Positions 1-64,000 of a stretch of DNA of 64,000 nt are shown piece by piece. The stretch lies in assembly GCA_958295945.1 (NCBI GenBank), contig OY282386.1, positions 1,303,371-1,367,370 on the forward strand, in the 5' to 3' direction. How positions within the stretch are numbered: position 1 is the stretch's first letter; the number at the start of each line of letters is the position of its first letter. Below the pieces are notes generated by a model. The model made no database searches. It saw only the letters and a program-made list of their open reading frames with translations, and was not told the DNA's origin. The stretch comes from Candidatus Poribacteria bacterium (GTDB lineage Bacteria; Poribacteria; WGA-4E; WGA-3G). The position numbers were made by a program, and so were the translations under genes.

Positions 1-1002
1 CCCGAAGCAGAATTACCAGAATTACAGAAAATTGCATCTCGTGCAGCGGCTTCAGAACTCAGGTATGGCACAGATGGTGATGCATCGGCATATCAAAACC
101 GTGACCTTGATCCGTTGGTGAATCGTTGGGATATGGGTGCGGATCCGCTTGAGTTTGCGAAACAACGGCGTGAGATTGTCGCCGGACTCTGGGACGAGAT
201 TGCAGATAAAGTTACAACAGATGGTATGGGGTATCAACGTGTGAGACGCGCATTCAGATCACTTCTCGGTGAGTATACTTCATCTATGTATCTTGCAGCA
301 CGTTTTATCGGTGGACAATACCATCACCGGGATCACAAGGGTGATAAAGATGGTCGTTTGCCTTATGTGCCAGTGCCAGCGAAGAAGCAACGTGAAGCAC
401 TTGCATTTATCAAGGAACATGCACTTTCTGATAAGGTTTTTGATTTTCCACCAGAACTGTTGAACAGCATTGCCATCACGCGTTGGAGTGATTGGGGAAC
501 AAGTAGTAATAACTCTTCTCGTTTGGATTATCCAATCCATGATGTTATTCTGCGAAACCAAGGTCAAATCCTGAGAAGATTGCTTGATGCGAATGTGCTT
601 TCACGCGTTCTGGACACAGAACTCAAGTTTTCTGGTGAAGATGCCTTCACAATGCCAGAACTCTTTACCGGTATTACAGATGCTGTTTGGGTTGAACTTG
701 ATAAAAATGCTGACGCTAATCAGTGGACAAATTCAGATGCATTTATCTCAAGTTTCAGGCGTGGATTACAACGTGAACATCTGAAGCTGTTGATTAAATT
801 GGTGTTAGCTGCAGATAGCGGTACACCTGAAGATGCGAGATCTCTTGCACGTCTACATCTAACACAAATCAATGGTCGTCTTAAGACTGTCCTGCAAAAT
901 TCTAAGGCAAAACTGGATGAGTACAGTGTTGCTCATCTTGAAGAATCGCAGGATCGTGTTGATAAGGCGTTGGCTGCAAACTTTAACGTTGAGAAGCGTT
1001 AG
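1..1002 (+). CDS. hypothetical protein, C-terminal part; the gene continues upstream of the window. Possibly a secreted metalloprotease-like protein, which I cannot confirm
   Basis: Frame 1 is open from base 1 to the TAG at 1000-1002 with no internal stop. The track ORF 115..1002 is only the first Met inside a longer reading frame. No motif seen that I can name with confidence. Confidence 0.5.
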   Translation, partial: PEAELPELQKIASRAAASELRYGTDGDASAYQNRDLDPLVNRWDMGADPLEFAKQRREIVAGLWDEIADKVTTDGMGYQRVRRAFRSLLGEYTSSMYLAARFIGGQYHHRDHKGDKDGRLPYVPVPAKKQREALAFIKEHALSDKVFDFPPELLNSIAITRWSDWGTSSNNSSRLDYPIHDVILRNQGQILRRLLDANVLSRVLDTELKFSGEDAFTMPELFTGITDAVWVELDKNADANQWTNSDAFISSFRRGLQREHLKLLIKLVLAADSGTPEDARSLARLHLTQINGRLKTVLQNSKAKLDEYSVAHLEESQDRVDKALAANFNVEKR

Positions 1003-1115
1003 ATGTTTGTTGGATCAAGGCTTCCTCTTTGCAGGATTAGAGACTGCATTGCTCAAAACCCTCAATATAGTGATATTTCGTGGATGCACCGCTATTCTGA
1101 TAAATGTCAGATAAC

Positions 1116-1340
1116 CTATTTTTCACTATCAGGTTTAGTATCAACTGGTTTAGGACTATCAACTGGCTTAGGGTTATCACCAGGTTTGCCAGATTCTGGA
1201 TTAGGTTTATCCTCAGGTCTCATTTTATCTGGCATTACTATAATTTCTGGAGGGTCGTACGACTCTTTGACCCTGTCTTTTTTTGGTAAGTCTACTGTAA
1301 TCCTTCGATTTGGTCGTTTAGTGCGATTCGATCTTGACAT
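1116..1340 (-). CDS. small basic Pro/Lys-rich protein, 74 aa (KPGDNPKPVDSPKPVDTKPD repeats)
   Basis: AAGGAG RBS 7 nt upstream of the ATG on the minus strand (revcomp of 1341-1360 reads AAGGAGATTGAATAATG). Tail-to-tail with the upstream gene. Confidence 0.5.
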   Translation of the reverse strand: MSRSNRTKRPNRRITVDLPKKDRVKESYDPPEIIVMPDKMRPEDKPNPESGKPGDNPKPVDSPKPVDTKPDSEK

Positions 1341-1402
1341 TATTCAATCTCCTTAATTAATAGAATTATAGTGGAATGGACAATTAATAGGACACGTCTC
1401 AG

Positions 1403-1426
1403 AGGGCGAGGAAACCTCGCCCCTAC
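1403..1426. repeat. single REP-like hairpin, minus orientation: GTAGGGGCGAGGTTTCCTCGCCCT
   Basis: GC-rich stem-loop beginning with GTAG. Same family as the elements at 6876, 20951, 23717 and 35524. Confidence 0.5.
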
Positions 1427-1538
1427 GGGACTTGTGGTACTTGCAAGTGCATTGAAATGTCTTCTTAATTCTAAACTTTACTATAATCTGGTAATGGGTT
1501 TCGTGACGTAATCTTGGCACACCCTTTGTTCTTTGTTA

Positions 1539-1600
1539 TCACACATCCATCCCCGCATCCCGATATGTCTGCTTAATCAATTTAATTTTCGTATCAAAAT
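1539..1600 (-). pseudogene. orphan 3'-terminal gene fragment of a methyltransferase paralog. It encodes ...DFDTKIKLIKQTYRDAGMDV* directly after an in-frame stop
   Basis: 38 bp (1541-1578) match 3465-3502, the 3' end of the MTase gene, with 3 mismatches. Similarity starts at the stop codon and ends abruptly. Only 20 codons are open. Confidence 0.5.
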
Positions 1601-1724
1601 CTTATGTGGGAATACAAGTGTTCATTGTCTGAATCGCGGATGCCACAGATGAACACGGGTTTTAAGCCTTTTCAATGTATATACTCTTCAGAATTAGCGG
1701 AACGGTATATCCGTAAGATGATTT

Positions 1725-3329
1725 TCAACTCCCATCATTTTTATTGCCGAGTTTTCCACTACGAACAACCAAAATGAGAAAATCAACGGTATCCAGAGCT
1801 TGTTTGAGGATTGCGATGAATGCTTCTTGCTGCCCCAGCTTATCAACTCCGAAGTACTTGGCAATCTTTTCGTAGTTACTACCTTTTCGATGTCCGCTAC
1901 CTGCGGACCGTAACGCCTGAAGTTTCTGTAAAAAAGAAACTCGGTGATCAGCATCTCCAACAGAATGGAAACAAAGAACTTCCTCAAGAATTTCAATGCT
2001 ACGTTTACCTTCAAGATTCACATTCTCTGCTGCGGACAAAAGCCTCTTTAGTGGTTTTACATTTATTGATTCAATTAATATCGTTTGAAGATCCTGAACT
2101 AAATCATCAAAATCACACTGTTCATCACTAACTGGGATCCTTAAGCGTCTGAGGCGATACTCATCTCCAGGCGACAGCGGTTTTAGTAACTGCCAACCAA
2201 GGCATTCGTCACATGCCTTTTGCAACTGCTCATAACTTTGCTTGAACAAGATATCTGGCTGATCTGAACTCGCCCACTCACCCTGAATCATACGTCTATA
2301 AAAAGTTTCACTCATACCATCTTTGGGCTGAATGTTATGGACCCGCCAATATTGTTGTTCTGCGTAAGGTAAAGAAATCCCAAGTTCATCTAAGAATACA
2401 CAAACTTTGTCAGGATCGTGGTTATCAATTTTCATACTCCACAATGAGGGATAACGCACCATTGAATCACCAACAGTGTATTTGCTAGGTTCATTGTAGT
2501 ACTTATCCAAAACCTGCTTGTCAAAATGGACAAGCGTAAGTTTGCAAGCTGTGTCTTCTCCATGAAAATCGTTCAGCTCACGCGGATCGCATGTGTGACA
2601 AATATCATCTCCATTCTCGTCAGTGTCTACGATAAATTCGACGTACTTCCGTTCCTCAGCGAAATCACCTAAACCGCTCTTAGACTTCAGTAGCGGTTTG
2701 ATAAGTCTTCTTCCTTTCAACCTGCTGTCTGATCGAAATTCTGGATAGGCAGTATGGTTACAACAATCATGTCTCCAACATATAAGACCATCGCGCTTGA
2801 ATTCACGTTCAATGTCGTTGAGGCCGAGTTCCTCAAGGGAATATCTTGAATACTCATTGAATTCAAACATTATTGACAGATACATTTCTTTGTCAGTTAA
2901 GAATTGGCGAATTTCCTTGAGTCTTATCTGAACTTCATGAGGCTTAACGATAGCGATCCTTTCTTCATTTCCAGCGTCATCAATCTTGATGTATGTATCC
3001 GTTTTTCTGTCGTGGTAGAGATCATGAAAAAGACGAAATTCTTCAGAAATCTCATTGTAATTTTCTCTTATTCCACCAAAACAACGAGGAATAATCAGCT
3101 CTTCAATCCCATTTTCAGTACCGTAGCGTATACCGACGTTCGCCTCAGAAAGCACTTGCTCAATTTGATCTGGAGGAATCAAATCAGAAAAAATGAAATA
3201 ATCCCGAGGACTTTCCATCTGTCGGTACACTGTCACCATGTCGATTGCTTTCTCCCGTCGTATCCATTCCAGATTATGTTTCTGGAATAACCGCTCCCGG
3301 TCCGATTCAATACTCATGGTTCCATTCAC
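1725..3329 (-). CDS. hypothetical Cys-rich protein (534 aa), downstream partner of the methyltransferase
   Basis: Long ORF co-oriented with the MTase and SNF2 genes. Cys clusters CWRHDCCNH and ICHTCD. I recognise no known domain. The 130-bp AT-rich upstream gap suggests its own promoter. Confidence 0.6.
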   Translation of the reverse strand: MNGTMSIESDRERLFQKHNLEWIRREKAIDMVTVYRQMESPRDYFIFSDLIPPDQIEQVLSEANVGIRYGTENGIEELIIPRCFGGIRENYNEISEEFRLFHDLYHDRKTDTYIKIDDAGNEERIAIVKPHEVQIRLKEIRQFLTDKEMYLSIMFEFNEYSRYSLEELGLNDIEREFKRDGLICWRHDCCNHTAYPEFRSDSRLKGRRLIKPLLKSKSGLGDFAEERKYVEFIVDTDENGDDICHTCDPRELNDFHGEDTACKLTLVHFDKQVLDKYYNEPSKYTVGDSMVRYPSLWSMKIDNHDPDKVCVFLDELGISLPYAEQQYWRVHNIQPKDGMSETFYRRMIQGEWASSDQPDILFKQSYEQLQKACDECLGWQLLKPLSPGDEYRLRRLRIPVSDEQCDFDDLVQDLQTILIESINVKPLKRLLSAAENVNLEGKRSIEILEEVLCFHSVGDADHRVSFLQKLQALRSAGSGHRKGSNYEKIAKYFGVDKLGQQEAFIAILKQALDTVDFLILVVRSGKLGNKNDGS

Positions 3330-3461
3330 CTCTTATTTGTAAATAGCAAAAGTGTATGTTAGTATGCTCTAACTTATGTAAAATAGTATATCACATATTT
3401 TCATGTTTGTCGTTGGAAAGGGTTTACACATATCACCCGCCGGGGTTAAGGGATAAGAGAC

Positions 3462-6400
3462 CTACACATCCATCCCCGCATCCTGATATGTTTGCCTAAT
3501 GAGTTGGATCTCTTGGTCTGTTAGTCCATACAAGTGATATACATATTCATCTATTTCCCGCTCAATTTCAGGCACGCGATCACTGTGTGGGTCTGCTAAT
3601 ATCTGTTCAACTAGTGCTGATAATTCCGCTTGTTGTTCTGTAGTGCGATCTGCGATTGGAACACGTCGCATATATTGTGCAATAAAACGTAAAGCTCCTC
3701 CAGTCCACGGATCATTGAGGCTTTGAAACCTGTGGCGTGCATACCAATCAATTAGTTGACTATTCAAAATTGCAAGTAAGGAAAGATCCTCAGTAGGTAG
3801 AATATAGGTAGTTTGTAAGCAGTATGTCTTTGTGGTATCATAACAAGCCCGCATAAATGGGCTAATATCAGGATAGATAATTTTGGGTTTTTCAAATTCT
3901 GCATAATAAGTGCTTGCCCACCGTTGCATTGCGTACCATTCATAACGAATTTCTGTTTCTGATCTGTTTCTCTGAGAAAGTCTATCTCTATATTGCAATA
4001 GATGATTATAAATGGATGGATAATTCTCTCTGAATTGATCTTCTGCGTTTTGAGATACACCAGAAATAGTAGTATCTTCATGTAATGGAAAGTGCCATGG
4101 GATGAATAGGAGGTATAATTTCGCCCACTCTGAACGGTATCGTTTTATATCACGTCCCCGCAGAAGTGGTTTGATGATATCGGTAGACTCTGGGTCTCGA
4201 GTTATCAATTCTTCCCGCTTTGTTTCATTAATGATAAATGCTTCATTGCATCCAGTCTTAATACCAAAGTAGAATCTGCCTTGTATTAGTTCAGTCAGTC
4301 GCATACCTGTATTTTGTAATTTTGTCAGTAGCTTAGTAACTTTTGACGGTACCAGCACCCAGGCATTAGGTGAAAAATTACTGGAATACATGGCAAATGC
4401 ACGTACTTGAAACACATCTGATAGACGAAGAATATCTGATTCGTCTCTAATAATTGCAGCGAGGAAAGTATCTTGATTTGGCGGAGTACTCTCAACAAGG
4501 ATGATACAAGTATTTACATTTGCTCTAAATACCGGAACACTCCCACAATCCAGGAGTTTATGGATTCGTTGGTCTTCGGATAAGAATTGTCGTAGTTTTT
4601 TCCCGTACCCCGCGCGCAGAAATTTGTTGGAAGAAATAAAAGTAAGAATCCCATTCATGCGAAGTAGTTCTGTCCCTCGTTTGTAGAAGTAGACGTAAAG
4701 GTCTGCCATACTCGTATAAACATCTGGAAACAAACGTTCCAAAATTGGTTTCATTGGTCTAATAAGTTCATGGCGGACATAAGGGGGATTACCGATAACA
4801 ACATCAAAACCACCTTCAAGGAACACCTCAGGGAATTCTGCCTCCCACATAAATTCATCATCGTTTACTTGAAAATCTTGGATATTTCCTCTGAGTTCAG
4901 CAATCTTTTCTCGGAGTCTCTGTTTATCATTTTCGTTGTGGGTTACCAGATATTCCGCTTGATGTTCTTGTATCTGTTCTATGAATTGGAGAGCGAAACC
5001 AAGATTTGCACCTAATGGGGTGGGACCGGTTAGACTATCACCTATTGCAACTTTATAGTCTAAGTTTGGCAGGGGTTGAGGTGTGTCACCTTCATAGTCC
5101 ACAGCAAGACTGAGCCACAAACGGAGCATTGCGATGTTGACTGCGAATTCGTCTTTGTCTACACCGTAAAGGTTGTTCTGTATGATGTCCAGTTTGCGTT
5201 GGTATATTGTGGGTGAATCTATCTGATTGCTTTGGAAAAGTGCTTCGCGTAGACGTAGTAATTCACTCATCATGCCGAGTAGATATGCACCACTGCCACA
5301 TGCTGGATCGCAGACACGTAGCGTTTGTAGGACATGGAGTACGTTCTCTGGATTTCGGATTTCGGTTGCATCTCCATCATCAACAAACTTCTTTAGGCAT
5401 TCCTCTGTTTCCTCTGTTTTATTCTTCAAACAGATTTTCAGACTTTCTCGGCACATAAAGGAGACAACGGGTCGCGGTGTGTAGTAGCTGCCCGTGTCGT
5501 GTCTTCCGGTGACGAGTTCTTCAAATACCTTCCCGAGCATCTCTGGGTCAACTGCTACCTCAACATCAAGTGGTGTGGATTCGGTTACTGTGAAGTTATA
5601 TCGTTCAAAGAGATTTAGGATTTCGGCAAATTCTTCGTTTGGGATATGGATAGCGTGTTGACGATCAAATTCATAATCCTTTCGCTCAAATAAACCACCG
5701 TTGAGAAATGGCACATCTCCTCTTGCTTCAACAAGTTCATCCAATTCTTCGTCTAAGTCCAGTTCACTACCAAGCCCATGAAAGAAAGCATAAAAGAGTC
5801 TGTCGTTGAGAAAGTTTTCATTGGGTTGGTTTTCTGTTGCCTTAAAAAGTGCGCGGAGATAATCACGGTTACCGTTGTAGGTGAGCCATCCCTTCTTTTC
5901 AATAAACCGAAGAAACATCAGTCGGTTAAAGAGACGTTGGGTATAGAGTCGTTTTGCTTCAGTGTCGTTTTCAGGAGTCCCATCAACAGCAGTTTCAACA
6001 CGGGCAAAGACGCGTTGGTAGTCGGCGAAGAATTTATCGGTAACTGCCTCAACATCGAATGCAGCCTTCCACGCGGTTAGCCATTCTTCGTCATTTGGAA
6101 ATCCATCGTAAGGTAATGCAAGTGCTGGTAGGTTATACTCACAGAGGGTGCGGATGTGTGTATCTCCCTGTTCCCATGAGAAGATGGAAAGCACGGCACG
6201 TCGCCAGTTTTCGTTTGCTGCAAAATGTGCAAAGGCGAAACGCTTAAAATCAGTTGTGGTGCAGATAAAGAGAAGGTTGTCATGTTCCCATGCGGGTAGG
6301 TTTGGATCATGATCGCGTCTATTGACGAGTCCGCGTAACACACGCCGCAGTGCAGTTCGGTAGATAGAGTCGTTGTTGAACTGGAGGAAGAAGATACCCC

Positions 6401-6647
6401 ACGGTTGTGTCTCTTCTATTAACCCTAATGTGGGTTGAGCGGGTGGGAATGGGGGCAGCTGCCAACTATCAACGATTCGGTCTTCAGTGTGTTCGTCAAG
6501 GTCAAGGTCTTCTGCGGACCACGAGAAGGCGACATCTTCAAATTCAACGTCATCCGGAATTCGCCAGTCGAGTTTATCGCGGAAAAAGTCTAAAAGTGAG
6601 TTGAAGTCACGGATGTTTTGAATGTCGTTTGGTGTAATTTGGGGCAT
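3462..6647 (-). CDS. Type IIL/IIG-like N6-adenine DNA methyltransferase (MmeI / BREX-PglX / DISARM-DrmMI family), possibly bifunctional with an N-terminal PD-DxK nuclease motif
   Basis: Motif I VCDPACGSGAYLLG and motif IV VIGNPPY. TaqI_C-like GIKTGCNEAFII. Family-typical C-terminus VYHLYGLTDQEIQLI. N-terminal HDNLLFICTTTDFKRF has D-x9-D-x-K spacing like the MmeI catalytic site. Confidence 0.8.
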   Translation of the reverse strand: MPQITPNDIQNIRDFNSLLDFFRDKLDWRIPDDVEFEDVAFSWSAEDLDLDEHTEDRIVDSWQLPPFPPAQPTLGLIEETQPWGIFFLQFNNDSIYRTALRRVLRGLVNRRDHDPNLPAWEHDNLLFICTTTDFKRFAFAHFAANENWRRAVLSIFSWEQGDTHIRTLCEYNLPALALPYDGFPNDEEWLTAWKAAFDVEAVTDKFFADYQRVFARVETAVDGTPENDTEAKRLYTQRLFNRLMFLRFIEKKGWLTYNGNRDYLRALFKATENQPNENFLNDRLFYAFFHGLGSELDLDEELDELVEARGDVPFLNGGLFERKDYEFDRQHAIHIPNEEFAEILNLFERYNFTVTESTPLDVEVAVDPEMLGKVFEELVTGRHDTGSYYTPRPVVSFMCRESLKICLKNKTEETEECLKKFVDDGDATEIRNPENVLHVLQTLRVCDPACGSGAYLLGMMSELLRLREALFQSNQIDSPTIYQRKLDIIQNNLYGVDKDEFAVNIAMLRLWLSLAVDYEGDTPQPLPNLDYKVAIGDSLTGPTPLGANLGFALQFIEQIQEHQAEYLVTHNENDKQRLREKIAELRGNIQDFQVNDDEFMWEAEFPEVFLEGGFDVVIGNPPYVRHELIRPMKPILERLFPDVYTSMADLYVYFYKRGTELLRMNGILTFISSNKFLRAGYGKKLRQFLSEDQRIHKLLDCGSVPVFRANVNTCIILVESTPPNQDTFLAAIIRDESDILRLSDVFQVRAFAMYSSNFSPNAWVLVPSKVTKLLTKLQNTGMRLTELIQGRFYFGIKTGCNEAFIINETKREELITRDPESTDIIKPLLRGRDIKRYRSEWAKLYLLFIPWHFPLHEDTTISGVSQNAEDQFRENYPSIYNHLLQYRDRLSQRNRSETEIRYEWYAMQRWASTYYAEFEKPKIIYPDISPFMRACYDTTKTYCLQTTYILPTEDLSLLAILNSQLIDWYARHRFQSLNDPWTGGALRFIAQYMRRVPIADRTTEQQAELSALVEQILADPHSDRVPEIEREIDEYVYHLYGLTDQEIQLIRQTYQDAGMDV

Positions 6648-6875
6648 TTGGTTGTCTCTATTCCGTAGTAAAGCAGCACTGCAATTTCTAGAGTGTATCT
6701 CGTAAAAACATAATTAAAGATTCGAAGTCGTGGACTTTTTGGAATTCGTAAGAAATATTGGGACGCATCTTATCACTATAACCTTATAGGTAGCCTCCTT
6801 TGTAAATTGCAAATTTAGCGATAGACATTATGCCGATTTAATTGTCCAATGTTGCTTCATTCAAAGGCGTGGCGT

Positions 6876-6940
6876 GTAGGGGCGGGGTTTCCCCGCCCGA
6901 CTGGAATACTCGTGGACAGGCGGGGAAACCCCGCCCCTAC
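6876..6940. repeat. REP pair in inverted orientation (BIME-like): GTAGGGGCGGGGTTTCCCCGCCC ... GGCGGGGAAACCCCGCCCCTAC
   Basis: Two GC-rich hairpins, each starting with GTAG, arranged head-to-head with a 20-nt spacer between the MTase and SNF2 genes. Confidence 0.6.
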
Positions 6941-6996
6941 GATGTTCACAGGGGACGCTGATTAATTCATTATAATGTCTGATATAGATATAAGTA

Positions 6997-9900
6997 TTAA
7001 CAAATTTCCATCCATGCGATGAGTTTAGGTTTTTCACCCATTGGTGTCTGTAATTTCATCAGGTGCTTTTGAATGTGTCGTTCAACTCTTTTGAGCTCAT
7101 TTCTAAGTCCACCAGGTCCTTGCTCAGTATAACGTTCTGTCCTTATATCACATCTGATTTCGGTCCAAATATCTCTGACATCTTCAATTATTGCATCGTT
7201 TTCAGCATCATAGAAGTACCATTTAATTTCATCGTTTGGCATTTGATAGCAACAGAACACACCGACATCCCCTATACGTCTAAGCTGGCTCAGCTCACCA
7301 TCACGATTGTACATAGGTGGCGGTTCTATACTTACATCTTTGCCTGAAAAGAGACGTTTTGGTAGGTCAGATAATTGTTCCCATAATTTAGGGTGGGCAT
7401 CGGAGATACGTTGGCGTTCAAGGTTCATCAATTCCTCAACACTTGCAGTCCCATCATACCGTTCATTGAATAGTCTGAGGGTTTCATTATCGTCTTCAGG
7501 TGAAACAAACTTGCCTTCAATACCGAGTGTTCGACTGATGCGTAGGATTTTGCCATCAACTCGTCTACGGAGTCTTAGGATATCCTCAAGTTCTTCTGGT
7601 GGCAGGAAATTCCAGACATGCACGGTTGGATCAGTGCGGTTAAGTTTGGCTTCAGTGTCTGCGTCAAGGCGTCGGTCTAACCTACCGATACGTTGCATGA
7701 GGCGGACAGGATTCCAATGTAGGTCGTAGTTGATAATAACGGACGCGTCCTGTAAGTTTAGACCTTCGGCAAGCACATCTGTTGTGATGAGTGTGTTGAC
7801 AGGTTCTCCACTTTGGAATTGGGTTTTTCCGTTGTAGAACGGTGCAAATCGTTCTATGATTTCCTCTCGATTCACCTTACGTCGGCTATCTATTTGTGCG
7901 ATGTCCGTTACGCCGGCGTTCTGCAGTTGCGTGTATAGGTAACGAGCAGTATCACAGAATTCAGTAAAGATGATTCGCTTTTCATAAGGTGCGGAATTTA
8001 AGAGTTTTATGAGTTGTTGTAGTTTGTCATCTTTCTCTGTGTCTGGTTCACCCCCTACCTCGTCAGCATAGAACGATCTATATATTTTGCTAAGGAGCAG
8101 CGTCAGAAAGTTCATGTCAACAACAACATCTGTAAACAATCTGTTTAAATCATGGTCTTCAGGTATGAATTCATCCTCAGTTTCAATGGATTCTATGTCA
8201 TCTTCTTCTTCAGTGGATTCAGGTTGTCGGATGCCATCTTCTTCGAGACGTTCTTTGATGTGCCGTTGCACAACGCCCCACCATCTACTATTAGTGCCTT
8301 CCCACTGCTCATACCGTTCAGGTGCATATTTTTTGAGCCATTCTGCCATCTTAAGGAGTAAGTTCTCGATGGTAACTTCAAAGGATCGCCATGAGCTTTC
8401 CAAACGTTTTAGCACGAGGGTACGGATTAGGCCGACAATCTGTTTTTGGCGATTCTCAAGTTGTCTTTCAGGGTTTTTGTGGTACCTGACAGTGTTATAG
8501 ATTGCAAGATTGATAAACGGGTAATGTCTGTCAAAAGCAGCCCTAAGTTCATCATAGAGGGATCCGTAGACTTTTTTGAGCGAGTATTCTACTGGGGATT
8601 CAATTTTACGTTTTGGAAAAAGTATATCCACCCCTGATTCCTGCTCGGATTCTTTTATATACTTACGACTCCGTTGAATAAGCACCTGTTTCAGTATAGG
8701 GTTTTGACGTAAGAAATCTTCTTCTTCAACCTGTTCAGCAATTTCTGTGTTTTCATTCTCAAGTTTTTTATCTATATCGCGAAAGTGTCTACGGAAATCA
8801 TGCACACCAATGCGTGAGAAATAATCCCTGCGATTCTGCCCGAAATAGTTTATCAGGTGATAAATGTCGTCTATACTGTTGTTTATTGGTGTAGCGGTCA
8901 GTAGATAGAGTTCTTTTTCTTTCGCAATATCCATCAACAACTTACCACGGTTGGAGCTTGCATTCCGAAAGTGGTGTGCTTCGTCTATGATAATTACCTC
9001 TACCCGTTGCTGAAAATGCTCAAGATCATCTTCGCTGATACCACCTTTACGACCAAAGTCTGTATGCAGTTTATGATCGTAGTGATCTCTAAGCAAACGT
9101 CTATATTTTGACTTTGCTCGGAGCAGACGTTTAATCTGACTGTTCCAAACGCTCTCAGCGACAGACTTTGGGGTAATGAGTAGCACGCGTTTGTTTTCTT
9201 GCAATGCGCGTTCAAGTATCATCAATCCGATGAATGTTTTACCACTACCGACACCATCGCAGATAAGTGCGCCTTTCCATGTCCCTGCAATTTGGAGTGC
9301 AGCATGGTAACCGTCTTTTTGGTATTGTGAGAGTGTTTGGTAAATAACGGATTCGTTTTCTTCCCAATCGTCAGCAGGTTTTTCGCGTCCTTCAAAATAT
9401 GCGTGAAGTGCTTTTGCATAGACAGTAAAAGGCGGATGTTTTTTGAGGTGTCGTTCTATAGTGCGTAGCAGTTCCGCTTTAACTTCGGTTCCTTCCTCCC
9501 ATCGTTCATCATACCATTCACGAAGTTTGGCGATATGTGTGGGTTCTGTAATAAAGGTGTTTAATTCTACGTTTTGGGTAAGACCGGGTGTAGTAAAGTT
9601 TGAACTACCTACGGTAGAAAAATTGACAGGACTTGAGGCATCGGCTTGCATCAAATTGAGTTTTGCATGAAATTTAGCATTGTCATATATGCGAATCAGG
9701 ATTTTTCCACGTCGAATTGCAGTGTGAACATCCGCAAGTCCTTGTAGGGTATCATCCTTTTCTTTTACGGATTCTAAGCTATCCTCGGTAACTGTTTGCA
9801 ATGCCTCAATTAGATGTTCCTTTGTACGCCTTGACGTTTCGTCTCCCATTAGGATACGGATACCGTCAAGGTGTTGCCACGTTTTTCCAAGTGACAAAAA

Positions 9901-10026
9901 CGCACCGATTTCAAATGTACCTGTGGCTATATCTAAGTTGACACTTTTCAATATAAGGGTTTCAAGGGCTTTTAGGAGGGTATTATCATTTACATTATCA
10001 ATTATTGTTGGTATCTGCATACACAT
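6997..10026 (-). CDS. fusion of a PLD-family (HKD) nuclease domain with an SNF2/SWI2-family helicase (DrmC+DrmD-like)
   Basis: N-terminal HKD motif FHAKLNLMQADASSPVNFSTVGSSNFT (HxKx4Dx6GSxN). SF2 helicase motifs GSGKT (ALICDGVGSGKTFIGL), DEAH-box IIIDEAHHFRN, LLTATPINN and a C-terminal helicase domain with QRIGRLDR. Confidence 0.8.
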   Translation of the reverse strand: MCMQIPTIIDNVNDNTLLKALETLILKSVNLDIATGTFEIGAFLSLGKTWQHLDGIRILMGDETSRRTKEHLIEALQTVTEDSLESVKEKDDTLQGLADVHTAIRRGKILIRIYDNAKFHAKLNLMQADASSPVNFSTVGSSNFTTPGLTQNVELNTFITEPTHIAKLREWYDERWEEGTEVKAELLRTIERHLKKHPPFTVYAKALHAYFEGREKPADDWEENESVIYQTLSQYQKDGYHAALQIAGTWKGALICDGVGSGKTFIGLMILERALQENKRVLLITPKSVAESVWNSQIKRLLRAKSKYRRLLRDHYDHKLHTDFGRKGGISEDDLEHFQQRVEVIIIDEAHHFRNASSNRGKLLMDIAKEKELYLLTATPINNSIDDIYHLINYFGQNRRDYFSRIGVHDFRRHFRDIDKKLENENTEIAEQVEEEDFLRQNPILKQVLIQRSRKYIKESEQESGVDILFPKRKIESPVEYSLKKVYGSLYDELRAAFDRHYPFINLAIYNTVRYHKNPERQLENRQKQIVGLIRTLVLKRLESSWRSFEVTIENLLLKMAEWLKKYAPERYEQWEGTNSRWWGVVQRHIKERLEEDGIRQPESTEEEDDIESIETEDEFIPEDHDLNRLFTDVVVDMNFLTLLLSKIYRSFYADEVGGEPDTEKDDKLQQLIKLLNSAPYEKRIIFTEFCDTARYLYTQLQNAGVTDIAQIDSRRKVNREEIIERFAPFYNGKTQFQSGEPVNTLITTDVLAEGLNLQDASVIINYDLHWNPVRLMQRIGRLDRRLDADTEAKLNRTDPTVHVWNFLPPEELEDILRLRRRVDGKILRISRTLGIEGKFVSPEDDNETLRLFNERYDGTASVEELMNLERQRISDAHPKLWEQLSDLPKRLFSGKDVSIEPPPMYNRDGELSQLRRIGDVGVFCCYQMPNDEIKWYFYDAENDAIIEDVRDIWTEIRCDIRTERYTEQGPGGLRNELKRVERHIQKHLMKLQTPMGEKPKLIAWMEIC

Positions 10027-10045
10027 CTCACTTTTTGTATAGTTT

Positions 10046-10198
10046 ATTTTAACCTAAGTTGCTACTTACTGAATATTAATCATCAAATTACTTTGTCAAA
10101 CGAAGAAACAAGGAATTCTGCATATTTTAGTGCCACTTCTTATAAATCGGGGTTACAAACCCCTCCAACAAATGATAGGTGGCAACTTAGGTTATTTT
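10046..10198. repeat. MITE-like element bounded by 13-bp perfect inverted repeats (TAACCTAAGTTGC / GCAACTTAGGTTA). It carries a copy of the GGGGTTnnAAACCCCTCCAACAA motif
   Basis: Inverted repeats at 10050-10062 and 10182-10194. Lies in the promoter region of the SNF2 gene, downstream of the dehydratase gene. Confidence 0.4.
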
Positions 10199-10232
10199 AG
10201 TAAATCATACAAAATGAAATTTGTCAAGCAAT

Positions 10233-11435
10233 TTATTGGGTGTGTATGTAAGCATCCAACAAACCCTCATCAATATCCACACCAAAACCAGGAGCATCGT
10301 TGACTGTGAAAAAGCCATCACGAGGTGAGGGACGTAAAAGACGATACAACTCGTTTTCAACATCATTACGGGAGGGACCAAACGTCTCCGCCATACACGG
10401 CATCGGCAAGCAGGCAGTGAGATGCAATCCCCACGGTGTGCCTGCTTGATGAAGCCACGTTGGTATGTGCTGATCAGCAGCTTCGCGGGCAATACGCAAA
10501 CATTCTGTAAATCCGCCTGCCCAACTCACATCTGGCTGAATCATGTCGGCTGCCTTCCAGCGTAGTAGTTCACGGAAGCCGTATCGTGTGAATTCATGCT
10601 CACCTGAGACAATCCAGGTCGAATCGACCTCTTTCACTAACCGTGCCATGCCAGCATAATCGTCAAGCGGTATCGGTTCCTCAATCCATTTGAGATTGAG
10701 ATGGGTTGTTTCGTTAGCAAAACGTAAAGTGTAGTCCACATCCCAACGGAGATAGATGTCTGTCATGAGTTCCACATTGGAACCGATGGCATCACGTGCT
10801 GTGTGTATCATCTCAAGATTCTGCTTGAAGCCATCTTCGCCTTCAGCGAGACCGTTTCTCAGTGGGAGTTTGCAGGCAGTGAACCCGTTCTCAGCATAAT
10901 AACCAACATCTGCGCCTGTTGCATACGCAGGAATTTGAAGCAGCGGCGTCTCAGTGAAAAGGCTATAAACAGGTGCATCTAATATCTTTCCACAGAGGTC
11001 TACGAGGGCAAGTTCTATACCACTTAATGCATAGATGACAAGTCCACGCCGTCCATAAATTGAGGTGACGTGATACAGATGGTTCCAAATATCCTCTACA
11101 TCAAACGGGTCGCGACCGAGTACGAAGTGCTGCAGATGTTTGTCAATAATCATCGCACCTGCAAGTCCTCCTCCACCGAGTCCGTATCCTTTTAAGCCTT
11201 TATCAGTGGTAATCTCTACGATTAGCGCGCCTGCTTGTGTTGCGAAAGGTCCACGCCAATCGACGTGTGCATTTTTGGGAGTTGTTTGACTCGGTATTTC
11301 ACCTTTTGCAAAGCCGAGAGTTGGCATAGCACGCGGGTTTAGGTTGACGTTCCAAGTGCGGATGTCTGCTACTGAGTGCCGTTCTTTAGCACGTGTTTTC
11401 CATTTTGAACTGCGAGTTTTCTCGTTAGTCTCCAT
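10233..11435 (-). CDS. enolase-superfamily mandelate racemase / muconate-lactonizing-enzyme-family protein, probably an L-rhamnonate / sugar-acid dehydratase
   Basis: 400 aa with KWIEEP motif, a Gly-rich lid GYGLGGGG and overall resemblance to the RhmD-like subgroup. Weak GGGAAA RBS. Confidence 0.75.
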   Translation of the reverse strand: METNEKTRSSKWKTRAKERHSVADIRTWNVNLNPRAMPTLGFAKGEIPSQTTPKNAHVDWRGPFATQAGALIVEITTDKGLKGYGLGGGGLAGAMIIDKHLQHFVLGRDPFDVEDIWNHLYHVTSIYGRRGLVIYALSGIELALVDLCGKILDAPVYSLFTETPLLQIPAYATGADVGYYAENGFTACKLPLRNGLAEGEDGFKQNLEMIHTARDAIGSNVELMTDIYLRWDVDYTLRFANETTHLNLKWIEEPIPLDDYAGMARLVKEVDSTWIVSGEHEFTRYGFRELLRWKAADMIQPDVSWAGGFTECLRIAREAADQHIPTWLHQAGTPWGLHLTACLPMPCMAETFGPSRNDVENELYRLLRPSPRDGFFTVNDAPGFGVDIDEGLLDAYIHTQ

Positions 11436-11475
11436 AATTTCCCTTTATAGCTCGTACGATGGGTAATCCAGATAA

Positions 11476-13428
11476 TCAACGCGGTAGGGCATGATACCCA
11501 ATACCAGTAAAGAAACCGATCAACATCCAGATTGCTACCATAACATATTCACCGAAGATTAAGCCAAAAGCAATTGGACGAATCTTTCTATATGTCAAGG
11601 GACCGCCGAATTTCAGGGCAAAGTATTTTATACCCCAGCCAATCATAATGGAAGACCATAGATGGAACGAGGGATATGTCGCACCTAATAAGTAGCCAAT
11701 CGGATGGAGTGACCACCAGACGAAACTTTGACGCATCCAGAGCATAAAGCCAGTAAAACCTGCGCCAGCAATCATACTGTAGACTTCAAGCCAGTTCGTT
11801 TCAGAAGGGAATTGGATGAGTTTGTTCGTTCTATTGAAATATGCCCGTGGTGCATTTACAAAAGGCCAGCTCTGTAAGAACAGCGCGCCTTTATCATAAA
11901 CGAGTGTCAACGTGGCATAAACAGAAACCAGCACCGCAACAACGATAGAGATGGCAAGAATCGGTACGATGCGTCTACGGACTAGATTAACTTCATCGGC
12001 TGCCTTGAAACTGTGCAGGAAGTTTGGCATCATGAATTCACCCCAATCCCGCAGGAACGTCCGTTGGAAACTGAGAACAGCCAGGCTTTTTTGTCCCATC
12101 GCTCCAGAACCGACAGTAAAATTGATGTAGTCGGATGGGAAGAAAGGGGCTTGCACAAGGAGTAGACCACCATTTACCACCATCCATGATAACACAACAG
12201 ATGTGATGAAGATGGATAGTAAAACGACAAACGCAACCCACGTAGTTATGCCGGCAAACATAAAAAATCCAACGAGTGTGGCAAATCCAAGAAGAAAACC
12301 GATTAGTGCCAATCGATATGAGATAGGTTCATCAGAATCGTCAACCGTTCGACTTTCAGTTGTGGCACGTAAACCGAATGTTTTCCTGATAATAGATGCA
12401 ATATGTTCCCGTCCACCCCAGAAAACAGCGGGGACGAAGACAAGATACCCTCCCATGACCTGACGGCTACAACTTGCCCACGGTCCCAGTCCGAAACTGG
12501 TTGCGTTCATGATGATATATTGTAATTTGAAAAACAGGAAGAAGAACCACAGACTGAATGACACTTCAAGAGTAAGCAATGCAGCCACCCCGATCACAGA
12601 AAAATAGATGGCAATATTCATTGCTGGCCACATTCCAAGTGTATGCCACGGCTTTTCTGTAAAGGCGCGGTGAATGTTGTATAGCAAAGGTATTTCTGGG
12701 ACGTTTGGAAAATGTGCGTGCAGTCCGTTGAGAAAATGTATCATCACCGGAAATGCCATGCCTGCCCACAACAACTTGTTTTTGAAGAATGCGTTAAGCA
12801 GCGTGCCACGTTCAGGTTCCGCAGCGAGCTGCACTGGAATCTGGACTAAGGGGAATGAAAACCTTTCGCGTTCTATCCATTGTTTGCGTAGGATTGTGGC
12901 AAGGCAGATGGTTGTGAAATAGAAAACAAGAACAAATAAACCCCAGATAAGTAATGGCTGGATCCAAGGAGTCCATGGCACACCACCACCTGCTGAAAGT
13001 CCTTCATAGAAATCGGTAACTGCCTGTGAATCCGTGACTATTAACCATTCTGGTATGTGGGGTTGTAGTGTTTCTGCCCAATCGTTTTCTGGGGTTGTGA
13101 AATAACGCAGTGCTACAAGGCATGGCAACAAAAACTGGAGCAATCCCATTGATGGAATGCCGACCGCGACAATCAGCATCATCCAGATGACTGTCAGTTC
13201 CAACGCGGAGAAGGAAAAGCGACTGCTTCGTGTCAGTAGACGCAGTGGCAGATTGACAACGAAGACGAGTAGGAGCAACCCGAAAATAGACCCAACAGGT
13301 AGGTGATTGCCCGATATTTTTGAGTTTTCCAGAAAGTAGTTGTTGTAAGGGGTGATTGCACAGATTGCCCCGACTAAGAATAGTCCTACAAGGATGGCAG
13401 AGAATCGGATTTTGGGGCGGCGTGACAT
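11476..13428 (-). CDS. large polytopic integral membrane protein (650 aa), function unknown
   Basis: More than 12 hydrophobic segments. Same-strand operon between the sulfatase and the dehydratase. Confidence 0.6.
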   Translation of the reverse strand: MSRRPKIRFSAILVGLFLVGAICAITPYNNYFLENSKISGNHLPVGSIFGLLLLVFVVNLPLRLLTRSSRFSFSALELTVIWMMLIVAVGIPSMGLLQFLLPCLVALRYFTTPENDWAETLQPHIPEWLIVTDSQAVTDFYEGLSAGGGVPWTPWIQPLLIWGLFVLVFYFTTICLATILRKQWIERERFSFPLVQIPVQLAAEPERGTLLNAFFKNKLLWAGMAFPVMIHFLNGLHAHFPNVPEIPLLYNIHRAFTEKPWHTLGMWPAMNIAIYFSVIGVAALLTLEVSFSLWFFFLFFKLQYIIMNATSFGLGPWASCSRQVMGGYLVFVPAVFWGGREHIASIIRKTFGLRATTESRTVDDSDEPISYRLALIGFLLGFATLVGFFMFAGITTWVAFVVLLSIFITSVVLSWMVVNGGLLLVQAPFFPSDYINFTVGSGAMGQKSLAVLSFQRTFLRDWGEFMMPNFLHSFKAADEVNLVRRRIVPILAISIVVAVLVSVYATLTLVYDKGALFLQSWPFVNAPRAYFNRTNKLIQFPSETNWLEVYSMIAGAGFTGFMLWMRQSFVWWSLHPIGYLLGATYPSFHLWSSIMIGWGIKYFALKFGGPLTYRKIRPIAFGLIFGEYVMVAIWMLIGFFTGIGYHALPR

Positions 13429-13565
13429 TTTGGTTTTCTCTGTTTTAGGCGACCTTGGGACTAAGAAACATTTGTAAACTCACGATTCGGAGATCACTCC
13501 TACAAAAGATGGATTTCCTTAGTAGGAGGAACTCCGATTCCCGATTATTCTTCCAGTTTCCTATC

Positions 13566-15026
13566 TTAATCTCCTTCAGATTGATCGCGAAGGACAGGAC
13601 TATACAGGCAGAGTTCAGCGTCTACGATTCTGCCATCGGGTAAGGTATAAGCGTTTGGTGTGCCTCTCCCCCAAGGTGCTTGCCAATCTTTGCTGCGCTC
13701 TTTATCTAAATCTTTCTGTTTTTCAACTTCTTCCCATTCAAATCCACCCATGAGTTGTTCATGTAAGGATGCTTCCAATTCACTGAGTTCAGGTTTTCCA
13801 GTCAGATTTTCAAATTCATCGGGGTCGTTTTCCAAATCAAACAAGATGGACTCATCTTCGGGAAAAGCGACATATTTGTATTGAGGTGTTCTTAACATCC
13901 TCATTGGCCCGGTAGTTTGGGGTGCCCAATATTCGCTGATGGCGGTGTTTCGCCACCCATCCGCATTTCCGGACATCAGATTTGACAGGTCTGAACCGTC
14001 TAAACCGTTGGGGATAGGTATGTCTGCCCTTACACATAAAGTTGGGAATAGATCATTTAATTCAACAGGTGCGTTGACCCATCTGCCGTGTGTATCTGCT
14101 GATCGTGTATCGTGGATGATGAGTGGCACGCGTGCTGCTGCCTCGTAATAACTGGATTTCCACCATTGTCCATGCTCACCCGCCATCTCACCGTGGTCGG
14201 TGGTGTAAACAATGATTGTATTTTCTAAGAAACCGTCACGTTCCAAGATAGTCAGTAAATCACCGACACATTCATCAAGAAATTCACAGCAGGCATAATA
14301 AGCAGCACGTGCCTTTCGTGTTTCTTCCTCATCAATAGCTGCAGTATTGAAGTTCTTTCGTAGTCCTTCCGCAAAGCGATGTGTCTGTTCCAAATGTCCT
14401 GGCGGGATGTTTGGCATGTCTATATTGTCAGGATAGTATTTGTCAAGAAGTCTTTTTGGAGCAGTCAACGGGAAGTGTGGACGACTGTAACTTGCAAGTA
14501 AAAACCACGGTTGGTCCGCAGGTTGTGACCGAATATATTCAATTGTTTCTTCATTGACCACCCGTTCTTGAAGAAGGCTTGTTGGGATATCGGTGACACC
14601 AGCATCCTTTGTGCGATTTTGGTTTCCACTCAGTGGGTCGCGTTGATGTCCTGCATTTCCACGCAGATCCCCATAAGGACGTGATTGGAAACCGTTATTT
14701 TGTTCTTTTCCACCGAAGTGCATTTTACCGACGAGTGCTGTAGAATAACCGTGTTCTGCGAAATGTGCAGGCATTGTTAGATGTTCGGGGAACAAGATTG
14801 AACCGTTATTCCAAGCAGAGCATCGGTGTGCGTATTTTCCTGTGAGCATGCACATACGTGAAGGTGTACAGAGCGGGAATTGGCAGTATGCGGCATCAAA
14901 GTAGTTGCCTGCTGCTGCAAGGCGATCAAGGTGTGGTGTTTGTACTATCTCATTGCCTTCACACCCGATGGCGTGTGGACTGTGTTCATCACTTTGAAGA
15001 AATAGAATATTCGGTTTTTGAGCCAT
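13566..15026 (-). CDS. sulfatase (arylsulfatase / choline-sulfatase family)
   Basis: Sulfatase signature CTPSRMCMLTGKY and N-terminal ILFLQSDEH. I moved the start to the ATG at 15024-15026 (MAQKPN), which has AAGGAGAT 9 nt upstream. The track start at 15137 is an unsupported extension. Confidence 0.85.
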   Translation of the reverse strand: MAQKPNILFLQSDEHSPHAIGCEGNEIVQTPHLDRLAAAGNYFDAAYCQFPLCTPSRMCMLTGKYAHRCSAWNNGSILFPEHLTMPAHFAEHGYSTALVGKMHFGGKEQNNGFQSRPYGDLRGNAGHQRDPLSGNQNRTKDAGVTDIPTSLLQERVVNEETIEYIRSQPADQPWFLLASYSRPHFPLTAPKRLLDKYYPDNIDMPNIPPGHLEQTHRFAEGLRKNFNTAAIDEEETRKARAAYYACCEFLDECVGDLLTILERDGFLENTIIVYTTDHGEMAGEHGQWWKSSYYEAAARVPLIIHDTRSADTHGRWVNAPVELNDLFPTLCVRADIPIPNGLDGSDLSNLMSGNADGWRNTAISEYWAPQTTGPMRMLRTPQYKYVAFPEDESILFDLENDPDEFENLTGKPELSELEASLHEQLMGGFEWEEVEKQKDLDKERSKDWQAPWGRGTPNAYTLPDGRIVDAELCLYSPVLRDQSEGD

Positions 15027-15051
15027 ACTGTGGTTATCTCCTTGCTTATTT

Positions 15052-15318
15052 TTAATTTGTGTTTGTAACTGGTAGTTCACCATGCATGTGAAAATCGACA
15101 CTGAACGGTAACGCGATGTGCGATTCTTTATTAGCAAAGTGTTGTGAAAAATCTATGAGTGTGAAACCGACAAGTTGTTTCGTGTCAGGGTGAAAACGTA
15201 GAATTATATCGTCTGCGTATTCAACGTAGTCAGTATATTCGGGTTTGCCTCGTGTTACATAAAGCACGTCCGCATCTTGATCATATACAATTTTGAGTTC
15301 ATCCATTACGTTTTTCAT
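15052..15318 (-). CDS. DUF2283-family small protein (antitoxin-like)
   Basis: KIVYDQDADVLYV ... DDIILRFHPDTKQLVGFTLIDFS matches the DUF2283 pattern. Start moved to ATG 15316-15318 (MKNVMDE) with GGAA upstream. The track start is inside the IS. Confidence 0.6.
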   Translation of the reverse strand: MKNVMDELKIVYDQDADVLYVTRGKPEYTDYVEYADDIILRFHPDTKQLVGFTLIDFSQHFANKESHIALPFSVDFHMHGELPVTNTN

Positions 15319-15329
15319 GTTTAGTTCCT

Positions 15330-16700
15330 TTTTCTTATTGGATATGCGGTTATACTGACATACTCCCCCAGCTAAAGCAGTGGGGTTCTTAGTTCTTATA
15401 TTGGTAACACTTGTTGTTTCCAAACGACTTTTCCTGCTTCCGTCTCTCGTGCCCTTTCCTGAACGGTGTTAGGTCTTATTTGGACTCCACAGGCGTTTTG
15501 TGTCTCAGTCTGCCCGACCACGACATTTCTAAGGTTTATTGCAGCATTGACATCTCTATCTATAGAAATATCGCATTGACTGCAATGATATGTTCTTTCT
15601 GAAAGTGTTAAGTCTTTTTTCTTATGTCCACAACTGGAACAGGTTTTAGAGGATGCAAAGAACACATCTGCTTCTGTTATAGGAATGCCACGTGCTTCTG
15701 CTTTTGCCTTGAGTTTCTCTAAAAACCCACCTAATGCTGAATCTGACAATGCTTTTGCCAGCTTTTTATTCTTTAGCATATTGGTAACCTTTAGGGTCTC
15801 AGTCCCTATAGCAGATGCACGGTTGACAATATCCGTCGTTGCTTTGTGGTGTGCATCGTTTCGGAGACAAGCGATTCGGTAATGCAGTCTTGCCACCCTA
15901 TCTTTCTGCTTAAACCAGTTTTTTGACTTATGCACTTTTCTGTTCAATGCACGGCTGAACCGTTTGAGTTTTTTCTCATAGCGTTTGAGGGGTCTCGGAT
16001 TATTATATTTGATGCCATCGGAACAGGTTGCCAATGTGTTTATCCCCACATCAAGGTTTCCAATCACAGGGTGCGTTGAGTTATCAACGACTTCGGTGTC
16101 CTCTGTGTCCACAGTGATAGAGACAAACCATCGGTGTGCTATTCTTGAGACTGTCACCTTCATAATCTTCCCGACAAAACGCAATGATTCAAACATCTTG
16201 ACCCACCCTATCTTAGGAAGTTTGATATGTGGACCTTTAACTTCCACAAACTGATTGTTTGTCGTGAATGCATCCTTTTTGCCACGCTTTTTAAATCTTG
16301 GAAATCTCGCACGCTTGCCAACCCAATTCGCAATCGCAGCGGACAAGTTGCCAAATATGCTTTTATTCGGGACAACTTGATCCATATCTTTTGTCCAAGC
16401 ATGTTCTTTCTTAGCGACATTAAATCGCTTGTTTAATGCTGTGGCAGATAGAAAGTTATCTTTAGCTAACTCTGCTCTAAAATCTGATAATGCGTGATTA
16501 TGTGCCAACCGTGCATAACCACATTGCTGGGCGAACCAAGTCCGTTGCTTATTGTTCGGATCCAATGCAATTTTATGTGTTTTTAACATGACATTCCCGT
16601 CCCCTGTGAAGATTCCATATCCCATCGTTAGGGTGTGGCAGATGCCTAACGACATCCGCCGCTGAACTGGTTTAAATAGGGGACCATGTTTTTTTCATAA
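15330..16700 (-). mobile_element. IS200/IS605-family insertion sequence carrying only tnpB (IS1341-like). Boundaries are approximate
   Basis: TnpB ORF plus a subterminal left-end hairpin CGTTAGGgtgtggcagatgCCTAACG at 16626-16651. GC-rich hairpin directly after the tnpB stop, the expected right-end / omega-RNA region. No tnpA. Confidence 0.55.
15396..16589 (-). CDS. tnpB: TnpB (IS605 OrfB-family RNA-guided endonuclease / transposase accessory protein)
   Basis: Typical N-terminus MLKTHKIALDPNNKQ. RuvC-I DVGINTLATCSDG. Zinc finger CSSCGHKKKDLTLSERTYHCSQCDISIDRDVNAAINL. Start moved to ATG 16587-16589. Confidence 0.85.
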   Translation of the reverse strand: MLKTHKIALDPNNKQRTWFAQQCGYARLAHNHALSDFRAELAKDNFLSATALNKRFNVAKKEHAWTKDMDQVVPNKSIFGNLSAAIANWVGKRARFPRFKKRGKKDAFTTNNQFVEVKGPHIKLPKIGWVKMFESLRFVGKIMKVTVSRIAHRWFVSITVDTEDTEVVDNSTHPVIGNLDVGINTLATCSDGIKYNNPRPLKRYEKKLKRFSRALNRKVHKSKNWFKQKDRVARLHYRIACLRNDAHHKATTDIVNRASAIGTETLKVTNMLKNKKLAKALSDSALGGFLEKLKAKAEARGIPITEADVFFASSKTCSSCGHKKKDLTLSERTYHCSQCDISIDRDVNAAINLRNVVVGQTETQNACGVQIRPNTVQERARETEAGKVVWKQQVLPI

Positions 16701-16701
16701 G

Positions 16702-17013
16702 TCAAGTTTTTTGGCGGTGTTTCATCCCAAACCTAAAGGATTGGGTTTTCACACCGCAACGTTTGATAAAGTTGTTATGAATCAACTTAACAATAACAAC
16801 AATTCGAGTGTAATTGTAAGGAAGATTCTCAAAATCTTTATAATATGTGTATTTAAATGGATCCATCGGTGCCTGCTTTCGTCTACCAGTCCGGACGGTC
16901 AAAAGTATCTCATTGAGATGATTTCTCAATTCCCAATGATTTTCAAGGATATGTTGCCATCTCTCATCTGTTAACTCAATTTGATTTCCCCATTTATCTA
17001 TAACGTGCCACAT
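16702..17013 (-). CDS. small hypothetical protein, possibly the toxin-like partner of the DUF2283 gene. Its C-terminus may be altered by the IS insertion
   Basis: 103-aa ORF whose stop abuts the left end of the IS. Without the IS it would sit immediately upstream of the DUF2283 gene. Confidence 0.4.
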   Translation of the reverse strand: MWHVIDKWGNQIELTDERWQHILENHWELRNHLNEILLTVRTGRRKQAPMDPFKYTYYKDFENLPYNYTRIVVIVKLIHNNFIKRCGVKTQSFRFGMKHRQKT

Positions 17014-17228
17014 AAAATTTTCTCTAACTTCTGTTAGTTTACATTAATTCTCAAGGAAATTCAAGCATGATCAAGGGTATATGGTGTGTAAAGGTCCTTG
17101 CAATAACCATATTGTTTGCTTGTTTGAAGACTTTGTCTGTCCAATAAATCGGGGTTGGAAACCCTCCAACAAGAGATGAAGTGCTTAATTGTGCCTACTG
17201 TTCAATGTAATCCAAGTATCTCTCTATC

Positions 17229-19238
17229 TCAATGTGGGGGAGTGGCTTTTTGCTTACCAACCCCCAACTGAATTGCGGGGAGGACGGTGTTTGAGATGTT
17301 TGCGGAATAATCAAAGATAGTCCAACCGGATGCGCCTAAGAAACGAGCGAGATGTATCTGACCAACCACTGCATCTGAGGTTAGGAGTGAATTGGATGCT
17401 GTTGCTCCGATACCAGGATAGATCGCTACATCTTTTGGCATGCGTGCAAGTTGGTTTTCTAATAGGTCAGTGAAATACTTGGCGTCTTCGGTATAGTTCA
17501 TCGGACAAACGAAGTCTACATATCCCGCTTTTGCCCACGCGATCCAATCCTGTCCAATGGAGGTGACGCATGAAGGATAACCACCAAAGACAGCAGTGGA
17601 TATTTTGATGTCAGGTTTTATAGCCTTCGCTCTTTTGTGGATTAAACGGACTAAACGGGTAATCTGTTGTGCACGCCAGTCAATATAGGCTTGACCATGT
17701 TCACCCGATTTTGGCAAAACGGATGCGGGGAAGTCCTTGATGACTTGTCTTGTGGCGAGTGTAAATCTTTTTTTACATTCTTGGCAGAAGCAGGCACGGC
17801 TGCCCGGATAGCGGATATAGTCCAGATGGATACCATCAACATCGTAGTTCCGTACGATTTCCATGATAGCGTTTAGTTCTAACTTGACATTTTCTGGATG
17901 TGATGGACAAAGCCAGTTGATCGTTTCGCCTTTATCAGATACTTGCGTGCGTCTTTCCTTCTGCATTTTCTCCACAAATTCCTTCGGCGCACCTTCCAAA
18001 TTCCATGTTATTTTCCATACGTGAACTTCCATATTGTGTTTGTGTGCTGCCTCAACGCACTGCGCGATTTGATCGCCGTATTGCTTAAACTTATTGCTCT
18101 GTGGCAATACACTGCTGTTGTAATGTGCTACGCCTGCCCAGGCCATATTTGGGAGAATCATGTTGATGCCTGCAGTGGCTAATTCTTTAATGGAACGTTC
18201 CCAATCCCCTGGATATGCCCCGAGACCAGAGTGATTCCACAACCCACGTCCTTCTGTTTCATCGCTGAATTGGGATAGGTAATATGCTTTTGCAAGTGCA
18301 TCATGACTTTTGCGTGCTGCTGTCATAGATGCGTGATATTCTTTTTGCGCGTATTTAGTCCGGGCTTGTGTTGTCAATGTTTTTCCTGATTGTAATGCCT
18401 CTCTTGCTTCAGAAACTTCACCGAACGCTACAAATTTGGTTAAGTGATTTAGGTTGTTGATATGTCCAACAGTGGTCATTCCATCCAATTCGCGCTTTGC
18501 GATTGCATGCTGGAATTCTGGCACAAGATGACCGATAAGTGCCGCAAGGAGTTGTGTTTTTGTTTGGATATCGTCTGGTAGAAATACATGACTGAAAAAC
18601 GCACCTTTTTCGTTAAGAAAGAGAGCGGGATGGCCTGCCGGTTGTCCATCTTTGTTGTGCCAATGTCCGATGATTTTTGTTTGTGGATTTGTTGGTTCTG
18701 CTACTGTGATATTCCACGAAGTCTGTCGCACAGATTTTGGAATTCCCAATACTTCTGGTGCATCAATTTGAACAGATGTAAACTGTCCTGGAGGGTCTGC
18801 ACGCAACCATTTTATACTGCGTAGATTCATAAGTTGTGCAACTTCATCTGCAAGATTATATGTTACAAATAGTTTGCCACCGCGTTGGACAAAGTTTTTT
18901 AGAAGATTGGCTGTTTCAGGTCTGATTTTGGGGTTCAAGGGAAGGATTATCAACCGATATGGATTGGCAGATGTCTCTTTTAGACGCGAGTCGTTGGCAG
19001 CTGTTGCCTCATCCATTTGGACTGCGGAAAAACCGAAATTACTGAGCATACGTACGAACCGTTTGCTGACTGTTCGGGCATAGTTAACATCACCTTCTGG
19101 GACACCAGATGCTGTTGATGGTAGCAAGATGGCGATATCCGATTGTTGTGCGACTGCATCGGTTGATGCACCTGACCAACATAATAAGAAGAAGATTAGA
19201 AAGAGCGTAATACGCAGGGAAAAATTGTTGGAATTCAT
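17229..19238 (-). CDS. secreted glycoside-hydrolase-like family 10 (GHL10 / DUF187, YngK-like) protein
   Basis: N-terminal signal peptide. YIRYPGSRACFCQECKKRF Cys motif and TIM-barrel-like composition typical of PF02638. Weak RBS. Confidence 0.55.
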   Translation of the reverse strand: MNSNNFSLRITLFLIFFLLCWSGASTDAVAQQSDIAILLPSTASGVPEGDVNYARTVSKRFVRMLSNFGFSAVQMDEATAANDSRLKETSANPYRLIILPLNPKIRPETANLLKNFVQRGGKLFVTYNLADEVAQLMNLRSIKWLRADPPGQFTSVQIDAPEVLGIPKSVRQTSWNITVAEPTNPQTKIIGHWHNKDGQPAGHPALFLNEKGAFFSHVFLPDDIQTKTQLLAALIGHLVPEFQHAIAKRELDGMTTVGHINNLNHLTKFVAFGEVSEAREALQSGKTLTTQARTKYAQKEYHASMTAARKSHDALAKAYYLSQFSDETEGRGLWNHSGLGAYPGDWERSIKELATAGINMILPNMAWAGVAHYNSSVLPQSNKFKQYGDQIAQCVEAAHKHNMEVHVWKITWNLEGAPKEFVEKMQKERRTQVSDKGETINWLCPSHPENVKLELNAIMEIVRNYDVDGIHLDYIRYPGSRACFCQECKKRFTLATRQVIKDFPASVLPKSGEHGQAYIDWRAQQITRLVRLIHKRAKAIKPDIKISTAVFGGYPSCVTSIGQDWIAWAKAGYVDFVCPMNYTEDAKYFTDLLENQLARMPKDVAIYPGIGATASNSLLTSDAVVGQIHLARFLGASGWTIFDYSANISNTVLPAIQLGVGKQKATPPH

Positions 19239-19257
19239 AATCAGTATCAGGAACGGG

Positions 19258-20667
19258 TTAACGCTTTGTTACAGCAAAAAACTTGTGGTTTGGATTGGTG
19301 TTAGTGCTAATTTGTAGCGTGTTGCCCAAGAACTTTTCGACTCCTCTGACGATAGCATCTGCGAGTTTTTGTTGATATGCATCGGATGTAAGTTTTTTGC
19401 TTTCAGTTGGATTGGTTATAAAACCGGTTTCAATCAGGATGGCAGGAACCCGTGTTCCGATAAGCACGACAAAACGTGCATGTTTAACACCACGGTCTGC
19501 TGCCCCAGTTGCTGTGACCAATGCTCGTTGTACATGTGTTGCTAATCTATGACTATCCTCACTTTTACTCTCAATGATCAATCCTTTCAACAGCGATTCC
19601 AATTCTTGAATACTATATCCTGAGTTTGCGTTTTCGCGTGCTGCGATGAGTTCAGATTCTTTGTCTGTGCTAGTAACGTCTAAATAATAGGTTTCTATGC
19701 CGTGTGCCTTTGGATTACCGCTTGCGTTTGCATGAATGCTCAGAAATAGGTCAGCTTTGTTCCTTGTAGCATAAGCGGTTCTTTCTTTTAGCGGTATGTA
19801 TCGGTCAGAGTCTCGTGTCAGTAGCACTGTATAACCTTTTGCCGTTAAAATAGCTCCTACTTTCTTTGATATACTAAGGGCGATGGGTTTTTCAAATAGA
19901 TTATTCGCACCGATTCCCCCAGGGTCTTTTCCACCGTGTCCTGCATCAATGACAATCGTTTTCGCGGATAAACCGAATTCTTGTGTGAGGGAACCATGTG
20001 TAACCTTTTCTGGGTGGGTCTTTGGTGGTTTTGGGACTACTACTGGTTTTGGTTGTGGTGTAGAGGTTTTCTGAGGAGATTTTAATGTTTCAAGTTCTTC
20101 AGTTGCAGTATTTACGATTTCCTTTTGCTTTGCAGTTTCAATGATTTCTACATAAAGGGTTTCAGCCCGTGTTTCGTATCCCTCATCTGCATAAGTTCGT
20201 CCTAAAGCCAACTTTGCGTTTGCTGCAACATCTGACTCTGCATATCGGTCAATAACAATCTGGTAGTGGTGTGCTGCACGTGCTGTATCGCCAATCAGTG
20301 TGTAGCATTGTGCAAGCCAATAGTGTGCAGGCGGTAATTGTTTTGAATCTGGATAGGTGTAAATCAGTCTTCTGAATGCAGAGATGGCACGTTTCGGTGC
20401 TTCTGTATCTCCTGCTTTGATACACCACACCCAACTGGAGGCGATTGCATATTGTGTTTCATCAGCTGTTTGACTGTCAGTATCTGAGCGAAGATGGTGT
20501 TCAAGTTCTGTTATTAGGGTGTGCCACTCCTCAAGTGTTGCCTGTTTCTCTCCGCTTGTATAATCGTAGTGACGATTTGCTAAATCATTATAACTAATTG
20601 TAGTGGCACATCCGGTGAGTAGTCCTGTGAATAAAAGAAGAATTGTCCAAAGGTAACAAGGTCTCAC
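19258..20667 (-). CDS. lipoprotein N-acetylmuramoyl-L-alanine amidase (Amidase_3 / AmiC-like) with an N-terminal TPR-like region
   Basis: Lipobox LLTGC. C-terminal IVIDAGHGGKDPG ... SIHANA catalytic motifs. GTG start with GGAGGAG RBS. Confidence 0.85.
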   Translation of the reverse strand: MRPCYLWTILLLFTGLLTGCATTISYNDLANRHYDYTSGEKQATLEEWHTLITELEHHLRSDTDSQTADETQYAIASSWVWCIKAGDTEAPKRAISAFRRLIYTYPDSKQLPPAHYWLAQCYTLIGDTARAAHHYQIVIDRYAESDVAANAKLALGRTYADEGYETRAETLYVEIIETAKQKEIVNTATEELETLKSPQKTSTPQPKPVVVPKPPKTHPEKVTHGSLTQEFGLSAKTIVIDAGHGGKDPGGIGANNLFEKPIALSISKKVGAILTAKGYTVLLTRDSDRYIPLKERTAYATRNKADLFLSIHANASGNPKAHGIETYYLDVTSTDKESELIAARENANSGYSIQELESLLKGLIIESKSEDSHRLATHVQRALVTATGAADRGVKHARFVVLIGTRVPAILIETGFITNPTESKKLTSDAYQQKLADAIVRGVEKFLGNTLQISTNTNPNHKFFAVTKR

Positions 20668-20910
20668 TGTTTTTCTCCTCCGCTTTTTTTTATTTGAAGT
20701 TTTTCGTGCACTCTACTTCTGGTAAGCGGGTATGTGTAGTTCTTTGTATTTCTTGATATTTCATATCATGAATTAAAACGAAAAGATAGGTGTTTTCGTT
20801 ACTAAAATGGTTTGTGAAGACTATTCCTTTAAACGATTTCCCTTTTGTGGAGAAATGTAAGAGTTGCAATAAATAGCAATTGATAGGTCTCTCCTATAAG
20901 GCAAGTTACA

Positions 20911-21084
20911 GGGTGTGTAAGTTTTTGTCACTAACTTCTCACCAACCATTGTAGGGGCGGGTCTCTGTGCCCGCCCGTTGCCTTACAGGACAAGGAATGG
21001 CGGGGCACAGAGACCCCGCCCTACAATAGAGGACAGGTTTTTCACTTGAATTGACGTCTACGGTGACAAAAACTTTACACACCC
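20911..21084. repeat. composite palindrome: a REP pair (20951-20976 and 20999-21024, GTAGGGGCGGGTCTCTGTGCCCGCCC) nested inside 22-bp outer inverted repeats (AGGGTGTGTAAGTTTTTGTCAC / GTGACAAAAACTTTACACACCC)
   Basis: Read directly. Sits in a divergent intergenic region. Confidence 0.6.
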
Positions 21085-21255
21085 GGCATGTTATTTCAGA
21101 TTGACATAGGAATATAAGGTGTAGTACAATAATTCACAAGTATATTTTCATTTCATAAAACATCTCTTTTCAATCTGTAACCACTTACACGTATAATTGA
21201 TTTATATCTGAAGCATGATGTGAATATTCACGTCTAATGATAACTGGAATATAAA

Positions 21256-22074
21256 ATGGCATTTCAATTTCAAGATTATATGGTGAATGAATATCTCTCA
21301 CAAGGTTACTTGGTTTTTCGTGGGATTGTTCCACCCGCTTTATTGACCGATTTACGTCGGGAAGCGGAGAAGGCACGCGACTTAGCACACAAGCTCAATG
21401 GACCTCAGACACAACGGATTCAACCACTTTCTAACTATGGTGATGACTTAGATTTGAAACCTTTTTATGACTATACGGAATTACCAGAACTTCAAAATGC
21501 TGTGCAGAAACTACTTGGTGACGACTATACGCACGGACATGTAGACATTATGGGATTACTTGTTGAACCACTTGAACATCCTTGGCATATCGGTTGGCAT
21601 CGTGATGGCGTGGTGGAGGTGCCTCCAGAAGCACGTGATGAAACCGTTGTTGCTAAGCTGGCAAAAGTGTGGCATGATCTCCGTCATTTTAATCAGGTAA
21701 ATTGTGCTATTTATGCAGATTCTTGTACGTGGTTTGTTCCCGGTAGTCATCTTCGGCAATGGGACATGCCCGGTGAAGAACAATCAACGGGTAATCCTGC
21801 GTTGCGTAAGCCTGCTGAGGGGCAATCTAATGTGGAAGCAGAACGGTTTTGTCTTGAACATTGCCAACAGTTTCCGGGTGCAGTGCAAGTGCATTTGGGA
21901 CCTGGAGATTTTATGATCTATCGTAATCTTGCGTGGCACACAGGCAACTATATTACTTATCAACCGCGTGCTACAATTCACGATGTTGTCCGGTATAATG
22001 GTGATAAAGATTGGACAGATTGGCAGCAGACAAAGATTGATGCTGTTAATCGTTGGAAAGAAAAAGAAAAATAG
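21256..22074 (+). CDS. phytanoyl-CoA dioxygenase (PhyH) family Fe(II)/2-oxoglutarate oxygenase
   Basis: HxD ... H facial triad candidates (WHRDG, AWHTG) and PhyH-like length and composition. Confidence 0.65.
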   Translation: MAFQFQDYMVNEYLSQGYLVFRGIVPPALLTDLRREAEKARDLAHKLNGPQTQRIQPLSNYGDDLDLKPFYDYTELPELQNAVQKLLGDDYTHGHVDIMGLLVEPLEHPWHIGWHRDGVVEVPPEARDETVVAKLAKVWHDLRHFNQVNCAIYADSCTWFVPGSHLRQWDMPGEEQSTGNPALRKPAEGQSNVEAERFCLEHCQQFPGAVQVHLGPGDFMIYRNLAWHTGNYITYQPRATIHDVVRYNGDKDWTDWQQTKIDAVNRWKEKEK

Positions 22075-22116
22075 AATAAAAATTTGACACAGAATTCAAC
22101 ACAAAGGAGACAAAGT

Positions 22117-22224
22117 ATGATGTTTATCGGTCCTGGTGCTATGGAACTCATTATTGTATTCGTAGTTGGTTGCTTTTTCGTTGGTGCGATACTTTCAGTA
22201 GTGGCACTTGCACGTAAAGACTAA
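22117..22224 (+). CDS. small hydrophobic single-TM peptide, 35 aa (MMFIGPGAMELIIVFVVGCFFVGAILSVVALARKD)
   Basis: AAAGGAGACAAAG RBS 6 nt upstream. Absent from the ORF track because it is shorter than 60 aa. Paralog of the next gene. Confidence 0.5.
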   Translation: MMFIGPGAMELIIVFVVGCFFVGAILSVVALARKD

Positions 22225-22303
22225 TAATTAATAGTAATGGTAAAATCAGAATAAGTTAAAAACATAGAGATTTATATTTTCTGTACCAAAGGAGACAAAT
22301 ATT

Positions 22304-22405
22304 ATGGGTCCTGGTGCTATGGAACTCATTCATATTTTCGTAGTTGGTTGCTTTTTCGTTGGTGCGATACTGACAATAGTGGTACTTGCAAAACGAAAAC
22401 AGTAA
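22304..22405 (+). CDS. small hydrophobic single-TM peptide, 33 aa (MGPGAMELIHIFVVGCFFVGAILTIVVLAKRKQ), tandem paralog
   Basis: AAAGGAGACAAAT RBS. About 80 percent identical to the upstream peptide gene. Confidence 0.5.
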   Translation: MGPGAMELIHIFVVGCFFVGAILTIVVLAKRKQ

Positions 22406-22561
22406 GAGATAAATAACGAAGATTGTAGGTTGGGATGAGGCATGAAAGTCAACATGCAGCTCGTTATCAAATAAGAAAATTGGGTTTCCTTCCTCAACTC
22501 AACCTACGGATATTGACAGAGAAGAAAACGGGGTTGGAAACCTCTCCAACAAGAGGATATT

Positions 22562-23371
22562 ATGGAGCAGAAATTTACAATAGAACCACCTGGCGAAGTT
22601 AAAGATCACCCGTTTCCGACAACCCGACCTGATATAAAGATAGTTGAGAGTTCAAATAAAATAGACGAGGTAGATTGTCAGGAGTTGCAGTGGTGGTTGA
22701 TGGTTCCAAAGATGGGTGAAAGTTGTATGTGGGCAGAATATGATGGTGAAACACAGCAGTTGGACGCTGTGACTGAGATGATACCGACGATGCCAGCAAT
22801 TATACGGGATATTGACTGCGTTGAAGTCCAGTTCAAAGAATACCTTGCGAATGATTGGCCGCCATCTCCAGATTTGATGTATGTTACGATTGATGAGACG
22901 CACACGAGATGGATTTCAGTTGTAATGACCTTAGATGGTAGAAGGATTTACAACACAATTGGAGAGGAATTTTTTAAAGACCAATGGGGACCTGATGGCA
23001 AACGTCATATTGTTGATGATGGACGGTATGAGTTACAACCCGATGGTTCTTACAAAACCACAGATGGCGTAGGTATAGGTGCTGGCACTTATGATGTGAC
23101 GATAGGTGAGAATACCTTTCACTGTCTGCGTATATTAGATCCTGATCTAACCGCCGAACATGGTGGGGAAATGTGTGAAGTATATCTTGAAGAGGGTGGT
23201 CGTACCGTTTTCTTTAGACGATATGATGGACGATATTTACGTGGTGATTTGCTCAAAAAGTTTCCAAACAATCGTCGTATTGTGATTGACGATATCACCT
23301 ATATCCATAGTAATTGTACAGGCTGGTTTCATGATACAATTACATTGGCTTCCCTTGGTTTAACTTCTTAG
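22562..23371 (+). CDS. hypothetical protein (269 aa)
   Basis: ORF with AGAGGA RBS, preceded by the GGGGTTGGAAACC-TCCAACAA motif. No domain recognised. Confidence 0.5.
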   Translation: MEQKFTIEPPGEVKDHPFPTTRPDIKIVESSNKIDEVDCQELQWWLMVPKMGESCMWAEYDGETQQLDAVTEMIPTMPAIIRDIDCVEVQFKEYLANDWPPSPDLMYVTIDETHTRWISVVMTLDGRRIYNTIGEEFFKDQWGPDGKRHIVDDGRYELQPDGSYKTTDGVGIGAGTYDVTIGENTFHCLRILDPDLTAEHGGEMCEVYLEEGGRTVFFRRYDGRYLRGDLLKKFPNNRRIVIDDITYIHSNCTGWFHDTITLASLGLTS

Positions 23372-23446
23372 CATGAATTGGTATAGAGATTTTGGCAGAT
23401 GGTGTAATTAGGGAACAGCGCATTATGCGTCAAGTTAGTGCAATCG

Positions 23447-23612
23447 ATTTTGTCTGAACCAGGATTAGCAGGATTAGTAGATTTCCAGGATTATGAGTTT
23501 GGATTTGCAAAGTTCCTATTCACAATTTGACGTTTATTCTCTGGATGGCACTTTGATGTTTCAGACTCTTATCCTGGAAATCTGTAAATCCTGAAAATCC
23601 TGGTTCAGACAA
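23447..23612. repeat. MITE-like element with 43-bp imperfect terminal inverted repeats (GTCTGAACCAGGATTAGCAGGATTAGTAGATTTCCAGGATTAT / its reverse complement)
   Basis: Read directly. CCAGGATT / AATCCTGG sub-repeats. Lies upstream of the giant TPR gene. Confidence 0.45.
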
Positions 23613-23716
23613 GAATCAATAAACCCACTAAATCCAGTGGCGAGTTTGATTCAGTCTCTTAACTTTCGGTTAACATTAATGATTAAGCATTCTTAAAACT
23701 AAATAACCCTGGCAAA

Positions 23717-23743
23717 GGTGGGGCACAAAGAGACCCGCACTAC
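23717..23743. repeat. single degenerate REP-like hairpin, minus orientation: GTAGTGCGGGTCTCTTTGTGCCCCACC
   Basis: Same family as 20951 and 35524. Confidence 0.4.
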
Positions 23744-23858
23744 AATGTGTGGGAAGAAAAAGTCCTATCCTATCTAACAAATACGTCTCAAATATTATAT
23801 AAACCACATTCACCATTTTTCCATGTAAGAAATACGTATAACTCAAGGAGAATTCCCG

Positions 23859-26800
23859 ATGTTAGTCAAAAAATACATAATCTTGCTCAGTGTCTTTTCA
23901 GTATTTTTCTCAGGACTATTCTTTGTCACCCTAAGTTTTTCACAAGATGAAGCGACTGATGAAAAAATTATTGAACGATACAAGTTGATGCTCATTCGGA
24001 AACCGAAAGAGGGGAGTACGTTTGATAGACTTTATCAGTTTTATCTTGAAGGATCGGGTTTAGAAGCGATGGTCTCTGATTATCAATCGGAGGCACAGGA
24101 AAAACCTAACGATCCGAACATTCAACTTATCTTGGGGCATATATATAAACGACTGGGTAAGGACGAGGAAGCCTTGACTGCGTATCAACGCGCTGTGGAA
24201 CTCTCACAGAATGATTATTATGCACATTTTGCGTTAGGTCAGTTGTATGTGATACTCCGTCACCATGAAGATGCCATTAGTGAATTGACGAAAGCAACAT
24301 CGTTATCAGAACAGGCACAGACTATCTCTCCCGAAGAGTTGACAGATATTTACAAGACATTGGGGCATGCGTATTTTAGCCGCGATATGTTAGATGAAGC
24401 GATTAAGGCGTGGGAAAAGATTTCTGAACTTGATCCTGACGATATCTTTGCACGAATAGAACTGGCTGACCTGTTTCGTGAACAGGAGTTGTATACTCAA
24501 GCCATTGCACAATATGAAGAAATCATAAAACTTAAGAAAGATGACACATATCGTAAATGTTTGAGTATGCGGGAGATTGGGAAAATCCACGAAGAATCGG
24601 GTGAATATCAGAAGGCGTTGCAACAGTATGATGCGGCGTTAGACCTGACCGCACAAGGTAATTGGCTGAGAAAAGACTTGCAACACAGGATTATTGCCAT
24701 ATATTCGGCAGATGCAAATTGGAAAGACCTGATTGCTTATTATGATGTTAAACTTGAGACAAATCCGAATGATCCAGAAACTCTCGGTCTACTTGCTGCA
24801 GCGTATATTGAAAATCAGCAGCTTGAGGAAGGCATTGATACCTATAAGAAGGGATTAGCACTTGCCCCAACCGATACGGGACTTCGCCTCAGCCTGATAG
24901 GCGCGCTTCGTGATGCGGAAAAGTTTGAAGATGCGGCTGTGGAATATGAAACACTTAGTGAACAACACCCTGATGACATTGGAATATATCGCGAACTTGG
25001 AAAATTGTATCTGCAGCTTGAAAATGAAGAGCAGGCGAAGGGAGTTTATCAACGTCTGATTGATCGAGATCCGAAGAGTGCTAACATCTACATCACCCTT
25101 GCTGAAATATACACGGGGCACGAATGGCTTGAAGATGCGGTGGCTGCATATCAAAAGGCAACGGAACTTGATACTGATAATCTCGATTATATTGAGTATT
25201 ATGGGGACTTTTATTATAGACAAGGTGAAAGTCCGAAGGCGATTGAAACATGGAATCGGATGGTGGTAGACACCAAAAGCACTGCTGAGAACTATGACCG
25301 TTTGGCACGTCTACTTGAAACCAAAAAGTTTTCAGACGAGGCAATTGATGCAAGTAGAAAAGCGGTTGAATTGATGCCAGCGACTTATCGTTTCAGGGAG
25401 TCGTTAGCCAAAAGACTGATGAACAATGAGTTGTATGTCGAGGCACTCGTGGAATATACGGAAGCGATGAAGCTTGCACCGAATGCGTTTTTTGCTGAAC
25501 AGATGGACGACAAGCGGATTGAACTCTACAAACGGCAGGGAACACTTGTAAAAAGAATTGAAGAGATAGAAACAGAACTTGATACACCCGAACTTGCGGA
25601 TAACGATAAATTTGCACAACAGAAACGGCTTGCCAAGATGTATCTGAAGTTAGGTAATACTGCCTACGCGTTGGAAATTCTTTTGGATGCAAAGAAACTA
25701 CGACCCGACGATATAAATGTCAATCGTTGGGCAGCAAATATCTATGTCAAACAAGGAAGACGTGATGAAGCGATTAACATTTACCGTCATCTAACGAATA
25801 TTGATAACACAAATGCGCGTGAGTATTATTCTAATATAGCGAAAATTTATCTGGAAACTCTGGATTTTGAGAAGGCTAAGGAAGCTGCGAAACAGGTCGT
25901 CGCGCATAGTCCTCGTAATCCCGAGGGACATCACTTGTTGGCACAAATTGCTATGCAATCCGGTGATTACGACACATCTGTTGATAGTTTTAAACAAGCA
26001 ATTCGTTTGCGTCCGGAAGCGATTGATATCCGTAGTGAACTGGCACAACTTTATCACAATTCAGGTGACTTTAGACTTGCAATTGCACAGTATTGGCGTT
26101 GTTGGAATCTCAGCGACAATATCAGTGATAAGCTTAGTTTTATCCAACCACTGGGAGAAGCATATTATAGTTTAGGTAGGCGTACGGAACTCGCGGAAAG
26201 ATTGAAACAGATGGCTAAATCCCAGATGGCTATATCACAGACATCTGGGATTGCATCTGTCTTAGCTCTTGCCCAAGTCTATCGTAATGAAGGCGATCTA
26301 TCAAGTGCGCGTTTTCAGCTTGCACGCGCATTAGATCAGCGACGAGAGAACCCAGAACTATTATATCAACTTGTTGGCATAAGTTTAGACCTTGGTGATA
26401 TTGAGGAAGCTTTAAGTTATCAGCAGCAACTTGTCAAAGCAGATCCCGATCCTATTCATCAGCAAAAACTTGGTGAACTTTTGTTTGATGTTGGGCGCGA
26501 ACAAGAAGCCGTACAAACATGGTCAAAAGTGTTGCATCAAAAGAAGCATACACTTGATGCAGAAATCAGACTCGCAAAGTTATTGATTAGACACGGGTTA
26601 ATGGAGGAAGCATTCTTTGCCCTTGACAATGCAGCGGAAAAGATAACCGGGGCAGATGCATACATTGGGTTGTATCAAATTGGTGCTACTTTGGTTGAGA
26701 TAAGCGAACCTGAGAAAGCGTTACCATACTTCCAACAAATCGTAGAGATGTCAAAACCTGCACAGGGGACAGGTTTTGCTACAACAAAGAAAAAATCAAG

Positions 26801-29800
26801 AACTACTAATACGAATCCCAATTCCTTTTATGGTCCACCTGGGACAAATATATACAAACTTCATCTTGCCAGCATTCTCTCACAACGTGTGCAACCTCAG
26901 CAGTATTCTTCAAGAAATGTCTCTCCATGGGTTCCAACCACATTTGAAGAAGCACAGGCTGCCGCACTTGTGCAGGTGAAGTCGATCATGGATGATCTCG
27001 GTCAGTTGGATGACATGTTTGCTCAGTATGAGGAAAAAGTAACTGCGAATCCCAAGGATATCCAAACGCTTGAACTGTTAGCACAACTATACATTTTGAT
27101 GAAGAATCAAGAAAAAACAGATGAGGTATTAGATAAGTTGTTAACAGCCTCACCTGATAATTTAGTATATCAAGGCATTAAGTTAGGATTGTTGGTTGAT
27201 CAAGAGGGTTTTCAATATGATAGCTTCATAAATTATCTTGATAAGATGACTGGATTGACATTAGATGGAAAAAATTGGTATCTGTTAGAATTTGCCTCTA
27301 TATTCCTTAGTCAAGGAAAACGTGATTCAGCTGAGAAAATGTTGGATGAACTTGATGGAATGAATGTGCTTCAACTCAGTAATGGACATAGATTAATGGA
27401 TCTACTTGTAAGAATGGGGAGGATAGAACAAGCAGAAGAGATGCTATCGGAACTTCCTACGACAACTGGTGCACGCACTTCACAACAATATACACGCATA
27501 TATGAAACAGTATCTAACACATATCTCAGCAATGGAGATCCAGACAAAGCAATAGAATACTTTTGGAAATATATTGAAAAGACCAATCCAACAGTGTCCA
27601 ATACAAGGTATGTAGCAAGTTTGACTTATTCCACCTATTCGAGCAGCCAGACGTATCAAACCAATTTTCCATCACCTACATCGTACTATACTCAGACACG
27701 GTTGGATTTTCTGCAAAAGTTTTTCAATAAAATATGGATCAAAGAACAACAAGAACTATTCTACACAGTATTAGAGGATAAGTATAACGGTTCGGAAGGT
27801 AGAAATCGTATCTATCCAGCATTAGCTATTAGTTATTGTAAATGGTGGGATGGAAAACGAGACAAGTCGCTTGAAGTACTGAACAAGTTACAAGAGGAAT
27901 TCCCGGATGACCTATCATTAAAGATGAATACGATATTCGTTTCAATTCAATCTGGCAAATACAACGTAGCATTAGATGTTGTGAAGGAACTTATTCATTC
28001 GGATCCAAAGAATCTGAATCAATATTACGATCTGACATTACAAATTGCGATGTATACAGGCGATTCTTCTGTAGTGCGTGATTTGATGAAAAACATTTTG
28101 AACTCACCTACAAGTGTACAGCAGCTTCACAATTTCTCACAGAAATTGCAGAGTGTGGGATTCACACAATATGCTGTTGCTGTTTCACAAAAAGCGATGG
28201 ATTTAGTCTTGAGAGAAAGGGATCCGAGTTTTTTGAGAAAGTTTAGTACTCATTTAAACGATTTAGGTCGCGGGCAGGATGCTGCACGTTTGACTCAACG
28301 TGCAGCTAAGTTAGAAAATTTGAAAGTCTTGTCTGGGCAAACATTACCGAACATGAATATTCGATCGGTAACGCTTTCTCCTAAACGGTTAAAGATGATT
28401 CAAGATCGTGAGGCGAAATTAGTCAAAATAGTTGAACAGAATCCGAAATCCTTCAAAGCACAGTCCAATTTAGCCGCATTTTACTCAAGTAGAAATCAGG
28501 TGCAGAAAGCGATACAAACATATCAAGCAGCTCTTGAACTGCGTCCCAATGATAGCACGTTACGTAATCAATTTGCAGACATGTTACGGCGAGTCGGAGA
28601 AGCAAAAAAAGCAGTTGAACAATATACGTATCTACTCAAGAACAACATCTCTACTTCCCAATACAGTTACTATCAATATGGATATATCATAGAAACATTT
28701 ATCCAAGCAGGCGAAATAAAAAAACTTATTTCAATTGCCAAAGAAATGGTTGGGAATAATCAAGGTTCTGGACGTAGTAATGAATTTGTTCGTAGGATTG
28801 CTCAGCATTTTAGAAACAACAACAATAATGTTATACCACTGATTGAGATTTACGAAAAATCACTTGAGTCTGGATCAGAGACTCATTTTTATGACTTAGT
28901 TTCAGCATACATGTCTACCGGCAATCGTGATAAAGCAAGGCAACTATTAGTAGGTAAACTCAAGACCGGACCTGCGGAAAGACAAGTAAATGTGGTACTT
29001 AGGTTGTCTAATTTAGATGAAGGTTTAGATGATTTGAAGAATTTGGCAAAAGAATATGAGGAGAAGTTTCCTATGGATACTGCTGAATCTTCTATGTTAT
29101 ATCTACTTACTATCTTAAAAATAGCAACAAATGACTTAGAGGGGTCAGATATATATGTAGAAAAACTGTTGAAGAATAAATCCAATAATATTGGATCGTA
29201 TTGGCTTCATACGATTGCTAACGCATATCAGGACAAAGGGGATTCAGACCGTCAACAACGTATGCTTGAGGCTGCAATTGAAATCGTAGATCTAAATAAT
29301 ACCGGTCAACTATCAAACACCTACCAATCACTTGGTAAAATATACGCAGATAAAGGGGAGAAAGAGAAAGCGAAGAAAGCCATCCGAAAAATGGGTAATC
29401 TCCGCCTGATGCGTAGTGGTGGTGCTCGTTTTTATGATAAAGATACGGTCGCTCGCACATACATGGACCACGGTTTGTATGACGAAGCGGAAGTGTTGTT
29501 GATAGAAATCATCAACGACTTATCTGCACATTCATATTACCGTGAACGGGCTCAAGAACAATTAGTGACAATCAGAGTCAGACGTGGTGGGACAGACAAT
29601 AGATTGGAAAACACAATGGATGATATGAATATTGCCTTACTCCGTACAAAAGCACAAGAAGAAAAAGGAAGGGGAAACTACTACGAGGCAATTAGAATCT
29701 ACGAGCAGATAGTCAAAAAATCACCAGACGACCTTGGTTCGCGTGCTGAACTTGCTTCTCTTTACACATTGCAGAATGAACAAGATAAAGCAATTGAGAT

Positions 29801-32800
29801 GTGGGACGCTCTGCTAAAAGTTGATCCTGCAAATACAAAATATCAGGATGGACTTGTGGATGCATACAAAGTGGCAAATAGAATTGATGATGCGATTGAG
29901 TTTGCACAAGGATATATACAAGAGAATCCAGATACCGGTCTACACCATACTCGACTTGCAGATTTATATGCATTCAATGGACAGATTGACACTGCGATTA
30001 CAACCTATAAAAAGGCGATAGAACTCTCCCCGAGTGACGCTAAATCACATGAGGAATTAGCCAAACTTTATGAGAAAAATCGAAACTATGATGCTGCAGA
30101 AAAGTCGTATAATGATGCCCTAAAATTCTCAGCACCAGGGAGTAATCAAGCGAAGGTAAGACAGAGTTTGATGAAAATTTATCAACGTCAAGGAAAATTA
30201 GAGGAGATACTGAAACAAGCTGAAGAGCAGGGGACTCTGACCTTTGATATGCAACAGGAAAGAGCACGGATATATCAAAACAACGGAGATATGGAAAAAG
30301 CAGCGAGTGCATACCAAAAGGCTTTAGGAATGACAGCAGATAAATATGCACGCGGTGATATTCAACGGCAATTGATCAGCATCCATTCTAAACTTGGTAA
30401 ATTAGAGGAATATCTGAAGGAAACAGAGAAACAAGGAATGGTATCTTTTGAAATGCAGAGGGAGATTGCACGGTTATATCAAAATAAACGTGAATATGAT
30501 AAAGCGGCAGCTGCCTACAAGAAAGCTGCGCAAATGACTACACAATCTTATGAGCGGCGAGAACTTGAACGACAAATGATGCAACTCTATCGTCAATCCG
30601 GGAAGTTTGAGCAATTTCTAAAAGATATGGAAAAGGATGGCACCCTCTCTGCTGATATGCAGGTTGAGCTTGCAAAATACTACAGTTCACGTGGGAAATC
30701 CGAAAAAGCAATAGAAGCATATCAGAAGGCGAACAATATGACAGATAGCGACCAAGAGGAAATATCAAATCTGATGATGAATGAATTTGTTAAACTTGAC
30801 AAGACTGACAAAGCAATAGAAATATATGAAAGTCTCGTTAGCAATTCCTCAGAAAGTCAGTCAATTAGCTATTACAGCGGATCCTCTGGTTTCCGAATAC
30901 AATCTGAAAAAGAACAAGCACGTGAATCCTTAATTAACGTCTTTAAACGCAATAGAAAACTCAACGAACTTGAGAAGATTTACAGTACTAAGTTGGAAAA
31001 GGAACCGAATGATACAGATATTCTTACTGTTTTAGCCGAGATACACCGCAATTCTAAAAATTATGAAAAAGCTGCAGAAGTCTATCAGAATCTATGTAAA
31101 ATAGAACCAGAGAATGTTCGCAATTATTTTTATGCTGCTGCGTCTCTTGAAAAAATTGGACAGAAAGAACAGTCGCAAGCATTGATAGAACAAGGGAATA
31201 ATGCCCTTTCGTCGAGACCAGACAATAAAGATTCCATGTTGTTATGTACACTTGGTTCTATCTGCTATGAAAGCAAAATGTATGAACCGGCAATTACATT
31301 GTTCAAAGAAGCAGCTAAAGTGAATGAATTGACAGGTATCAATAGTAATATCCGATGGCAACAAGAGAATATATATGAAATACTTGGCAAAAGTTATATG
31401 GAAACCAAGCAGTATGAGGAAGCAGTTGAGGCGTATCAGCATAAACTGAAACTTACGACACATGATCATTCCAGAGAGAGAATTGAAAAGGCAATTAAAC
31501 AAGCCTATGATGCGGGGAATCTCCACGAGAAACATATTCCAGAACAGTTGGAAAAGGTCCAACAGAATCCGAATGATGTCAATGCAAGAATTACACTTGC
31601 TGAGAGTTACGTGTCAAGTGAGAGGTATGACGAGGCAATTGTTCAGTTTGAGAAGATCAGCGAATTGCAACCGAACTCTCCGAAATGGCACAAAACTGTA
31701 GGGGATTTATACGGAAAGACTAAACAGACTAACAACACAGAATGGCTACAAAAAGCTGCAACTGCGTATGAGAAAGCAATTGCACTGGATCCGAATTCCT
31801 ATGAATTCTATGACACTTTAGCAAAGTTGTATGCGGAAAACGGTGATTCTACAAAAGCCGAAGCAGTCTATATAAGAGCACTGAATGCATCCCACAATCC
31901 AGATGAACATGATAAGGTCGTCAATGCCATTTTGGATCTTGATAAGTCATATAGGGAATTAGACAAACGGCTTGAGAAACTTGAAGAAATCAATACAAAA
32001 AAACACCATAGCACACTTTTACATAAACTATTGGGTGATACCTATTTAGCTTCAGGTGATACGGAAAAAGCCTCTGTATCTTATAAGAAGTGGTTGGAGA
32101 TAGTGAAAAAAGAAAGTGAGAAAGGTAAGCGTGCGATGGCATTATATCAATTTGCTGAACATCTGTTGGATACAAACAAACTACCAGAGATTGCATTAGA
32201 GGCAGCAAAGCATGCAACGCAAGCCAGATCGGATGCAACCTATTTCTCAACATTAGGCAACGCCTATCTGGTCAATGAACAATTTGAAAATGCATTTGAA
32301 CAATTTGAACGAAGTTTTAACCTTATGAATCAATCCGGCGGTTTGCGCGGTAACAAGTTAGAACCTTTATTGAGACGTATTTCACAAGCGATCGAAAATA
32401 TGCAAGATAAGTCTCGGTATCAGGAACTGATGGGTAAACTAATTGATTCAATCCCGACTGATGTTGACACTGAACTTGAAACCATCTTGTTATTGGCAGA
32501 TTTCTGTCGTAAACTCAATTTGACTGATAAGGCAAAGGCATTCGTACAGAAAACGGGTTTCTTCCCTCAAACTGCTTGGTTAATACTCGGTCCGTTTGAC
32601 AATGCGAACGGTGTTGGATATAGTACTGCTTTCATTCCTGAAGAACAGACGCAAATTGATAAAACCGCAGAATATGATGGGGTAACAGGTAAGATAAAAT
32701 GGGTCAAAAGTTCTGATGAGATCTTTGATGGGTTCTCCGACTTTGGTATGTATGAGCAATTCTATGCCGCTTATGCCTGGATTTCATTTACATCCCCTGA

Positions 32801-33056
32801 AGAGAGGGAAGCAGAAATCCGATTTGATAGTGATGACCAAGGTAAAGTGTATTTGAATGGTAAAAAAGTATATGCACATAGAAGAACACGGGGTGCGACC
32901 ATTGACCGACGCACTATTCCTGTAACGCTTGCTGCAGGAGAAAACACTATCCTTGTCAAAGTCTGCAATGAATCTCTACCGTGGGGATTCTATTTGCGCA
33001 TTACTGATACGGATGGAAATCCTTTTGATGATTTGAAAGTCGTAGATACTGAATAG
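23859..33056 (+). CDS. giant secreted TPR-repeat protein (3065 aa) with a C-terminal galactose-binding-like beta-sandwich domain
   Basis: AAGGAGA RBS, signal peptide and dozens of TPR units. The C-terminal 150 aa (LGPFDN ... FRFDSDDQGKVYLNGKKV ... LVKVCNESLPWGFYLRITDTDGN) are shared with the 708-aa paralog. Confidence 0.85.
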   Translation: MLVKKYIILLSVFSVFFSGLFFVTLSFSQDEATDEKIIERYKLMLIRKPKEGSTFDRLYQFYLEGSGLEAMVSDYQSEAQEKPNDPNIQLILGHIYKRLGKDEEALTAYQRAVELSQNDYYAHFALGQLYVILRHHEDAISELTKATSLSEQAQTISPEELTDIYKTLGHAYFSRDMLDEAIKAWEKISELDPDDIFARIELADLFREQELYTQAIAQYEEIIKLKKDDTYRKCLSMREIGKIHEESGEYQKALQQYDAALDLTAQGNWLRKDLQHRIIAIYSADANWKDLIAYYDVKLETNPNDPETLGLLAAAYIENQQLEEGIDTYKKGLALAPTDTGLRLSLIGALRDAEKFEDAAVEYETLSEQHPDDIGIYRELGKLYLQLENEEQAKGVYQRLIDRDPKSANIYITLAEIYTGHEWLEDAVAAYQKATELDTDNLDYIEYYGDFYYRQGESPKAIETWNRMVVDTKSTAENYDRLARLLETKKFSDEAIDASRKAVELMPATYRFRESLAKRLMNNELYVEALVEYTEAMKLAPNAFFAEQMDDKRIELYKRQGTLVKRIEEIETELDTPELADNDKFAQQKRLAKMYLKLGNTAYALEILLDAKKLRPDDINVNRWAANIYVKQGRRDEAINIYRHLTNIDNTNAREYYSNIAKIYLETLDFEKAKEAAKQVVAHSPRNPEGHHLLAQIAMQSGDYDTSVDSFKQAIRLRPEAIDIRSELAQLYHNSGDFRLAIAQYWRCWNLSDNISDKLSFIQPLGEAYYSLGRRTELAERLKQMAKSQMAISQTSGIASVLALAQVYRNEGDLSSARFQLARALDQRRENPELLYQLVGISLDLGDIEEALSYQQQLVKADPDPIHQQKLGELLFDVGREQEAVQTWSKVLHQKKHTLDAEIRLAKLLIRHGLMEEAFFALDNAAEKITGADAYIGLYQIGATLVEISEPEKALPYFQQIVEMSKPAQGTGFATTKKKSRTTNTNPNSFYGPPGTNIYKLHLASILSQRVQPQQYSSRNVSPWVPTTFEEAQAAALVQVKSIMDDLGQLDDMFAQYEEKVTANPKDIQTLELLAQLYILMKNQEKTDEVLDKLLTASPDNLVYQGIKLGLLVDQEGFQYDSFINYLDKMTGLTLDGKNWYLLEFASIFLSQGKRDSAEKMLDELDGMNVLQLSNGHRLMDLLVRMGRIEQAEEMLSELPTTTGARTSQQYTRIYETVSNTYLSNGDPDKAIEYFWKYIEKTNPTVSNTRYVASLTYSTYSSSQTYQTNFPSPTSYYTQTRLDFLQKFFNKIWIKEQQELFYTVLEDKYNGSEGRNRIYPALAISYCKWWDGKRDKSLEVLNKLQEEFPDDLSLKMNTIFVSIQSGKYNVALDVVKELIHSDPKNLNQYYDLTLQIAMYTGDSSVVRDLMKNILNSPTSVQQLHNFSQKLQSVGFTQYAVAVSQKAMDLVLRERDPSFLRKFSTHLNDLGRGQDAARLTQRAAKLENLKVLSGQTLPNMNIRSVTLSPKRLKMIQDREAKLVKIVEQNPKSFKAQSNLAAFYSSRNQVQKAIQTYQAALELRPNDSTLRNQFADMLRRVGEAKKAVEQYTYLLKNNISTSQYSYYQYGYIIETFIQAGEIKKLISIAKEMVGNNQGSGRSNEFVRRIAQHFRNNNNNVIPLIEIYEKSLESGSETHFYDLVSAYMSTGNRDKARQLLVGKLKTGPAERQVNVVLRLSNLDEGLDDLKNLAKEYEEKFPMDTAESSMLYLLTILKIATNDLEGSDIYVEKLLKNKSNNIGSYWLHTIANAYQDKGDSDRQQRMLEAAIEIVDLNNTGQLSNTYQSLGKIYADKGEKEKAKKAIRKMGNLRLMRSGGARFYDKDTVARTYMDHGLYDEAEVLLIEIINDLSAHSYYRERAQEQLVTIRVRRGGTDNRLENTMDDMNIALLRTKAQEEKGRGNYYEAIRIYEQIVKKSPDDLGSRAELASLYTLQNEQDKAIEMWDALLKVDPANTKYQDGLVDAYKVANRIDDAIEFAQGYIQENPDTGLHHTRLADLYAFNGQIDTAITTYKKAIELSPSDAKSHEELAKLYEKNRNYDAAEKSYNDALKFSAPGSNQAKVRQSLMKIYQRQGKLEEILKQAEEQGTLTFDMQQERARIYQNNGDMEKAASAYQKALGMTADKYARGDIQRQLISIHSKLGKLEEYLKETEKQGMVSFEMQREIARLYQNKREYDKAAAAYKKAAQMTTQSYERRELERQMMQLYRQSGKFEQFLKDMEKDGTLSADMQVELAKYYSSRGKSEKAIEAYQKANNMTDSDQEEISNLMMNEFVKLDKTDKAIEIYESLVSNSSESQSISYYSGSSGFRIQSEKEQARESLINVFKRNRKLNELEKIYSTKLEKEPNDTDILTVLAEIHRNSKNYEKAAEVYQNLCKIEPENVRNYFYAAASLEKIGQKEQSQALIEQGNNALSSRPDNKDSMLLCTLGSICYESKMYEPAITLFKEAAKVNELTGINSNIRWQQENIYEILGKSYMETKQYEEAVEAYQHKLKLTTHDHSRERIEKAIKQAYDAGNLHEKHIPEQLEKVQQNPNDVNARITLAESYVSSERYDEAIVQFEKISELQPNSPKWHKTVGDLYGKTKQTNNTEWLQKAATAYEKAIALDPNSYEFYDTLAKLYAENGDSTKAEAVYIRALNASHNPDEHDKVVNAILDLDKSYRELDKRLEKLEEINTKKHHSTLLHKLLGDTYLASGDTEKASVSYKKWLEIVKKESEKGKRAMALYQFAEHLLDTNKLPEIALEAAKHATQARSDATYFSTLGNAYLVNEQFENAFEQFERSFNLMNQSGGLRGNKLEPLLRRISQAIENMQDKSRYQELMGKLIDSIPTDVDTELETILLLADFCRKLNLTDKAKAFVQKTGFFPQTAWLILGPFDNANGVGYSTAFIPEEQTQIDKTAEYDGVTGKIKWVKSSDEIFDGFSDFGMYEQFYAAYAWISFTSPEEREAEIRFDSDDQGKVYLNGKKVYAHRRTRGATIDRRTIPVTLAAGENTILVKVCNESLPWGFYLRITDTDGNPFDDLKVVDTE

Positions 33057-33307
33057 CGAATTGTCTGAACCATGATGAATCGGCGGGATTAGAACCCTCC
33101 AACAATGTCCGAAGCGCAATGAATTGCACGACTCCAAACGCTTTCTTTGTTAATAATTAGAAATTGAATAACCCACCAAACTGCATCCGAAAATGTGTAT
33201 ATGTAATTATACACACTACAATTATTGTGTCTTACAAACCCTATGAAGTCGGCTTTCAACGTCAACCCTAAAATATTATTCATATCACAATCTCAAGGAG
33301 GAATTAG

Positions 33308-35434
33308 ATGACAAAATACAACAAAATAAACATCTATTGTCTACTAACAATCATCTTCTTTAGTTTCAGTTTCTCATTACCATCTTTTGCACAGGATAAT
33401 GAGATCAGTGAAAATATTGAAGATGTGATTGATGTTGCATTAGATTTAGACGGTGAATTGAGTTACGTAGAAATTGATGATAGCGAAATATTAAATGAAA
33501 TTAACGGACAAGTAACGGTGTGTGCTTGGATTAAAGCAACAAACTTTCCTACCAGATATCTACCAATCATATACAAAGGGGATGAACGTCTGCCCGGTAT
33601 CACAAACCGTAGTTTTGTGATGTATCTACGACATGATGGTGCGTTGCAATTCGCTTCTTCACCTGATGGAAAAAATGAGAAGTATATCTTCTCACCAATG
33701 GGTGCAGTCAAACTCAATAAATGGCATCATGTTGCTGGCGTTGTGGACACGACGAGAAATATCATCAGTGTCTATGTTGATGGTGTGGAAGCAGGTTATA
33801 GAGATTTTGGTAGAAACAGAAGATTTTATGAAAGCACACTACCATTAAAAATCGGTGGCACACATGAAGAGACTAATCATAACCACAGATCGTTTGTCGG
33901 ACAGATTGATGAGGTAAGCGTCTGGGATGTTGCCTTGACTGAAGAACAAATCCAAAACAATATGAATAACCGTTTGACAGGGAATGAAAGAGGATTGGTC
34001 GGTTATTGGAAATTTGATAAACAGAATGATGGTGAAATTTCCGATATGACCCATAATAAACTCAATGGGAAGTTGGTTGAAAACGCAAGATTAATAGATT
34101 ACATCCGTCCTATTCCAACAGGACTAAATCCAGAACAGCTTGAAAAACAAGCAATTCTATATGAAAAAGCACTCAAACGTGGAACAGTTTCTTATGAGAT
34201 ATACAGCACACTCGCTGAAATATATCTCAAAACAGGACGTACTGCTGAAGCGGAGAAAATATACGGACAGTCTTTAGAGGTGGATCTCAGACAGTCTGAA
34301 CATGGCGAGGCAATGAAAGCACTGTGGCAATTATATGATAGTGCAGGGAAAGAAAAAGCATTTATCACACTATTGGAAAAGTTGAAACAGGATATGCAAA
34401 AAAGTTCAGTCCTGTTTGAACTCTTAGGTGAGGCGTACACTAAAGTTGGTGACAAACAGAATGCGAAGGATGCCTACGCACAATGGATCAATCTGCGAAA
34501 AGATGAAGTTTTTCAGCAAGGTCTGTCATCTGCATATTATGAACTTGCGGATAAACTTCTTGAGAAAAACATATTTCCTGAAATCGCGTTGGAGTTGGTT
34601 TTAAATGCAGCAGATGTTGAACTGGACAGAGATTACATATTAGTGCTGGCACATGCATTCGTCGCGAATGAACAGTATGATGAAGCATTCCGACTCATAA
34701 AAAACATCTATGATATGTCTTATCTGCCCTTTGTTGAACGAAGGTTATTAACGCGGGTTGCAAAAGCAGGTAAAACTGTCAAGGATAAAGAAGGCTATGA
34801 GAATATGTTGAATGAGCTCATAGAATCTGTGTCAGACAATTTACGTTCTCAACTTCAGACAATGCTTGTTTTGGCACAAACCTATCAGGAAACCGGAGAA
34901 CACGAAAAGGCTGATGACCTTATTCGGAAAACAGGATTTATCACAGAAGATGCATGGCTGGTTCTTGGTCCTTTTGATAACTCGGGTGGGATAGGCTACA
35001 ATACACAGTATATCCCAGAAAACTTGCCGAGGATTGATACTTCCAAAGAATATGAAGGAAAAAATGGTACGGTACGTTGGAAAAAGATAAAGAACATTTC
35101 ACTCTTAGGAGATATCCGTTTAGGTAAAGAGACTGATTGGAGTGTTGCGTATACTTTTGCAACAATCCATTCACCTGATGAACGTGAAGTTGAATTTCGT
35201 TTTGATTCAGACGACCAAGGCAAAATCTGGGTTAACGGTATTGAAGTTTTCACACATACCAAGACGTTTACTGCGGAAATTGACAATTTCAAATTTCCTG
35301 TAAAACTGAATGCAGGGTTAAATAGTGTTCTCGTCAAGGTATGTGAACAAACAGGTGGCTGGGGATTTTATCTGCGAATAACCAACAAAGATGGTAATAC
35401 TTATGATGATTTAGATTTTATGAAAGTAGAGTAA
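33308..35434 (+). CDS. secreted LamG (concanavalin-A-like lectin) - TPR - galactose-binding-like-domain protein (708 aa)
   Basis: AAGGAGGA RBS and signal peptide. Laminin_G_3-like block (ALDLDG ... WHHVAGVVD ... VYVDGVEA ... IDEVSVWDVALTEEQI). C-terminal domain paralogous to that of the giant protein. Confidence 0.8.
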   Translation: MTKYNKINIYCLLTIIFFSFSFSLPSFAQDNEISENIEDVIDVALDLDGELSYVEIDDSEILNEINGQVTVCAWIKATNFPTRYLPIIYKGDERLPGITNRSFVMYLRHDGALQFASSPDGKNEKYIFSPMGAVKLNKWHHVAGVVDTTRNIISVYVDGVEAGYRDFGRNRRFYESTLPLKIGGTHEETNHNHRSFVGQIDEVSVWDVALTEEQIQNNMNNRLTGNERGLVGYWKFDKQNDGEISDMTHNKLNGKLVENARLIDYIRPIPTGLNPEQLEKQAILYEKALKRGTVSYEIYSTLAEIYLKTGRTAEAEKIYGQSLEVDLRQSEHGEAMKALWQLYDSAGKEKAFITLLEKLKQDMQKSSVLFELLGEAYTKVGDKQNAKDAYAQWINLRKDEVFQQGLSSAYYELADKLLEKNIFPEIALELVLNAADVELDRDYILVLAHAFVANEQYDEAFRLIKNIYDMSYLPFVERRLLTRVAKAGKTVKDKEGYENMLNELIESVSDNLRSQLQTMLVLAQTYQETGEHEKADDLIRKTGFITEDAWLVLGPFDNSGGIGYNTQYIPENLPRIDTSKEYEGKNGTVRWKKIKNISLLGDIRLGKETDWSVAYTFATIHSPDEREVEFRFDSDDQGKIWVNGIEVFTHTKTFTAEIDNFKFPVKLNAGLNSVLVKVCEQTGGWGFYLRITNKDGNTYDDLDFMKVE

Positions 35435-35523
35435 ATAGTGTAGGAGATTAATTGGAATATCATTCGTTGCTATATCTGATTCTCACCGTATTCATCTTAA
35501 AGGGAACTAACTCTCCACACATT

Positions 35524-35597
35524 GTAGTGCGGGGTCTCTGTGCCCCGCCGTCATTTCCGTAATTTAGACATGGTGGGGCACAGAGACCTCGCACTAT
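35524..35597. repeat. REP pair in inverted orientation: GTAGTGCGGGGTCTCTGTGCCCCGCC ... GGTGGGGCACAGAGACCTCGCACTAT
   Basis: Read directly. Intergenic between two TPR genes. Confidence 0.55.
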
Positions 35598-35651
35598 ATA
35601 AGATATATGAGATACACTCTAACAATTCAACTCATTAGGAGATATTTTTAT

Positions 35652-38600
35652 ATGACATGTTCAAAATTGTCTTTCTGCTTTGTAATTTTCATGTTAATCA
35701 CAGTAGGTACTTTCATAGCAGGACTTGAAGCGCAAGACACCGAAGAAAATAACACACCGCTACAAGATTTCATCAATGAAGCACAAACGTTAGTGCGATG
35801 GAACCAATTAGATGAAGCAATAGAAATCTACGAAAGAATAGTGATAGCAGCACCCGAAGACTATACATCTCTATTAGAACTCGCAACGCTTTACTCACGC
35901 ACAAATCAACATGAAAGCGCGGCGCAAACCTATGGCGAACTGCTTGAATTTGACACAGAAAATATAACCTATCAGGATGGACTTGTTAGCAGCTTACAAG
36001 CTGCTGGTAAATACGATGAGGCACTTGAACTCGCGCAGTCCTACATCCAATCAGATCCAACAGTAAGTAAACACTACGCACGACTCGGAAGACTCTATGA
36101 AGTTGAGGGTAATGAACATGCTGCCATCGCTAACTATAAGAAAGTAATTGAATTAGCAACCGGTGATAAACAAACGTATCTTAAGCTCGCAAAACTATAT
36201 TTTCTCAATGAAGACATAGATGCTACAGAAATGGCGTTGAAGAATGCCATTCTATCGCCCACATCCGCATCAGCGCGACAAGGTATTGAACGGCAATTGA
36301 TCAGTTTTTATCGCTATCATGGGAATTTAGGAGAGAAGTTACAACAAGCTGAAAATGATGGGACAATCACATTCCAGATGCTGAAAGTCCTTGCCGAATA
36401 CTACAACAAAACCGGAGAACTGGACAATGCTGCTAATGCCTATAAGCGGGCACTTGACATGACAACCAGTTCTTCTGAGAAAGTTAGAATCTTTGCTGAA
36501 TTGTTCAAGGTATATATTCAACTCGGTGATATGGATTCGGTAATAGAACCTTATGAAACAGAGGCGAATTTGTCTATAAACAGCAAAACATTGTTCTACA
36601 CTTCTGAAAGAATTACAGTGACATCGGCAAGAATTGCACCAATATACAAATTTGAGACTGCACGTGACACATTGATTGGTGCTTTCAAGAGCCAAGATAA
36701 ACTTGAAGTGTTAAAAACATATTATGAAGGTAAACTTCATGAAAATGATGAGAATCCTGTTGCACGAACAATATTGGCAAGGATATATTGGGATGAAAGG
36801 GATTATCAAAAATCTGCTGAAATGTCCGAAGCACTTGGCAAAGCAGATTCTAACAATGTCCGTTATTTTTATTATGCTGCAGCTGCATTAAAAAGAAACA
36901 AACAACCTGAATTAGCCGATGAAATGCTTAATCAGGCGAAAACAGCACTTGCAGCCTGTAGCGAGAAAGATGACCCGTGGTTTCTTGGTTCACTTGCAAC
37001 AATCTGCAATGAAAATAGAATGTTTGAACCAGCACTTGAACTCTCCAAATCTGCCATTGAAATGAGTGAGAACGAAAAAGATAGTAGGATTCTGGATACT
37101 TTGCATGGAATACTTGCGAAGAGTTATCGTGAGACAAAACAGTACGAAGAAGCTCTTGACATATATCAGAATATGGCAAGCATAGAAAGGAATATCAGCG
37201 TCCGAAATAGGGCAAATAACGCGATCCGGGAAATCATCAAAGAGGGAAAACTATATGAAAAACTGATTCCTGAACAACTGAAGAATGTTGAGAAAAGCCC
37301 TAACAATCCAGAGATGATCTTGGAACTCGCGGAGAGTTATGAAGCCATAGATAATATCAAAGAAGCAATTGTGCAATATGAAAAACTTGCGGAACTGGAA
37401 CCTGAAAGAAGCTACGTCTACAGGAAGTTGGGTGACTTGTATCAAAAAGTGGATCGTGAGGTAGAGGAGGTAATGGAGGACAATGCACTTAGCTTAGATG
37501 GAGATGGGAGTTACGTTGAAATCGTGGACAGTGAGATGATTGACAATATCTCCGAACAAGTTACGATATCTGCATGGATCAAACCAACAGATTTTCCAAA
37601 CACCTGTACGACTGTACTTTTCAAAGGCAACAAACGAACACCTGATCATTCTCATCGTCAATTCGCGCTCTGGTTGTTTGATGAAGGTCTCGCTTATTTT
37701 GACGCATCCCCTAACGGTCTTTATATAAGATGGATTGCCTCTGAAAGCGAATCTATCCAAAGAAATCAATGGTACCACGTAGCAGGAACCATTGATGCCA
37801 AGAATGACAGTATAAAGTTATATCTAAACGGTACTGAAGTCAGAACAAGTAATTTTAAGGGACAGAGAAATTTGACTAAGACCACACTGCCATTGCGAAT
37901 CGGTTGTTCGCATGAAGAAGAAATATCTGAGCACGCATCATTTGCTGGACTAATTGATGAAGTGCGGGTTTGGAACATCGCGCGCACTGAAAATCAAATC
38001 CGTTCAGATATGTCCAAGCAGCTGAAAGGAGATGAAGCCGGTTTAGTAGGTTATTGGAAATTTGATGCAGAAACTGAAGGACGCGTTTCCGATAGTTCAC
38101 TCAATAAAAATGATGGCAAACTTGTTGGAAATGCTAAACTTGAACCTTACACTCGTCCAATTTTGGCAAGTTTAAAAGCTGATAACTTGACAAAGGCTGC
38201 ATCCTATTATGAAAAAGCCATTGAACTCAGACCAACTACATACCAGTATTATGATCGGTTAGCAAAATTATATATGGATCAGAACCAGGTATCAGATGCT
38301 GCCTATGTATATCGACGAGCATTAGACGCACGATTTAGACAAACAACCCTTGAAACAATAATTCGCGCTATCTCCGAACTTTACATTGATGAAGGGCAAG
38401 AGGACAAACTCATTGCTATCCTTGAGGAAGTAAAACCGAAAATGCAGGAGAGCGTGGTCCTGCACGGACTTTTAGGTGATCTCTACAAAAAAATAGGTGA
38501 TGCCGATAAAACTGAAATTGTAAACGCGAAGTGGTTGAAATTGAGAGAGCAAGAGGTGAACATACAGGATACACATTACCAACGTTGGTTTGCTGAAGAA

Positions 38601-38924
38601 CTTCTTGAAAAAGGTATATATCCAGAAACATCACTAAAATATGCCACACGTGCGATACAAGACAATGCGAAAATTAGCTATCACTTCCCACTGACACTTG
38701 GACGTGCGTATGTCGCGAATGATCGCTATGACGATGCACTGAGATATTTCAAATATGCGCTAAGTATTCTCTCTGCCAATGATTCATTGGATGATTATTG
38801 GAAAAAAGTCACCGATGCAAGCAAGAATGCAAACGACAAAGAACGTTACACACAAATGTTAGATGCGTTGAAAAATTCCATTCCACCAGAATACGCAAGT
38901 TCGGTGCAAATGTCTGCCGAATAA
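35652..38924 (+). CDS. secreted TPR - LamG - TPR protein (about 1090 aa). 3'-truncated paralog lacking the C-terminal galactose-binding-like domain
   Basis: Start moved to ATG 35652 (MTCSKLSF..., signal peptide, AGGAGA RBS). LamG block (LSLDGDGSYVEI ... WYHVAGTID ... LYLNGTEV ... IDEVRVWNIARTENQI). Shares the LLEKGIYPE ... AYVANDRYDDA module with the other two proteins but ends where they continue. Confidence 0.8.
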   Translation: MTCSKLSFCFVIFMLITVGTFIAGLEAQDTEENNTPLQDFINEAQTLVRWNQLDEAIEIYERIVIAAPEDYTSLLELATLYSRTNQHESAAQTYGELLEFDTENITYQDGLVSSLQAAGKYDEALELAQSYIQSDPTVSKHYARLGRLYEVEGNEHAAIANYKKVIELATGDKQTYLKLAKLYFLNEDIDATEMALKNAILSPTSASARQGIERQLISFYRYHGNLGEKLQQAENDGTITFQMLKVLAEYYNKTGELDNAANAYKRALDMTTSSSEKVRIFAELFKVYIQLGDMDSVIEPYETEANLSINSKTLFYTSERITVTSARIAPIYKFETARDTLIGAFKSQDKLEVLKTYYEGKLHENDENPVARTILARIYWDERDYQKSAEMSEALGKADSNNVRYFYYAAAALKRNKQPELADEMLNQAKTALAACSEKDDPWFLGSLATICNENRMFEPALELSKSAIEMSENEKDSRILDTLHGILAKSYRETKQYEEALDIYQNMASIERNISVRNRANNAIREIIKEGKLYEKLIPEQLKNVEKSPNNPEMILELAESYEAIDNIKEAIVQYEKLAELEPERSYVYRKLGDLYQKVDREVEEVMEDNALSLDGDGSYVEIVDSEMIDNISEQVTISAWIKPTDFPNTCTTVLFKGNKRTPDHSHRQFALWLFDEGLAYFDASPNGLYIRWIASESESIQRNQWYHVAGTIDAKNDSIKLYLNGTEVRTSNFKGQRNLTKTTLPLRIGCSHEEEISEHASFAGLIDEVRVWNIARTENQIRSDMSKQLKGDEAGLVGYWKFDAETEGRVSDSSLNKNDGKLVGNAKLEPYTRPILASLKADNLTKAASYYEKAIELRPTTYQYYDRLAKLYMDQNQVSDAAYVYRRALDARFRQTTLETIIRAISELYIDEGQEDKLIAILEEVKPKMQESVVLHGLLGDLYKKIGDADKTEIVNAKWLKLREQEVNIQDTHYQRWFAEELLEKGIYPETSLKYATRAIQDNAKISYHFPLTLGRAYVANDRYDDALRYFKYALSILSANDSLDDYWKKVTDASKNANDKERYTQMLDALKNSIPPEYASSVQMSAE

Positions 38925-39155
38925 ATATCAACCTGAGTATAATTTGTATTTGAGATAACGAAATGAAATATCCAATAACACTTTTTCTGGTTCTTTCTAT
39001 AGTATTGAGTTGTTCATCAGTTGAATACGTTGATATACCTGATGATAACTTAGCTGCAGCGATACGTGACAATCTCGGATTATATCAAGACGACACTATT
39101 ACACGCCGTCAACTAAGTAAACTAACAAAACTATCTGGGCCACAAAGAAATATAA

Positions 39156-40078
39156 GAGGGTGTTAACTAACTAATGATATTTGGTTGTCCTCCGCCGAGA
39201 TTTAAAATGTCAAACATGTCCGCATTGACACGGAACCGCGCAAACAAAGCAATCGTTAGGTCTACCATTTCCACGCTTTTGGAAACAATAATGGACTTAC
39301 GTTTGAACCTACCGAACCAATGCCGCATCTGACAGTTATTACGCTCAATACCGTGTGTCTCTGCTTTATCCTGAACATGTTTTGAAGGAGGTAGGATGGT
39401 TTCATAGACCTGCCACTTGTCAGTCCAATATCTCTTGACATTGAAAATAGCAAGGCGATTTGTCAGTTTTGTGAGGGTTTCTGCGTTGCGTCCACCGCAT
39501 TCCCAATCTATGAGGTGTCCCGTGTTTCTGTCCAATGCCTTCCATATCCAAAGTTTGTTTTTCTTGTTTTGGATGTAGTGCCACATCTCATCAAGTTCTA
39601 AACTAACAAGTGTGCCAGGTGTGAGCGCGGGTTTCGGTGCATGCTTTTTCGCAAAGGTGCGTATCCAGTTCAGCACAGCAGGGACAGAGACATCAAAAAG
39701 TTTTGAGATAGCATGCATTGAAATGCCATGGCAATATAAAAGCACAGACACCCTTTTATGCTCGGGTGGATGTCCTCGGGGTGTCGTGCGCGTCCATTGA
39801 TACCCACAAAGTTTACATTTATGGCGTTGGTTTTCGTTAACGAAACCATTTTTCACAAAGTCCTCATTTTGACATCTTGGACACTTATTCATGATATTCT
39901 CCTTGTAAAGTGGTTGTTTTTGAAGAGAATACACATTATCAGCACATAAGTCAAGAAAAATCGTTTGATTTCTGTTGACACCTTTTGCCAAATATGTTAG
40001 CATTTAAACAATTAGTTGTGATGCAACGCAGTTTAGAGGGACTGTGAGTTTTCGTATCATTATTTAGTTAACACCCTC
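39156..40078 (-). mobile_element. IS1-family insertion sequence (923 bp) with 24-bp imperfect terminal inverted repeats and an 8-bp target-site duplication AAATATAA
   Basis: IR-L GAGGGTGTTAACTAACTAATGATA (39156-39179). IR-R TATCATTATTTAGTTAACACCCTC (40055-40078). Direct repeats AAATATAA at 39148-39155 and 40079-40086. Confidence 0.8.
39167..39892 (-). CDS. IS1-family transposase (fused InsA zinc-finger plus InsB-like)
   Basis: N-terminal CPRCQNEDFVKNG ... CKLCGY zinc finger. LDEMWHYIQNKKNKLWIWKALDR and HGIERNNCQMRHWFGRFKRKS match IS1 InsB. Start moved to ATG 39890-39892 with AAGGAG RBS. Confidence 0.85.
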   Translation of the reverse strand: MNKCPRCQNEDFVKNGFVNENQRHKCKLCGYQWTRTTPRGHPPEHKRVSVLLYCHGISMHAISKLFDVSVPAVLNWIRTFAKKHAPKPALTPGTLVSLELDEMWHYIQNKKNKLWIWKALDRNTGHLIDWECGGRNAETLTKLTNRLAIFNVKRYWTDKWQVYETILPPSKHVQDKAETHGIERNNCQMRHWFGRFKRKSIIVSKSVEMVDLTIALFARFRVNADMFDILNLGGGQPNIIS

Positions 40079-42523
40079 AAATATAAAAGACATCAGTGGC
40101 TTGCAATATGCTAAACATTTAAGTGCTTTGGAACTCTATGGTAATCAAATCCAAGATATTTCTCCACTTGCAGATTTAAAGAAACTAACAAGGTTGAATC
40201 TGAGTAACAATAATATCACAGATATTTCTCCACTAAATGGGTTGAAAGAACTTACTTACTTATCACTTGAACAGAATCAAATCCACGACATTCAACCTAT
40301 TGAAAACCTGAGTAAACTCAAGTATCTATTTATTGAGCAGAATCCAATAAAAGACCTTTCGCAAGAACAACATCTTCCTGTTACCAATGCTGTTGAGAAC
40401 ACCACACTGCTACACCCATCGGTAAAAGTGAATCAATATGATACGCAGATTAGTCTACCCGATGGAGCCATAGCACGCCTTGGAAAAGGAGGTATCAACG
40501 TCTTACGCTTTTCTCCTGATGGAACGATGCTTGCGGTTGGCACTGATATAGGTTTGTGGTTATACGATAGGACATCAGGAGAAGCAAAACCTTTACAGGC
40601 AAATTCTCTTGGTCAGTCCAATGCCATAGCATTCTCGGCAAATGGACGTTTCTTGGCAAACGGGGGTTCTTCAAATCCTGTAATTCAATCGTGGGATCTG
40701 TCATCAGGTGAGAAACTTTCTGAAATTCCTTTACCAACATCAAGGACTATACATCTCATGAATAAAAGAGACGAAACGTTTCAAAAATCCGTAGCAGCTC
40801 TAACTTTTGCCAATAGCGGCAAAGGACTCATGAGTCTTAGTTATTCGGGGAAATTTAACTATTGGGATGTACTCAATGGCAAAGGATTATCTGAGCACGA
40901 TTCTAATTTTGATTATGAAGGTGTATTGGCACTCTCACAAGACGGTAGCAAATTTGCTTGTGGATATTGGAATGGAAAGATATGGACAGGAGATGCTACC
41001 ACAGGTAAACTAAAGAATAAACTCAACGGACATGGTAGAAGAATAAAGTTTCTTTCAAAGAATACAAAATATCGTCGTGTTCGTGCATTGGCATACTCAC
41101 CAGATTCTAGATTCTTAGCAAGCGGCAGTGAAGATAAAACAATAAAGATTTGGAGTACGAACAAATATAAAAAACACGCCACTCTCAAAGGGCATACAGG
41201 ATGGGTATCTGCACTCGCCTTTTCTGAAGATGGCAAATATATCGCCAGCGGGGACACGGAGAGCAATGTTCATCTTTGGGATGTCCATAAGAAACGAAGG
41301 ATTGCCATTTTCAAGGGACACACAAATGGTATCCTTGCTATGACGTTTTCCCCTGATGGAAAGACGCTTGCTACCGGCAGTGCTGATGGAACTATACGGT
41401 TTTGGGATGTCAACACTCAAAAAGCAGAATCCATCTTTACTACTGGACATACAGAATGGGTCAGAGATATATCATTTTCTCCTGATAGCACAAAGGTATC
41501 AATTGCACATTACAATGCAACAGCAGAAAGATGGGATATTAACACCTCACGTCAGCTGGATGTATTCAACAAGAATCCACAAAGAATCTCGTACGCAGTT
41601 GCATTATCACCCGACGGTTCACATCTTGCATGTCACGGTGTTGAAGGCAATATCGCTTTCAATGTTGATGGGTGGGACACAGTGATTGAGTATTATAATA
41701 GTGATAGAACTCGTCTATGGAGTCTTGATACCAAGAAAGAACTTCCATCTATTTCAGATGTGTTTGGAGACATGGCGTTTTCTCCTGACAACAAGATTCT
41801 TGCTTGTAAGAGTATACAGGATATATCACCGTGGCATAAAACCACAGATAGTGAAGTTGGAAGACGCTTAAGTATGGTAGTAGGGCGGAGTAAAGAGATT
41901 CTAATAACTGAAGTTAGGACAGGAACAGAATTACACCGTTTTCATGTGGGAAAACGTGGAGGACCGCTTAGTGGAGGAGGATTAAGAGAAAAAATATCAT
42001 TGATGTTCTCACCTGAGGGAAGCCTACTGGCAGCGGGAGGTATGATTTGGGATGTGGATACGTGGGAACAACTTCATAAATTCACATCAGAATACACCGC
42101 AATCATGGCAATTTCAAAAGACAGTCATACCCTTGCTGTCGAGAATAATGTAGTGACAGACAAAGATATCCAATTGTGGAATTTTTTTACACCGGATCAA
42201 CCACAGAGTTTAAATACTATTGATTTACCACCAACAATTGAAAATAGAGCCTTAACAATTTCACCTAATGGATCTATCCTCGTAGAATCTACAAAAATGG
42301 CTTGGGATACTTATGTTGAAGCTAACATATCATTATGGGATGTAAATACAGGTGAAAAATTGCTATCCCTTCCAGGACACACTGAACCGATTACAAAGTT
42401 GGAATTTTCTCACGATGGCAAAACGCTTGCAAGCGGATCTAAAGATGGCACTGTGCTTTTGTGGGACTGGAATAAGATTATAGCAAAAGTCAAACCAGAT
42501 GATAGATAATGGAGAATAAATCA

Positions 42524-44617
42524 ATGAAAACAAAACATCTGTTTTACATACTATTATTGTCGTTCTCAGTGATAGTCTATCCAGTTTTCGCACAAACAAA
42601 ATTAATGAGTGGACTACCCGATGATGCCATTGCACGACTTGGAAAAGGCGGTATCAATATTATACAATTTTCACCTGATGGTACGCATCTTGCTGTTGGA
42701 ACTGATATCGGTGTACGACTGTATAATGTTGCAACAAAACAAGGAATATCACTCCCCAACAGAATCGTTGGACAGATCAACACTATAGCCTTTTCAAAAG
42801 ATGGACGGATACTTGCTTGTGGTGGATATTTTAACCCTATAATTCAGTTATGGGATGTAGAGTTCAGAGTGGAACTTCCATCACTACAATCATCTAAACC
42901 CCAGGCTGCCATTGGGTGGGAACATTTTCCCATACATTCGGTCATCGCATTAGCTTTCTCAGAGAATGAAAGAACACTTATTGGTGTAGATTATGAAGGA
43001 CTGTTCACATACTGGGATATAAACTCACTACAGATAGAATCAGAACAGCGACAATATACCATTTTGGATATATACGCATCCACATTATCACAGGATGGAC
43101 GCACGTTCATTACTGGCAGAGAAAATGGTGAAATCTCACTTTGGAATACACAGACAGGGAACAGAGATGCAATTATCAAAGGACACAAACCATTTTTTAA
43201 AAGGTCAAAACACAATCCGCGCATACGTGCATTGGCATTCTCACCTGATGGAACCACATTTGCAAGTGGGAGCAAAGACATGACTGTGCGTATTTGGGAA
43301 ACAGAAAGCCGGAAAAGAAAAGCAACGCTGAAAGGTCATAAGGCTTGGGTCACTGCAATTGCTTTTTCCAAGAATGGAAATACCGTTGCCAGTGGTGATT
43401 CAAATGGACATATCAGGATTTGGGATACACGAAGAAAGCGTTTGAAGACAAAACTTGATAGTCATACAAATAGTATCATTTCGCTTGCATTCTCACCAGA
43501 TGGAAAAACATTTGCAAGTGGGAGTGCTGATGGAACGATCCAACTATGGGATACCAATTCCTATAAAGCACCTGTTACTTTGGATACCGATTATACAGAG
43601 TGGGTCAGAGCAGTAGCATTCTCACCTGACAATACAACTGTCTCTACAGCAATGTATAATAATACAGTGCAGAAATACGATGCGCAGACAGGAGACTTGT
43701 TATCCAATTTCAATAAAGCAAACCAACAGACAACATACTCAGTTGCAATATCACCTGATGCAAGTCTACTTGCCTGCCATCCGGTCCAAGGAAATATCGT
43801 TTTCAATACAAGGGAAAAATGGCACACGGAATATAGGTATCAGGGACACGAGAAAATCCAGGTGTGGGATTTAGATACAGGTCAAGAACTTCCTACAATA
43901 ATGAATGCTTTTGGTAGGATGGTATTTACCCCTGATAGTAATTATATCTCCAGTACTTCATCTGAAGGGGTTGAGGTATGGGTCTCTTGGACCTCCTTAG
44001 GATCTTATTCTCATGGAAGTGACGATGGAATCTATCTTTGGAATGTCCGAACTGGGGATAAGCTATATCATTTGGAACAAAAGGATATGTATGAATCCAA
44101 GTCTATGGCTATTTCTCCTGACGGGACTAAACTTGTTACACCCGGAAAGAGCCGCAGGTTTGGAACACTTATATGGAATATTGAGAAGTCTGATGAACCT
44201 ATTTCACTCGCTGAGGATGCTGATGCCGCGGCTTTTTCACCCGATGGTGCAATCCTTGCAACAACACGGAATTTTGATAAACATTTATGGGATACTGAAA
44301 CGGGGGAGATGTTGCGTAAAATTCGTCCCCGAGGACCGAATGCAGCGGAAGGGAGGACTATAACCTTCTCACCTGAAGGTTCATTAATCCTTGTTTCAAA
44401 AGTCGAACCTATAATGCCATTTCCTTCTGATTTCATTGAAATCATTGATGTGGATACTGGAGAAACTTTACGCTCCCTTCCTGGACATACAGAACCTATT
44501 GAAACATTGGTTTTCTCACATAATGGAAAAATCTTGGCAAGCGGATCTAAAGATGGCACTGTGCTTTTGTGGGACTGGAATAAAATCTTAGCAAAAATCA
44601 AACCAGATGATAGATAA
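42524..44617 (+). CDS. secreted WD40 beta-propeller repeat protein, paralog of the upstream interrupted gene
   Basis: Signal peptide and multiple WD40 units (GH ... WD). The last 90 bp are nearly identical to the 3' end of the upstream WD40 gene. Start at 42524 (GGAGA RBS) or 42509. Confidence 0.8.
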   Translation: MKTKHLFYILLLSFSVIVYPVFAQTKLMSGLPDDAIARLGKGGINIIQFSPDGTHLAVGTDIGVRLYNVATKQGISLPNRIVGQINTIAFSKDGRILACGGYFNPIIQLWDVEFRVELPSLQSSKPQAAIGWEHFPIHSVIALAFSENERTLIGVDYEGLFTYWDINSLQIESEQRQYTILDIYASTLSQDGRTFITGRENGEISLWNTQTGNRDAIIKGHKPFFKRSKHNPRIRALAFSPDGTTFASGSKDMTVRIWETESRKRKATLKGHKAWVTAIAFSKNGNTVASGDSNGHIRIWDTRRKRLKTKLDSHTNSIISLAFSPDGKTFASGSADGTIQLWDTNSYKAPVTLDTDYTEWVRAVAFSPDNTTVSTAMYNNTVQKYDAQTGDLLSNFNKANQQTTYSVAISPDASLLACHPVQGNIVFNTREKWHTEYRYQGHEKIQVWDLDTGQELPTIMNAFGRMVFTPDSNYISSTSSEGVEVWVSWTSLGSYSHGSDDGIYLWNVRTGDKLYHLEQKDMYESKSMAISPDGTKLVTPGKSRRFGTLIWNIEKSDEPISLAEDADAAAFSPDGAILATTRNFDKHLWDTETGEMLRKIRPRGPNAAEGRTITFSPEGSLILVSKVEPIMPFPSDFIEIIDVDTGETLRSLPGHTEPIETLVFSHNGKILASGSKDGTVLLWDWNKILAKIKPDDR

Positions 44618-44720
44618 ACAAAATTGATTTAACCCTTGACATACTCAATATAAATGTAGTACACTATTATCATACTCAAAATAATCAGCAATTGACGATA
44701 CTCCATAGGAGGTCTACTTC

Positions 44721-46193
44721 ATGCCGGAAAAGATGATTCTTGAAAAAATACGTCATGTCCGCCGTCGTTTGAATGTACAAGGTTATTTTCAAACCCTTGC
44801 AAAGTTCTTACTAATTGGACTATTAGTGTGTACTCCCGTAGTTATTGTTGATAGTTTAATAACCTCATTTAACATCCCACCGTATGCCTTTGCCTGTGTA
44901 GCGGTTGGAATTGCGTTAGTATCTTACATTGTCCGTCTCATTCGTCCTGTTGATCTACACGAAGCTGCCCGCGCGATTGATATTGACGGTTCCCTAAAGG
45001 ATCGCGTCGTCAGTGGATTAGAACAAATTGAACATAAATCGAATGAAACGTTGAGTGAACTGCAGTTAAAAGATACTACAGAAAGATTACAAGCAATCCC
45101 TTTGAAACAGGTAGCACGATATACAGTTCCCCGTGAAACCAAATATGTTGCGCTTGTAGCAATATTTGTCGTCGCATTCTCATTTGTAGAGTTTTTCGCA
45201 CCACCAGCAACTTCAACTGAAATAGACTATTCTCCGCAAATCGCTGCAGAAGCGGATGTCCTATTGAATACAATTGATGAAGCGAAAAAAGAAGCAGAAT
45301 TGAGTGAAGACGAGGAACTCAAAGAGATTCTGGAAGAGATTGAAAAACGAACTCAGGAATTGAAGAAGCCGCAAATTTCCCCGAAAGAAGCTCTAGCAAG
45401 AATGACCGAATTGACTGCGTTGTTGAAGACGAAGATTGATCCAATCAAAATGGCACAACAAGAAGCACTGATGAAAGGTCTTGGTCAACAGTTCATCGGA
45501 AATCCAATTCTCGGTGAATTCGGACAGAAGTTGAAAAAGGGTGACTATGATGAAGCTGCTGACAAACTTGACAAAGTGGCAAAGGACATTCCAAAGTTTG
45601 ACCAAGAGCAGAAACAAAACTTATCTGATGAACTCAAACGCGCAGGTAATAGTCTAAAAGACAGCGATCTCAGTGGACTTGGCGGACAACTATCTGGTGC
45701 AGGTGATGCTTTGGGAGACAATGATGGCGAAGGTGCACAGGGAAAACTAAGTGAATCCAGCAAAAGCATCCGTAATTTCGACCTTCTCAAAAATCGCAAC
45801 CAGAAGTTGGAAGATTTGTTGTGTGCGTGTGAGGAATGTAAAAACTGCATCGGCGCATGTTGCGGTGCTGGCAACGTTCCATCAAATTTGCTATCCAACA
45901 ATCCAAGTGATAAAGCGGGAACGAAGACATCTGAATCACAACAAGGTGAACTAACTTCACTGGATTCTACACTGAATCTTGAACAGTTGAAAGGTGTCCA
46001 AGGTGAAGGAGATTCTTCGGTTGAAACTACAAAGGCATCTGCTGAAGGACAAGAATCATCGCTCAGTTACAAAGATGCTTATATGAAGTATCAGAAGTTA
46101 TCTGAGGATGCCATGACAGAAGAACAGATCCCTCTCAGCTACAAGTTCTATGTGAAACGTTATTTCAAATCCATCAAACCTGCAGAAGAGTAA
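44721..46193 (+). CDS. membrane-anchored coiled-coil protein, first gene of the MoxR/Bat-like operon
   Basis: Strong AGGAGG RBS. Two N-terminal TM segments, then a long charged coiled-coil region. Confidence 0.6.
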   Translation: MPEKMILEKIRHVRRRLNVQGYFQTLAKFLLIGLLVCTPVVIVDSLITSFNIPPYAFACVAVGIALVSYIVRLIRPVDLHEAARAIDIDGSLKDRVVSGLEQIEHKSNETLSELQLKDTTERLQAIPLKQVARYTVPRETKYVALVAIFVVAFSFVEFFAPPATSTEIDYSPQIAAEADVLLNTIDEAKKEAELSEDEELKEILEEIEKRTQELKKPQISPKEALARMTELTALLKTKIDPIKMAQQEALMKGLGQQFIGNPILGEFGQKLKKGDYDEAADKLDKVAKDIPKFDQEQKQNLSDELKRAGNSLKDSDLSGLGGQLSGAGDALGDNDGEGAQGKLSESSKSIRNFDLLKNRNQKLEDLLCACEECKNCIGACCGAGNVPSNLLSNNPSDKAGTKTSESQQGELTSLDSTLNLEQLKGVQGEGDSSVETTKASAEGQESSLSYKDAYMKYQKLSEDAMTEEQIPLSYKFYVKRYFKSIKPAEE

Positions 46194-46278
46194 ACTGAGT
46201 CCTCATGCTAAATCACCGCAGAGATGTCCTATCTTTGCGGTGATTTAATGCCTACGCACTGCTACCGTAAGGTGAAAT

Positions 46279-47262
46279 ATGTCCGAACAAGTAGAACAGA
46301 AACATGATGAATTTCGAGAGACATTTTTAAAAATACAAGAAGAGATTTCAAAACGTATCGTTGGTCAAAAAGAGATAATTGAAGGTGTCCTCATCTGCTT
46401 GATGACAGGAGGACACGCACTCTTAGAAGGCGTGCCCGGTTTAGGAAAAACGCTACTCATCAGCACACTCAAGGAAGTTCTTGATCTTGAGTATCAAAGA
46501 ATACAGTTCACACCTGACCTGATGCCTGCTGACATCGTTGGAACGACCATCGTCGCAGAAGATGAGAACAGACAGAAGTTTTTTGAATTCCAACCTGGAC
46601 CCATATTCGCTAACCTCGTCCTTGCCGATGAAATCAATCGAGCAACCCCAAAAACACAATCCGCTTTGTTAGAGGCAATGCAAGAGAAGTCTGTCACCGT
46701 TGCGGGACAGCACCGTCCGCTTGACTTACCATTCTTCGTAATGGCAACCCAAAACCCGTTAGAAATGGAAGGCACATATCCGCTACCTGAAGCACAACTT
46801 GACCGTTTCTTTTTCAAGTTGAAGGTAGAGTTTCCCTCTCTTGACGAACTTGATTTAGTTATGGAACGCACAACAAAACGGGAAATGCCAACTGTTGGGA
46901 AGGTATGTGATGGCAAGCAGATAAACGAACTGGAACAGATTGTGCGGGACATTCTCGTCGCAGAAGATGTACGAAGATATGCCTTGCGGATTGTTCTCGG
47001 CACACATCCCGAAACCGATGATGCACCGGAAAAGACAAAGCAATATGTTCGGTACGGTTCAAGTCCTCGTGGCGCACAAGCACTGATTCTTGCAAGTAAG
47101 GTGCGTGCAATTCTCGACAGTCGGTACAACGTCGCGCGTGAAGACATTCAAGCGGTTGCATTACCAAGTCTGCGTCATCGCCTCATCCTGAGTTTTGAAG
47201 GTGAAGCGGAAGGTATTGACCCCGACGAAATCATTCTACATCTGTTAGAAGTAATCGATTGA
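46279..47262 (+). CDS. MoxR-family AAA+ ATPase
   Basis: Walker A GVPGLGKT. LADEINRATPKTQSALLEAMQEKSVTVAG. About 320 aa. Confidence 0.9.
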   Translation: MSEQVEQKHDEFRETFLKIQEEISKRIVGQKEIIEGVLICLMTGGHALLEGVPGLGKTLLISTLKEVLDLEYQRIQFTPDLMPADIVGTTIVAEDENRQKFFEFQPGPIFANLVLADEINRATPKTQSALLEAMQEKSVTVAGQHRPLDLPFFVMATQNPLEMEGTYPLPEAQLDRFFFKLKVEFPSLDELDLVMERTTKREMPTVGKVCDGKQINELEQIVRDILVAEDVRRYALRIVLGTHPETDDAPEKTKQYVRYGSSPRGAQALILASKVRAILDSRYNVAREDIQAVALPSLRHRLILSFEGEAEGIDPDEIILHLLEVID

Positions 47263-47355
47263 AGATTTAGAAAAATCTGATTGCTTAATCCTGTTTATCT
47301 CTCACCTACACACAAGAAAACCTGTCCTAATCCTTGATATTACTGAGGTCTTCTT

Positions 47356-48246
47356 ATGCAAAACGATACACAATCCGCATTTGACAGTGAATTCCTAAAA
47401 AAACTAGAATATCTTTATATCGTCTCAAAGAAGATATTTTCAGGACGAATCAAAGCAGAAAGACGCAGCACAAGACGTGGGGTGAGCGTTGAATTTGCTG
47501 ATTATCGGAACTACACACCTGGCGATGATTTCCGTTATATCGATTGGAATGCGTTTGCAAGATTAGACGAACTTTTGCTAAAACTTTATGAGGAACGCGA
47601 AGACCTGCACATCTACTTCCTCGTAGATGTAAGTCAATCCATGACCTATGGTGAGTTGCCAAAACTGATATATGCCAAACGGGTGGCTGCTGCGCTTGCT
47701 TATATCGGTCTGTCAAATCTGGACCGTATCGGGATCACAGCATTCAACACAACGGACATGAATCGTTTGCCTACAGAACGTGGTAAAGCGAAAATCTTTA
47801 CCGTCCTGAATTTCCTGGATCAGATCAACGGTAGTGGAGAAACGGATATGGAACACGCATTCCAGAATTTTGTCCATCAGACAAAACGACGTGGGTTGGT
47901 TGTGTTGATATCCGACCTATTTGACCCCAAAGGATTCACTGCTGGTCTGAATATGCTAAAGTTTCAGAAACATGACCTTTTCGTCATACATATTATTGAT
48001 GAAAAGGAGGCAGAACCCAGTCTACTTGGTGACTACCACCTTGTTGATGTTGAAACAGATCAACTCCGACCTGTCACCATCAACGAAAATCACATTAAAC
48101 GTTACCAGGCTCTTTTCCAAAAATATTGTGATGACCTTGACCGATATTGTAGACAACGCGAGATTAGCCTCGTCCGGACGATGACAAAAGCACCTTTCGA
48201 AGAACTTATTCTGAGAATATTTCGTATGGGTGGTTTTGTGTCATAA
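47356..48246 (+). CDS. DUF58-family protein (vWA-like, MoxR partner)
   Basis: DYRNYTPGDDFRYIDWNAFAR hallmark motif. Confidence 0.85.
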   Translation: MQNDTQSAFDSEFLKKLEYLYIVSKKIFSGRIKAERRSTRRGVSVEFADYRNYTPGDDFRYIDWNAFARLDELLLKLYEEREDLHIYFLVDVSQSMTYGELPKLIYAKRVAAALAYIGLSNLDRIGITAFNTTDMNRLPTERGKAKIFTVLNFLDQINGSGETDMEHAFQNFVHQTKRRGLVVLISDLFDPKGFTAGLNMLKFQKHDLFVIHIIDEKEAEPSLLGDYHLVDVETDQLRPVTINENHIKRYQALFQKYCDDLDRYCRQREISLVRTMTKAPFEELILRIFRMGGFVS

Positions 48247-48290
48247 CGGTTCAATTTTGATATAAGATTGTCCGTGAATATTATAGATAG

Positions 48291-50348
48291 ATGAATTTTT
48301 TGTCTCCCACCTCCCTATTCCTATTTGGTCTGGCAATCCCGATCATCGCGCTGTATATTCTTAAACTGCGCCGACGACGTGAACCTGTCTCCACCTTGAT
48401 GTTCTGGGAACAACTCTTCAAAGAGAGACAAACCACATCGCTATTTCAAAGACTGAAACATCTGCTGTCGTTATTGTTACAACTGCTGTTTCTCGCGCTT
48501 TTAGTACTTGCCATTGCAAGACCACAATTCGCATTTATTACCAAGTCTGCAAGACAATTGATCCTAATTATTGATAACTCCGCGAGCATGAATGCTGCGC
48601 TGAAACTTGATCCCGATAATCCTTCTTCTGAAACACGTTTGGATTCTACTAAGGAACAGGCATTACAGTTAGTCCAAGGACTCCGATTTATGGACGAAAT
48701 GACTGTCATTAGTAATCATAAACAACCAACAATTCGGACACCATTTACAAGCCACCAGAAAACACTGAGAGAAGCAATTGAATCTATTGACCCGACCGAT
48801 ATTAGAACAGACCTAAAGCCAGCAGTCGATTTAGCGTATACAATCGCTGAAACAAAGCCGAACCCAGAAATCGTAATAATGAGCGATTTTCATGCAGTTT
48901 CAGAAAAGACAATAACACTATTTCAAGATACGCAGTCAGAAAGCCAACCGTCTGAAGAAGAACAGGAAAGTGTAGAGAAACCTAAACTTCACCTGATTAG
49001 GATAGGTGAAGATAACGATAACGTCGGTATCACACAGTTTCGAGTGCGGAAAAGCATTGTAAATGTCTTTGATTACGAAACGTTGTTGACCGTTGTGAAT
49101 GCTTCCGATGAAGAAAAGAAATGTAGTGTTGAACTATATTTCAACGACAGTCTCTTTGATGTGCGTCCCTACACACTTGCCCCCGGTGAGAAAAAATCTG
49201 AAATCTTCAGCAATTTCGCATTTGAAGGTGGGGAATTGAAAGCGGTTTTGGACACTACTGATGCTTTATTATCGGATAATGTTGCGTATGCTACCTTGCC
49301 GAAACGCAAGCAGATCTCTGTTTTATTAGTTACAGAGGAAAATCCGTTTTTAGAAAAAGTGCTCTCGGTTGACGAAGAACTTAATCTGAATGTTATGAAT
49401 CCATCGGAATATGAATCTTCTCCAAAAACTGCACAGGTGGTTATCTTTGACAGATACAGTCCGACGAATATAGGGGATGGCAATTTTATGTTTATCTATC
49501 CACCTAAATCAGAAAATACAACAGAGGAGGATGTGCAAGACACTGCGTTAACTTGGGACATAGGAGAAGCACTTGATACACCAATCATTACAGATTGGGA
49601 ACGGACACATCCGATATTACAGCACGTCCATCTGGAGAACGTGCTAATCGGAGAAGCATATCAGATTACACCTCCATCAACTGCACAGATTTTAGCGCGT
49701 TCGTTTGAATCTCCTGTACTATTCATTGATGTTGCACAGAACCGAAAGGTTGTTTTTGTTGCAATCAACATCCTGCAGTCCGATCTGCCATTGCGTATTG
49801 CATTCCCTGTTATCATAGCAAATACGATTCAGTGGTTTCAACACGACCAAGGCATACAGGAATATCACCTGCAGACAGGAGAAGTGTTAAGATATAAGTT
49901 TGATTCGGATTATCCAACTATCACAGAGACTGAACAAGTAGAAGAATCTCCCACTGGAAATTCGCAACAAACCTTGATGATTACTGGTCCAGGAGACAAA
50001 TCGTGGGAAATTCCTATTGAAAACGATGAGATGCTGTTTGATCACACACAACAGGCTGGGTTTTACAAGGTTACAGACTCAGATACTACAATTATCAGTG
50101 ATGCTGATGAGCAAAATACCAACGAAGAAGAGACGGAAGAACCGAAGCAGTTGTGGGCAGTCAATATCGCAAGCGAAACTGAATCACATATTGGGATAAC
50201 CGATGAAATTGAAGATATGTTAACGGATTCTGAGGTATTGATCGGTAGTTCTTTCTTCCGTTATCCGCCTTGGATCTATTTAATTTTGTTGGCAGTAGGA
50301 TTAACCGTTGTGGAGTGGTTCCTGTATCAACGGAGAAGAATTGAATAA
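48291..50348 (+). CDS. BatA-like aerotolerance-operon protein (N-terminal double-TM BatA domain plus a vWA-like region)
   Basis: N-terminus MNFLSPTSLFLFGLAIPIIALYILKLRRRR. vWA-like LILIIDNSASM. C-terminal TM segment. Confidence 0.7.
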   Translation: MNFLSPTSLFLFGLAIPIIALYILKLRRRREPVSTLMFWEQLFKERQTTSLFQRLKHLLSLLLQLLFLALLVLAIARPQFAFITKSARQLILIIDNSASMNAALKLDPDNPSSETRLDSTKEQALQLVQGLRFMDEMTVISNHKQPTIRTPFTSHQKTLREAIESIDPTDIRTDLKPAVDLAYTIAETKPNPEIVIMSDFHAVSEKTITLFQDTQSESQPSEEEQESVEKPKLHLIRIGEDNDNVGITQFRVRKSIVNVFDYETLLTVVNASDEEKKCSVELYFNDSLFDVRPYTLAPGEKKSEIFSNFAFEGGELKAVLDTTDALLSDNVAYATLPKRKQISVLLVTEENPFLEKVLSVDEELNLNVMNPSEYESSPKTAQVVIFDRYSPTNIGDGNFMFIYPPKSENTTEEDVQDTALTWDIGEALDTPIITDWERTHPILQHVHLENVLIGEAYQITPPSTAQILARSFESPVLFIDVAQNRKVVFVAINILQSDLPLRIAFPVIIANTIQWFQHDQGIQEYHLQTGEVLRYKFDSDYPTITETEQVEESPTGNSQQTLMITGPGDKSWEIPIENDEMLFDHTQQAGFYKVTDSDTTIISDADEQNTNEEETEEPKQLWAVNIASETESHIGITDEIEDMLTDSEVLIGSSFFRYPPWIYLILLAVGLTVVEWFLYQRRRIE

Positions 50349-50368
50349 GCGAGATTTTGATGTCTAAG

Positions 50369-50450
50369 CTGCTACTATATGCAAGTTGACTTGACAAATA
50401 GTGCTACTATATGCAAATAGACTTGACACATAGTCCCACTATTTGATACC
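50369..50450 (+). promoter_or_regulatory. 2.5 tandem copies of a 33-bp repeat (GCTACTATATGCAAnTnGACTTGACAnATAGT), each containing a TTGACA -35-like hexamer
   Basis: Read directly. Sits immediately upstream of the ATPase gene, which lacks an obvious RBS. Confidence 0.45.
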
Positions 50451-50458
50451 ATAGAAGT

Positions 50459-51604
50459 ATGGTAAACAGAAAATTTTGGCTAAATCAAATAGAAAATGCA
50501 TGGGAACGTCGGTCGGTCGTGTGGCTGTCAGGAGTCCGTCGCGTTGGAAAAACGTGCTTGTGTCAGACATTGCCTGATATTGAGTATTTTGACTGTGAAC
50601 TACCACGTGTCAGACGATTGATGGAGGCCCCACAAGAATTTCTTGACAGTATTGAAAGTGAGAGGATTGTACTTGATGAAATCCATCGGCTACCGAACCC
50701 ATCTGAATTATTAAAGATTGCAGCTGATCACTATCCACAAATTAAAATAATAGCAACAGGTTCTTCAACACTCGGGGCAAGTGCAAAATTCCGGGACACA
50801 CTCGCTGGACGTAAGACAGAATTATGGTTAACACCCATAATGATGGACGACTTAAATGATTTCAATCAATCCAACATACAGCATCGCTTATTACACGGTG
50901 GACTACCTCCGTTTTTTCTTGAGGCTGAATACCCAGAAAACGACTATCAAGAGTGGATTGATGCATATTGGGCGAAGGATATACAAGAACTCTTTAGGCT
51001 TGAACGCCGATATTCGTTTCAAAAATTTACTGAGCTGCTCATGTTACAGAGTGGCGGGATATTTGAGGCAACCAAGTTTGCTGCACCTTGTGAGGTGAGT
51101 CGTGGGACAATATCAAACTATCTGTCTATTTTAGAGGCAACTTTTGTTGTTCACATCATTAGACCGTTCAGCTCGCGTCGTTCATCAGAAATAGTTTCTG
51201 CACCAAAAGTCTATGGATTTGATACTGGATTTGTTTGCTACTATCAAGGATGGACACAACTACGGCAGGATGACCTTGGATTACTTTGGGAACATTATGT
51301 TCTAAACGAAATTATGGCACATATTCAATCGCGTGAGATACAATATTGGCGTGACAAAAGAGGGCATGAGGTAGATTTCGTTCTCACACGCTCTCGTCAA
51401 ATGCCTATAGTCGTTGAATGTAAGTGGTCTGCAACGGGATTTTCGCCTCGTCAACTCCTTGCATTCCGTAGACAATATCCTGAAGGATCGAATTTTGTGG
51501 TGGCACATGATGTAGATAGACCCTATACGAAAACGTATAACGGTATCACGGTTAATTTTCTTAATCTGAATACTTTGATTACAGAAATAACTAACAATAC
51601 GTAG
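50459..51604 (+). CDS. AAA_14 / DUF4143-family ATP-binding protein
   Basis: Walker A GVRRVGKT. Walker B IVLDEIH. C-terminal DUF4143-like region. Architecture common in mobile contexts. Confidence 0.7.
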   Translation: MVNRKFWLNQIENAWERRSVVWLSGVRRVGKTCLCQTLPDIEYFDCELPRVRRLMEAPQEFLDSIESERIVLDEIHRLPNPSELLKIAADHYPQIKIIATGSSTLGASAKFRDTLAGRKTELWLTPIMMDDLNDFNQSNIQHRLLHGGLPPFFLEAEYPENDYQEWIDAYWAKDIQELFRLERRYSFQKFTELLMLQSGGIFEATKFAAPCEVSRGTISNYLSILEATFVVHIIRPFSSRRSSEIVSAPKVYGFDTGFVCYYQGWTQLRQDDLGLLWEHYVLNEIMAHIQSREIQYWRDKRGHEVDFVLTRSRQMPIVVECKWSATGFSPRQLLAFRRQYPEGSNFVVAHDVDRPYTKTYNGITVNFLNLNTLITEITNNT

Positions 51605-51614
51605 GTAAATATGT

Positions 51615-52166
51615 ATGTATAAACAGATGCTAAAAGTTATTGGCGTAGTGATACTTTCATATTTAGTTTTGTCATTGATAGTCAAATATGCAATTACTCC
51701 ATCAACACAATTGAAGGTAAACGGACAAACGGTAGATGAACGGATACAACACATTCAAGAACAAATCGAATACTACAAGTTAGTCACTGAAACTATGGAT
51801 ATATCCTCAAAATCTATGGCAGCTTTCAATGCAATTGATTTGCGCCACCAAGAAGAAACTGTAGATTTTATTCCTTTGACTGAGACAATAAACAAGACAA
51901 TCAAAAAATTGAAGCAGGTGATAGAAAATGATACAGAAACGATTGAACTGTCTAATGAAGATGAAGGATACCTAAAATCATTGGTAGATTCACATACCAA
52001 GTTGAAGGAAAAACTGATAGAATTAAAACAGAATATGGAGAATATAAATACGCAAATTCAAACACTACTTATTGACAGACAAAATACTACCACATCAACT
52101 ATACCTATACAATCAATAAATTGTATGAAGCTTTTGAGAAAGTATCCGAAACAAAAGGTTCAATAA
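51615..52166 (+). CDS. hypothetical membrane-anchored coiled-coil protein (183 aa), AT-rich
   Basis: ORF with N-terminal TM segment. Visually low GC. Confidence 0.4.
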   Translation: MYKQMLKVIGVVILSYLVLSLIVKYAITPSTQLKVNGQTVDERIQHIQEQIEYYKLVTETMDISSKSMAAFNAIDLRHQEETVDFIPLTETINKTIKKLKQVIENDTETIELSNEDEGYLKSLVDSHTKLKEKLIELKQNMENINTQIQTLLIDRQNTTTSTIPIQSINCMKLLRKYPKQKVQ

Positions 52167-52381
52167 GCTCAATTTTTGGCAATACACTAAACATATTTCA
52201 ATCAATTACTCGTATGACTCTTATGCAACAAAATTGGGAAATGCAGATTGATTTCAGTATGAAAAGGGTTGTAGGTGGGATAGTATTTTGCTGTCTATTG
52301 TCAATTGGAATGGTCTTTCTTGTTATGAAACCAAGAAGGTTTTCTATGAAACAGTTTTATGCTAAGGATTCATTGGAATAA
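52121..52381 (+). CDS. hypothetical small protein (86 aa), doubtful
   Basis: ORF only. Overlaps the previous gene. C-terminal TM segment. Confidence 0.2.
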   Translation: MYEAFEKVSETKGSISSIFGNTLNIFQSITRMTLMQQNWEMQIDFSMKRVVGGIVFCCLLSIGMVFLVMKPRRFSMKQFYAKDSLE

Positions 52382-52495
52382 TGGATTAAATTTAATTGAG
52401 ACTTATCACACGTACCCAAACTATAGAGAGATTTGAAAAAGACAATTAGATCCAATATGCAACTTCGTATGACAATCTTAATGATTGGAGAATAA

Positions 52496-53419
52496 ATGTT
52501 AGAAACAACGGACGCATTACAAGTTGACATCAATGATTTGTCAAAACTCAAACCTTTAAGGATTGGAGATATTCTGGATGGAACATTTAGTCTTTACAGA
52601 AACCATATTACGCTGTTCTTGGGTGTTGCTTCAGTCTACCTTATTGCAATTGTAATAGAATATTCTATAAAAGGATTTCTCTCAAATTCCAATCTATCAA
52701 AGATACTCGCATCACTTATATCTTTACCGTTCGCTGTCCTAAGTATGGGTGGGATTGTTGTCGCTGCAGCCACAATATATCTTGGTGGTGAAATCACAAG
52801 TAGTACTGCTCTAAAACAGACATTTCGCAGGTTATGGACATTGGTATTTTGCCATCTATTATGGCGGATGGTTCAGGTGATACCACTCATATTTATCGTT
52901 TTATCCATTACTTCTGTAATACGAACAGGGACATGGGCACTGCCTATAATGACTGCTATTATCTGTATCCCTATTATAATTTATTTTTCTGTGCGTTGGA
53001 TTTTCTATGTTGAAACTGTCATAATAGAGAAATGTTCTGTTGGGGAAGCCCTGAGACGCAGCAGTGAACTCGTTCAAGAAAATTGGTGGAAAGTCTTTGG
53101 TATTATTTGCTTGATTCTAATATCAAGTTATGCGGTTAAGTACATCCTTGAGAATTCCCTCGGTCTTGTGTTAATATCTGCAAATTTGGCTGGCGGTACG
53201 GATTTGATATCACTCATTAAATGGTCAATTTTTGATAATGTTCTTGATACTAAAAGTTATCCATTTTACGTCATTATGACATGCGCTCAAATGGTTTTAA
53301 AGGCACTCGTCGCACCAATATGGATTATCGGCGTGACACTATTATACTTTGATCGTAGGATACGAAAAGAAGGGCATGATATTCAACTAACCGCAAACAA
53401 TCCTGACATTTTTGTCTAA
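52496..53419 (+). CDS. polytopic membrane protein (307 aa), Bat-operon associated
   Basis: GGAGA RBS. About 7 hydrophobic segments. Confidence 0.55.
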   Translation: MLETTDALQVDINDLSKLKPLRIGDILDGTFSLYRNHITLFLGVASVYLIAIVIEYSIKGFLSNSNLSKILASLISLPFAVLSMGGIVVAAATIYLGGEITSSTALKQTFRRLWTLVFCHLLWRMVQVIPLIFIVLSITSVIRTGTWALPIMTAIICIPIIIYFSVRWIFYVETVIIEKCSVGEALRRSSELVQENWWKVFGIICLILISSYAVKYILENSLGLVLISANLAGGTDLISLIKWSIFDNVLDTKSYPFYVIMTCAQMVLKALVAPIWIIGVTLLYFDRRIRKEGHDIQLTANNPDIFV

Positions 53420-53437
53420 AACTTATATGACAACATT

Positions 53438-56017
53438 ATGGAAATAACACGTCCTTTATTACTGCTACTGCTACTATTATTGCCGGTTCTATACTACGGA
53501 TTTCGGCGCAGTCTTGTGGATCTGTCTCGTACACAAAGAATAATTAGTTTGTGTGTAAGAGTGGTTATTCTTCTATTGTTGATATTGAGTGTCGCAGATT
53601 TTCAATATCTGAAAACTGATGACAAACTCGCTGTAATGTTCCTGACAGATATTTCTGATAGTATTTCAGACGATGGTTTGAAGAATGCAACCGATTTTGT
53701 CAACGAAGCGATAGAAGCAAGTGAAGGAAATCAACAAACGGGAATTATAGCGTTTACAGAAAAAGCAGAAATCCTAAAGTCCAATGAAGGTAATGAGCAA
53801 ACAGAATCAGATGGTAAATTAGATCTCTCTGAAATTAAGAATAACTGGTTGGAAGCAGATGAGGATGCTGGTGACACAACAAACATCGCACAAGCAATTG
53901 AAACTGCATGGAGTGTTTTTCCTGCCAATGCAAACAAACGGATAGTACTGATTACGGATGGTTTAGAAACACAGGGAGATGTTGTTCACACTGCACTTCG
54001 TGGGAAAGAGTTTGATATACAGATTGACACGGTTCCCATTTATCCGAGTGATTCACCAGAGGTGATGGTACAGCGAATTGATGCACCTGCTCAAGTCAAA
54101 CAAGGGGCACCGTTCAGTTTAGAAGTGATTGTACATAGCAACCATGAAGATATTGCAGAAATCCGTCTCTATAAGAACAAATTCGAGGCATCCAAAAAAG
54201 AGGTGCGTCTTGTTGAAGGCGAAAATCGTGTTTTATTTACGCAAACACATGAAGATAGTGGTACATTGACGTATGATGCGACCATCCGAACAACACAGGA
54301 TACTCGCTACGATAACAACAAAGCACTCGGTATCGTTTCTGTTTCTGGTCAACCGAAAATATTACTTATAGATGAGAACGAATCGCAAACCCGATATTTG
54401 ATGCGAGCACTTGAAGATGCAAAGATACGGGTTGATGTCCGTAACGGCTTAGGTGTTCCCGATGAATTGGCTGACCTTCAAAACTATGAACTGATTATTT
54501 TCAGTGATGTGCCAGCAAATCGTTTGACCGAGAAACAGATGGAACTTATCCGAACTTATGTGCAAGACCTTGGTGGTGGCTTTATGATGCTCGGAAGTGA
54601 GAATAGTTATGGATTAGGTGGCTACTACAAGACGCCGATTGAGGAGGTCCTACCTGTCCGAACAGATACCGAAAAGAAAAAAGAGACGCCATCGTTAGCA
54701 ATGGTTTTGGTAATTGACAAATCTGGCAGTATGGGTGGAATCAAGATTGAATTAGCAAAAGAAGCTGCTCGCGCAACCGTAGAACTGCTCGGTCCGCGCG
54801 ATAAAATCGGTGTCATCGCTTTTGACGGTTCACCGTTCTGGATTACCGAGATGCACGATGCATCAGATAAACAATTTATCTCAAATCAGGTCGGTTCAAT
54901 TACAGCAAGTGGTGGCACAAATCTCTATCCTGCACTTCAACAAGCATATTACGCTTTGACAGAAACAACGGCAAAGTTAAAGCATGTCATCGTTCTCAGC
55001 GATGGGCATTCGCAAGGTGGTGATTGGTATGGTATCGCTAATTCTATGCACTCAGAACGGATTACAATATCCACTGTCGGTATCGGTAGCGGAGCAGACA
55101 TGAATCTGTTGGGCAACCTCGCACAATGGGGTGGTGGACGCGAGTATTTTACACAAGACCCGTATAATGTCCCACAGATTTTTGCTAAGGAGACCGTCAC
55201 CGCATCACAATCTGCAATCATAGATACACCATTCATCCCACAACGTATCAAACCAACTCAAGTGTTGAGTGGTATAGACCTTGAACTTGCACCTTTCCTA
55301 CTTGGATATGTTGCCACCCAACCACGTCCCACTGCTGAGATTTTCCTTGTCTCTGACCGCGGAGACCCGATACTTGCAAGTTGGCAATACGGCTTGGGAA
55401 AATCTGTCGCATTCACCTCCGATGCGAAAGCACGATGGGCAACGGATTGGTTAGAATGGGCAGGTTACGGTAAGTTCTGGACGCAACTTGTGCGTGATAC
55501 GATGCGGAAGACAACGCTCAGCAATTTCCAAGCAGCAATCTCTAAAGAGAAAGGGGTGGCACATCTGGCGATTGATGCACTGAGTGAAACAGGACAATTT
55601 TTGAATGAATTGGACAGTCAAATTTCGCTCATTGGTCCAGACCTAAAAAAGAAAGAACTATCTATCTCACAGACATCACCAGGACGGTATGAACTTGAGT
55701 TTCCGACAGCAGAGGTAGGTCCCTATTTCTTAAACATCACACAAAAACAGGCAGGAGAAATCGTCAACACACAAGTTGCCGGCACAGTTGTCTCATATCC
55801 TGAAGAGTATCTCGTTCACAATGTGAATGATGCACTCCTTACACAGATCTCCAATGTGTCGGGTGGAAAATTCAATATCACAGCTGAAGAAGCATTTCGT
55901 GCCCCAGAAAATCCGGTAACACTACGGATTCACCTATGGAGACCATTTCTTATTACTGCCATTATTCTATTGCTCATTGACATTGCGTTGCGACGCATTG
56001 ATATGAGACGTTCCTAA
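53438..56017 (+). CDS. vWA-domain protein with BatA-type N-terminal TM segments and a C-terminal TM anchor (BatB-like)
   Basis: vWA MIDAS LVIDKSGSMGG ... ASGGTNLYPAL ... VIVLSDGHS. N-terminus PLLLLLLLLLPVLYYGFRR. Confidence 0.75.
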   Translation: MEITRPLLLLLLLLLPVLYYGFRRSLVDLSRTQRIISLCVRVVILLLLILSVADFQYLKTDDKLAVMFLTDISDSISDDGLKNATDFVNEAIEASEGNQQTGIIAFTEKAEILKSNEGNEQTESDGKLDLSEIKNNWLEADEDAGDTTNIAQAIETAWSVFPANANKRIVLITDGLETQGDVVHTALRGKEFDIQIDTVPIYPSDSPEVMVQRIDAPAQVKQGAPFSLEVIVHSNHEDIAEIRLYKNKFEASKKEVRLVEGENRVLFTQTHEDSGTLTYDATIRTTQDTRYDNNKALGIVSVSGQPKILLIDENESQTRYLMRALEDAKIRVDVRNGLGVPDELADLQNYELIIFSDVPANRLTEKQMELIRTYVQDLGGGFMMLGSENSYGLGGYYKTPIEEVLPVRTDTEKKKETPSLAMVLVIDKSGSMGGIKIELAKEAARATVELLGPRDKIGVIAFDGSPFWITEMHDASDKQFISNQVGSITASGGTNLYPALQQAYYALTETTAKLKHVIVLSDGHSQGGDWYGIANSMHSERITISTVGIGSGADMNLLGNLAQWGGGREYFTQDPYNVPQIFAKETVTASQSAIIDTPFIPQRIKPTQVLSGIDLELAPFLLGYVATQPRPTAEIFLVSDRGDPILASWQYGLGKSVAFTSDAKARWATDWLEWAGYGKFWTQLVRDTMRKTTLSNFQAAISKEKGVAHLAIDALSETGQFLNELDSQISLIGPDLKKKELSISQTSPGRYELEFPTAEVGPYFLNITQKQAGEIVNTQVAGTVVSYPEEYLVHNVNDALLTQISNVSGGKFNITAEEAFRAPENPVTLRIHLWRPFLITAIILLLIDIALRRIDMRRS

Positions 56018-56128
56018 AACCTTTCTATTACATCAATAACGCTATTCCAAAGATTAAGTTTAATCCACTATGTAGTATATGCTATACTTAACCCTAAGGA
56101 CATAACATCAAACTGTTGAGGTTACATT

Positions 56129-57442
56129 ATGAGCATTACACAATTCACAATGGAAGAGGTGCGGTGTTTCGGTGAACGTCAAACACTTGAAATTCGTCCT
56201 CTAACCTTTTTGGTGGGTGAGAATAGCACTGGGAAAACGACTGCACTCGCATGTTTCTATGTATTGGCAAATTATCTGCGAAATGGAGATTTGGATTTTA
56301 ATTCGGATCCTTATACATTAGGCACTTTTAAGGATATTGTTAGAAACAGTAACATAAAAGAGAAAAACTTCAAACTTGGATTTACTAGTAGAAATAACAA
56401 TGAAGATGTCCAAGTAACAGTTGAATTTGTAGAAAAAAAAGGAAGTATTGAACCGACTGCAAGTTCATTAAGAATGAAATTCGTTGATGGTGAAATCAAT
56501 CTTGAAACAGAAGGACAGAGAGATTTATCAGTTCATTTAGTCTCTTATGATGTGCATCAAAATCAATATAATCTAATCTGCGGTTCTGATGCTTTAAGTT
56601 CCCCTTATTTTCGATTACTCTCACTTGCTTTTAAAGGAAAATCTGATGGAGAAACTGCTTTAAACGAATATATGCATAAAAAGGGTCAACATATAGGAAT
56701 ATGCGATTATCAACCTTGGGACACATTTTGTGGTTTTTCGGTAAATAGTAGTTCTCCAATTAGGTCACGACCTAAACGCACCTACGATCCGGCACGCGAA
56801 TTTAACGATCCAGAAGGCAGTGATGTTCCGATGATGCTAATGCGATTGGCGGTTACCAGAAAAAAAGAATGGGAGAAACTAAAACAACAACTCATAGAGT
56901 TTGGAATAAGTTCCGGGCTTTTTCAAGACATAAAGATAAAGAACTTTAGCGGTTCCCTTGGTGGACCATTCCAACTGCAATTCAAGGTAAAGGGACCTAC
57001 TAAGAATATCGTAGATGTTGGCTATGGAATTAGTCAAATACTTCCGCTCTTAGTACAAGTATTATATCCAAGTCTTGCCCAATATAGTGAAAGTAAACCC
57101 ATACCCCCAAGTTATTCCTTACTCCAACAACCAGAGGTGCACCTACATCCAAGGGCTCAAGCGGAATTTACTACTTTATTGACAAGATTGACAAAACAGG
57201 GAAATCAGTCATTCATTATTGAAACACACAGCGACTATATGATAGACCGTGCACGTATTGAGATCAGAAAAGGAAACATCAAACCTGAAGATGTGTCTCT
57301 GGTTTACTTTGAACCGAAGAGAAATATTGTTAATGTGCATAATATTGGGTTTGATGAAATGGGTAACCTTGACGGTGCTCCTTCACATTATCGTGATTTT
57401 TTCCTCAAAGAATCTAAACGACTGATGGGTTTTGAGGATTAA
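56129..57442 (+). CDS. AAA_21 / DUF3696-type ABC-like ATPase (OLD / PtuA / AriA-like superfamily, no fused nuclease)
   Basis: N-terminal Walker A FLVGENSTGKTT. C-terminal LLQQPEVHLHPRAQAEF ... SFIIETHSDYMIDRA (signature/D-loop/H-loop-like). AT-rich. Confidence 0.8.
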   Translation: MSITQFTMEEVRCFGERQTLEIRPLTFLVGENSTGKTTALACFYVLANYLRNGDLDFNSDPYTLGTFKDIVRNSNIKEKNFKLGFTSRNNNEDVQVTVEFVEKKGSIEPTASSLRMKFVDGEINLETEGQRDLSVHLVSYDVHQNQYNLICGSDALSSPYFRLLSLAFKGKSDGETALNEYMHKKGQHIGICDYQPWDTFCGFSVNSSSPIRSRPKRTYDPAREFNDPEGSDVPMMLMRLAVTRKKEWEKLKQQLIEFGISSGLFQDIKIKNFSGSLGGPFQLQFKVKGPTKNIVDVGYGISQILPLLVQVLYPSLAQYSESKPIPPSYSLLQQPEVHLHPRAQAEFTTLLTRLTKQGNQSFIIETHSDYMIDRARIEIRKGNIKPEDVSLVYFEPKRNIVNVHNIGFDEMGNLDGAPSHYRDFFLKESKRLMGFED

Positions 57443-57445
57443 TAT

Positions 57446-57874
57446 ATGTGCGCGATATTGGATGCAAATACGTTTCATAAATTCAAGGATCCTTCCAATG
57501 AAGATATGAAACCCGTTTGGAAATGGTTAGAGAACAAAAATGGCAAAATAATCTATACGAGTACCAAGAAATTTGAGGAAGAATGGTATAAAGGAGGAAT
57601 GGATCCCATCAGAGAACAACTCATGCGTTCTGGTCAACTTAAATTGGTATCACAAGACGTGCAAGAAAAAGCAGACGAACTGAAAGATGAAATAAGATCT
57701 AATGATGAACACATTATAGCATTGGCTATAATAGCTCAAGTAAAAATTCTAATTTCATATAGAGAGGGGGACAGTGATTTGTTCAATGATTTTAAGAATC
57801 GTAATTTGGTTCACGGTAAAGTATACACCAGAAAAGAGCATCAGCGTTTGCTAACTAAAGACACTTGTCCCTAA
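57446..57874 (+). CDS. PIN-like nuclease-domain protein (142 aa), partner of the ATPase
   Basis: AILDANTF (first Asp). Central EEE. DEHIIALAIIAQVKILISYREGDSDLFNDF resembles the VapC D-x2-IAA-A ... T-x-D-x-DF C-terminal motif. GAGGA RBS. Only 3-nt gap after the ATPase. Confidence 0.5.
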   Translation: MCAILDANTFHKFKDPSNEDMKPVWKWLENKNGKIIYTSTKKFEEEWYKGGMDPIREQLMRSGQLKLVSQDVQEKADELKDEIRSNDEHIIALAIIAQVKILISYREGDSDLFNDFKNRNLVHGKVYTRKEHQRLLTKDTCP

Positions 57875-57916
57875 CTGAAAATGTAAGTTCAAGAATCGGA
57901 TTTAATGGAGCGAGAC

Positions 57917-58867
57917 ATGGCACAGCAATGGCACACCGAACAAGTTGCAATAGATGTGAAGATTGACCCGATTGAAGCATGCTATCAAAACGGATGGACT
58001 GATGGACTGCCCGTTGTTCCACCAACTCCGGAACGCGTTGAAAAAATGTTAAGCGGAACCACACGTTCCCGAGATGAATTGATTGCAGCACTCCCACCGA
58101 AATGGGGCAAAGCAACAGTTGAGCGGATAGCAATAAACGCTGTAATGGCGGGTTGTCTCCCAGAATATCTACCTGTTGTTCTTGCTGCTGTTGAGGCGAT
58201 GGTAGATGAGCGATTTAATTTACACGGTGTCCAAGTCACTACGTCACATGTTTCTCCTATGGTGATAGTCCATGGACCTATTCGGAAAAAGTTGAATATC
58301 AACGACGGTTTCAATCTATTTGGTCAAGGATGGCGGGCAAATGCTACTATTGGCAGAGCAGTCCGACTCATCTGTACAAACATAGGAGGGGCATTGCCTG
58401 CAGAATTAGACCGAGCTGCATTTGGACATGTTGGGAAGTATACGTGTTGCATTGCTGAAATTGAAGGTGAGGAAAACCCGTGGAAACCGCTACATGTGGA
58501 ACGCGGTTTTGAACCTGAAGACAACACTGTAACCGTTTTTGCTGGAGCAGGTCCTAAAAGTATCAACGATCACGGTAGCAATACCGCAGAAGGTATTCTT
58601 ACGACAATCTGTCAAAATATGGCAGCATCTGGTAATAGTAGGGGTGAAACCTTATTAGTCATCGGAATTGAGCATGCCGAGACAATTTCAGGTGATGGGT
58701 TTAGGAAATCAGATATCCGTAAACACATCGCTGAAACAACGAATCAATATTCTGAAGAAGATTTATTACTTATGGTAGCAGGTGGTCCAGCAGGGAGATG
58801 GAGTATGTTGGTTCAAGGTTGGGGTTCTCCCTCATCAAGAGCAATTTCAACTGAATTGAAAGATTGA
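57917..58867 (+). CDS. conserved hypothetical protein (about 316 aa)
   Basis: ORF with GGAG RBS (alternative start at 57905). Motif GWTDGLPVVPPTPERV, which I cannot assign to a family. Confidence 0.55.
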   Translation: MAQQWHTEQVAIDVKIDPIEACYQNGWTDGLPVVPPTPERVEKMLSGTTRSRDELIAALPPKWGKATVERIAINAVMAGCLPEYLPVVLAAVEAMVDERFNLHGVQVTTSHVSPMVIVHGPIRKKLNINDGFNLFGQGWRANATIGRAVRLICTNIGGALPAELDRAAFGHVGKYTCCIAEIEGEENPWKPLHVERGFEPEDNTVTVFAGAGPKSINDHGSNTAEGILTTICQNMAASGNSRGETLLVIGIEHAETISGDGFRKSDIRKHIAETTNQYSEEDLLLMVAGGPAGRWSMLVQGWGSPSSRAISTELKD

Positions 58868-58915
58868 CATTTGTTGGGTTTTATGGTTTTATAAACAATA
58901 GAGGAGGATAAGAGT

Positions 58916-60322
58916 ATGAATATTCAGGGAATACAACTAACTGATGAACAGATGCGGGATTTCATCATCAATGGATATCTCAAGGTGGAAACAGACTTTC
59001 CCGCGAGTTTTCATGAACAAATTTTCCAACAGTTGGAAGCGATGTTTGAAAAGACCGGTAATTGGGGGAACAATGTGCTGCCGTTGATCCCAGAAATTCA
59101 ACATGTTTTTGAGCATCCTGTTGTGCATGGAGCGATGCAGGGTGTGCTCGGAAAAAACTATATGATGCATCCACACCGTTATTGTCATTACAACCCATCA
59201 GGTAGTGGTGGACAAGGGTTTCATAAGGATACTTATGAAGGTGATGAACAGATACGCCGACACAGATGCCGTTGGACAATGGCGTTCTATTATCCACAGG
59301 ATGTGAGTGAAGATATGGGACCGACTGCTGTGTTACCCGGTTCTCACTATTACGAAACCCATGATAGTGCCCACGAACAACCGGATACCTCATTATGTGG
59401 TGAAGCAGGCACCGTGACTATCGTTCATTATGATCTGTGGCATCGTGCTACACCTAATGAAAGTGATAAGAAACGTTATATGTTAAAGTTTCTGTTCTCT
59501 CGTCTTGATGAACCGTCATCTCCTGATTGGCAGAGCGATGCTCCAGATTGGCAGTCTGTTGCTGATGGCATAGATCCAGACCATCCAGAACTATGGGAAT
59601 CTCAGTGGGATTGGAATTACGGTAGACAAAACGGATCTGCTAACGGTGTTTCTGCAGATGAGATAAATACTTTGCTGGAAACATTACAAAATGAAGATGA
59701 GAAACAACGGCTGAATGCAGCATATCGTTTAGGACGAGTGGGACCTTCTGTTGTACCGACATTACACCAAGTATTTCATGAGGGATCAGAATCAATCCGC
59801 AGTTATGTAGGTGTGGCATTAAGTCTGATTGGTGATGCTGCTGTTCCTACACTGATCGATGCGTTGTCAAATTCAGAGGAATCCATCCGAACAAGTGCAT
59901 CGTATACTTTAGCAGATATGGGTAAAACTGCATTGGAGGCAGTGCCAGCACTAACAAAAGCTGCATCAGATGATTCCCCTTGGGTTCGTCGACATTCAAT
60001 GGAAGGTTTAGGTATCATCGGTCAATATGTCAATGGAGACATGGATTTAGAACCGACTGTGCAAGTCTTAACAGACGGCTTAAATGATGAACTCTACTGG
60101 GTGCGTTATAATGCGGCACGATCCTTAGCACAACTGGGATCAGTTTCTGAACCTGCTATTCCGACTTTGGTAGCACAATTGGAAGATGAAAACCGATATG
60201 TTCGGTTTAATGCAGCCTTAGCACTAAAAAAGATTGATACACCTGAAGCCAGAGAAATATTGCTGAGTCATCTGTTTTCAACAAGATGGTGTGCGTTAAC
60301 ATCTAATGAAACGCCTTATTAG
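58916..60322 (+). CDS. PhyH-family dioxygenase domain fused to C-terminal HEAT / PBS-lyase-like repeats
   Basis: AGGAGGA RBS. N-terminal PhyH-like region with HKD ... H. C-terminal repeated V/APxLxxAL ... D ... VR units. Confidence 0.7.
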   Translation: MNIQGIQLTDEQMRDFIINGYLKVETDFPASFHEQIFQQLEAMFEKTGNWGNNVLPLIPEIQHVFEHPVVHGAMQGVLGKNYMMHPHRYCHYNPSGSGGQGFHKDTYEGDEQIRRHRCRWTMAFYYPQDVSEDMGPTAVLPGSHYYETHDSAHEQPDTSLCGEAGTVTIVHYDLWHRATPNESDKKRYMLKFLFSRLDEPSSPDWQSDAPDWQSVADGIDPDHPELWESQWDWNYGRQNGSANGVSADEINTLLETLQNEDEKQRLNAAYRLGRVGPSVVPTLHQVFHEGSESIRSYVGVALSLIGDAAVPTLIDALSNSEESIRTSASYTLADMGKTALEAVPALTKAASDDSPWVRRHSMEGLGIIGQYVNGDMDLEPTVQVLTDGLNDELYWVRYNAARSLAQLGSVSEPAIPTLVAQLEDENRYVRFNAALALKKIDTPEAREILLSHLFSTRWCALTSNETPY

Positions 60323-60348
60323 AGCGTGTCACATAAATCATTGTACAT

Positions 60349-60394
60349 CGGTCTCAGTGTCCACCATGTCAATTGTTGGCGGGACACTGAGACC
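60349..60394. terminator. 13-bp perfect inverted repeat (GGTCTCAGTGTCC ... GGACACTGAGACC) between convergent genes. Possible bidirectional terminator without a clear U-tract
   Basis: Read directly. Confidence 0.35.
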
Positions 60395-60459
60395 CATCCT
60401 ACATTAGAAGAAGCAACAGCTTCCATAGCACTGAACCAATTTGATTTTTTATCCATTTA

Positions 60460-61326
60460 TTATAAACTTGCCAAAACAACCCTATCCTTACCAGAATAAT
60501 CCTTAATAAAGCGAAACTTTTTATATTCAGACTGATTTTCAAGTAATGCGTTGACAGATTCTTTTTGTGTGTCCCCGATTTCAAAGATGAGTTTGCCATC
60601 CGGTTGGAGATAATCCGGTGCTTCAGCAATAAGCGTGCGAATGATCGACAATCCATCTTTACCTGCAAAGAGAGCGATATGCGGTTCATAGTCACGCACG
60701 TCTGGACTCAAGGAACCGTGGGCATTTGACATAATGTATGGTGGATTGGAAACAACCCAATTATATCGTGTGGATTCTAACGGCTTAATTGGATCAAACA
60801 AATCACCCTGCAGTAGCGTTATTCGTTCATCGCAGTCGTGTGCTTCTCTATTTAGTTTTGCAACTGCTAAAGCGTCCTTACATATATCAGTGGCAATGAT
60901 CTCCCATTCAGGGTTGTTGACAGCGAGAGCAGTCGCGATTACTCCGCTGCCTGTTCCTATCTCAAGTATGCTTTGGGATGAATCGGATTTCATTTTGAGT
61001 ATTGTTTCAACAATGAATTCGGTTTCTGGTCGGGGAATAAGCACCCGTTCATCAACATAGAAATCCAGTGACATGAATTCCTTGCGATTGGTAAGATAAC
61101 TAATCGGTGTTCGTGCTGCACGTTTTTTAATCATCTCTCGGAATACTTCCAAGTTTTTCTGAAAAACGGGCATATCAAAGTGAAGATATAGTTGTAACCG
61201 GCTTTTCTCAAGTAGGTGTCCGAGCAAGACCTCTGCATCTAATCGTGGGTTTGGAATGTTATGCTTTTCAAAATAACTAGTTGTCCACTCAAGGAGTTCA
61301 AGCACATGCCATCTTTGGGTAGCCAT
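60460..61326 (-). CDS. prmC: release-factor glutamine N5-methyltransferase PrmC / HemK
   Basis: NPPY motif (VVSNPPYI). SAM motif ILEIGTGSG. Adjacent to prfA. Confidence 0.9.
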   Translation of the reverse strand: MATQRWHVLELLEWTTSYFEKHNIPNPRLDAEVLLGHLLEKSRLQLYLHFDMPVFQKNLEVFREMIKKRAARTPISYLTNRKEFMSLDFYVDERVLIPRPETEFIVETILKMKSDSSQSILEIGTGSGVIATALAVNNPEWEIIATDICKDALAVAKLNREAHDCDERITLLQGDLFDPIKPLESTRYNWVVSNPPYIMSNAHGSLSPDVRDYEPHIALFAGKDGLSIIRTLIAEAPDYLQPDGKLIFEIGDTQKESVNALLENQSEYKKFRFIKDYSGKDRVVLASL

Positions 61327-61580
61327 AAAATCTTATATAATCCGAGAACTCCATCCGAGTGATAGCAAATAAGGGAAGTGAATCTTGGAAGGACGATCTA
61401 TGTATTTATCTATTTGTATCCATTTAGAATGGATAATGTTGATATCAATTATAATCTGCTTAATTCTCTTCGTATTTTAGAACGTGTCTCATAAATCCTA
61501 TATCATCGGTTTCCCAGAGTTTAACGTACTTAACAACAACAAAGTGTCTTGTAAATCGGGTTAGAAACCTAACCAACAAT

Positions 61581-62651
61581 TTATGAAATAGACTGTAGCT
61601 TTTCTGCTTGATCAGCAGTGGTTAACCTTTCTATAAATGTGTCTATATCACCGTCTAAAACAGAATCCAATTGATGTGAACTGAATTGTATTCTGTGATC
61701 AGTTACGCGCGATTGTGGGAAATTATATGTACGTATTTTTTCGCTTCTATCCCCGCTACCAACCATAGACCGTCGAGTCTCTGAACGTTCTTTATCAAGT
61801 TCAGCTTGTTTTCTCTCTTGCAAACGCGCACGAAGTATCTTCATTGCTTTTGATCGGTTTTTGTGTTGCGACTTTTCATCTTGTTGCGTTACAACGATAC
61901 CTGTTGGAATGTGTGTGATACGTATGGCTGAATCTGTAGTATTAACACTCTGTCCACCGGGGCCTGAGGATCGATAGGTATCTATCCGTAATTCAGCCGC
62001 TTCATCAATTTGTACATCAATTTCTTCTGCTTCAGGTAACACTGCTACGGTGACTGCAGATGTATGAATACGTCCACTTGTTTCGGTGGTTGGAATACGT
62101 TGTACACGGTGTATTCCACCTTCATATTTAAGCAGACTGTATGCGGATTCTCCTTCAATAGAAAAGATGACTTCTTTGAATCCTTTTAATCCCGTAGCAT
62201 TTGCACTGAGCATATCAATTTTCCAACCTTTTCTCTCTGCGTATCGGGTGTACAATCGAAAGATCTCAGCTGCAAAGAGACTTGCTTCCTCACCACCTGT
62301 TCCTGCCCGAATTTCAATAATGACATTTTTTTCGTCATTTGGGTCTTTTGGTATAAGAAGCATCTTTAGTGTATCAATGAGTTCATCTTGCTGCTTTTTG
62401 AGATCCTCCAATTCTTCTTCTGCCAACGCTAACATATCCTCATCACTTTCATCTGCTAACATTGTCTGTGTTTCTTCAATAGCAGATTCCAATTGTTGAT
62501 AGTCCTTATATGCGGAAACAATTGGAGAAAGTTCAGCGTGTGTTTTGGAGAGTTCCTGCAATCGTTGCGGGTTGGATATTTGTTCAAGATCGCTTAAAGC
62601 TTTTTCTACGTCAATGAATTTATTCTGAATGTCTTTGAGTTTGTCAAACAT
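61581..62651 (-). CDS. prfA: peptide chain release factor 1
   Basis: GGQ motif (SGPGGQSVNTTDSAIRITHIPTG) and RF-1 overall. Start moved to the ATG giving MFDKLKDIQ. The track starts at TTG 62672. Confidence 0.95.
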   Translation of the reverse strand: MFDKLKDIQNKFIDVEKALSDLEQISNPQRLQELSKTHAELSPIVSAYKDYQQLESAIEETQTMLADESDEDMLALAEEELEDLKKQQDELIDTLKMLLIPKDPNDEKNVIIEIRAGTGGEEASLFAAEIFRLYTRYAERKGWKIDMLSANATGLKGFKEVIFSIEGESAYSLLKYEGGIHRVQRIPTTETSGRIHTSAVTVAVLPEAEEIDVQIDEAAELRIDTYRSSGPGGQSVNTTDSAIRITHIPTGIVVTQQDEKSQHKNRSKAMKILRARLQERKQAELDKERSETRRSMVGSGDRSEKIRTYNFPQSRVTDHRIQFSSHQLDSVLDGDIDTFIERLTTADQAEKLQSIS

Positions 62652-62687
62652 ATCAATCTCTATAAGGTTCAAAAAGGATTAGAAGCG

Positions 62688-62903
62688 TTACGATTTTTCT
62701 TCAGTAAGTCCATATCTGCGTCTGAAACTTTCCACGCGTCCTGCTGTGTCAATAAACCTTGTTTGTTGACCTGTATAGAATGGGTGGCATTTCGCACAAA
62801 CGTCTACACGCATATCCGATTCGATGGTAACTGTCTGATATGTCGCACCACAAACACAATTGATAGTACACTCAGTTGTTTCTGGATGGATTTCAGGTTT
62901 CAT
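62688..62903 (-). CDS. rpmE: 50S ribosomal protein L31
   Basis: MKPEIHP ... CxC ... [13 protein letters not shown], classic L31. Confidence 0.9.
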
Positions 62904-63169
62904 AATTATTCTCCAAGTTTCAAAAAATGAAATATAAAGCTAGTTTTGTTGAGATGCATTATTGCTCACAAGTTCATACTAACTATATAATATTATACAT
63001 TAAATTTGAATAAATTTCTTGCATAGATTAGAAAAAACACATAGAAATTCAATTTATGGTGGATTTTGAATTAATTATTCAGTCTGCACCAGTGTGGTTA
63101 TGAAACCATACCTACTGTGTGACGTAAGTTTCTAATAACTTCAAACTTCACCATATTTGTGTTAGTATT

Positions 63170-64000
63170 TCACTTTGCCGTTCTTGCTGGTTTAGGTCGG
63201 ACTTTTGCACTCTGTCCAACATCGGCGGCCATCATTTCAAGAAATTCTTCATTGGTTTCGGTTTTGCTGAACTGTTTAATCAGGAGCTCCATAGATTCCG
63301 CCATACTCATTTGGCTGATAAACTTTCTTAAGACCCAAACTTTGTTAAGGACATCTGGTTCTAATAAAAGTTCTTCTCGGCGTGTTTTGGATTTTTCAAT
63401 GTTGATTGCAGGGAAAATCCGAAGTTCCAACAATGCACGATCCATATGGATTTCCATGTTGGCAGTTCCTTTGAATTCTTCATAAATGTGTGTATCTGAA
63501 CGACTTTCAGTATCAACAAGAACTGAAGCGATAATAGTCAGACTCCCACCTTCTTCAAATTTCCGTGCTGCTCCACAGAATTTACGAGGTTCTACAATCG
63601 CCATTGCATCTAATCCACCCGAGAGGGTTCTTCCACTGTGGGGAGCAGTCATGTTATATGCCCTTGCCAGACGTGTCATACTATCAAGTAGTATAACGAC
63701 ATCTTCACCACATTCCACCATGCGTTTAGCCTTTTCAATTGCCATTTCAGCGACCTGTGTGTGTCTTTCTGGGGGTTCATCAAATGTAGAACTAATGACT
63801 TCCCCTTTAACTGTCCGCACGACATCGGTTACTTCCTCAGGTCTTTCGTCAATAAGCAAAAAGATGAGTGAAACTTCAGGATGGTTTGTTTCAATACCGC
63901 ATGCAATATTCTTAAGAAGGGTTGTTTTTCCACTGAAAGGCGGTGCCACAATTAAACCGCGTTGTCCTTTTCCTATCGGTGCGATCAGGTCAAGGATACG
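63170..64000 (-). CDS. rho: transcription termination factor Rho, C-terminal two-thirds. The gene continues beyond the window end
   Basis: [29 protein letters not shown] (Walker A) and the RecA-like core. The frame is open to base 64000. The track 'start' at 63949 is an internal GTG. Confidence 0.9.

Follow-up and report, generated by a model that had tools for sequence, protein, structure and literature searches.

Three paralogous TPR proteins of a Candidatus Poribacteria bacterium with LamG and PA14-like domains: candidate exported glycan-binding adaptors

Three neighbouring genes, A, B and C, in a stretch of 64,000 nucleotides of Candidatus Poribacteria DNA (hereafter the window; GCA_958295945.1, OY282386.1:1303371-1367370) encode paralogous proteins in which tetratricopeptide repeats (TPR) are combined with LamG domains and a PA14-like C-terminal domain (CTD). 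On present evidence, the chances are about even that these proteins act as multivalent glycan-to-protein adaptors, in which an exported TPR scaffold bears glycan-binding modules of the calcium type. As proposed here, each protein would be Sec-exported and extracytoplasmic, its TPR solenoid carrying either one or two beta-sandwiches of lectin type. The CTD would bind carbohydrate by way of a calcium ion, which a conserved Asp-Asp pair and a Gln, Asn or Glu residue would hold, as in PA14 sensor and adhesin modules, the LamG domain of B and C would provide a second ligand site, and the TPR part would hold protein partners. Such an adaptor would work in the periplasm, at the cell surface or beyond it, and its targets would probably be sponge-matrix or dissolved polysaccharides. 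Binding to glycans or host surfaces had already been suggested in an initial annotation of this DNA, and it is likewise an inference here.

The window comes from a sponge-symbiont lineage, which agrees with the parallel to sponge symbionts drawn in the initial annotation. Few uncultivated sponge symbionts are as abundant as Poribacteria, and their many repeat proteins are habitually called 'host-interaction factors' without a mechanism. The cluster offers a concrete and testable module, namely a 160-aa PA14-like domain with a putative Asp-Asp calcium-site signature on TPR/LamG carriers with predicted export signals. Confirmation of binding would point to the glycans recognised in the sponge matrix. 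In single-cell genomes of Poribacteria, TPR is the commonest repeat class and TPR genes often carry signal peptides or transmembrane (TM) helices (PMC3909097). PhyH, WD40 and LRR genes are abundant in that study of the same phylum, as they are in the window. However, it reports Pfam repeat counts in which the words 'laminin', 'concanavalin' and 'lectin' do not occur, the function of TPR proteins was not tested there, and neither the TPR-LamG-CTD architecture nor the CTD nor its sigma-fused relatives are described (PMC3909097). No published description of this family in Poribacteria was found in the literature searched.

Table 1. Features of the A-B-C cluster and its flanks (positions counted from the first letter of the window)
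Feature	Position	Strand	Details
MITE-like palindromic element, 163 bp	23450..23612	.	42-nt inverted termini starting with the 16-mer
Gene A	23859..33056	+	ORF and translation; 3065-aa giant TPR protein, predicted exported, with CTD, without LamG
A, predicted Sec signal peptide	23859..23942	+	aa 1-28, SFS|QD; h-region hydropathy 2.58, two K/R before
A, TPR block common to N-terminal half of C	29982..31721	+	aa 2042-2621; BLASTP 32%/590 aa, E 6e-73
A, conserved TPR module preceding CTD	31734..32558	+	aa 2626-2900; BLASTP A2626-3065 vs B274-708, 37%
A, CTD, predicted PA14/GH2-N-like beta-sandwich	32559..33053	+	aa 2901-3065; CTD profile domain E 3e-72
Solo 16-mer terminus copy	33061..33076	+	15/16 bases; 5 nt past A stop codon
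Gene B	33308..35434	+	ORF and translation; 708-aa LamG-TPR-CTD protein, predicted exported
B, predicted Sec signal peptide	33308..33391	+	aa 1-28, SFA|QD; manual criteria
B, LamG/pentraxin-type beta-sandwich	33428..34105	+	aa 41-266
B, TPR-like helical module	34130..34933	+	aa 275-542; 15 helices (secondary structure of model) and TPR families
B, CTD	34937..35431	+	aa 544-708; SDD motif at D635-D636, polar residue E680
Second palindromic repeat, B-C spacer	35525..35596	.	25-nt arms, GGYGGGGCACAGAGACC core
Gene C	35652..38924	+	1090-aa TPR-LamG-TPR protein, predicted exported, without CTD; longest ORF from 35607
C, predicted Sec signal peptide	35652..35732	+	27 aa, LEA|QD; h-region hydropathy 2.74
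C, Laminin_G_3	37497..38000	+	aa 631-798 (1105-aa ORF numbering); Pfam 3.6e-28, 99 bits

The three open reading frames were found at the coordinates first given for them (Table 1), and their description as paralogs is borne out by BLASTP, in which A2626-3065 matched B274-708 (37% identity, E 2e-91), B30-517 matched C616-1101 (39% identity, E 3e-109) and A2042-2621 matched C67-615. The motifs LLEKNIFPEIALE and AYVANEQYDEA, previously named as marks of a conserved TPR module, are present in the translations of all three genes. Gene C most likely starts at the ATG at 35652 rather than at 35607, because an AGGAGA ribosome-binding site (35637-35642) lies 9-10 nt upstream and public gene calls give a protein of 1090 aa. 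The ratio dN/dS is 0.19-0.25 for A (orthologs at loci L004 and L008), 0.15-0.17 for B and ~0.31-0.35 for C, the highest of the three; with values of 0.15-0.35, all three genes are under purifying selection and functional constraint. P0117, which also has 3065 aa, and other giants of similar length were considered as relatives of A and rejected, as they have only CTD-like modules in common with it.

Several TPR families above threshold, together with a helical-pair architecture, identify the repeats in A, B and C. In A, the best Pfam family is TPR_2 (328 bits), and TPR_19 occurs in 10 stretches; in C, TPR_19 scores 100.6 bits. The AF2 model of full-length B, based on an alignment of database homologs, has a pLDDT of 84 and a pTM of 0.69. 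Laminin_G_3 (PF13385) had been noted in two of the proteins. With a gathering score of 27.6 bits, the family was recovered in B at 94.8 bits (residues 49-216) and in C at 99 bits; the fold is of the LamG/pentraxin type, and a Pfam scan did not find the family in A. The junction between the two TPR blocks of A that are listed in Table 1 is the exact site at which LamG lies in C, as it also does in giants of other loci that have this domain (at about residues 2480-2700 in the latter). Sequence identity of the B/C-type LamG domain to known LamG/pentraxin-type domains (BACOVA_03559, PTX3/SAP/CRP, neurexin LNS and CBM40) is just 13-23%. The whole window contains no LamG or CTD copies beyond two of each.

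The same domain terminates A and B, in keeping with the initial annotation, and neither a third copy nor a remnant was found anywhere in the window. It had been called uncharacterised, and indeed no Pfam or NCBIfam model was reached at threshold, but the domain is not rare: the family is large and lineage-expanded, with no fewer than 9,077 cluster representatives at E<=1e-10, and extends to non-symbiont lineages such as Candidatus Caldatribacteriota. With some 9,000 cluster representatives and no Pfam or NCBIfam match of the window CTDs at threshold, defining this family would allow better annotation of thousands of entries now named 'tetratricopeptide repeat protein' or 'hypothetical protein'.

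A confident structure model of the CTD (pLDDT 87.5, pTM 0.87) predicts a beta-sandwich that superposes on solved PA14 modules and has the same jelly-roll as the GH2 N-terminal domain (PF02837), the latter being the best structural match of the model. The likeness to galactose-binding-like GH2 domains that was first proposed is upheld for the predicted fold, whereas the conserved motif is closer to that of PA14 than to GH2_N. GH2_N is the only Pfam signal on the window CTDs (E 4e-4), with 20.8 bits in A and 15.2 bits in B against a gathering score of 28, PDB profile matches to GH2 enzymes reach just E 0.008-0.03, and the strands 'vWlNG ... G.N.l.VkV' are common to both families. However, the Asp-Asp pair of the CTD lies outside the aligned GH2_N segment, falling on 'GAVDW' in chain 7sf2, and A and B, in both of which the CTD is the last domain, have no GH2 catalytic barrel or other glycosidase domain. 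GH2-N-type domains are mostly structural, and they are not known to be independent, free-standing lectins.

On the PA14 side, PF07691 gave no match to the CTDs of A and B even at E<=10; among distant family members, P0039 (24.6 bits) reaches the gathering score of 24, while P0037 (23.5 bits) and P0116 (23.0 bits) do not. A profile of 40 CTDs matched the PA14 of RsgI3 at E 1.8e-3, with the CTD motif 'GsDDgvkvWlnG' aligned on VTDDGVRLWVDG of PA14-A and VANGGVRVWINN of PA14-B. In RsgI3 from C. thermocellum (PDB 6QE7), these sites are the DcisD calcium/sugar positions, and the N-G variant PA14-B bound neither calcium nor pectin (PMC6852018). At sequence level, the Asp-Asp pair and 'G..W.nG' align residue by residue between the RsgI modules and the CTD; further likenesses are a polar Gln/Asn on a later loop and a location at the C-terminus, on the extracytoplasmic side. 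Among 40 diverse domains, 39 conserve D92, the residue at position 93 is Asp (35 domains) or Glu (four), and position 137 is Q, N, E, H or D without exception. In PA14 lectins, a tyrosine stabilises the cis Asp-Asp peptide (PMC6852018); its counterpart is not obvious in the CTD, where a reading of the sequence places Val. The PA14 adhesins (Flo5, Epa/Cea1 and the Marinomonas and Marinobacter RTX adhesins) are cell-surface proteins that have long stalks of repeats and carry signals for anchoring or secretion, whereas in A and B the domain is borne by a TPR solenoid that has a plain Sec signal, and the stabilising Tyr is not evident.

The conservation of these polar residues also bears on a different and improbable reading, by which the proteins would be periplasmic scaffolds for envelope or exopolysaccharide assembly, like the TPR parts of BcsC, PgaA, PrsT and LapB, their beta-sandwiches serving only as structural parts or protein contacts with no lectin activity. 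The TPR regions do show a weak NCBIfam likeness to these four proteins, the genes upstream include an amidase_3 and a GHL10 gene, and the mostly structural use of GH2-N-type domains would be in line with such a role. However, the NCBIfam scores are far under their cut-offs (PrsT 120.6 vs 312 bits), as expected of generic TPR similarity, and a porin, barrel or synthase partner is absent. Further, a purely structural role would leave the Asp-Asp and Gln/Asn conservation across the 40 domains unexplained. The neighbours in the window, among them PhyH, amidase, GHL10 and WD40 proteins and a Bat/MoxR operon, offer no functional link.

In other Poribacteria, the LamG-TPR-CTD cassette is reused as the ectodomain of membrane proteins fused to an ECF sigma factor. 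The protein at locus L029 (OZ242381.1) consists of Sigma70_r2/r4, a TM helix (223-241), Laminin_G_3 (320-486), TPR and a CTD (821-976); its layout is that of protein B's body preceded by an ECF sigma domain and one TM helix. CTD paralogs with a sigma domain and a TM helix are also present at L019, L018 and other loci, and proteins of the type sigma-TM-WD40-...-CTD make up ~18 of the 98 family ORFs at the fetched loci. The CTD is also found in the arrangements signal peptide-WD40-CTD and signal peptide-Trypsin_2-TPR-CTD. Genes for sigma-TM-WD40-CTD, signal peptide-WD40-CTD and giant TPR-CTD proteins stand in tandem at L016 and L030, and sigma-fused, WD40-CTD and giant TPR-CTD genes do so at L020 as well.

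These architectures resemble RsgI in that a PA14-like module is coupled via one TM helix to a sigma-factor system. They differ from it in that the poribacterial membrane forms carry the ECF sigma factor in the same polypeptide, not an anti-sigma-I domain, that A, B and C lack a TM helix as well as any sigma or anti-sigma domain, and that the window CTDs fall below the PF07691 threshold. In Planctomycetes, there are ECF sigma factors that have a transmembrane helix and are extended at the C-terminus by WD40. The poribacterial relatives share Sigma70_r2/r4, one TM helix and WD40 with these but add TPR and the PA14-like CTD, or have LamG-TPR in place of WD40, and A, B and C are soluble, sigma-less versions.

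A tentative and rather unlikely alternative is that A, B and C are signalling accessories, soluble proteins that would catch a ligand by LamG or CTD and dock by their TPRs on ECF-sigma-TM-(WD40/LamG)-TPR-CTD sensors, so that, in the role of co-receptor, ligand shuttle or decoy, they would tune the release of the sigma factor. The identity of the cassette with the L029 ectodomain, the tandem genes and the likeness of the CTD to the PA14 sensor module of RsgI anti-sigma factors are consistent with this. However, no sigma or anti-sigma domain was found among the window ORFs scanned against Pfam, and a common domain is also expected from a reusable binding module. The broader proposal that LamG-TPR-CTD is an extracytoplasmic glycan-sensing cassette in two forms, one a membrane form with ECF sigma and TM helix and the other a soluble, Sec-exported form (A, B and C) that captures host or dissolved glycans and feeds or tunes the sensors by TPR docking, is unlikely in our estimation. 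If true, it would mean that a dominant, uncultivated sponge symbiont has a host-glycan signalling network not described before, and the CTD would be a new and very large calcium-dependent carbohydrate-binding family.

The adaptor reading includes export past the inner membrane, which the N-termini suggest for all three proteins. Signal peptides had been ascribed to A, B and C, and each N-terminus has a K/R n-region, a hydrophobic core and an AXA-like site by manual n/h/c criteria (mean Kyte-Doolittle hydropathy >2.4 over 12 residues, small residues at -1/-3), with h-region hydropathies of 2.4-2.7. In the B model, the N-terminus forms a helix (2-20) followed by a disordered linker (20-38). The cleavage pattern of C is also found in paralogs at L075, L076 and L078, and an 'A|Q[DE]' pattern is repeated in divergent paralogs. 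Apart from the N-terminal signal segment, A, B and C have no transmembrane or hydrophobic segment, and no lipobox. A crude family-wide signal-peptide filter was rejected as evidence, as it was passed by 59 of 98 family ORFs and by 99 of 216 controls; the evidence for export is therefore limited to individual N-termini and the conserved cleavage motif. In a diderm bacterium, a Sec signal guarantees arrival in the periplasm and nothing further. No secretion system, surface anchor or dedicated effector-delivery signal was identified for A, B or C. A role of the CTD as a C-terminal sorting tag, of the T9SS or another kind, was also considered and rejected: the CTD of A and the CTD region of full-length B gave no match to TIGR04183 or PF18962 (NCBIfam at E<=1, and likewise in Pfam), and other family members have the domain at internal positions too, or have 2-7 copies of it.

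Predicted export in a sponge-symbiont lineage invites the distinctly unlikely reading of A, B and C as host-directed 'eukaryotic-like' repeat proteins, which would be released into the sponge mesohyl or cells. There, the TPRs would disturb host protein complexes, for example in avoidance of phagocytosis, and host surfaces would be the targets of the lectin modules. The signal peptides and the prominence of TPR among poribacterial repeat classes, often with signal peptides or TM helices (PMC3909097), agree with it. However, neither a dedicated secretion signal or effector-delivery system nor a T9SS sorting domain was seen, the same cassette is also wired to bacterial sigma factors, and the CTD family is very large and includes the non-symbiont Candidatus Caldatribacteriota.

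Protein C, with a LamG domain and no CTD, had been described as 3'-truncated exactly where the CTD would begin. Its actual end lies ~27-30 residues before the point at which the CTD of B starts, and therefore the last helix pair is missing too. The description as a local truncation does not hold either, as orthologs in four other genomes (70-86% identity) terminate without a CTD on the identical residue. Given these orthologs and the dN/dS of ~0.31-0.35, the missing CTD is an old and maintained domain loss. Truncation by the IS1 element at 39155-40078, 230 nt 3' of C, was considered and rejected; IS1 splits the next gene, an LRR-WD40 lipoprotein gene starting at 38964, and is flanked by an 8-bp target duplication, AAATATAA. 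It is highly improbable, and already contradicted by existing evidence, that C or the whole cluster is decaying and that C is a pseudogene truncated by a rearrangement near IS1. The absence of the paralogs' CTD from C, the nearby IS1 element and the highest dN/dS of the three would speak for decay; against it stand the position of IS1 and its target duplication in the lipoprotein gene, the common end of the orthologs, a dN/dS that indicates constraint, and the lack of any CTD remnant past the stop codon of C.

A 16-mer near-identical repeat had been reported at 23448 and 33062 as flanking the giant gene. The repeat is present, but at 23450 and 33061, and with a third, inverted copy at 23597-23612; three matches were found at <=2 mismatches, compared with 0.06 expected by chance. 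The pair does not flank gene A as a unit, as one copy forms a terminus of the 163-bp MITE-like element, whose family is dispersed, and a duplication or insertion signature around A was accordingly rejected. The arms of this element (23450-23491 and 23571-23612) are 88% complementary, and it is found elsewhere in Poribacteria loci, with paired copies at L022 and L054. The position equivalent to that of the solo terminus is also occupied in the ortholog locus (L004:8051). A promoter and terminator scan of 23300-39200 was uninformative, giving 45 promoter-like and nine terminator-like signals against 46.1 and 9.7 in shuffles. The second palindromic repeat, in the B-C spacer, has six copies in the window at <=3 mismatches, against 0.05 expected.

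Pfam found a massive TPR signal in the proteins encoded by the neighbouring genes A and C, together with Laminin_G_3 domains in B (residues 49-216, 94.8 bits) and C (631-798, 99 bits) and none in A, in keeping with the initial annotation, which had placed LamG domains in two of the three proteins. In both A and B, the final ~160 residues form a C-terminal domain (CTD), and no further copy of the CTD or of LamG occurs anywhere in the window. The signal peptides proposed for all three proteins were borne out by manual n/h/c-region criteria. Each has a Lys/Arg n-region, a 12-residue core with a mean hydropathy of 2.4-2.7 and a cleavage motif of small residues with Gln-Asp directly after it (SFS/QD in A, SFA/QD in B, LEA/QD in C), with no lipobox and no additional hydrophobic segment. 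Many divergent paralogs of other genomes show the '...A/Q[DE]' pattern as well, which argues that it is functional. The predicted export, in a diderm, is across the inner membrane only, and any location beyond it is one that we infer. A model of full-length B (33 sequences, pLDDT 84, pTM 0.69) comprises a helix (2-20), a disordered linker (20-38), LamG (41-266), fifteen helices (275-542) and the CTD (551-692).

The AlphaFold2 model of the CTD (23 sequences, pLDDT 87.5, pTM 0.87) is all-beta, and the galactose-binding-like jelly-roll suggested earlier is correct at the level of fold. The domain had also been called uncharacterised, and indeed no Pfam or NCBIfam model matched it at threshold: GH2_N scored 20.8 bits with the CTD of A and 15.2 bits with that of B against a gathering score of 28, and NCBIfam gave no match for the CTD of A or for full-length B across the CTD region. 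When a profile of 40 mutually diverse domains was compared with solved proteins, the matches were the insert domain of sialate 9-O-acetylesterase (E 8e-4), the PA14 of RsgI3 (E 1.8e-3) and GH2_N (E 7.7e-3). The family motif 'GsDDgvkvWlnG' aligns with 'VTDDGVRLWVDG' of RsgI3 PA14-A and 'VANGGVRVWINN' of PA14-B. The RsgI3 structure paper assigns this Asp-Asp pair to a DcisD calcium site in contact with the sugar and reports no calcium or pectin binding for PA14-B, which has Asn-Gly there (PMC6852018). Among the 40 domains, 39 retain the first Asp, and at the second position 35 have Asp and four have Glu; residue 137 of the CTD numbering (E680 in B), on a later loop, is Q, N, E, H or D throughout, resembling the Asn/Gln of the DcisD-N signature. 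Known PA14 lectins have a Tyr that stabilizes the cis peptide, of which the CTD has no evident counterpart. With PF07691, for which the gathering score is 24, some family members reach 23.0-24.6 bits. In our reading, the CTD belongs to the GBD/PA14 fold group as a divergent PA14-like domain with a plausible calcium/sugar site, without formal membership of the Pfam families PF07691 or PF02837.

LamG and the CTD would be putative carbohydrate-binding modules carried on a TPR scaffold, and we give about an even chance to A, B and C being exported TPR scaffolds that present calcium-type carbohydrate-binding modules in the periplasm or outside the cell. Here we infer glycan binding from fold and motif, and contact with host material from the Sec signal. 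TPR proteins are known to abound in sponge symbionts, and the three proteins could also be host-directed effectors; no secretion-system partner domain was found among the Pfam-scanned ORFs of the window, and this role appears unlikely. Marginally less likely still are purely structural envelope scaffolds, a role that would leave the strong conservation of the Asp pair of the CTD unexplained.

A scan of one genome per species gave at least 521 confirmed CTD-coding stretches, of which the best 80 all carry Poribacteria titles apart from a few labelled 'uncultured bacterium'; the nearest among the matches listed are 91% and 90% identical. B-like proteins of 700-725 aa form ~48 clusters, named only 'tetratricopeptide repeat protein' or 'hypothetical protein [Candidatus Poribacteria]'. 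Against 1.84 billion cluster representatives, the CTD profile matched 15,640 at E<=1e-3, 9,077 at E<=1e-10 and 626 at E<=1e-30, one named member belonging to Candidatus Caldatribacteriota. Of the 147 top-ranking representatives, 117 have their last copy at the C-terminus and 68 contain at least two copies; because some copies sit N-terminally or internally, a role of the CTD as a C-terminal sorting tag was ruled out. Five giants of 3060-3288 aa (P0077, P0117, P0136, P0165 and P0176) carry three CTD-like modules each; kinship with gene A was rejected, as only these modules are in common, and the length of 3065 aa in one of them is a coincidence.

Across 79 loci, the CTD was found in 120 ORFs, in each of them as the final domain, and the genes often form tandem arrays; their architectures in Poribacteria fall into five classes (Table). 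Class (iii), with a trypsin-like protease domain, is exemplified by L047:8831-10507, with similar ORFs in L044, L052, L058 and L059. Two tandem CTDs end the proteins at L064:239-10501, L072:266-10501, L076, L078 and L011 (minus strand), recalling the PA14 dyads of RsgI proteins. Class (iv) accounts for ~18 of 98 ORFs. The class (v) protein shares 41% identity with the LamG-TPR portion of C; it is protein B in its main body, the signal peptide being replaced by a sigma factor and a membrane anchor. Single polypeptides with ECF sigma regions 2 and 4, one TM helix, WD40 or LamG-TPR and the CTD were also seen in L019, L018, L025, L043, L016 and L021, and sigma-less versions beginning at the TM helix occur in some loci (e.g. 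L027:7043-10510). These architectures show the cassette to be an extracytoplasmic module, which the lineage also employs as the sensor end of sigma regulators that cross the membrane within a single polypeptide. RsgI anti-sigma factors offer a direct parallel, since PA14 dyads are among their extracellular sensors (PMC6852018).

Table. Features of the window and architecture classes of CTD proteins
Feature	Position	Strand	Size	Remark
Gene A	23859-33056	+	3065 aa	ORF
Gene B	33308-35434	+	708 aa	ORF
Gene C	longest ORF 35607-38924; preferred 35652-38924	+	1090 aa	
Eco57I-like restriction-modification gene adjoining SNF2-PLD helicase	3462-10026	minus		
TnpB/IS605-type ORF	15396-16655	minus		
IS1 transposase ORF	39167-40003	minus		
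MoxR-DUF58-BatA-VWA ('Bat') operon	46279-56017	plus		
Second palindromic repeat	20960-21015, 23717-23733, 35525-35596, 60378-60394			core GGYGGGGCACAGAGACC
Class (i)			~700 to 3400 aa	signal peptide-TPR(-LamG)-TPR-CTD; class found in window
Class (ii)			~1000 aa	signal peptide-WD40-CTD
Class (iii)			~560 aa	signal peptide-Trypsin_2-TPR-CTD
Class (iv)			1250-1435 aa	ECF sigma (Sigma70_r2 + r4)-one TM helix near 225-243-WD40-CTD
Class (v)	L029:7559-10504 (OZ242381.1)		982 aa	Sigma70_r2/r4, TM helix 223-241, Laminin_G_3 320-486, TPR, CTD 821-976

In L016 and L030, class (iv), class (ii) and class (i) giant genes stand in tandem, and L020 has a comparable run of a sigma-fused gene, a shorter CTD gene (528 aa) and a giant. 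Such runs would suit the main rival to the carbohydrate-binding scaffolds, in which A, B and C are accessory partners that capture ligands for sigma-fused sensors; no sigma domain was found among the Pfam-scanned ORFs of the window, and we hold this rival to be rather improbable, though the strongest of those considered. Upstream lie, on the opposite strand, genes for a sulfatase, TnpB, GHL10 and amidase_3 and, on the same strand, genes for PhyH and a 269-aa protein without family match. Downstream are an IS-split LRR-WD40 gene, a WD40 gene and the MoxR/DUF58/BatA/VWA operon, and farther away a restriction-modification gene, an SNF2-PLD helicase, PrmC and RF-1. Among the Pfam-scanned ORFs, no glycan-utilization partner domain was found either. 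Abundant PhyH, WD40, LRR and TPR are typical of Poribacteria (PMC3909097).

The components of these proteins (TPR, LamG and the PA14/GBD fold) are known in kind. What is new is a PA14-like domain family of very large size without a Pfam or NCBIfam match at threshold, the way it has expanded in the Poribacteria lineage on carriers with TPR, LamG and WD40, and the recurrence of the cassette on membrane proteins fused to an ECF sigma factor, none of which was found described in the literature searched.

The ORFs of A, B and C all run in the same direction, with AAGGAG-type ribosome-binding sites upstream of A and of B. The first ATG of C adjoins a palindromic repeat; the second was preferred because a convincing ribosome-binding site (AGGAGA) precedes it and public gene calls of identical sequence give the same length. 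The proposed paralogy was confirmed by pairwise BLASTP matches at 32-39% identity, in a mosaic pattern: A2626-3065 matches B274-708 (37%, E 2e-91), B30-517 matches C616-1101 (39%, E 3e-109) and A2042-2621 matches C67-615 (32%, E 6e-73). The C-matching and B-matching blocks of A abut at 2621/2626, the exact place of LamG in C. P0049, a LamG-bearing giant of 3149 aa from another Poribacteria genome, is 54% identical to A across the first 2190 residues, and its residues 2482-3144 and 1905-2950 match B (51%) and C (45%), respectively. Together, these overlaps show that the family shuffles four pieces: an extended stretch of TPRs at the N-terminus, a TPR block resembling that of C, LamG, and a unit made of TPR and CTD.

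Gene C had been described as 3'-truncated exactly where the CTD would begin. This did not hold: C stops ~27-30 residues short of the CTD start point in B, the ATG of the next gene lies 40 nt past it and no CTD remnant exists 3' of C. Orthologs in four other genomes (L004, 86% identity; L008, 85%; L075 and L005, 70%) span 1084-1118 codons stop to stop with a common end point, and L075 also has a paralog of 1322 aa, 52% identical to C, with LamG and CTD. Against orthologs, dN/dS (Nei-Gojobori) is 0.19-0.25 for A, 0.15-0.17 for B and 0.31-0.35 for C. The common end point and this level of dN/dS mark the CTD-less form as old and maintained, neither recently truncated nor a pseudogene. Decay of C or of the whole cluster is essentially excluded. 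Members may be lost sporadically: the B ortholog at L008:8372-10381 (670 codons, with residue 104 as the first Met) and the A ortholog at L005:6762-7937 (only a 392-codon C-terminal piece) both have a disrupted or fragmented look, assembly errors being possible. Truncation of C by an IS1-family element (39155-40078; inverted ends GAGGGTGTTAAC..., 8-bp target duplication AAATATAA) was ruled out, as the element lies in the next gene, an LRR-WD40 lipoprotein-like gene (38964-42509) whose 5' part runs from ATG 38964 (MKYPITLFLVLSIVLSC...). Two near-identical metagenome contigs, L002 and L003, carry the same insertion.

A 16-mer (TTGTCTGAACCAGGAT) had been taken for a direct repeat flanking gene A. 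It occurs at 23450 (+), at 33061 (+, one mismatch) and also inverted, at 23597-23612 (-), three matches in the window against 0.06 expected by chance. The first two copies along the window are the outer ends of the 42-nt inverted termini of a 163-bp element (23450-23612), and the terminus, paired or solo, was found in six other Poribacteria loci (L022, L026, L033, L049, L054 and L066). The element is a dispersed MITE-like or palindromic repeat, and the 16-mer on either side of gene A has no evident meaning for the gene. In the ortholog locus L004, a copy (8051) sits at the post-stop position matching 33061-33076, and copies of the terminus often lie directly 3' of stop codons. A second palindromic repeat family (six copies of its core with up to three mismatches in the window, against 0.05 expected) occurs in the B-C spacer and other intergenic sites. 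Two of its copies are hairpin-capable inverted pairs, the one in the spacer with 25-nt arms, and it may be a REP-like, regulatory or terminator element.

Follow-up and report, generated by a model that had tools for sequence, protein, structure and literature searches.

Insertion sequences of the IS1 family are about 0.7-1.2 kb long, carry short terminal inverted repeats with the terminal consensus 5'-GGnnnTG and generate target-site duplications of 8-9 bp, as the family is described in ISfinder. In canonical IS1, insA and insB' are joined by a -1 programmed frameshift that yields the transposase InsAB', and InsA acts as a repressor. The enterobacterial element has an inverted-repeat length and a duplication size similar to those reported here and prefers AT-rich targets, while a single-ORF subgroup of the family is recognised in the ISfinder/TnPedia classification. 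The hosts of interest in this work, the Poribacteria, contain abundant WD40 and PF12799 leucine-rich repeat (LRR) proteins, often with signals (PMC3909097).

Here we describe a locus in a stretch of 64,000 nucleotides of Candidatus Poribacteria DNA (hereafter the window) at which a single-ORF IS1-family element has, with little doubt, transposed into the first LRR of an exported LRR-WD40 lipoprotein gene. The locus was compared with occupied and empty sites in related genomes, and several other explanations for its structure were weighed.

Structure of the insertion element

The element and its flanking target copies comprise the following features:

39156-40078, transposase on the minus strand: complete IS1-family insertion sequence of the single-ORF type, 923 bp, recognised from its anatomy and profile matches
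39156-39179: terminal inverted repeat IRR at the transposase 3' end, 24 bp, GAGGGTGTTAACTAACTAATGATA
40055-40078: terminal inverted repeat IRL at the transposase 5' end, 24 bp, reverse complement GAGGGTGTTAACTAAATAATGATA
39148-39155: left copy of the target-site duplication, 8 bp, AAATATAA
40079-40086: right copy of the target-site duplication, 8 bp, AAATATAA
39167-39892, minus strand: transposase gene, 241 aa, with AAGGAG upstream and encoding a zinc finger, an HTH and a DDE domain

A first-pass annotation of this DNA had described a 923-bp element with 24-bp terminal inverted repeats and an 8-bp AAATATAA target duplication. The size was borne out and the duplication proved exact at both positions, while the inverted repeats have the length proposed but are not strictly identical, as IRR and IRL agree at 23 of 24 positions and differ at position 16 (C on one arm, A on the other). 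A degenerate 24-mer of the inverted repeat was found at two places in the window, both of them IS ends, against a chance expectation of 0 from 100 shuffles. The bases next to the two copies differ, which fixes the duplication at exactly 8 bp, and the target is made up of A/T alone. Read inwards, IRR has a stop codon in each of the three frames, and the transposase ORF itself also ends within it (stop codon at 39167-39169, minus strand). The IS ends read GAGGGTG, in which TG at positions 6-7 fits the family consensus GGnnnTG and position 2 is A, not G; the corresponding terminal sequence of enterobacterial IS1 is GGTGATG. Rfam and tRNA scans identified no RNA genes in the window.

Transposase and family membership

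Profile searches upheld the earlier assignment to the IS1 family, with 200.9 bits for NF033558 (NCBIfam IS1 family; cut-off 100), which was matched over profile positions 1-199 of 199, and 92.6 bits for PF03400 DDE_Tnp_IS1 (cut-off 24.1). The NF050000 IS1/IS1595 Zn-binding domain was also detected (39.2 bits, cut-off 28), and an HTH is only weakly supported, HTH_23 scoring 20.3, under its cut-off of 24.6. Among 14 homologues (54-79% identical), residues C4, C7, C26 and C29 of the N-terminal CxxC...CxxC zinc finger were invariant or nearly so, and D101 (ELDEMW), D158 (TDKW) and E183 (IERNN) were invariant. We take these three acidic residues to be the catalytic triad, by their correspondence to the D, D and E motifs of IS1 InsB. 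The DDE core shares 34-37% identity with that of enterobacterial IS1A (768 bp) over residues 79-235, and the best plasmid match to the transposase, with 44.9% identity, carries an IS1 family transposase annotation.

Because the zinc finger, HTH and DDE domains are all encoded by one continuous 241-aa ORF, the element is placed as a single-ORF IS1-family insertion sequence and not as one of the canonical two-ORF type; unlike in canonical IS1, the ORF is unbroken and a frameshift is not needed. Its length of 923 bp, its 24-bp inverted repeats and its 8-bp duplication in an AT-rich target all lie within IS1 family ranges and resemble those of the single-ORF subgroup, as does the arrangement of all three domains in one ORF whose 3' end is inside the inverted repeat. 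A longer transposase ORF of 278 aa begins at an upstream ATG at 40003, and gene callers differed between assemblies, choosing the 241-aa form in one and the 278-aa form in another.

The nearest IS relatives outside the lineage (L006, L008 and L010) stand at other loci in Poribacteria MAGs; by its 78-82% DNA identity to them, the element is distinct from these relatives. At the protein level, transposase relatives reach 93% identity within a cluster consisting of Poribacteria only. The window contains one IS copy, and the exact transposase is recorded at a single locus, on two contigs with the 241-aa call and on one contig with the 278-aa call. Scanning GTDB representative genomes with the inverted repeat yielded five single-end matches, all in other Poribacteria MAGs, and no match to the source genome. 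Additionally, two metagenome assemblies continue unbroken through the IS in contigs of 94 kb and 52 kb, which is an indirect hint that its copy number is low. A second IS1-type transposase (P0149) is encoded on the same chromosome.

The interrupted LRR-WD40 lipoprotein gene

The gene is represented by two pieces on either side of the element:

38963-39155, plus strand: N-terminal gene fragment with the lipoprotein signal peptide, the N-terminal region and the opening part of the first LRR
40087-42509, plus strand: gene body with the remaining part of the LRR block plus the WD40 beta-propeller region, in frame with 38963-39155

Joined together, these pieces give 2616 nt, a multiple of 3 with a terminal stop only, and a restored product of 871 aa that reads ...GPQRNIKDISGLQYAKH... 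across the junction. The first-pass annotation had predicted a continuous frame once the IS and one duplicate copy were taken out, and the 871 codons indeed contain no internal stops. What it had called a signal-peptide/LRR exon has the right coordinates, although a bacterial gene fragment is meant, and the signal peptide is specifically of the lipoprotein type, with a lipobox (...IVLSC) at Cys17 of the restored protein that is kept in 8 of 9 full-length orthologues. This signal was called by a PROSITE-PS51257-like rule, and the same rule gave no match on the 802-aa product of the gene body.

The gene product matched PF12799 LRR_4 with 62.6 bits and PF00400 WD40 with 207.9 bits (cut-off 27 in both cases), and the LRR block has a periodicity of 22 aa, or 66 bp. 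In combining PF12799 LRRs, WD40 repeats and a secretion signal, it resembles the eukaryote-like repeat proteins (LRR, WD40, TPR) of Poribacteria (PMC3909097). The gene belongs to a cluster that also contains paralogues of TPR/LamG and WD40 type, and the protein database holds thousands of relatives, including intact orthologues at 54-88% identity. Judged from these matches, the interrupted protein is one of many paralogues and in itself nothing unusual.

The ORF of the N-terminal fragment extends 11 nt into the IS, where it terminates at a TAA (39164-39166) in the inverted repeat and yields 67 aa. In the body, translation could restart no earlier than TTG 40101, the start of the 802-aa ORF (P0001) called by annotators. 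No Shine-Dalgarno motif was found before this TTG, as is also the case for about half of the genes in the window.

These features are consistent with a mechanism in which the DDE transposase would have made staggered cuts 8 bp apart in AAATATAA, and repair of the cuts would have copied the target on both sides of the element. In this way the gene's promoter, its start codon and its first 64 codons, lipoprotein signal included, would have been parted from the remaining 807 codons. As translation from the native start would end within the IS, three codons in and at the inverted-repeat stop, the native product would be lost, and we infer a loss of function of the interrupted gene. A signal-less product may be expressed from TTG 40101; such a restart product would have no export signal and would stay cytoplasmic, since the lipoprotein signal (Cys17) is on the lost N-terminal piece.

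Promoter-like sites and the downstream gene

Three further features bear on expression at the locus:

39926-39954, minus strand: probable transposase promoter, TTGACT-17-TATTCT, its function suggested by a consensus scan
39975-40003, plus strand: outward-facing promoter-like site, TTGACA-17-TAGCAT with TG upstream, 10/12 consensus match
42524-44617, plus strand: WD40 paralogue that follows the interrupted gene, 697 aa counted from ATG, with GGAG as Shine-Dalgarno motif and a signal peptide of its own

The position of the transposase promoter is kept in the IS relatives, as TTGACT-17-TATCCT in L010 and L006 and as TTCACT-17-TATCCT in L008. The outward-facing site is divergent from it, points through the inverted repeat towards the gene body and may act as a promoter; at the same position, L008 has TTCACA-17-TATCAT and L010 has TTGACA-17-TATTAT, with a weaker site in L006. 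A hairpin downstream of the outward site (40027-40046; -8.2 kcal/mol, z -1.19) was considered as a terminator in the right end of the IS and rejected as weak. With the outward site, this would allow some transcription of the gene body and the downstream paralogue, which weighs against a full loss of function. The downstream WD40 paralogue begins 15 nt past the stop of the interrupted gene, and for this reason it is probably co-transcribed with that gene; it may also be subject to polarity from the insertion.

Occupied and empty sites among related genomes

In two related circular Poribacteria genomes, L002 and L011 (nucleotide identity about 90% and 84%), the orthologue is intact, at 872 aa and 869 aa, respectively. 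In L002, a single AAATATAA is found at 6186-6193 within the intact ORF, and when L002 is aligned to the window the two blocks overlap in precisely these 8 bp. L011 likewise has a single AAATATAA at the homologous site within its intact ORF, with the same block overlap. Both are therefore true empty sites, and the comparison with related genomes that the first-pass annotation had proposed supports the simple, clean insertion it described, against which none of the observations speaks. All other full-length orthologues (P0004-P0009) are uninterrupted. The neighbouring tandem paralogues vary among the three genomes.

A 100% identical IS copy occupies the same site in L001, L003, L004 and L005, and two of these (L003 and L004) are further assemblies of the lineage that share the insertion. 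The occupied assemblies are a 5.3-Mb contig, a SPAdes-style NODE_93 and scaffold_163, which point to different assemblers or naming schemes, and the three are near clonal, with 1 SNP in 12.7 kb round the site and 0 in the gene. An intact allele of the window lineage was not found in a protein search with the restored 871 aa, where the best intact relative was 88% identical, and a degenerate 46-mer of the restored junction had 0 matches in JGI metagenome contigs. The insertion thus appears to be fixed in the sampled clone and is not visibly polymorphic. Together with the diverged copies at other loci, the empty sites in L002 and L011 provide an indirect indication that the element may be active in transposition.

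Age of the insertion and alternative explanations

The restored gene contains 0 stops and 0 frameshifts in 2613 nt (871 codons). This intact frame bounds neutral drift to less than about 0.024 substitutions per site, compared with a dS to L002 of 0.24, and had the gene drifted neutrally along the whole branch since L002, some 15 new stops should have arisen. The dN/dS of the gene (0.18-0.26) is inside the range of the neighbouring genes (0.08-0.35), and dN to the outgroup is 0.0975 for the window versus 0.1158 for L002, with no excess in the window lineage; neither dN/dS nor the relative-rate comparison gave a signal of relaxed selection, and the SNPs among the three assemblies carry no information on it. 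The perfect duplication, the intact transposase ORF, the lack of stops and frameshifts and the lack of excess dN together support an insertion that is recent relative to species divergence. In that sense the earlier description of the event as recent holds, for an insertion that is not visibly polymorphic. The insertion would have followed the split from the closest sequenced relatives, which keep the empty site, and too little time would have passed since then for the gene halves to decay.

An older date was nevertheless considered, in which the gene is a long-standing fixed pseudogene and the term recent is wrong, as all three assemblies available for the lineage carry the insertion and the searches for an empty allele gave none. 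The agreement of these assemblies says little on age, however, because they are almost clonal, and such a history is improbable in view of the perfect target duplication, the intact transposase, the complete frame where some 15 stops were expected and a dN that is not accelerated. The direction of the event is polarised through parsimony alone, and IS elements are known to excise precisely between their target duplications, which would allow an IS that was ancestral at the site and precisely excised in the L002 and L011 lineages. We give this almost no weight, since it needs either two independent precise excisions or one in an L002-L011 ancestor excluding the window, and the latter conflicts with the identities, as L002 shares about 90% with the window but only about 82% with L011. 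It would also require the interrupted gene to have stayed intact without selection over a dS of about 0.6, and P0004-P0009 show no interruption. A repeat misassembly that placed the IS here has no specific observation in its favour and is just as hard to credit, as the element is flanked by an exact 8-bp duplication and the junctions are identical in three assemblies produced with different assemblers or naming schemes.

More consideration was given to an IS that inactivates the gene and also rewires the locus, its outward promoter driving the 802-aa cytoplasmic protein and maybe the downstream paralogue, with a change in expression or localisation. For other IS families, promoters that read outward from the ends of the element are well documented, and the TTGACA-17-TAGCAT site with its TG keeps its position in L008 and L010 although these relatives are only 78-82% identical overall; additionally, the sole terminator-like hairpin downstream is weak and the body ORF is intact. 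The case consists of consensus matches in four sequences, however, with a weaker site in L006, and TTG 40101 is not preceded by a Shine-Dalgarno motif. A family that conserves its lipoprotein signal is unlikely to function in the cytoplasm, and a recent insertion explains the intact ORF equally well. On balance, we consider rewiring at this locus unlikely. Slightly less likely again is the wider proposal that the Poribacteria IS1 clade has a conserved outward promoter beside the left inverted repeat, which would make a signal-less cytoplasmic LRR-WD40 protein and/or drive the downstream paralogue. If it were true, IS insertions would bring about relocalisation or rewiring of the symbiont's eukaryote-like proteins, besides knockout.

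Implications

The transposition of a single-ORF IS1-family element into the lipoprotein gene is an ordinary gene-inactivation event by a new member of a known IS family. Gene-splitting IS insertions are commonplace, and the locus alone matters little. For annotation, the 67-aa and 802-aa ORFs should be treated as fragments of one pseudogene and not as two genes. Since the site is available both with and without the IS, the duplication is perfect and the restored frame is intact, the locus is a textbook-clean case for dating and benchmarking IS activity in uncultivated sponge-associated Poribacteria. It also shows that the repertoire of eukaryote-like LRR/WD40 surface proteins, thought to mediate interaction with the host, is still turning over.

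Structure of the insertion and empty sites in relatives

The first-pass annotation described an LRR-WD40 gene as split by a 923-bp element with 24-bp terminal inverted repeats and an 8-bp target duplication, whose removal restores the frame in silico. Sequence reading and junction recomputation placed this element at 39156-40078 and bore out the description in all but one respect: the inverted repeats, GAGGGTGTTAACTAACTAATGATA and the reverse complement of GAGGGTGTTAACTAAATAATGATA, have the proposed length but are not identical, matching at 23 of 24 positions. The exact direct repeat AAATATAA flanks the element at 39148-39155 and 40079-40086 and, since the bases beyond its two copies differ, the duplication is exactly 8 bp. 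With the element and one repeat copy removed, 38963-39155 is fused to 40087-42509 in a 2616-nt frame (the restored gene, 871 aa) that reads ...GPQRNIKDISGLQYAKH... across the join and has the terminal stop as its only one. Both inverted repeats carry stops in all three inward frames, and the transposase stop codon lies within an inverted repeat. A degenerate 24-mer of the inverted repeat had no further occurrence within the 64-kb window, where none was expected by chance.

Features at the insertion locus
39167-39892, minus strand: transposase ORF, 241 aa, preceded by AAGGAG; the sole minus-strand ORF of the element
42524 (likely start): next gene, a WD40 paralogue with its own signal and a GGAG motif, 15 nt past the split-gene stop

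Full-length orthologues were found with the restored protein in related genomes, the named ones being Candidatus Poribacteria. P0002 (872 aa, 88% identical to the restored protein) and P0003 (869 aa, 82%) lie on circular contigs of 5.2 and 6.2 Mb, respectively, and P0004-P0009 are 54-76% identical. The loci of the first two, L002 and L011, are empty sites with one AAATATAA each. The alignment of L002 to the window stops at 39155 and restarts at 40079, its blocks overlapping in L002 by exactly the 8 bp of the repeat (L002 6186-6193), and the copy in L011 lies inside CCACAAAGAAATATAAAGGAC. Both loci keep the gene order on either side of the site: TPR/LamG genes lie upstream of it, and downstream come the WD40 paralogues. 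The event is a simple insertion of the IS alone.

The surroundings vary among these genomes. The tandem LRR/WD40 paralogue array differs among the window (42509-42590), L002 (8622-12250) and L011 (9654-12707): in L002 an additional LRR-WD40 gene of 1120 aa separates the split-gene orthologue from a 697-aa WD40 gene, L011 carries an LRR-WD40 gene of 1017 aa at that place but no 697-aa gene, and in the window the middle LRR-WD40 gene is absent altogether. The paralogue 3' ends are about 83% identical (42339-42509 and 44447-44617 in the window), a similarity that could support recombinational gain or loss of paralogues. The orthologue in L011 is preceded by 712 bp (6289-7001) in place of a 38-46-bp spacer, a stretch full of short GC-rich REP/MITE-type palindromes, e.g., GGTGCGGTTTCCTAACCGCACC and GGCGAGGTTTCCTAACCTCGCC, and an IS4-type DDE_Tnp_1 transposase lies two genes downstream (14456-15775); this neighbourhood appears to be a mobile-DNA hotspot. 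A very large ORF of 3065 aa occupies window positions 23859-33056, upstream of the TPR/LamG genes.

Transposase and related elements

The assignment to the IS1 family, made earlier from the sequence alone, was supported by profile searches. The transposase matched NF033558, the NCBIfam IS1-family equivalog, end to end (200.9 bits, cut-off 100), as well as Pfam DDE_Tnp_IS1 (92.6, cut-off 24.1) and the IS1/IS1595 zinc-binding domain (39.2, cut-off 28). Gene callers disagree on its start, and an in-frame ATG upstream, at 40003, would give 278 aa. In an alignment with 13 homologues, 54-79% identical, the four zinc-finger cysteines, D101 (ELDEMW), D158 (TDKW) and E183 (IERNN) vary little or not at all; the last three motif contexts have their counterparts in the D-D-E regions of InsB from E. 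coli IS1. Among plasmid records, enterobacterial IS1A shares 34-37% identity over the catalytic domain, and a Methylobacterium 'IS1 family transposase' 44.9% over the full length.

Of the defining IS1 features tested, all were found except the canonical two-ORF frameshift arrangement, and the terminal GGnnnTG consensus only in part, as the termini read GAGGGTG. Canonical IS1 needs a frameshift; this element does not, as a single ORF encodes its zinc finger, HTH and DDE domains. It belongs among the single-ORF IS1 elements, within a clade of IS1-type elements specific to Poribacteria. A second such transposase, P0149 (242 aa), is 75% identical; a 5,337,261-bp contig is recorded for it and likewise for the split gene and this transposase, and the host chromosome apparently harbours two or more different elements of the clade.

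MITE-like, internally deleted derivatives of the clade were also observed. In L013 (1-364), IS positions 1-210 are fused directly to 771-923 in a 364-bp form with the two inverted repeats and the leader/promoter region retained; L009 (3344-3524) holds a comparable short form. The contigs L007, L012 and L014, all three from metagenomes or MAGs, break off at IS position ~193-207, a pattern to be expected if multiple copies, both full-length and deleted, occur there side by side. Additionally, a CCCTCT motif (40033-40041), ~40 nt inside the left inverted repeat on the transposase-sense strand, is invariant in all four aligned IS copies (alignment columns 41-46) and complementary to the GAGGG at the tip of the inverted repeat. 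Its role could be in transposase binding or end pairing, or it could form a leader hairpin.

Age and population status

Two more assemblies, ERZ15614124 (L003, NODE_93) and ERZ23496164 (L004/L001, scaffold_163), share this insertion, and their IS copies are 100% identical to the one in the window. L003 and L004 are the same in sequence and differ from the window by one SNP across 34101-46829. At the insertion locus, the population sampled is close to clonal. The other 28 of 29 differences cluster within 1.7 kb (46830-48509; MoxR-like AAA, DUF58 and BatA/VWA genes), following 12.7 kb with that single difference, and this cluster looks like a recombination tract from a diverged relative. No intact allele more than 88% identical was found in a 5.8-billion-protein collection, nor an empty site in JGI metagenome contigs with a junction-spanning pattern. 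In the clone sampled to date, the insertion is at or near fixation.

Between the restored gene and L002, dS was 0.24 and dN/dS 0.26; dN/dS was 0.18 both for the restored gene and for L002 against L011, and 0.08 to 0.35 for neighbouring genes. The dN of the window lineage to the outgroup (0.0975) is not above that of L002 (0.1158). Stop-creating changes make up 4.7% of single substitutions in the restored ORF, and the absence of any stop limits neutral drift since insertion to less than ~0.024 substitutions per site (95% confidence), a small part of the branch. The insertion is thus recent relative to species divergence, the sense in which its proposed recency holds.

Consequences for the interrupted gene

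The restored protein starts MKYPITLFLVLSIVLSC and matches a lipoprotein-signal rule at Cys17, a signal kept in eight of nine full-length orthologues, the exception having a truncated start call. About five 22-residue LRRs follow (LRR_4, 62.6 bits; 66-bp DNA periodicity), and beyond them a large WD40 region (207.9 bits). The IS lies between codons 64 and 65, in the first LRR. Reading from the native start gives 67 residues and then meets a TAA within the inverted repeat. The earliest start in the remaining 807 codons is TTG 40101, which has no Shine-Dalgarno motif before it, as is the case for about half of the window's genes, and its 802-aa product has no signal. Poribacteria WD40 and LRR proteins are believed to work on the cell surface (PMC3909097), and since the family also keeps its export signal, loss of function is the most likely outcome.

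Two promoter-like sites lie within the IS. TTGACT-17-TATTCT (minus strand, 39954-39926) is upstream of the transposase and conserved in related copies. Divergent from it, TTGACA-17-TAGCAT with an upstream TG (plus strand, 39975-40003) faces outward through the inverted repeat and into the body of the gene. IS relatives elsewhere in Poribacteria, just 78-82% identical overall, have TTCACA-17-TATCAT (L008), TTGACA-17-TATTAT (L010) and a weaker site (L006) at the equivalent position. The sole terminator-like hairpin beyond the outward site is weak (-8.2 kcal/mol, z -1.19). Many IS elements have outward promoters, and with such a putative promoter here, the IS might conceivably drive transcription of the truncated gene and of its neighbour downstream.

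That neighbour, the WD40 paralogue, is probably co-transcribed with the split gene, as its likely start is 15 nt past the stop, and it could suffer polarity from the insertion. Altogether, the observation is real and its initial interpretation is supported: this is an ordinary IS-mediated gene disruption.

Follow-up and report, generated by a model that had tools for sequence, protein, structure and literature searches.

At positions 56129–57874 of the 64,000-nucleotide stretch of Candidatus Poribacteria DNA that was analysed, called the window below, two neighbouring genes encode an ATPase and a small protein, and the question is whether they form an anti-phage module. An original prediction, made from the DNA letters, had proposed that they might serve in defence or abortive infection, as a pair consisting of an AAA_21/DUF3696-type ATPase and a PIN-like nuclease.

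Gene layout, upstream region and base composition

The ATPase gene (56129–57442, 437 aa) and the PIN gene (57446–57874, 142 aa) are both located on the + strand. The TAA stop codon of the first (57440–57442) is followed by TAT and then by the ATG of the second at 57446, which leaves a gap of 3 nt, and there is no ORF between them. Both are preceded by ribosomal binding sites on the + strand, GAGG at 56118–56121, read from the sequence 7 nt 5' of the ATG at 56129, and GAGGA at 57434–57438, 7 nt 5' of the ATG at 57446 and within the final ATPase codons. Two genes spaced by 3 nt, the second with a binding site of its own, is the arrangement that had been predicted.

A promoter-like element is located upstream of the ATPase gene at 56056–56092 (+ strand), as found by comparative alignment of Poribacteria loci. 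It contains an extended -10-like sequence, TGCTATACT (56080–56088), that overlaps a 6-bp palindrome with the arms AGTATA (56074–56079) and TATACT (56083–56088). Of the 10 upstream regions that were aligned, 7 keep the block, and the proteins of the pair are only 55–75% identical in most of the loci compared. Judged from these features it might act as the promoter of the pair. A generic promoter and terminator scan of the + strand flagged nothing, and the element was missed by this sigma-70 scan because its -35 region is weak. Neither an Rfam family nor a tandem repeat nor a small antitoxin ORF was found near the pair; an RNA antitoxin resembling those of type III, or an array of repeats, was rejected on the first two of these results. 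The neighbours in the window are a VWA/BatA-like gene (VWA/GATase1-like, upstream), a gene for a PhyH-HEAT protein, prmC and prfA.

The pair has a GC content of 36.9%, compared with 43.3% upstream and 45.2% downstream. The AT-richness noticed earlier is therefore real, but it is modest on the scale of the window, which has a mean of 41.1% (sd 2.4) and where 3.8% of equal-sized segments are equally low or lower. GC3 is 0.283 for the ATPase gene and 0.336 for the PIN gene, the genes averaging 0.355 (sd 0.043), and the RSCU distance of both genes is typical for their lengths. The GC content is thus modestly low and the codon usage ordinary. As a sign of horizontal acquisition, which is how it had been taken, the AT-richness is a weak argument, because the two genes show no foreign codon usage and occupy a chromosomal position that is common to many Poribacteria.

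The ATPase and the PIN protein

The product of the first gene (56129–57442, + strand) is an ABC-type ATPase of the AAA_15/AAA_21 type, NsnB-like and without a fused nuclease (Pfam, PADLOC). The Pfam matches are AAA_15 (6.8e-21) and AAA_21 (5.8e-14), so the AAA_21 part of the earlier assignment stands; the DUF3696 part is weak, with an E value of 0.021 over residues 384–419, which is under the cut-off. The best PADLOC profiles are NsnB (6e-43, residues 3–433 and thus full length) and PDC-M55A (2.4e-41), and the ATPase model of HEC-03 is far poorer at 6.2e-22. PDC-M55 was considered as the identity of the pair and rejected, being a three-gene cassette whose partner models do not match the PIN protein; the ABC ATPase family of its first gene is a very broad one. 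The AriA, PtuA and GajA models match at E values from 1e-9 to 3e-24 and the OLD model matches too, and among solved structures the OLD nuclease 6p74 comes nearest in sequence (E 3e-6). The matches to GajA and Old span the ABC motifs only, and the ATPase stops after a tail of about 60 aa.

Conservation of the motifs was scored over 82 non-identical homologues. The Walker A motif G30ENSTGKT37 is located at 56216–56239 (+ strand), with G30, G35 and K36 invariant in 82/82. It is followed by the loop PIRSRPKRTYDP (residues 210–221, 56756–56791, + strand), where R217 is also invariant in 82/82 and which is kept in distant family members as well. Residue R217 may be the counterpart of the arginine that replaces the Q-loop glutamine in NsnB, a correspondence proposed from the loop and not from an alignment. 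The ABC signature is the variant DVGYGISQ (residues 296–303, 57014–57037, + strand), which carries GxG in place of SGG and has G298, G300, S302 and Q303 invariant. The Walker B and D-loop region SLLQQPEVHLHP (57116–57151, + strand) includes the Walker B-like LLQQPEVHLHP at residues 331–341, with Q333 conserved in 81/82 and Q334, P335 and E336 in 82/82. It shows QQ where OLD carries EE; the corresponding segment is IIEEPEMYLHP in OLD 6p74 and MEQPEIHLHP in HEC-03. An H-loop IIETHSD (57215–57235, + strand; ETHSD are residues 365–369) has an invariant H367. The invariant Walker A, signature, QQPE and H-loop show that the ATPase is under functional constraint, and the OLD/NsnB-type ABC ATPase with these motifs and no fused nuclease that had been foreseen is indeed present.

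Two segments outside the motifs deserve attention. Residues 101–200 (56429–56728, + strand), most variable from about residue 121, constitute a hypervariable insert with a mean pairwise identity of 34%, against about 70% for other ATPase segments, and column conservation is 0.42–0.50 across residues 121–200; this is a candidate sensor surface. The C-terminal tail, residues 376–437 (57254–57439, + strand), is weakly DUF3696-like and a candidate for docking the PIN protein. Divergence of the tail tracks that of the N-terminal half of the PIN protein with a Spearman coefficient of 0.69, versus 0.36–0.51 for other ATPase segments, and tail and PIN protein diverge together in loci L087 and L008. 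By analogy to the predicted NsnB-NsnC complex the tail may dock the PIN protein, and physical linkage on the DNA alone could also cause the co-divergence.

The second gene (57446–57874, + strand) encodes a standalone protein of 142 aa that is assigned, on family-level evidence, to the PIN domain with a VapC-like fold and a conserved acidic active site. The window protein itself gave nothing significant against Pfam, NCBIfam, PADLOC and PHROGs, its best PIN-related match being the PIN-like DUF4411 in Pfam (E 0.13), and no DUF4435, TOPRIM or HNH match was found with Pfam and PADLOC. PF01850 is matched at E≤0.1 by 102 of 125 relatives, the best at 3.9e-11 and most under the gathering score, and these matches span profile positions 1–115 of 120. 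PDB sequence searches with shallow and deep family profiles gave chance matches only, and the identity to VapCs is 9–22%. A first AlphaFold model based on 24 close homologues was mediocre (pLDDT 67) and already matched the PIN fold; it was replaced by a second from 125 sequences, a set that reaches down to about 28% identity, and the protein is predicted to have a Rossmann-like alpha/beta/alpha fold with parallel strands. Over the 125 sequences D87 and D109 are invariant, D115 is present in 98%, and D6 and E46 in 94%, and D6, E46, D87 and D109 would constitute a putative metal site. A pair of cysteines, Cys2 and Cys141, is conserved in the family, which is about 140 aa long and standalone throughout its 1048 clusters at 50% identity. 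The PIN-domain call was correct, yet visible only via family-level evidence: the HMM search that had been proposed finds neither a PIN nor a DUF4435 match in the window protein, and it is the relatives and the predicted fold that support PIN.

Linkage, spread and turnover of the cassette

Related loci were retrieved with a 14-sequence PIN alignment, mostly from Candidatus Poribacteria, and in 81/87 of them the ATPase gene ends 5–13 nt before the PIN gene, an adjacency far beyond chance. Distant members with about 30–40% identity are paired likewise (L088, L093, L094/95, L096/97, L098). The two genes are therefore conserved neighbours in Poribacteria and in distant lineages. In the latter, several lie beside restriction or toxin-antitoxin genes, a defence neighbourhood: L096/97 adjoin Eco57I/SNF2, HNH_2 and M78 peptidase genes, L094/95 a second AAA_15 ATPase together with M78/HTH and DUF4411, and L098 TacA/acetyltransferase and AAA_14/DUF4143 genes. 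In a scan with a single genome for each species, nearly all of the best 80 matches are from Poribacteria or sponge-associated MAGs, and in at least 25 related loci the module is located at a common chromosomal position 3' of the VWA gene. The pair in the window is not within a defence island, and a search of phage, plasmid and IMG/VR collections with the PIN protein gave no matches, so the module shows no mobile-element link; these two points, and a PIN protein that matches no PADLOC model and is only marginally similar to the HEC-03 PIN, count against a role in defence.

At syntenic Poribacteria loci, sequence change is much faster in the cassette than in its flanks. In locus L087 synteny extends to both sides and the flanking proteins are 84–93% identical, but the PIN protein is only 51% identical (59–68% at the nucleotide level). 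L029 has a chimeric PIN protein, whose identity is 100% at the N-terminus and drops to 40% at the C-terminus. Such allele replacement within the cassette is real evidence for exchange, and together with the chimeras and the hypervariability of the ATPase it may, from the sequences, be read as the signature of an arms race. Natural knock-outs are found in L001, L020, L027 and L055. In L020 the ATPase is destroyed by an IS insertion and in L027 its N-terminal ~370 aa are replaced, and in both the PIN ORF and its acidic residues are intact; these ATPase-less loci are metagenome assemblies and might represent recent events or assembly artefacts.

Precedents, likely function and alternatives

The combination with a PIN protein had been called unusual, and here the original prediction does not hold, since two systems provide precedents. 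HEC-03 (Hma-embedded candidate 03) of Pseudomonas cichorii, WP_025259138 and WP_025259137, consists of an ABC ATPase that is annotated as DUF3696 and, next to it, a VapC-like PIN protein of 157 aa, and phage defence requires both genes (Payne et al., bioRxiv 10.1101/2024.01.29.577857). The same layout is found in the window, an ABC ATPase without a nuclease and an adjacent, co-oriented small PIN-domain protein, with the common order of an ATPase of ~440–460 aa and then a PIN of ~140–160 aa. Both ATPases share the GxGxSQ signature and an xQPExHLHP Walker B, and their homology is distant (33% over 95 aa, E 2e-14). The similarity of the two PIN proteins is marginal: hhalign gives a probability of 69% and an E value of 4e-5 in the C-terminal half only, and the PADLOC model of the HEC-03 PIN does not match the window protein and matches one of 125 family members (6e-4). 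HEC-03 was discovered inside Hma systems of Proteobacteria, whereas the Poribacteria family is chromosomal in sponge symbionts and has the Cys2/Cys141 pair as a feature that sets it apart. The combination of ATPase and PIN thus has an experimentally tested precedent; the family is new and the system type is already known.

The other precedent is Menshen, NsnA-NsnB-NsnC (Millman 2022; Li et al. 2025, PMC12065111), where NsnB is predicted to clamp the PIN-like domain of NsnC with its DUF3696 tails (PMC12065111). NsnB has an arginine in place of the Q-loop glutamine, a GxG signature and a Walker B with EN, and NsnC has an N-terminal inactive PIN (inPIN), lacking the catalytic acids, fused to a separate nuclease (PMC12065111). 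The Poribacteria ATPase has the GxG signature as well and likewise ends in a DUF3696-like tail, and with its NsnB match, the arginine loop and a weak DUF3696 similarity it is of the NsnB type, with QQ instead of EN in Walker B. A PIN fold is common to the downstream partner and the N-terminal domain of NsnC, but the partner is a single domain with catalytic acids, and the sensor gene NsnA (DUF262/ParB) has no counterpart in the cassette. Neither the window nor any Pfam-annotated related locus has NsnA/DUF262 (PF03235), the gene upstream being the VWA one.

In PARIS (AriA/AriB), Septu (PtuA/PtuB) and Gabija (GajA/GajB) an OLD-type AAA_15/AAA_21 ABC ATPase likewise controls a nuclease effector, and the matches of their models to the ATPase are confined to motifs of the ABC head. 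The effectors differ from the PIN partner, AriB being TOPRIM/DUF4435 and PtuB an HNH protein, for which the partner has no match; Gabija has a TOPRIM fused to its ATPase and the helicase GajB, whereas the ATPase in the window is without TOPRIM and no helicase gene is nearby.

We therefore regard the pair as a two-gene anti-phage module of the abortive-infection type, in the class of an ABC ATPase plus a separate nuclease effector, with a probability of about two in three; the architecture is that of HEC-03 and the ATPase is nearest to NsnB. The defence reading of the original prediction is in this way supported, and neither of the two outcomes named as speaking against it, a small protein without support for a PIN fold and a pair that is not conserved as neighbours elsewhere, was observed. 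A requirement of both genes, shown for the distant homologue HEC-03 only, may by analogy apply here. That the two proteins form a physical complex, what triggers it, that RNA is cut and that the infection is aborted are points that we infer. The ATPase would oligomerise via its ABC head while the DUF3696-like tail keeps the PIN nuclease inactive or sequestered, and the hypervariable insert (residues ~101–200) might sense a phage-derived cue. A nucleotide-dependent rearrangement would then release or activate the PIN protein; with its unusual QQPE Walker B the ATPase may well be a binding switch and not a fast hydrolytic motor. VapC-type PINs cut RNA, and the D6/E46/D87/D109 metal site would cut nucleic acid, most likely RNA (tRNA, rRNA or mRNA), by which translation and phage production would be halted.

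A toxin-antitoxin role in addiction or stress seems unlikely. The VapC-like PIN would then be a constitutive toxin and the ATPase its protein antitoxin, and the locus would be stabilised or dormancy induced with no dedicated phage sensing. The VapC-like fold with an intact active site, the tight operon with a spacing like that of translational coupling, the toxin-antitoxin genes next to L098 and the mention of a type IV TA toxin in Pfam's AAA_21 description would all suit such a role. Yet in VapBC a small VapB antitoxin (AbrB/RHH/MerR-type) is located upstream, and here that place is taken by a 437-aa ABC ATPase whose nucleotide-binding motifs are invariant, not by a DNA-binding antitoxin of that type, and no small antitoxin ORF, Rfam match or repeat is nearby. 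A destroyed ATPase beside an intact PIN gene in two independent genomes, L020 and L027, fits poorly with an antitoxin that is essential, and defence by HEC-03 needs both genes.

Quite unlikely, too, is a vertically inherited housekeeping or regulatory RNase system that has a fixed chromosomal position in Poribacteria and further sponge symbionts and serves, for instance, in ATP-gated RNA processing or in quality control. The wide presence in Poribacteria genomes and the common position in at least 25 loci could fit a lineage-specific cellular function, as could the ordinary codon usage and the strong purifying selection on the motifs. Against it stand the rate at which the cassette outpaces its flanks, with PIN replacement and chimeras at syntenic loci, the hypervariable insert and the four natural knock-outs. 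Outside the phylum the pair is patchy and there lies beside restriction and toxin-antitoxin genes, and the nearest characterised relatives of the ATPase are all defence proteins. A non-functional remnant of Menshen from which NsnA and the effector domain at the C-terminus of NsnC have disappeared would explain the full-length NsnB match and a PIN-like domain of the kind with which NsnC begins and which NsnB is predicted to bind, but is highly improbable given that DUF262 is missing from the window and from all Pfam-annotated related loci, a ~140-aa protein standalone across 1048 clusters, catalytic acids that inPIN domains lack and clear purifying selection on both genes.

More tentatively, within the defence reading, the family might be an active, free-standing, ancestor-like form of the PIN-like domain that the ATPase holds in Menshen, and hence a distinct, unnamed defence family. 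An NsnB-type ATPase would first have gated an active PIN nuclease via its C-terminal tail, and the PIN of Menshen would later have lost its active site and become a docking adaptor for swapped-in nucleases. The QQPE Walker B, the Cys2/Cys141 staple, the fixed chromosomal hotspot and the shuffling of alleles inside the cassette may be features of this family's own, and the cassette may have been maintained across the entire phylum of sponge symbionts.

The value of these results is incremental, with no new principle. They describe a new family with a plausible evolutionary connection to Menshen, and they reveal a gap in annotation, as PADLOC and NCBIfam both fail to recognise the PIN partner. 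A near phylum-wide defence candidate is added for Poribacteria, uncultivated sponge symbionts whose phage-host biology is accessible only through genomes. On ABC-ATPase/PIN defence there are plaque assays for HEC-03 and a prediction for the NsnB-NsnC interaction. To work out the mechanism, the family offers a compact comparative model with more than 1000 clusters at 50% identity, a kept effector active site, one clearly hypervariable ATPase surface, and natural allele swaps that map the co-varying ATPase tail and PIN protein, so that the roles in sensing, docking and cutting are directly testable.

Gene layout and the ATPase

The cassette consists of two ORFs on the + strand, found at exactly the coordinates of the original prediction: 56129–57442, encoding the ATPase of 437 aa, and 57446–57874, encoding the PIN protein of 142 aa. 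As read from the sequence, the ATPase stop codon TAA (57440–57442) is followed by TAT and then by the ATG of the PIN gene, with a GAGG box 7 nt 5' of the first start and a GAGGA box at the same distance from the second. An upstream block (56056–56092) contains an extended -10-like element, TGCTATACT, overlapping the short palindrome AGTATA/TATACT. The block is kept 5' of the ATPase gene in 7 of 10 aligned loci and recurs in many copies of the cassette from Poribacteria, and its promoter-like sequence could represent a promoter with an operator.

The GC content of the pair, 36.9%, is below that of the flanking genes (43.3% and 45.2%) and of the window as a whole (41.1%, sd 2.4); of stretches of the same size, 3.8% reach this value or a lower one. 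The proposed AT-richness is real but modest, and it is weak evidence for recent horizontal acquisition, because most of it falls on codon positions one and two; the GC3 and RSCU distances of both genes are ordinary, inside the range of genes of similar length.

The ATPase matches Pfam AAA_15 (E 6.8e-21), AAA_21 (5.8e-14) and also AAA_23; DUF3696 matches only weakly, at residues 384–419 (E 0.021, below cut-off). It shows a Walker A motif, G30ENSTGKT37, the loop PIRSRPKRTYDP (residues 210–221), DVGYGISQ (296–303), LLQQPEVHLHP (331–341) and ETHSD (365–369), and the key motif positions are invariant in 82 non-identical homologues except Q333 (81/82). Q333-Q334 (57125–57130) replace the acidic pair of Walker B, which is EE in OLD and EQ in the HEC-03 ATPase, and Q334 is kept in all 82. 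This QQPE variant suggests that nucleotide binding, with slow or altered hydrolysis rather than a rapid one, acts as the switch. Residues 101–200, a hypervariable insert, have a mean pairwise identity of 34%, compared with about 70% in the rest of the ATPase.

The PIN protein

Direct profile scans of the 142-aa protein gave nothing significant, with the PIN-like family DUF4411 (E 0.13) as the sole PIN-related match. It has 395 close homologues at 70–77% identity, and an exhaustive HMM search gave 1048 clusters (50% identity) at E<=1e-3, where full-length members are nearly all standalone proteins of about 130–160 aa. In a set of 125 diverse members, 102 have a match to Pfam PIN (PF01850) at E<=0.1, the best being 3.9e-11; full-length matches cover profile positions 1–115 of 120, and other members match PIN_3, DUF4411, PIN_9 and PIN_4. 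In an alignment reaching down to about 28% identity to the window protein, D87 and D109 are invariant and D6, E46, S85, H89 and D115 are kept in 94–98%; D-E-D-D is the layout of catalytic PIN domains (PMC12065111), as is established for the superfamily. The family-level PF01850 matches and the conserved acidic residues bear out the PIN-type assignment: the 142-aa protein has a PIN domain, and its D-E-D-D active site is intact.

Cys2 (57449–57451) is found in about 99% of the members with a complete N-terminus and the penultimate Cys141 (57866–57868) in 98%, while H89 and H132 are kept in 96% and 76%. These residues could form a metal site or a disulfide linking both termini, which to our knowledge is not usual in VapC.

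Distribution, linkage and relation to known systems

A scan of GTDB with one genome per species found 296 relatives, and nearly all of the best 80 belong to Candidatus Poribacteria or to 'Latescibacterota' MAGs associated with sponges, while one is an Owenweeksia. Phage, plasmid and IMG/VR collections gave no copy of the module. The ATPase homologue stops 5–13 nt before the PIN gene at 81 of 87 loci. Of the other six, L059 lies at a contig end, L020 has an IS630-like insertion within its ATPase gene, L027 has the N-terminal ~370 ATPase residues replaced, L055 has a frameshifted PIN gene, and L074 and L078 have PIN matches shortened N-terminally; in L001, in addition, the ATPase is split into two ORFs. 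An AAA_15/AAA_21 ATPase gene also lies directly 5' of distant PIN genes (about 30–40% identity) in L088, L093, L094/95 (from the sponge symbiont Gammaproteobacteria bacterium AqS3), L096/97 and L098. The pair is a conserved unit. In L020 the insertion (3419–4545), at about ATPase codon 320, holds two ORFs on the reverse strand, of 228 and 147 aa, by eye a candidate IS630-type transposase.

The PIN gene 3' of that insertion is intact, as is the one in L027, which is suggestive, in these metagenome assemblies, of an ATPase that is more than an antitoxin. A toxin-antitoxin type addiction module, which fits the fold and the operon structure, is unlikely in view of such ATPase-less loci and the nature of the partner.

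The best full-length PADLOC matches of the ATPase are Menshen NsnB, the closest in sequence (6e-43, residues 3–433), and PDC-M55A (2.4e-41), followed by AriA, the HEC-03 ATPase model (6.2e-22), Old, GajA and PtuA; no PADLOC model recognised the PIN partner. NCBIfam gave only sub-threshold PtuA and MAD3 matches, and among solved structures the OLD nuclease 6p74 is nearest in sequence (E 3e-6). PARIS, Septu, Gabija/OLD and VapBC were ruled out because their defining partners are absent: DUF4435/TOPRIM, HNH, a fused TOPRIM and VapB, respectively. PDC-M55, a three-gene cassette around a very broad ATPase family, was also rejected as the identity of the pair.

In HEC-03 of Pseudomonas cichorii a DUF3696-annotated ATPase is followed by a 157-aa VapC-like PIN protein, and the system guards E. 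coli against phages, both genes being needed (bioRxiv 10.1101/2024.01.29.577857). Its architecture equals that of the window pair and the homologues are distant, with 33% identity over 95 aa (E 2e-14) for the ATPases and an hhalign probability of 69% for the PIN proteins. The view that a PIN partner is unusual is therefore outdated, since HEC-03 already has this pairing; our literature search found no mechanistic follow-up on it. The finding is real, and the pair represents a large new family, centred on sponge symbionts, of a probable defence system whose kind is already known.

Cassette evolution, proposed mechanism and neighbourhoods

At least 25 loci have the same VWA/GATase1-like gene 5' of the pair at 77–97% protein identity, while the pair is only 55–75% identical in most of them, indicating a shared chromosomal position with a cassette evolving much faster than its flank. 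Downstream genes are also common to L087, L029 and L008. Between L087 and the window the flanks are 84–93% identical as protein, the ATPase 82% and the PIN only 51% (nucleotide: flanks 84–86%, ATPase tail 76%, PIN 59–68%). L008 proteins are 92–97% identical across the whole region, which places the window in a Poribacteria genome, and a divergent patch covers the ATPase tail and the N-terminal half of the PIN. Two PIN allele types exist, with or without a YREG insertion before D109 (L029 5001–5414, L087 5001–5420), and the L029 PIN is a recombinant with a window-type N-terminus (first 30 residues 100% identical, decaying to 40% at the C-terminus) and an L087-type C-terminus. Allele shuffling inside the cassette at a fixed hotspot, the QQPE Walker B and Cys2/Cys141 in the PIN are distinctive details of the family.

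The ATPase tail (376–437) diverges in parallel with the N-terminal half of the PIN (Spearman 0.69; other ATPase segments 0.36–0.51), which is compatible with co-evolving contact surfaces, though physical DNA linkage could give the same pattern. The best-supported and most likely model is an ABC-ATPase-gated nuclease defence, and the functional guess of a defence pair is sound. In the predicted NsnB4-NsnC2 architecture a PIN-like domain is clamped by paired DUF3696 tails (PMC12065111), and the ATPase may likewise grip the PIN via its C-terminal DUF3696-like tail. A phage cue would be sensed by the hypervariable insert, and a nucleotide-dependent change would then free or activate the PIN. From its fold and active site, the PIN would next cut RNA, the activity of VapC-type PINs.

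Defence-type neighbours are found in L096/97 (Eco57I-like, SNF2, HNH_2 and M78 peptidase genes) and L098 (TacA/acetyltransferase and AAA_14/DUF4143 genes). In AqS3 (L094 6598–9671), also a sponge symbiont, a second, paralogous AAA_15 ATPase gene that has no PIN partner comes after the pair, and 3' of it lie an HTH/M78 peptidase gene and a gene for the PIN-like DUF4411; the stretch resembles a small defence island. A lineage-specific housekeeping RNase system would explain why the cassette is so widespread in Poribacteria and sits at a fixed position there, but these neighbourhoods in other lineages, together with allele replacement, hypervariability and natural knock-outs, make it quite improbable. 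An evolutionary link to Menshen is plausible; a degenerate Menshen is highly improbable, as the DUF262 (NsnA) gene is in none of the annotated related loci and the single-domain, catalytically equipped PIN is under purifying selection.

An AAA_14/DUF4143 ATPase gene, of the same family as that near the L098 pair, lies about 4.5 kb 5' of the window pair (50459–51604). The lowest-GC stretch of the window (51500–53300, 30–37%, below the pair itself) encodes a protein of 183 aa that no Pfam family matches and a GPDPase_memb-like membrane protein of 307 aa, and a 3065-aa ORF is located at 23859–33056 on the + strand. Directly 3' of the pair (57905–58867) a 320-aa protein without Pfam match is encoded, and its conservation (89–94%) is confined to the three relatives with full synteny.
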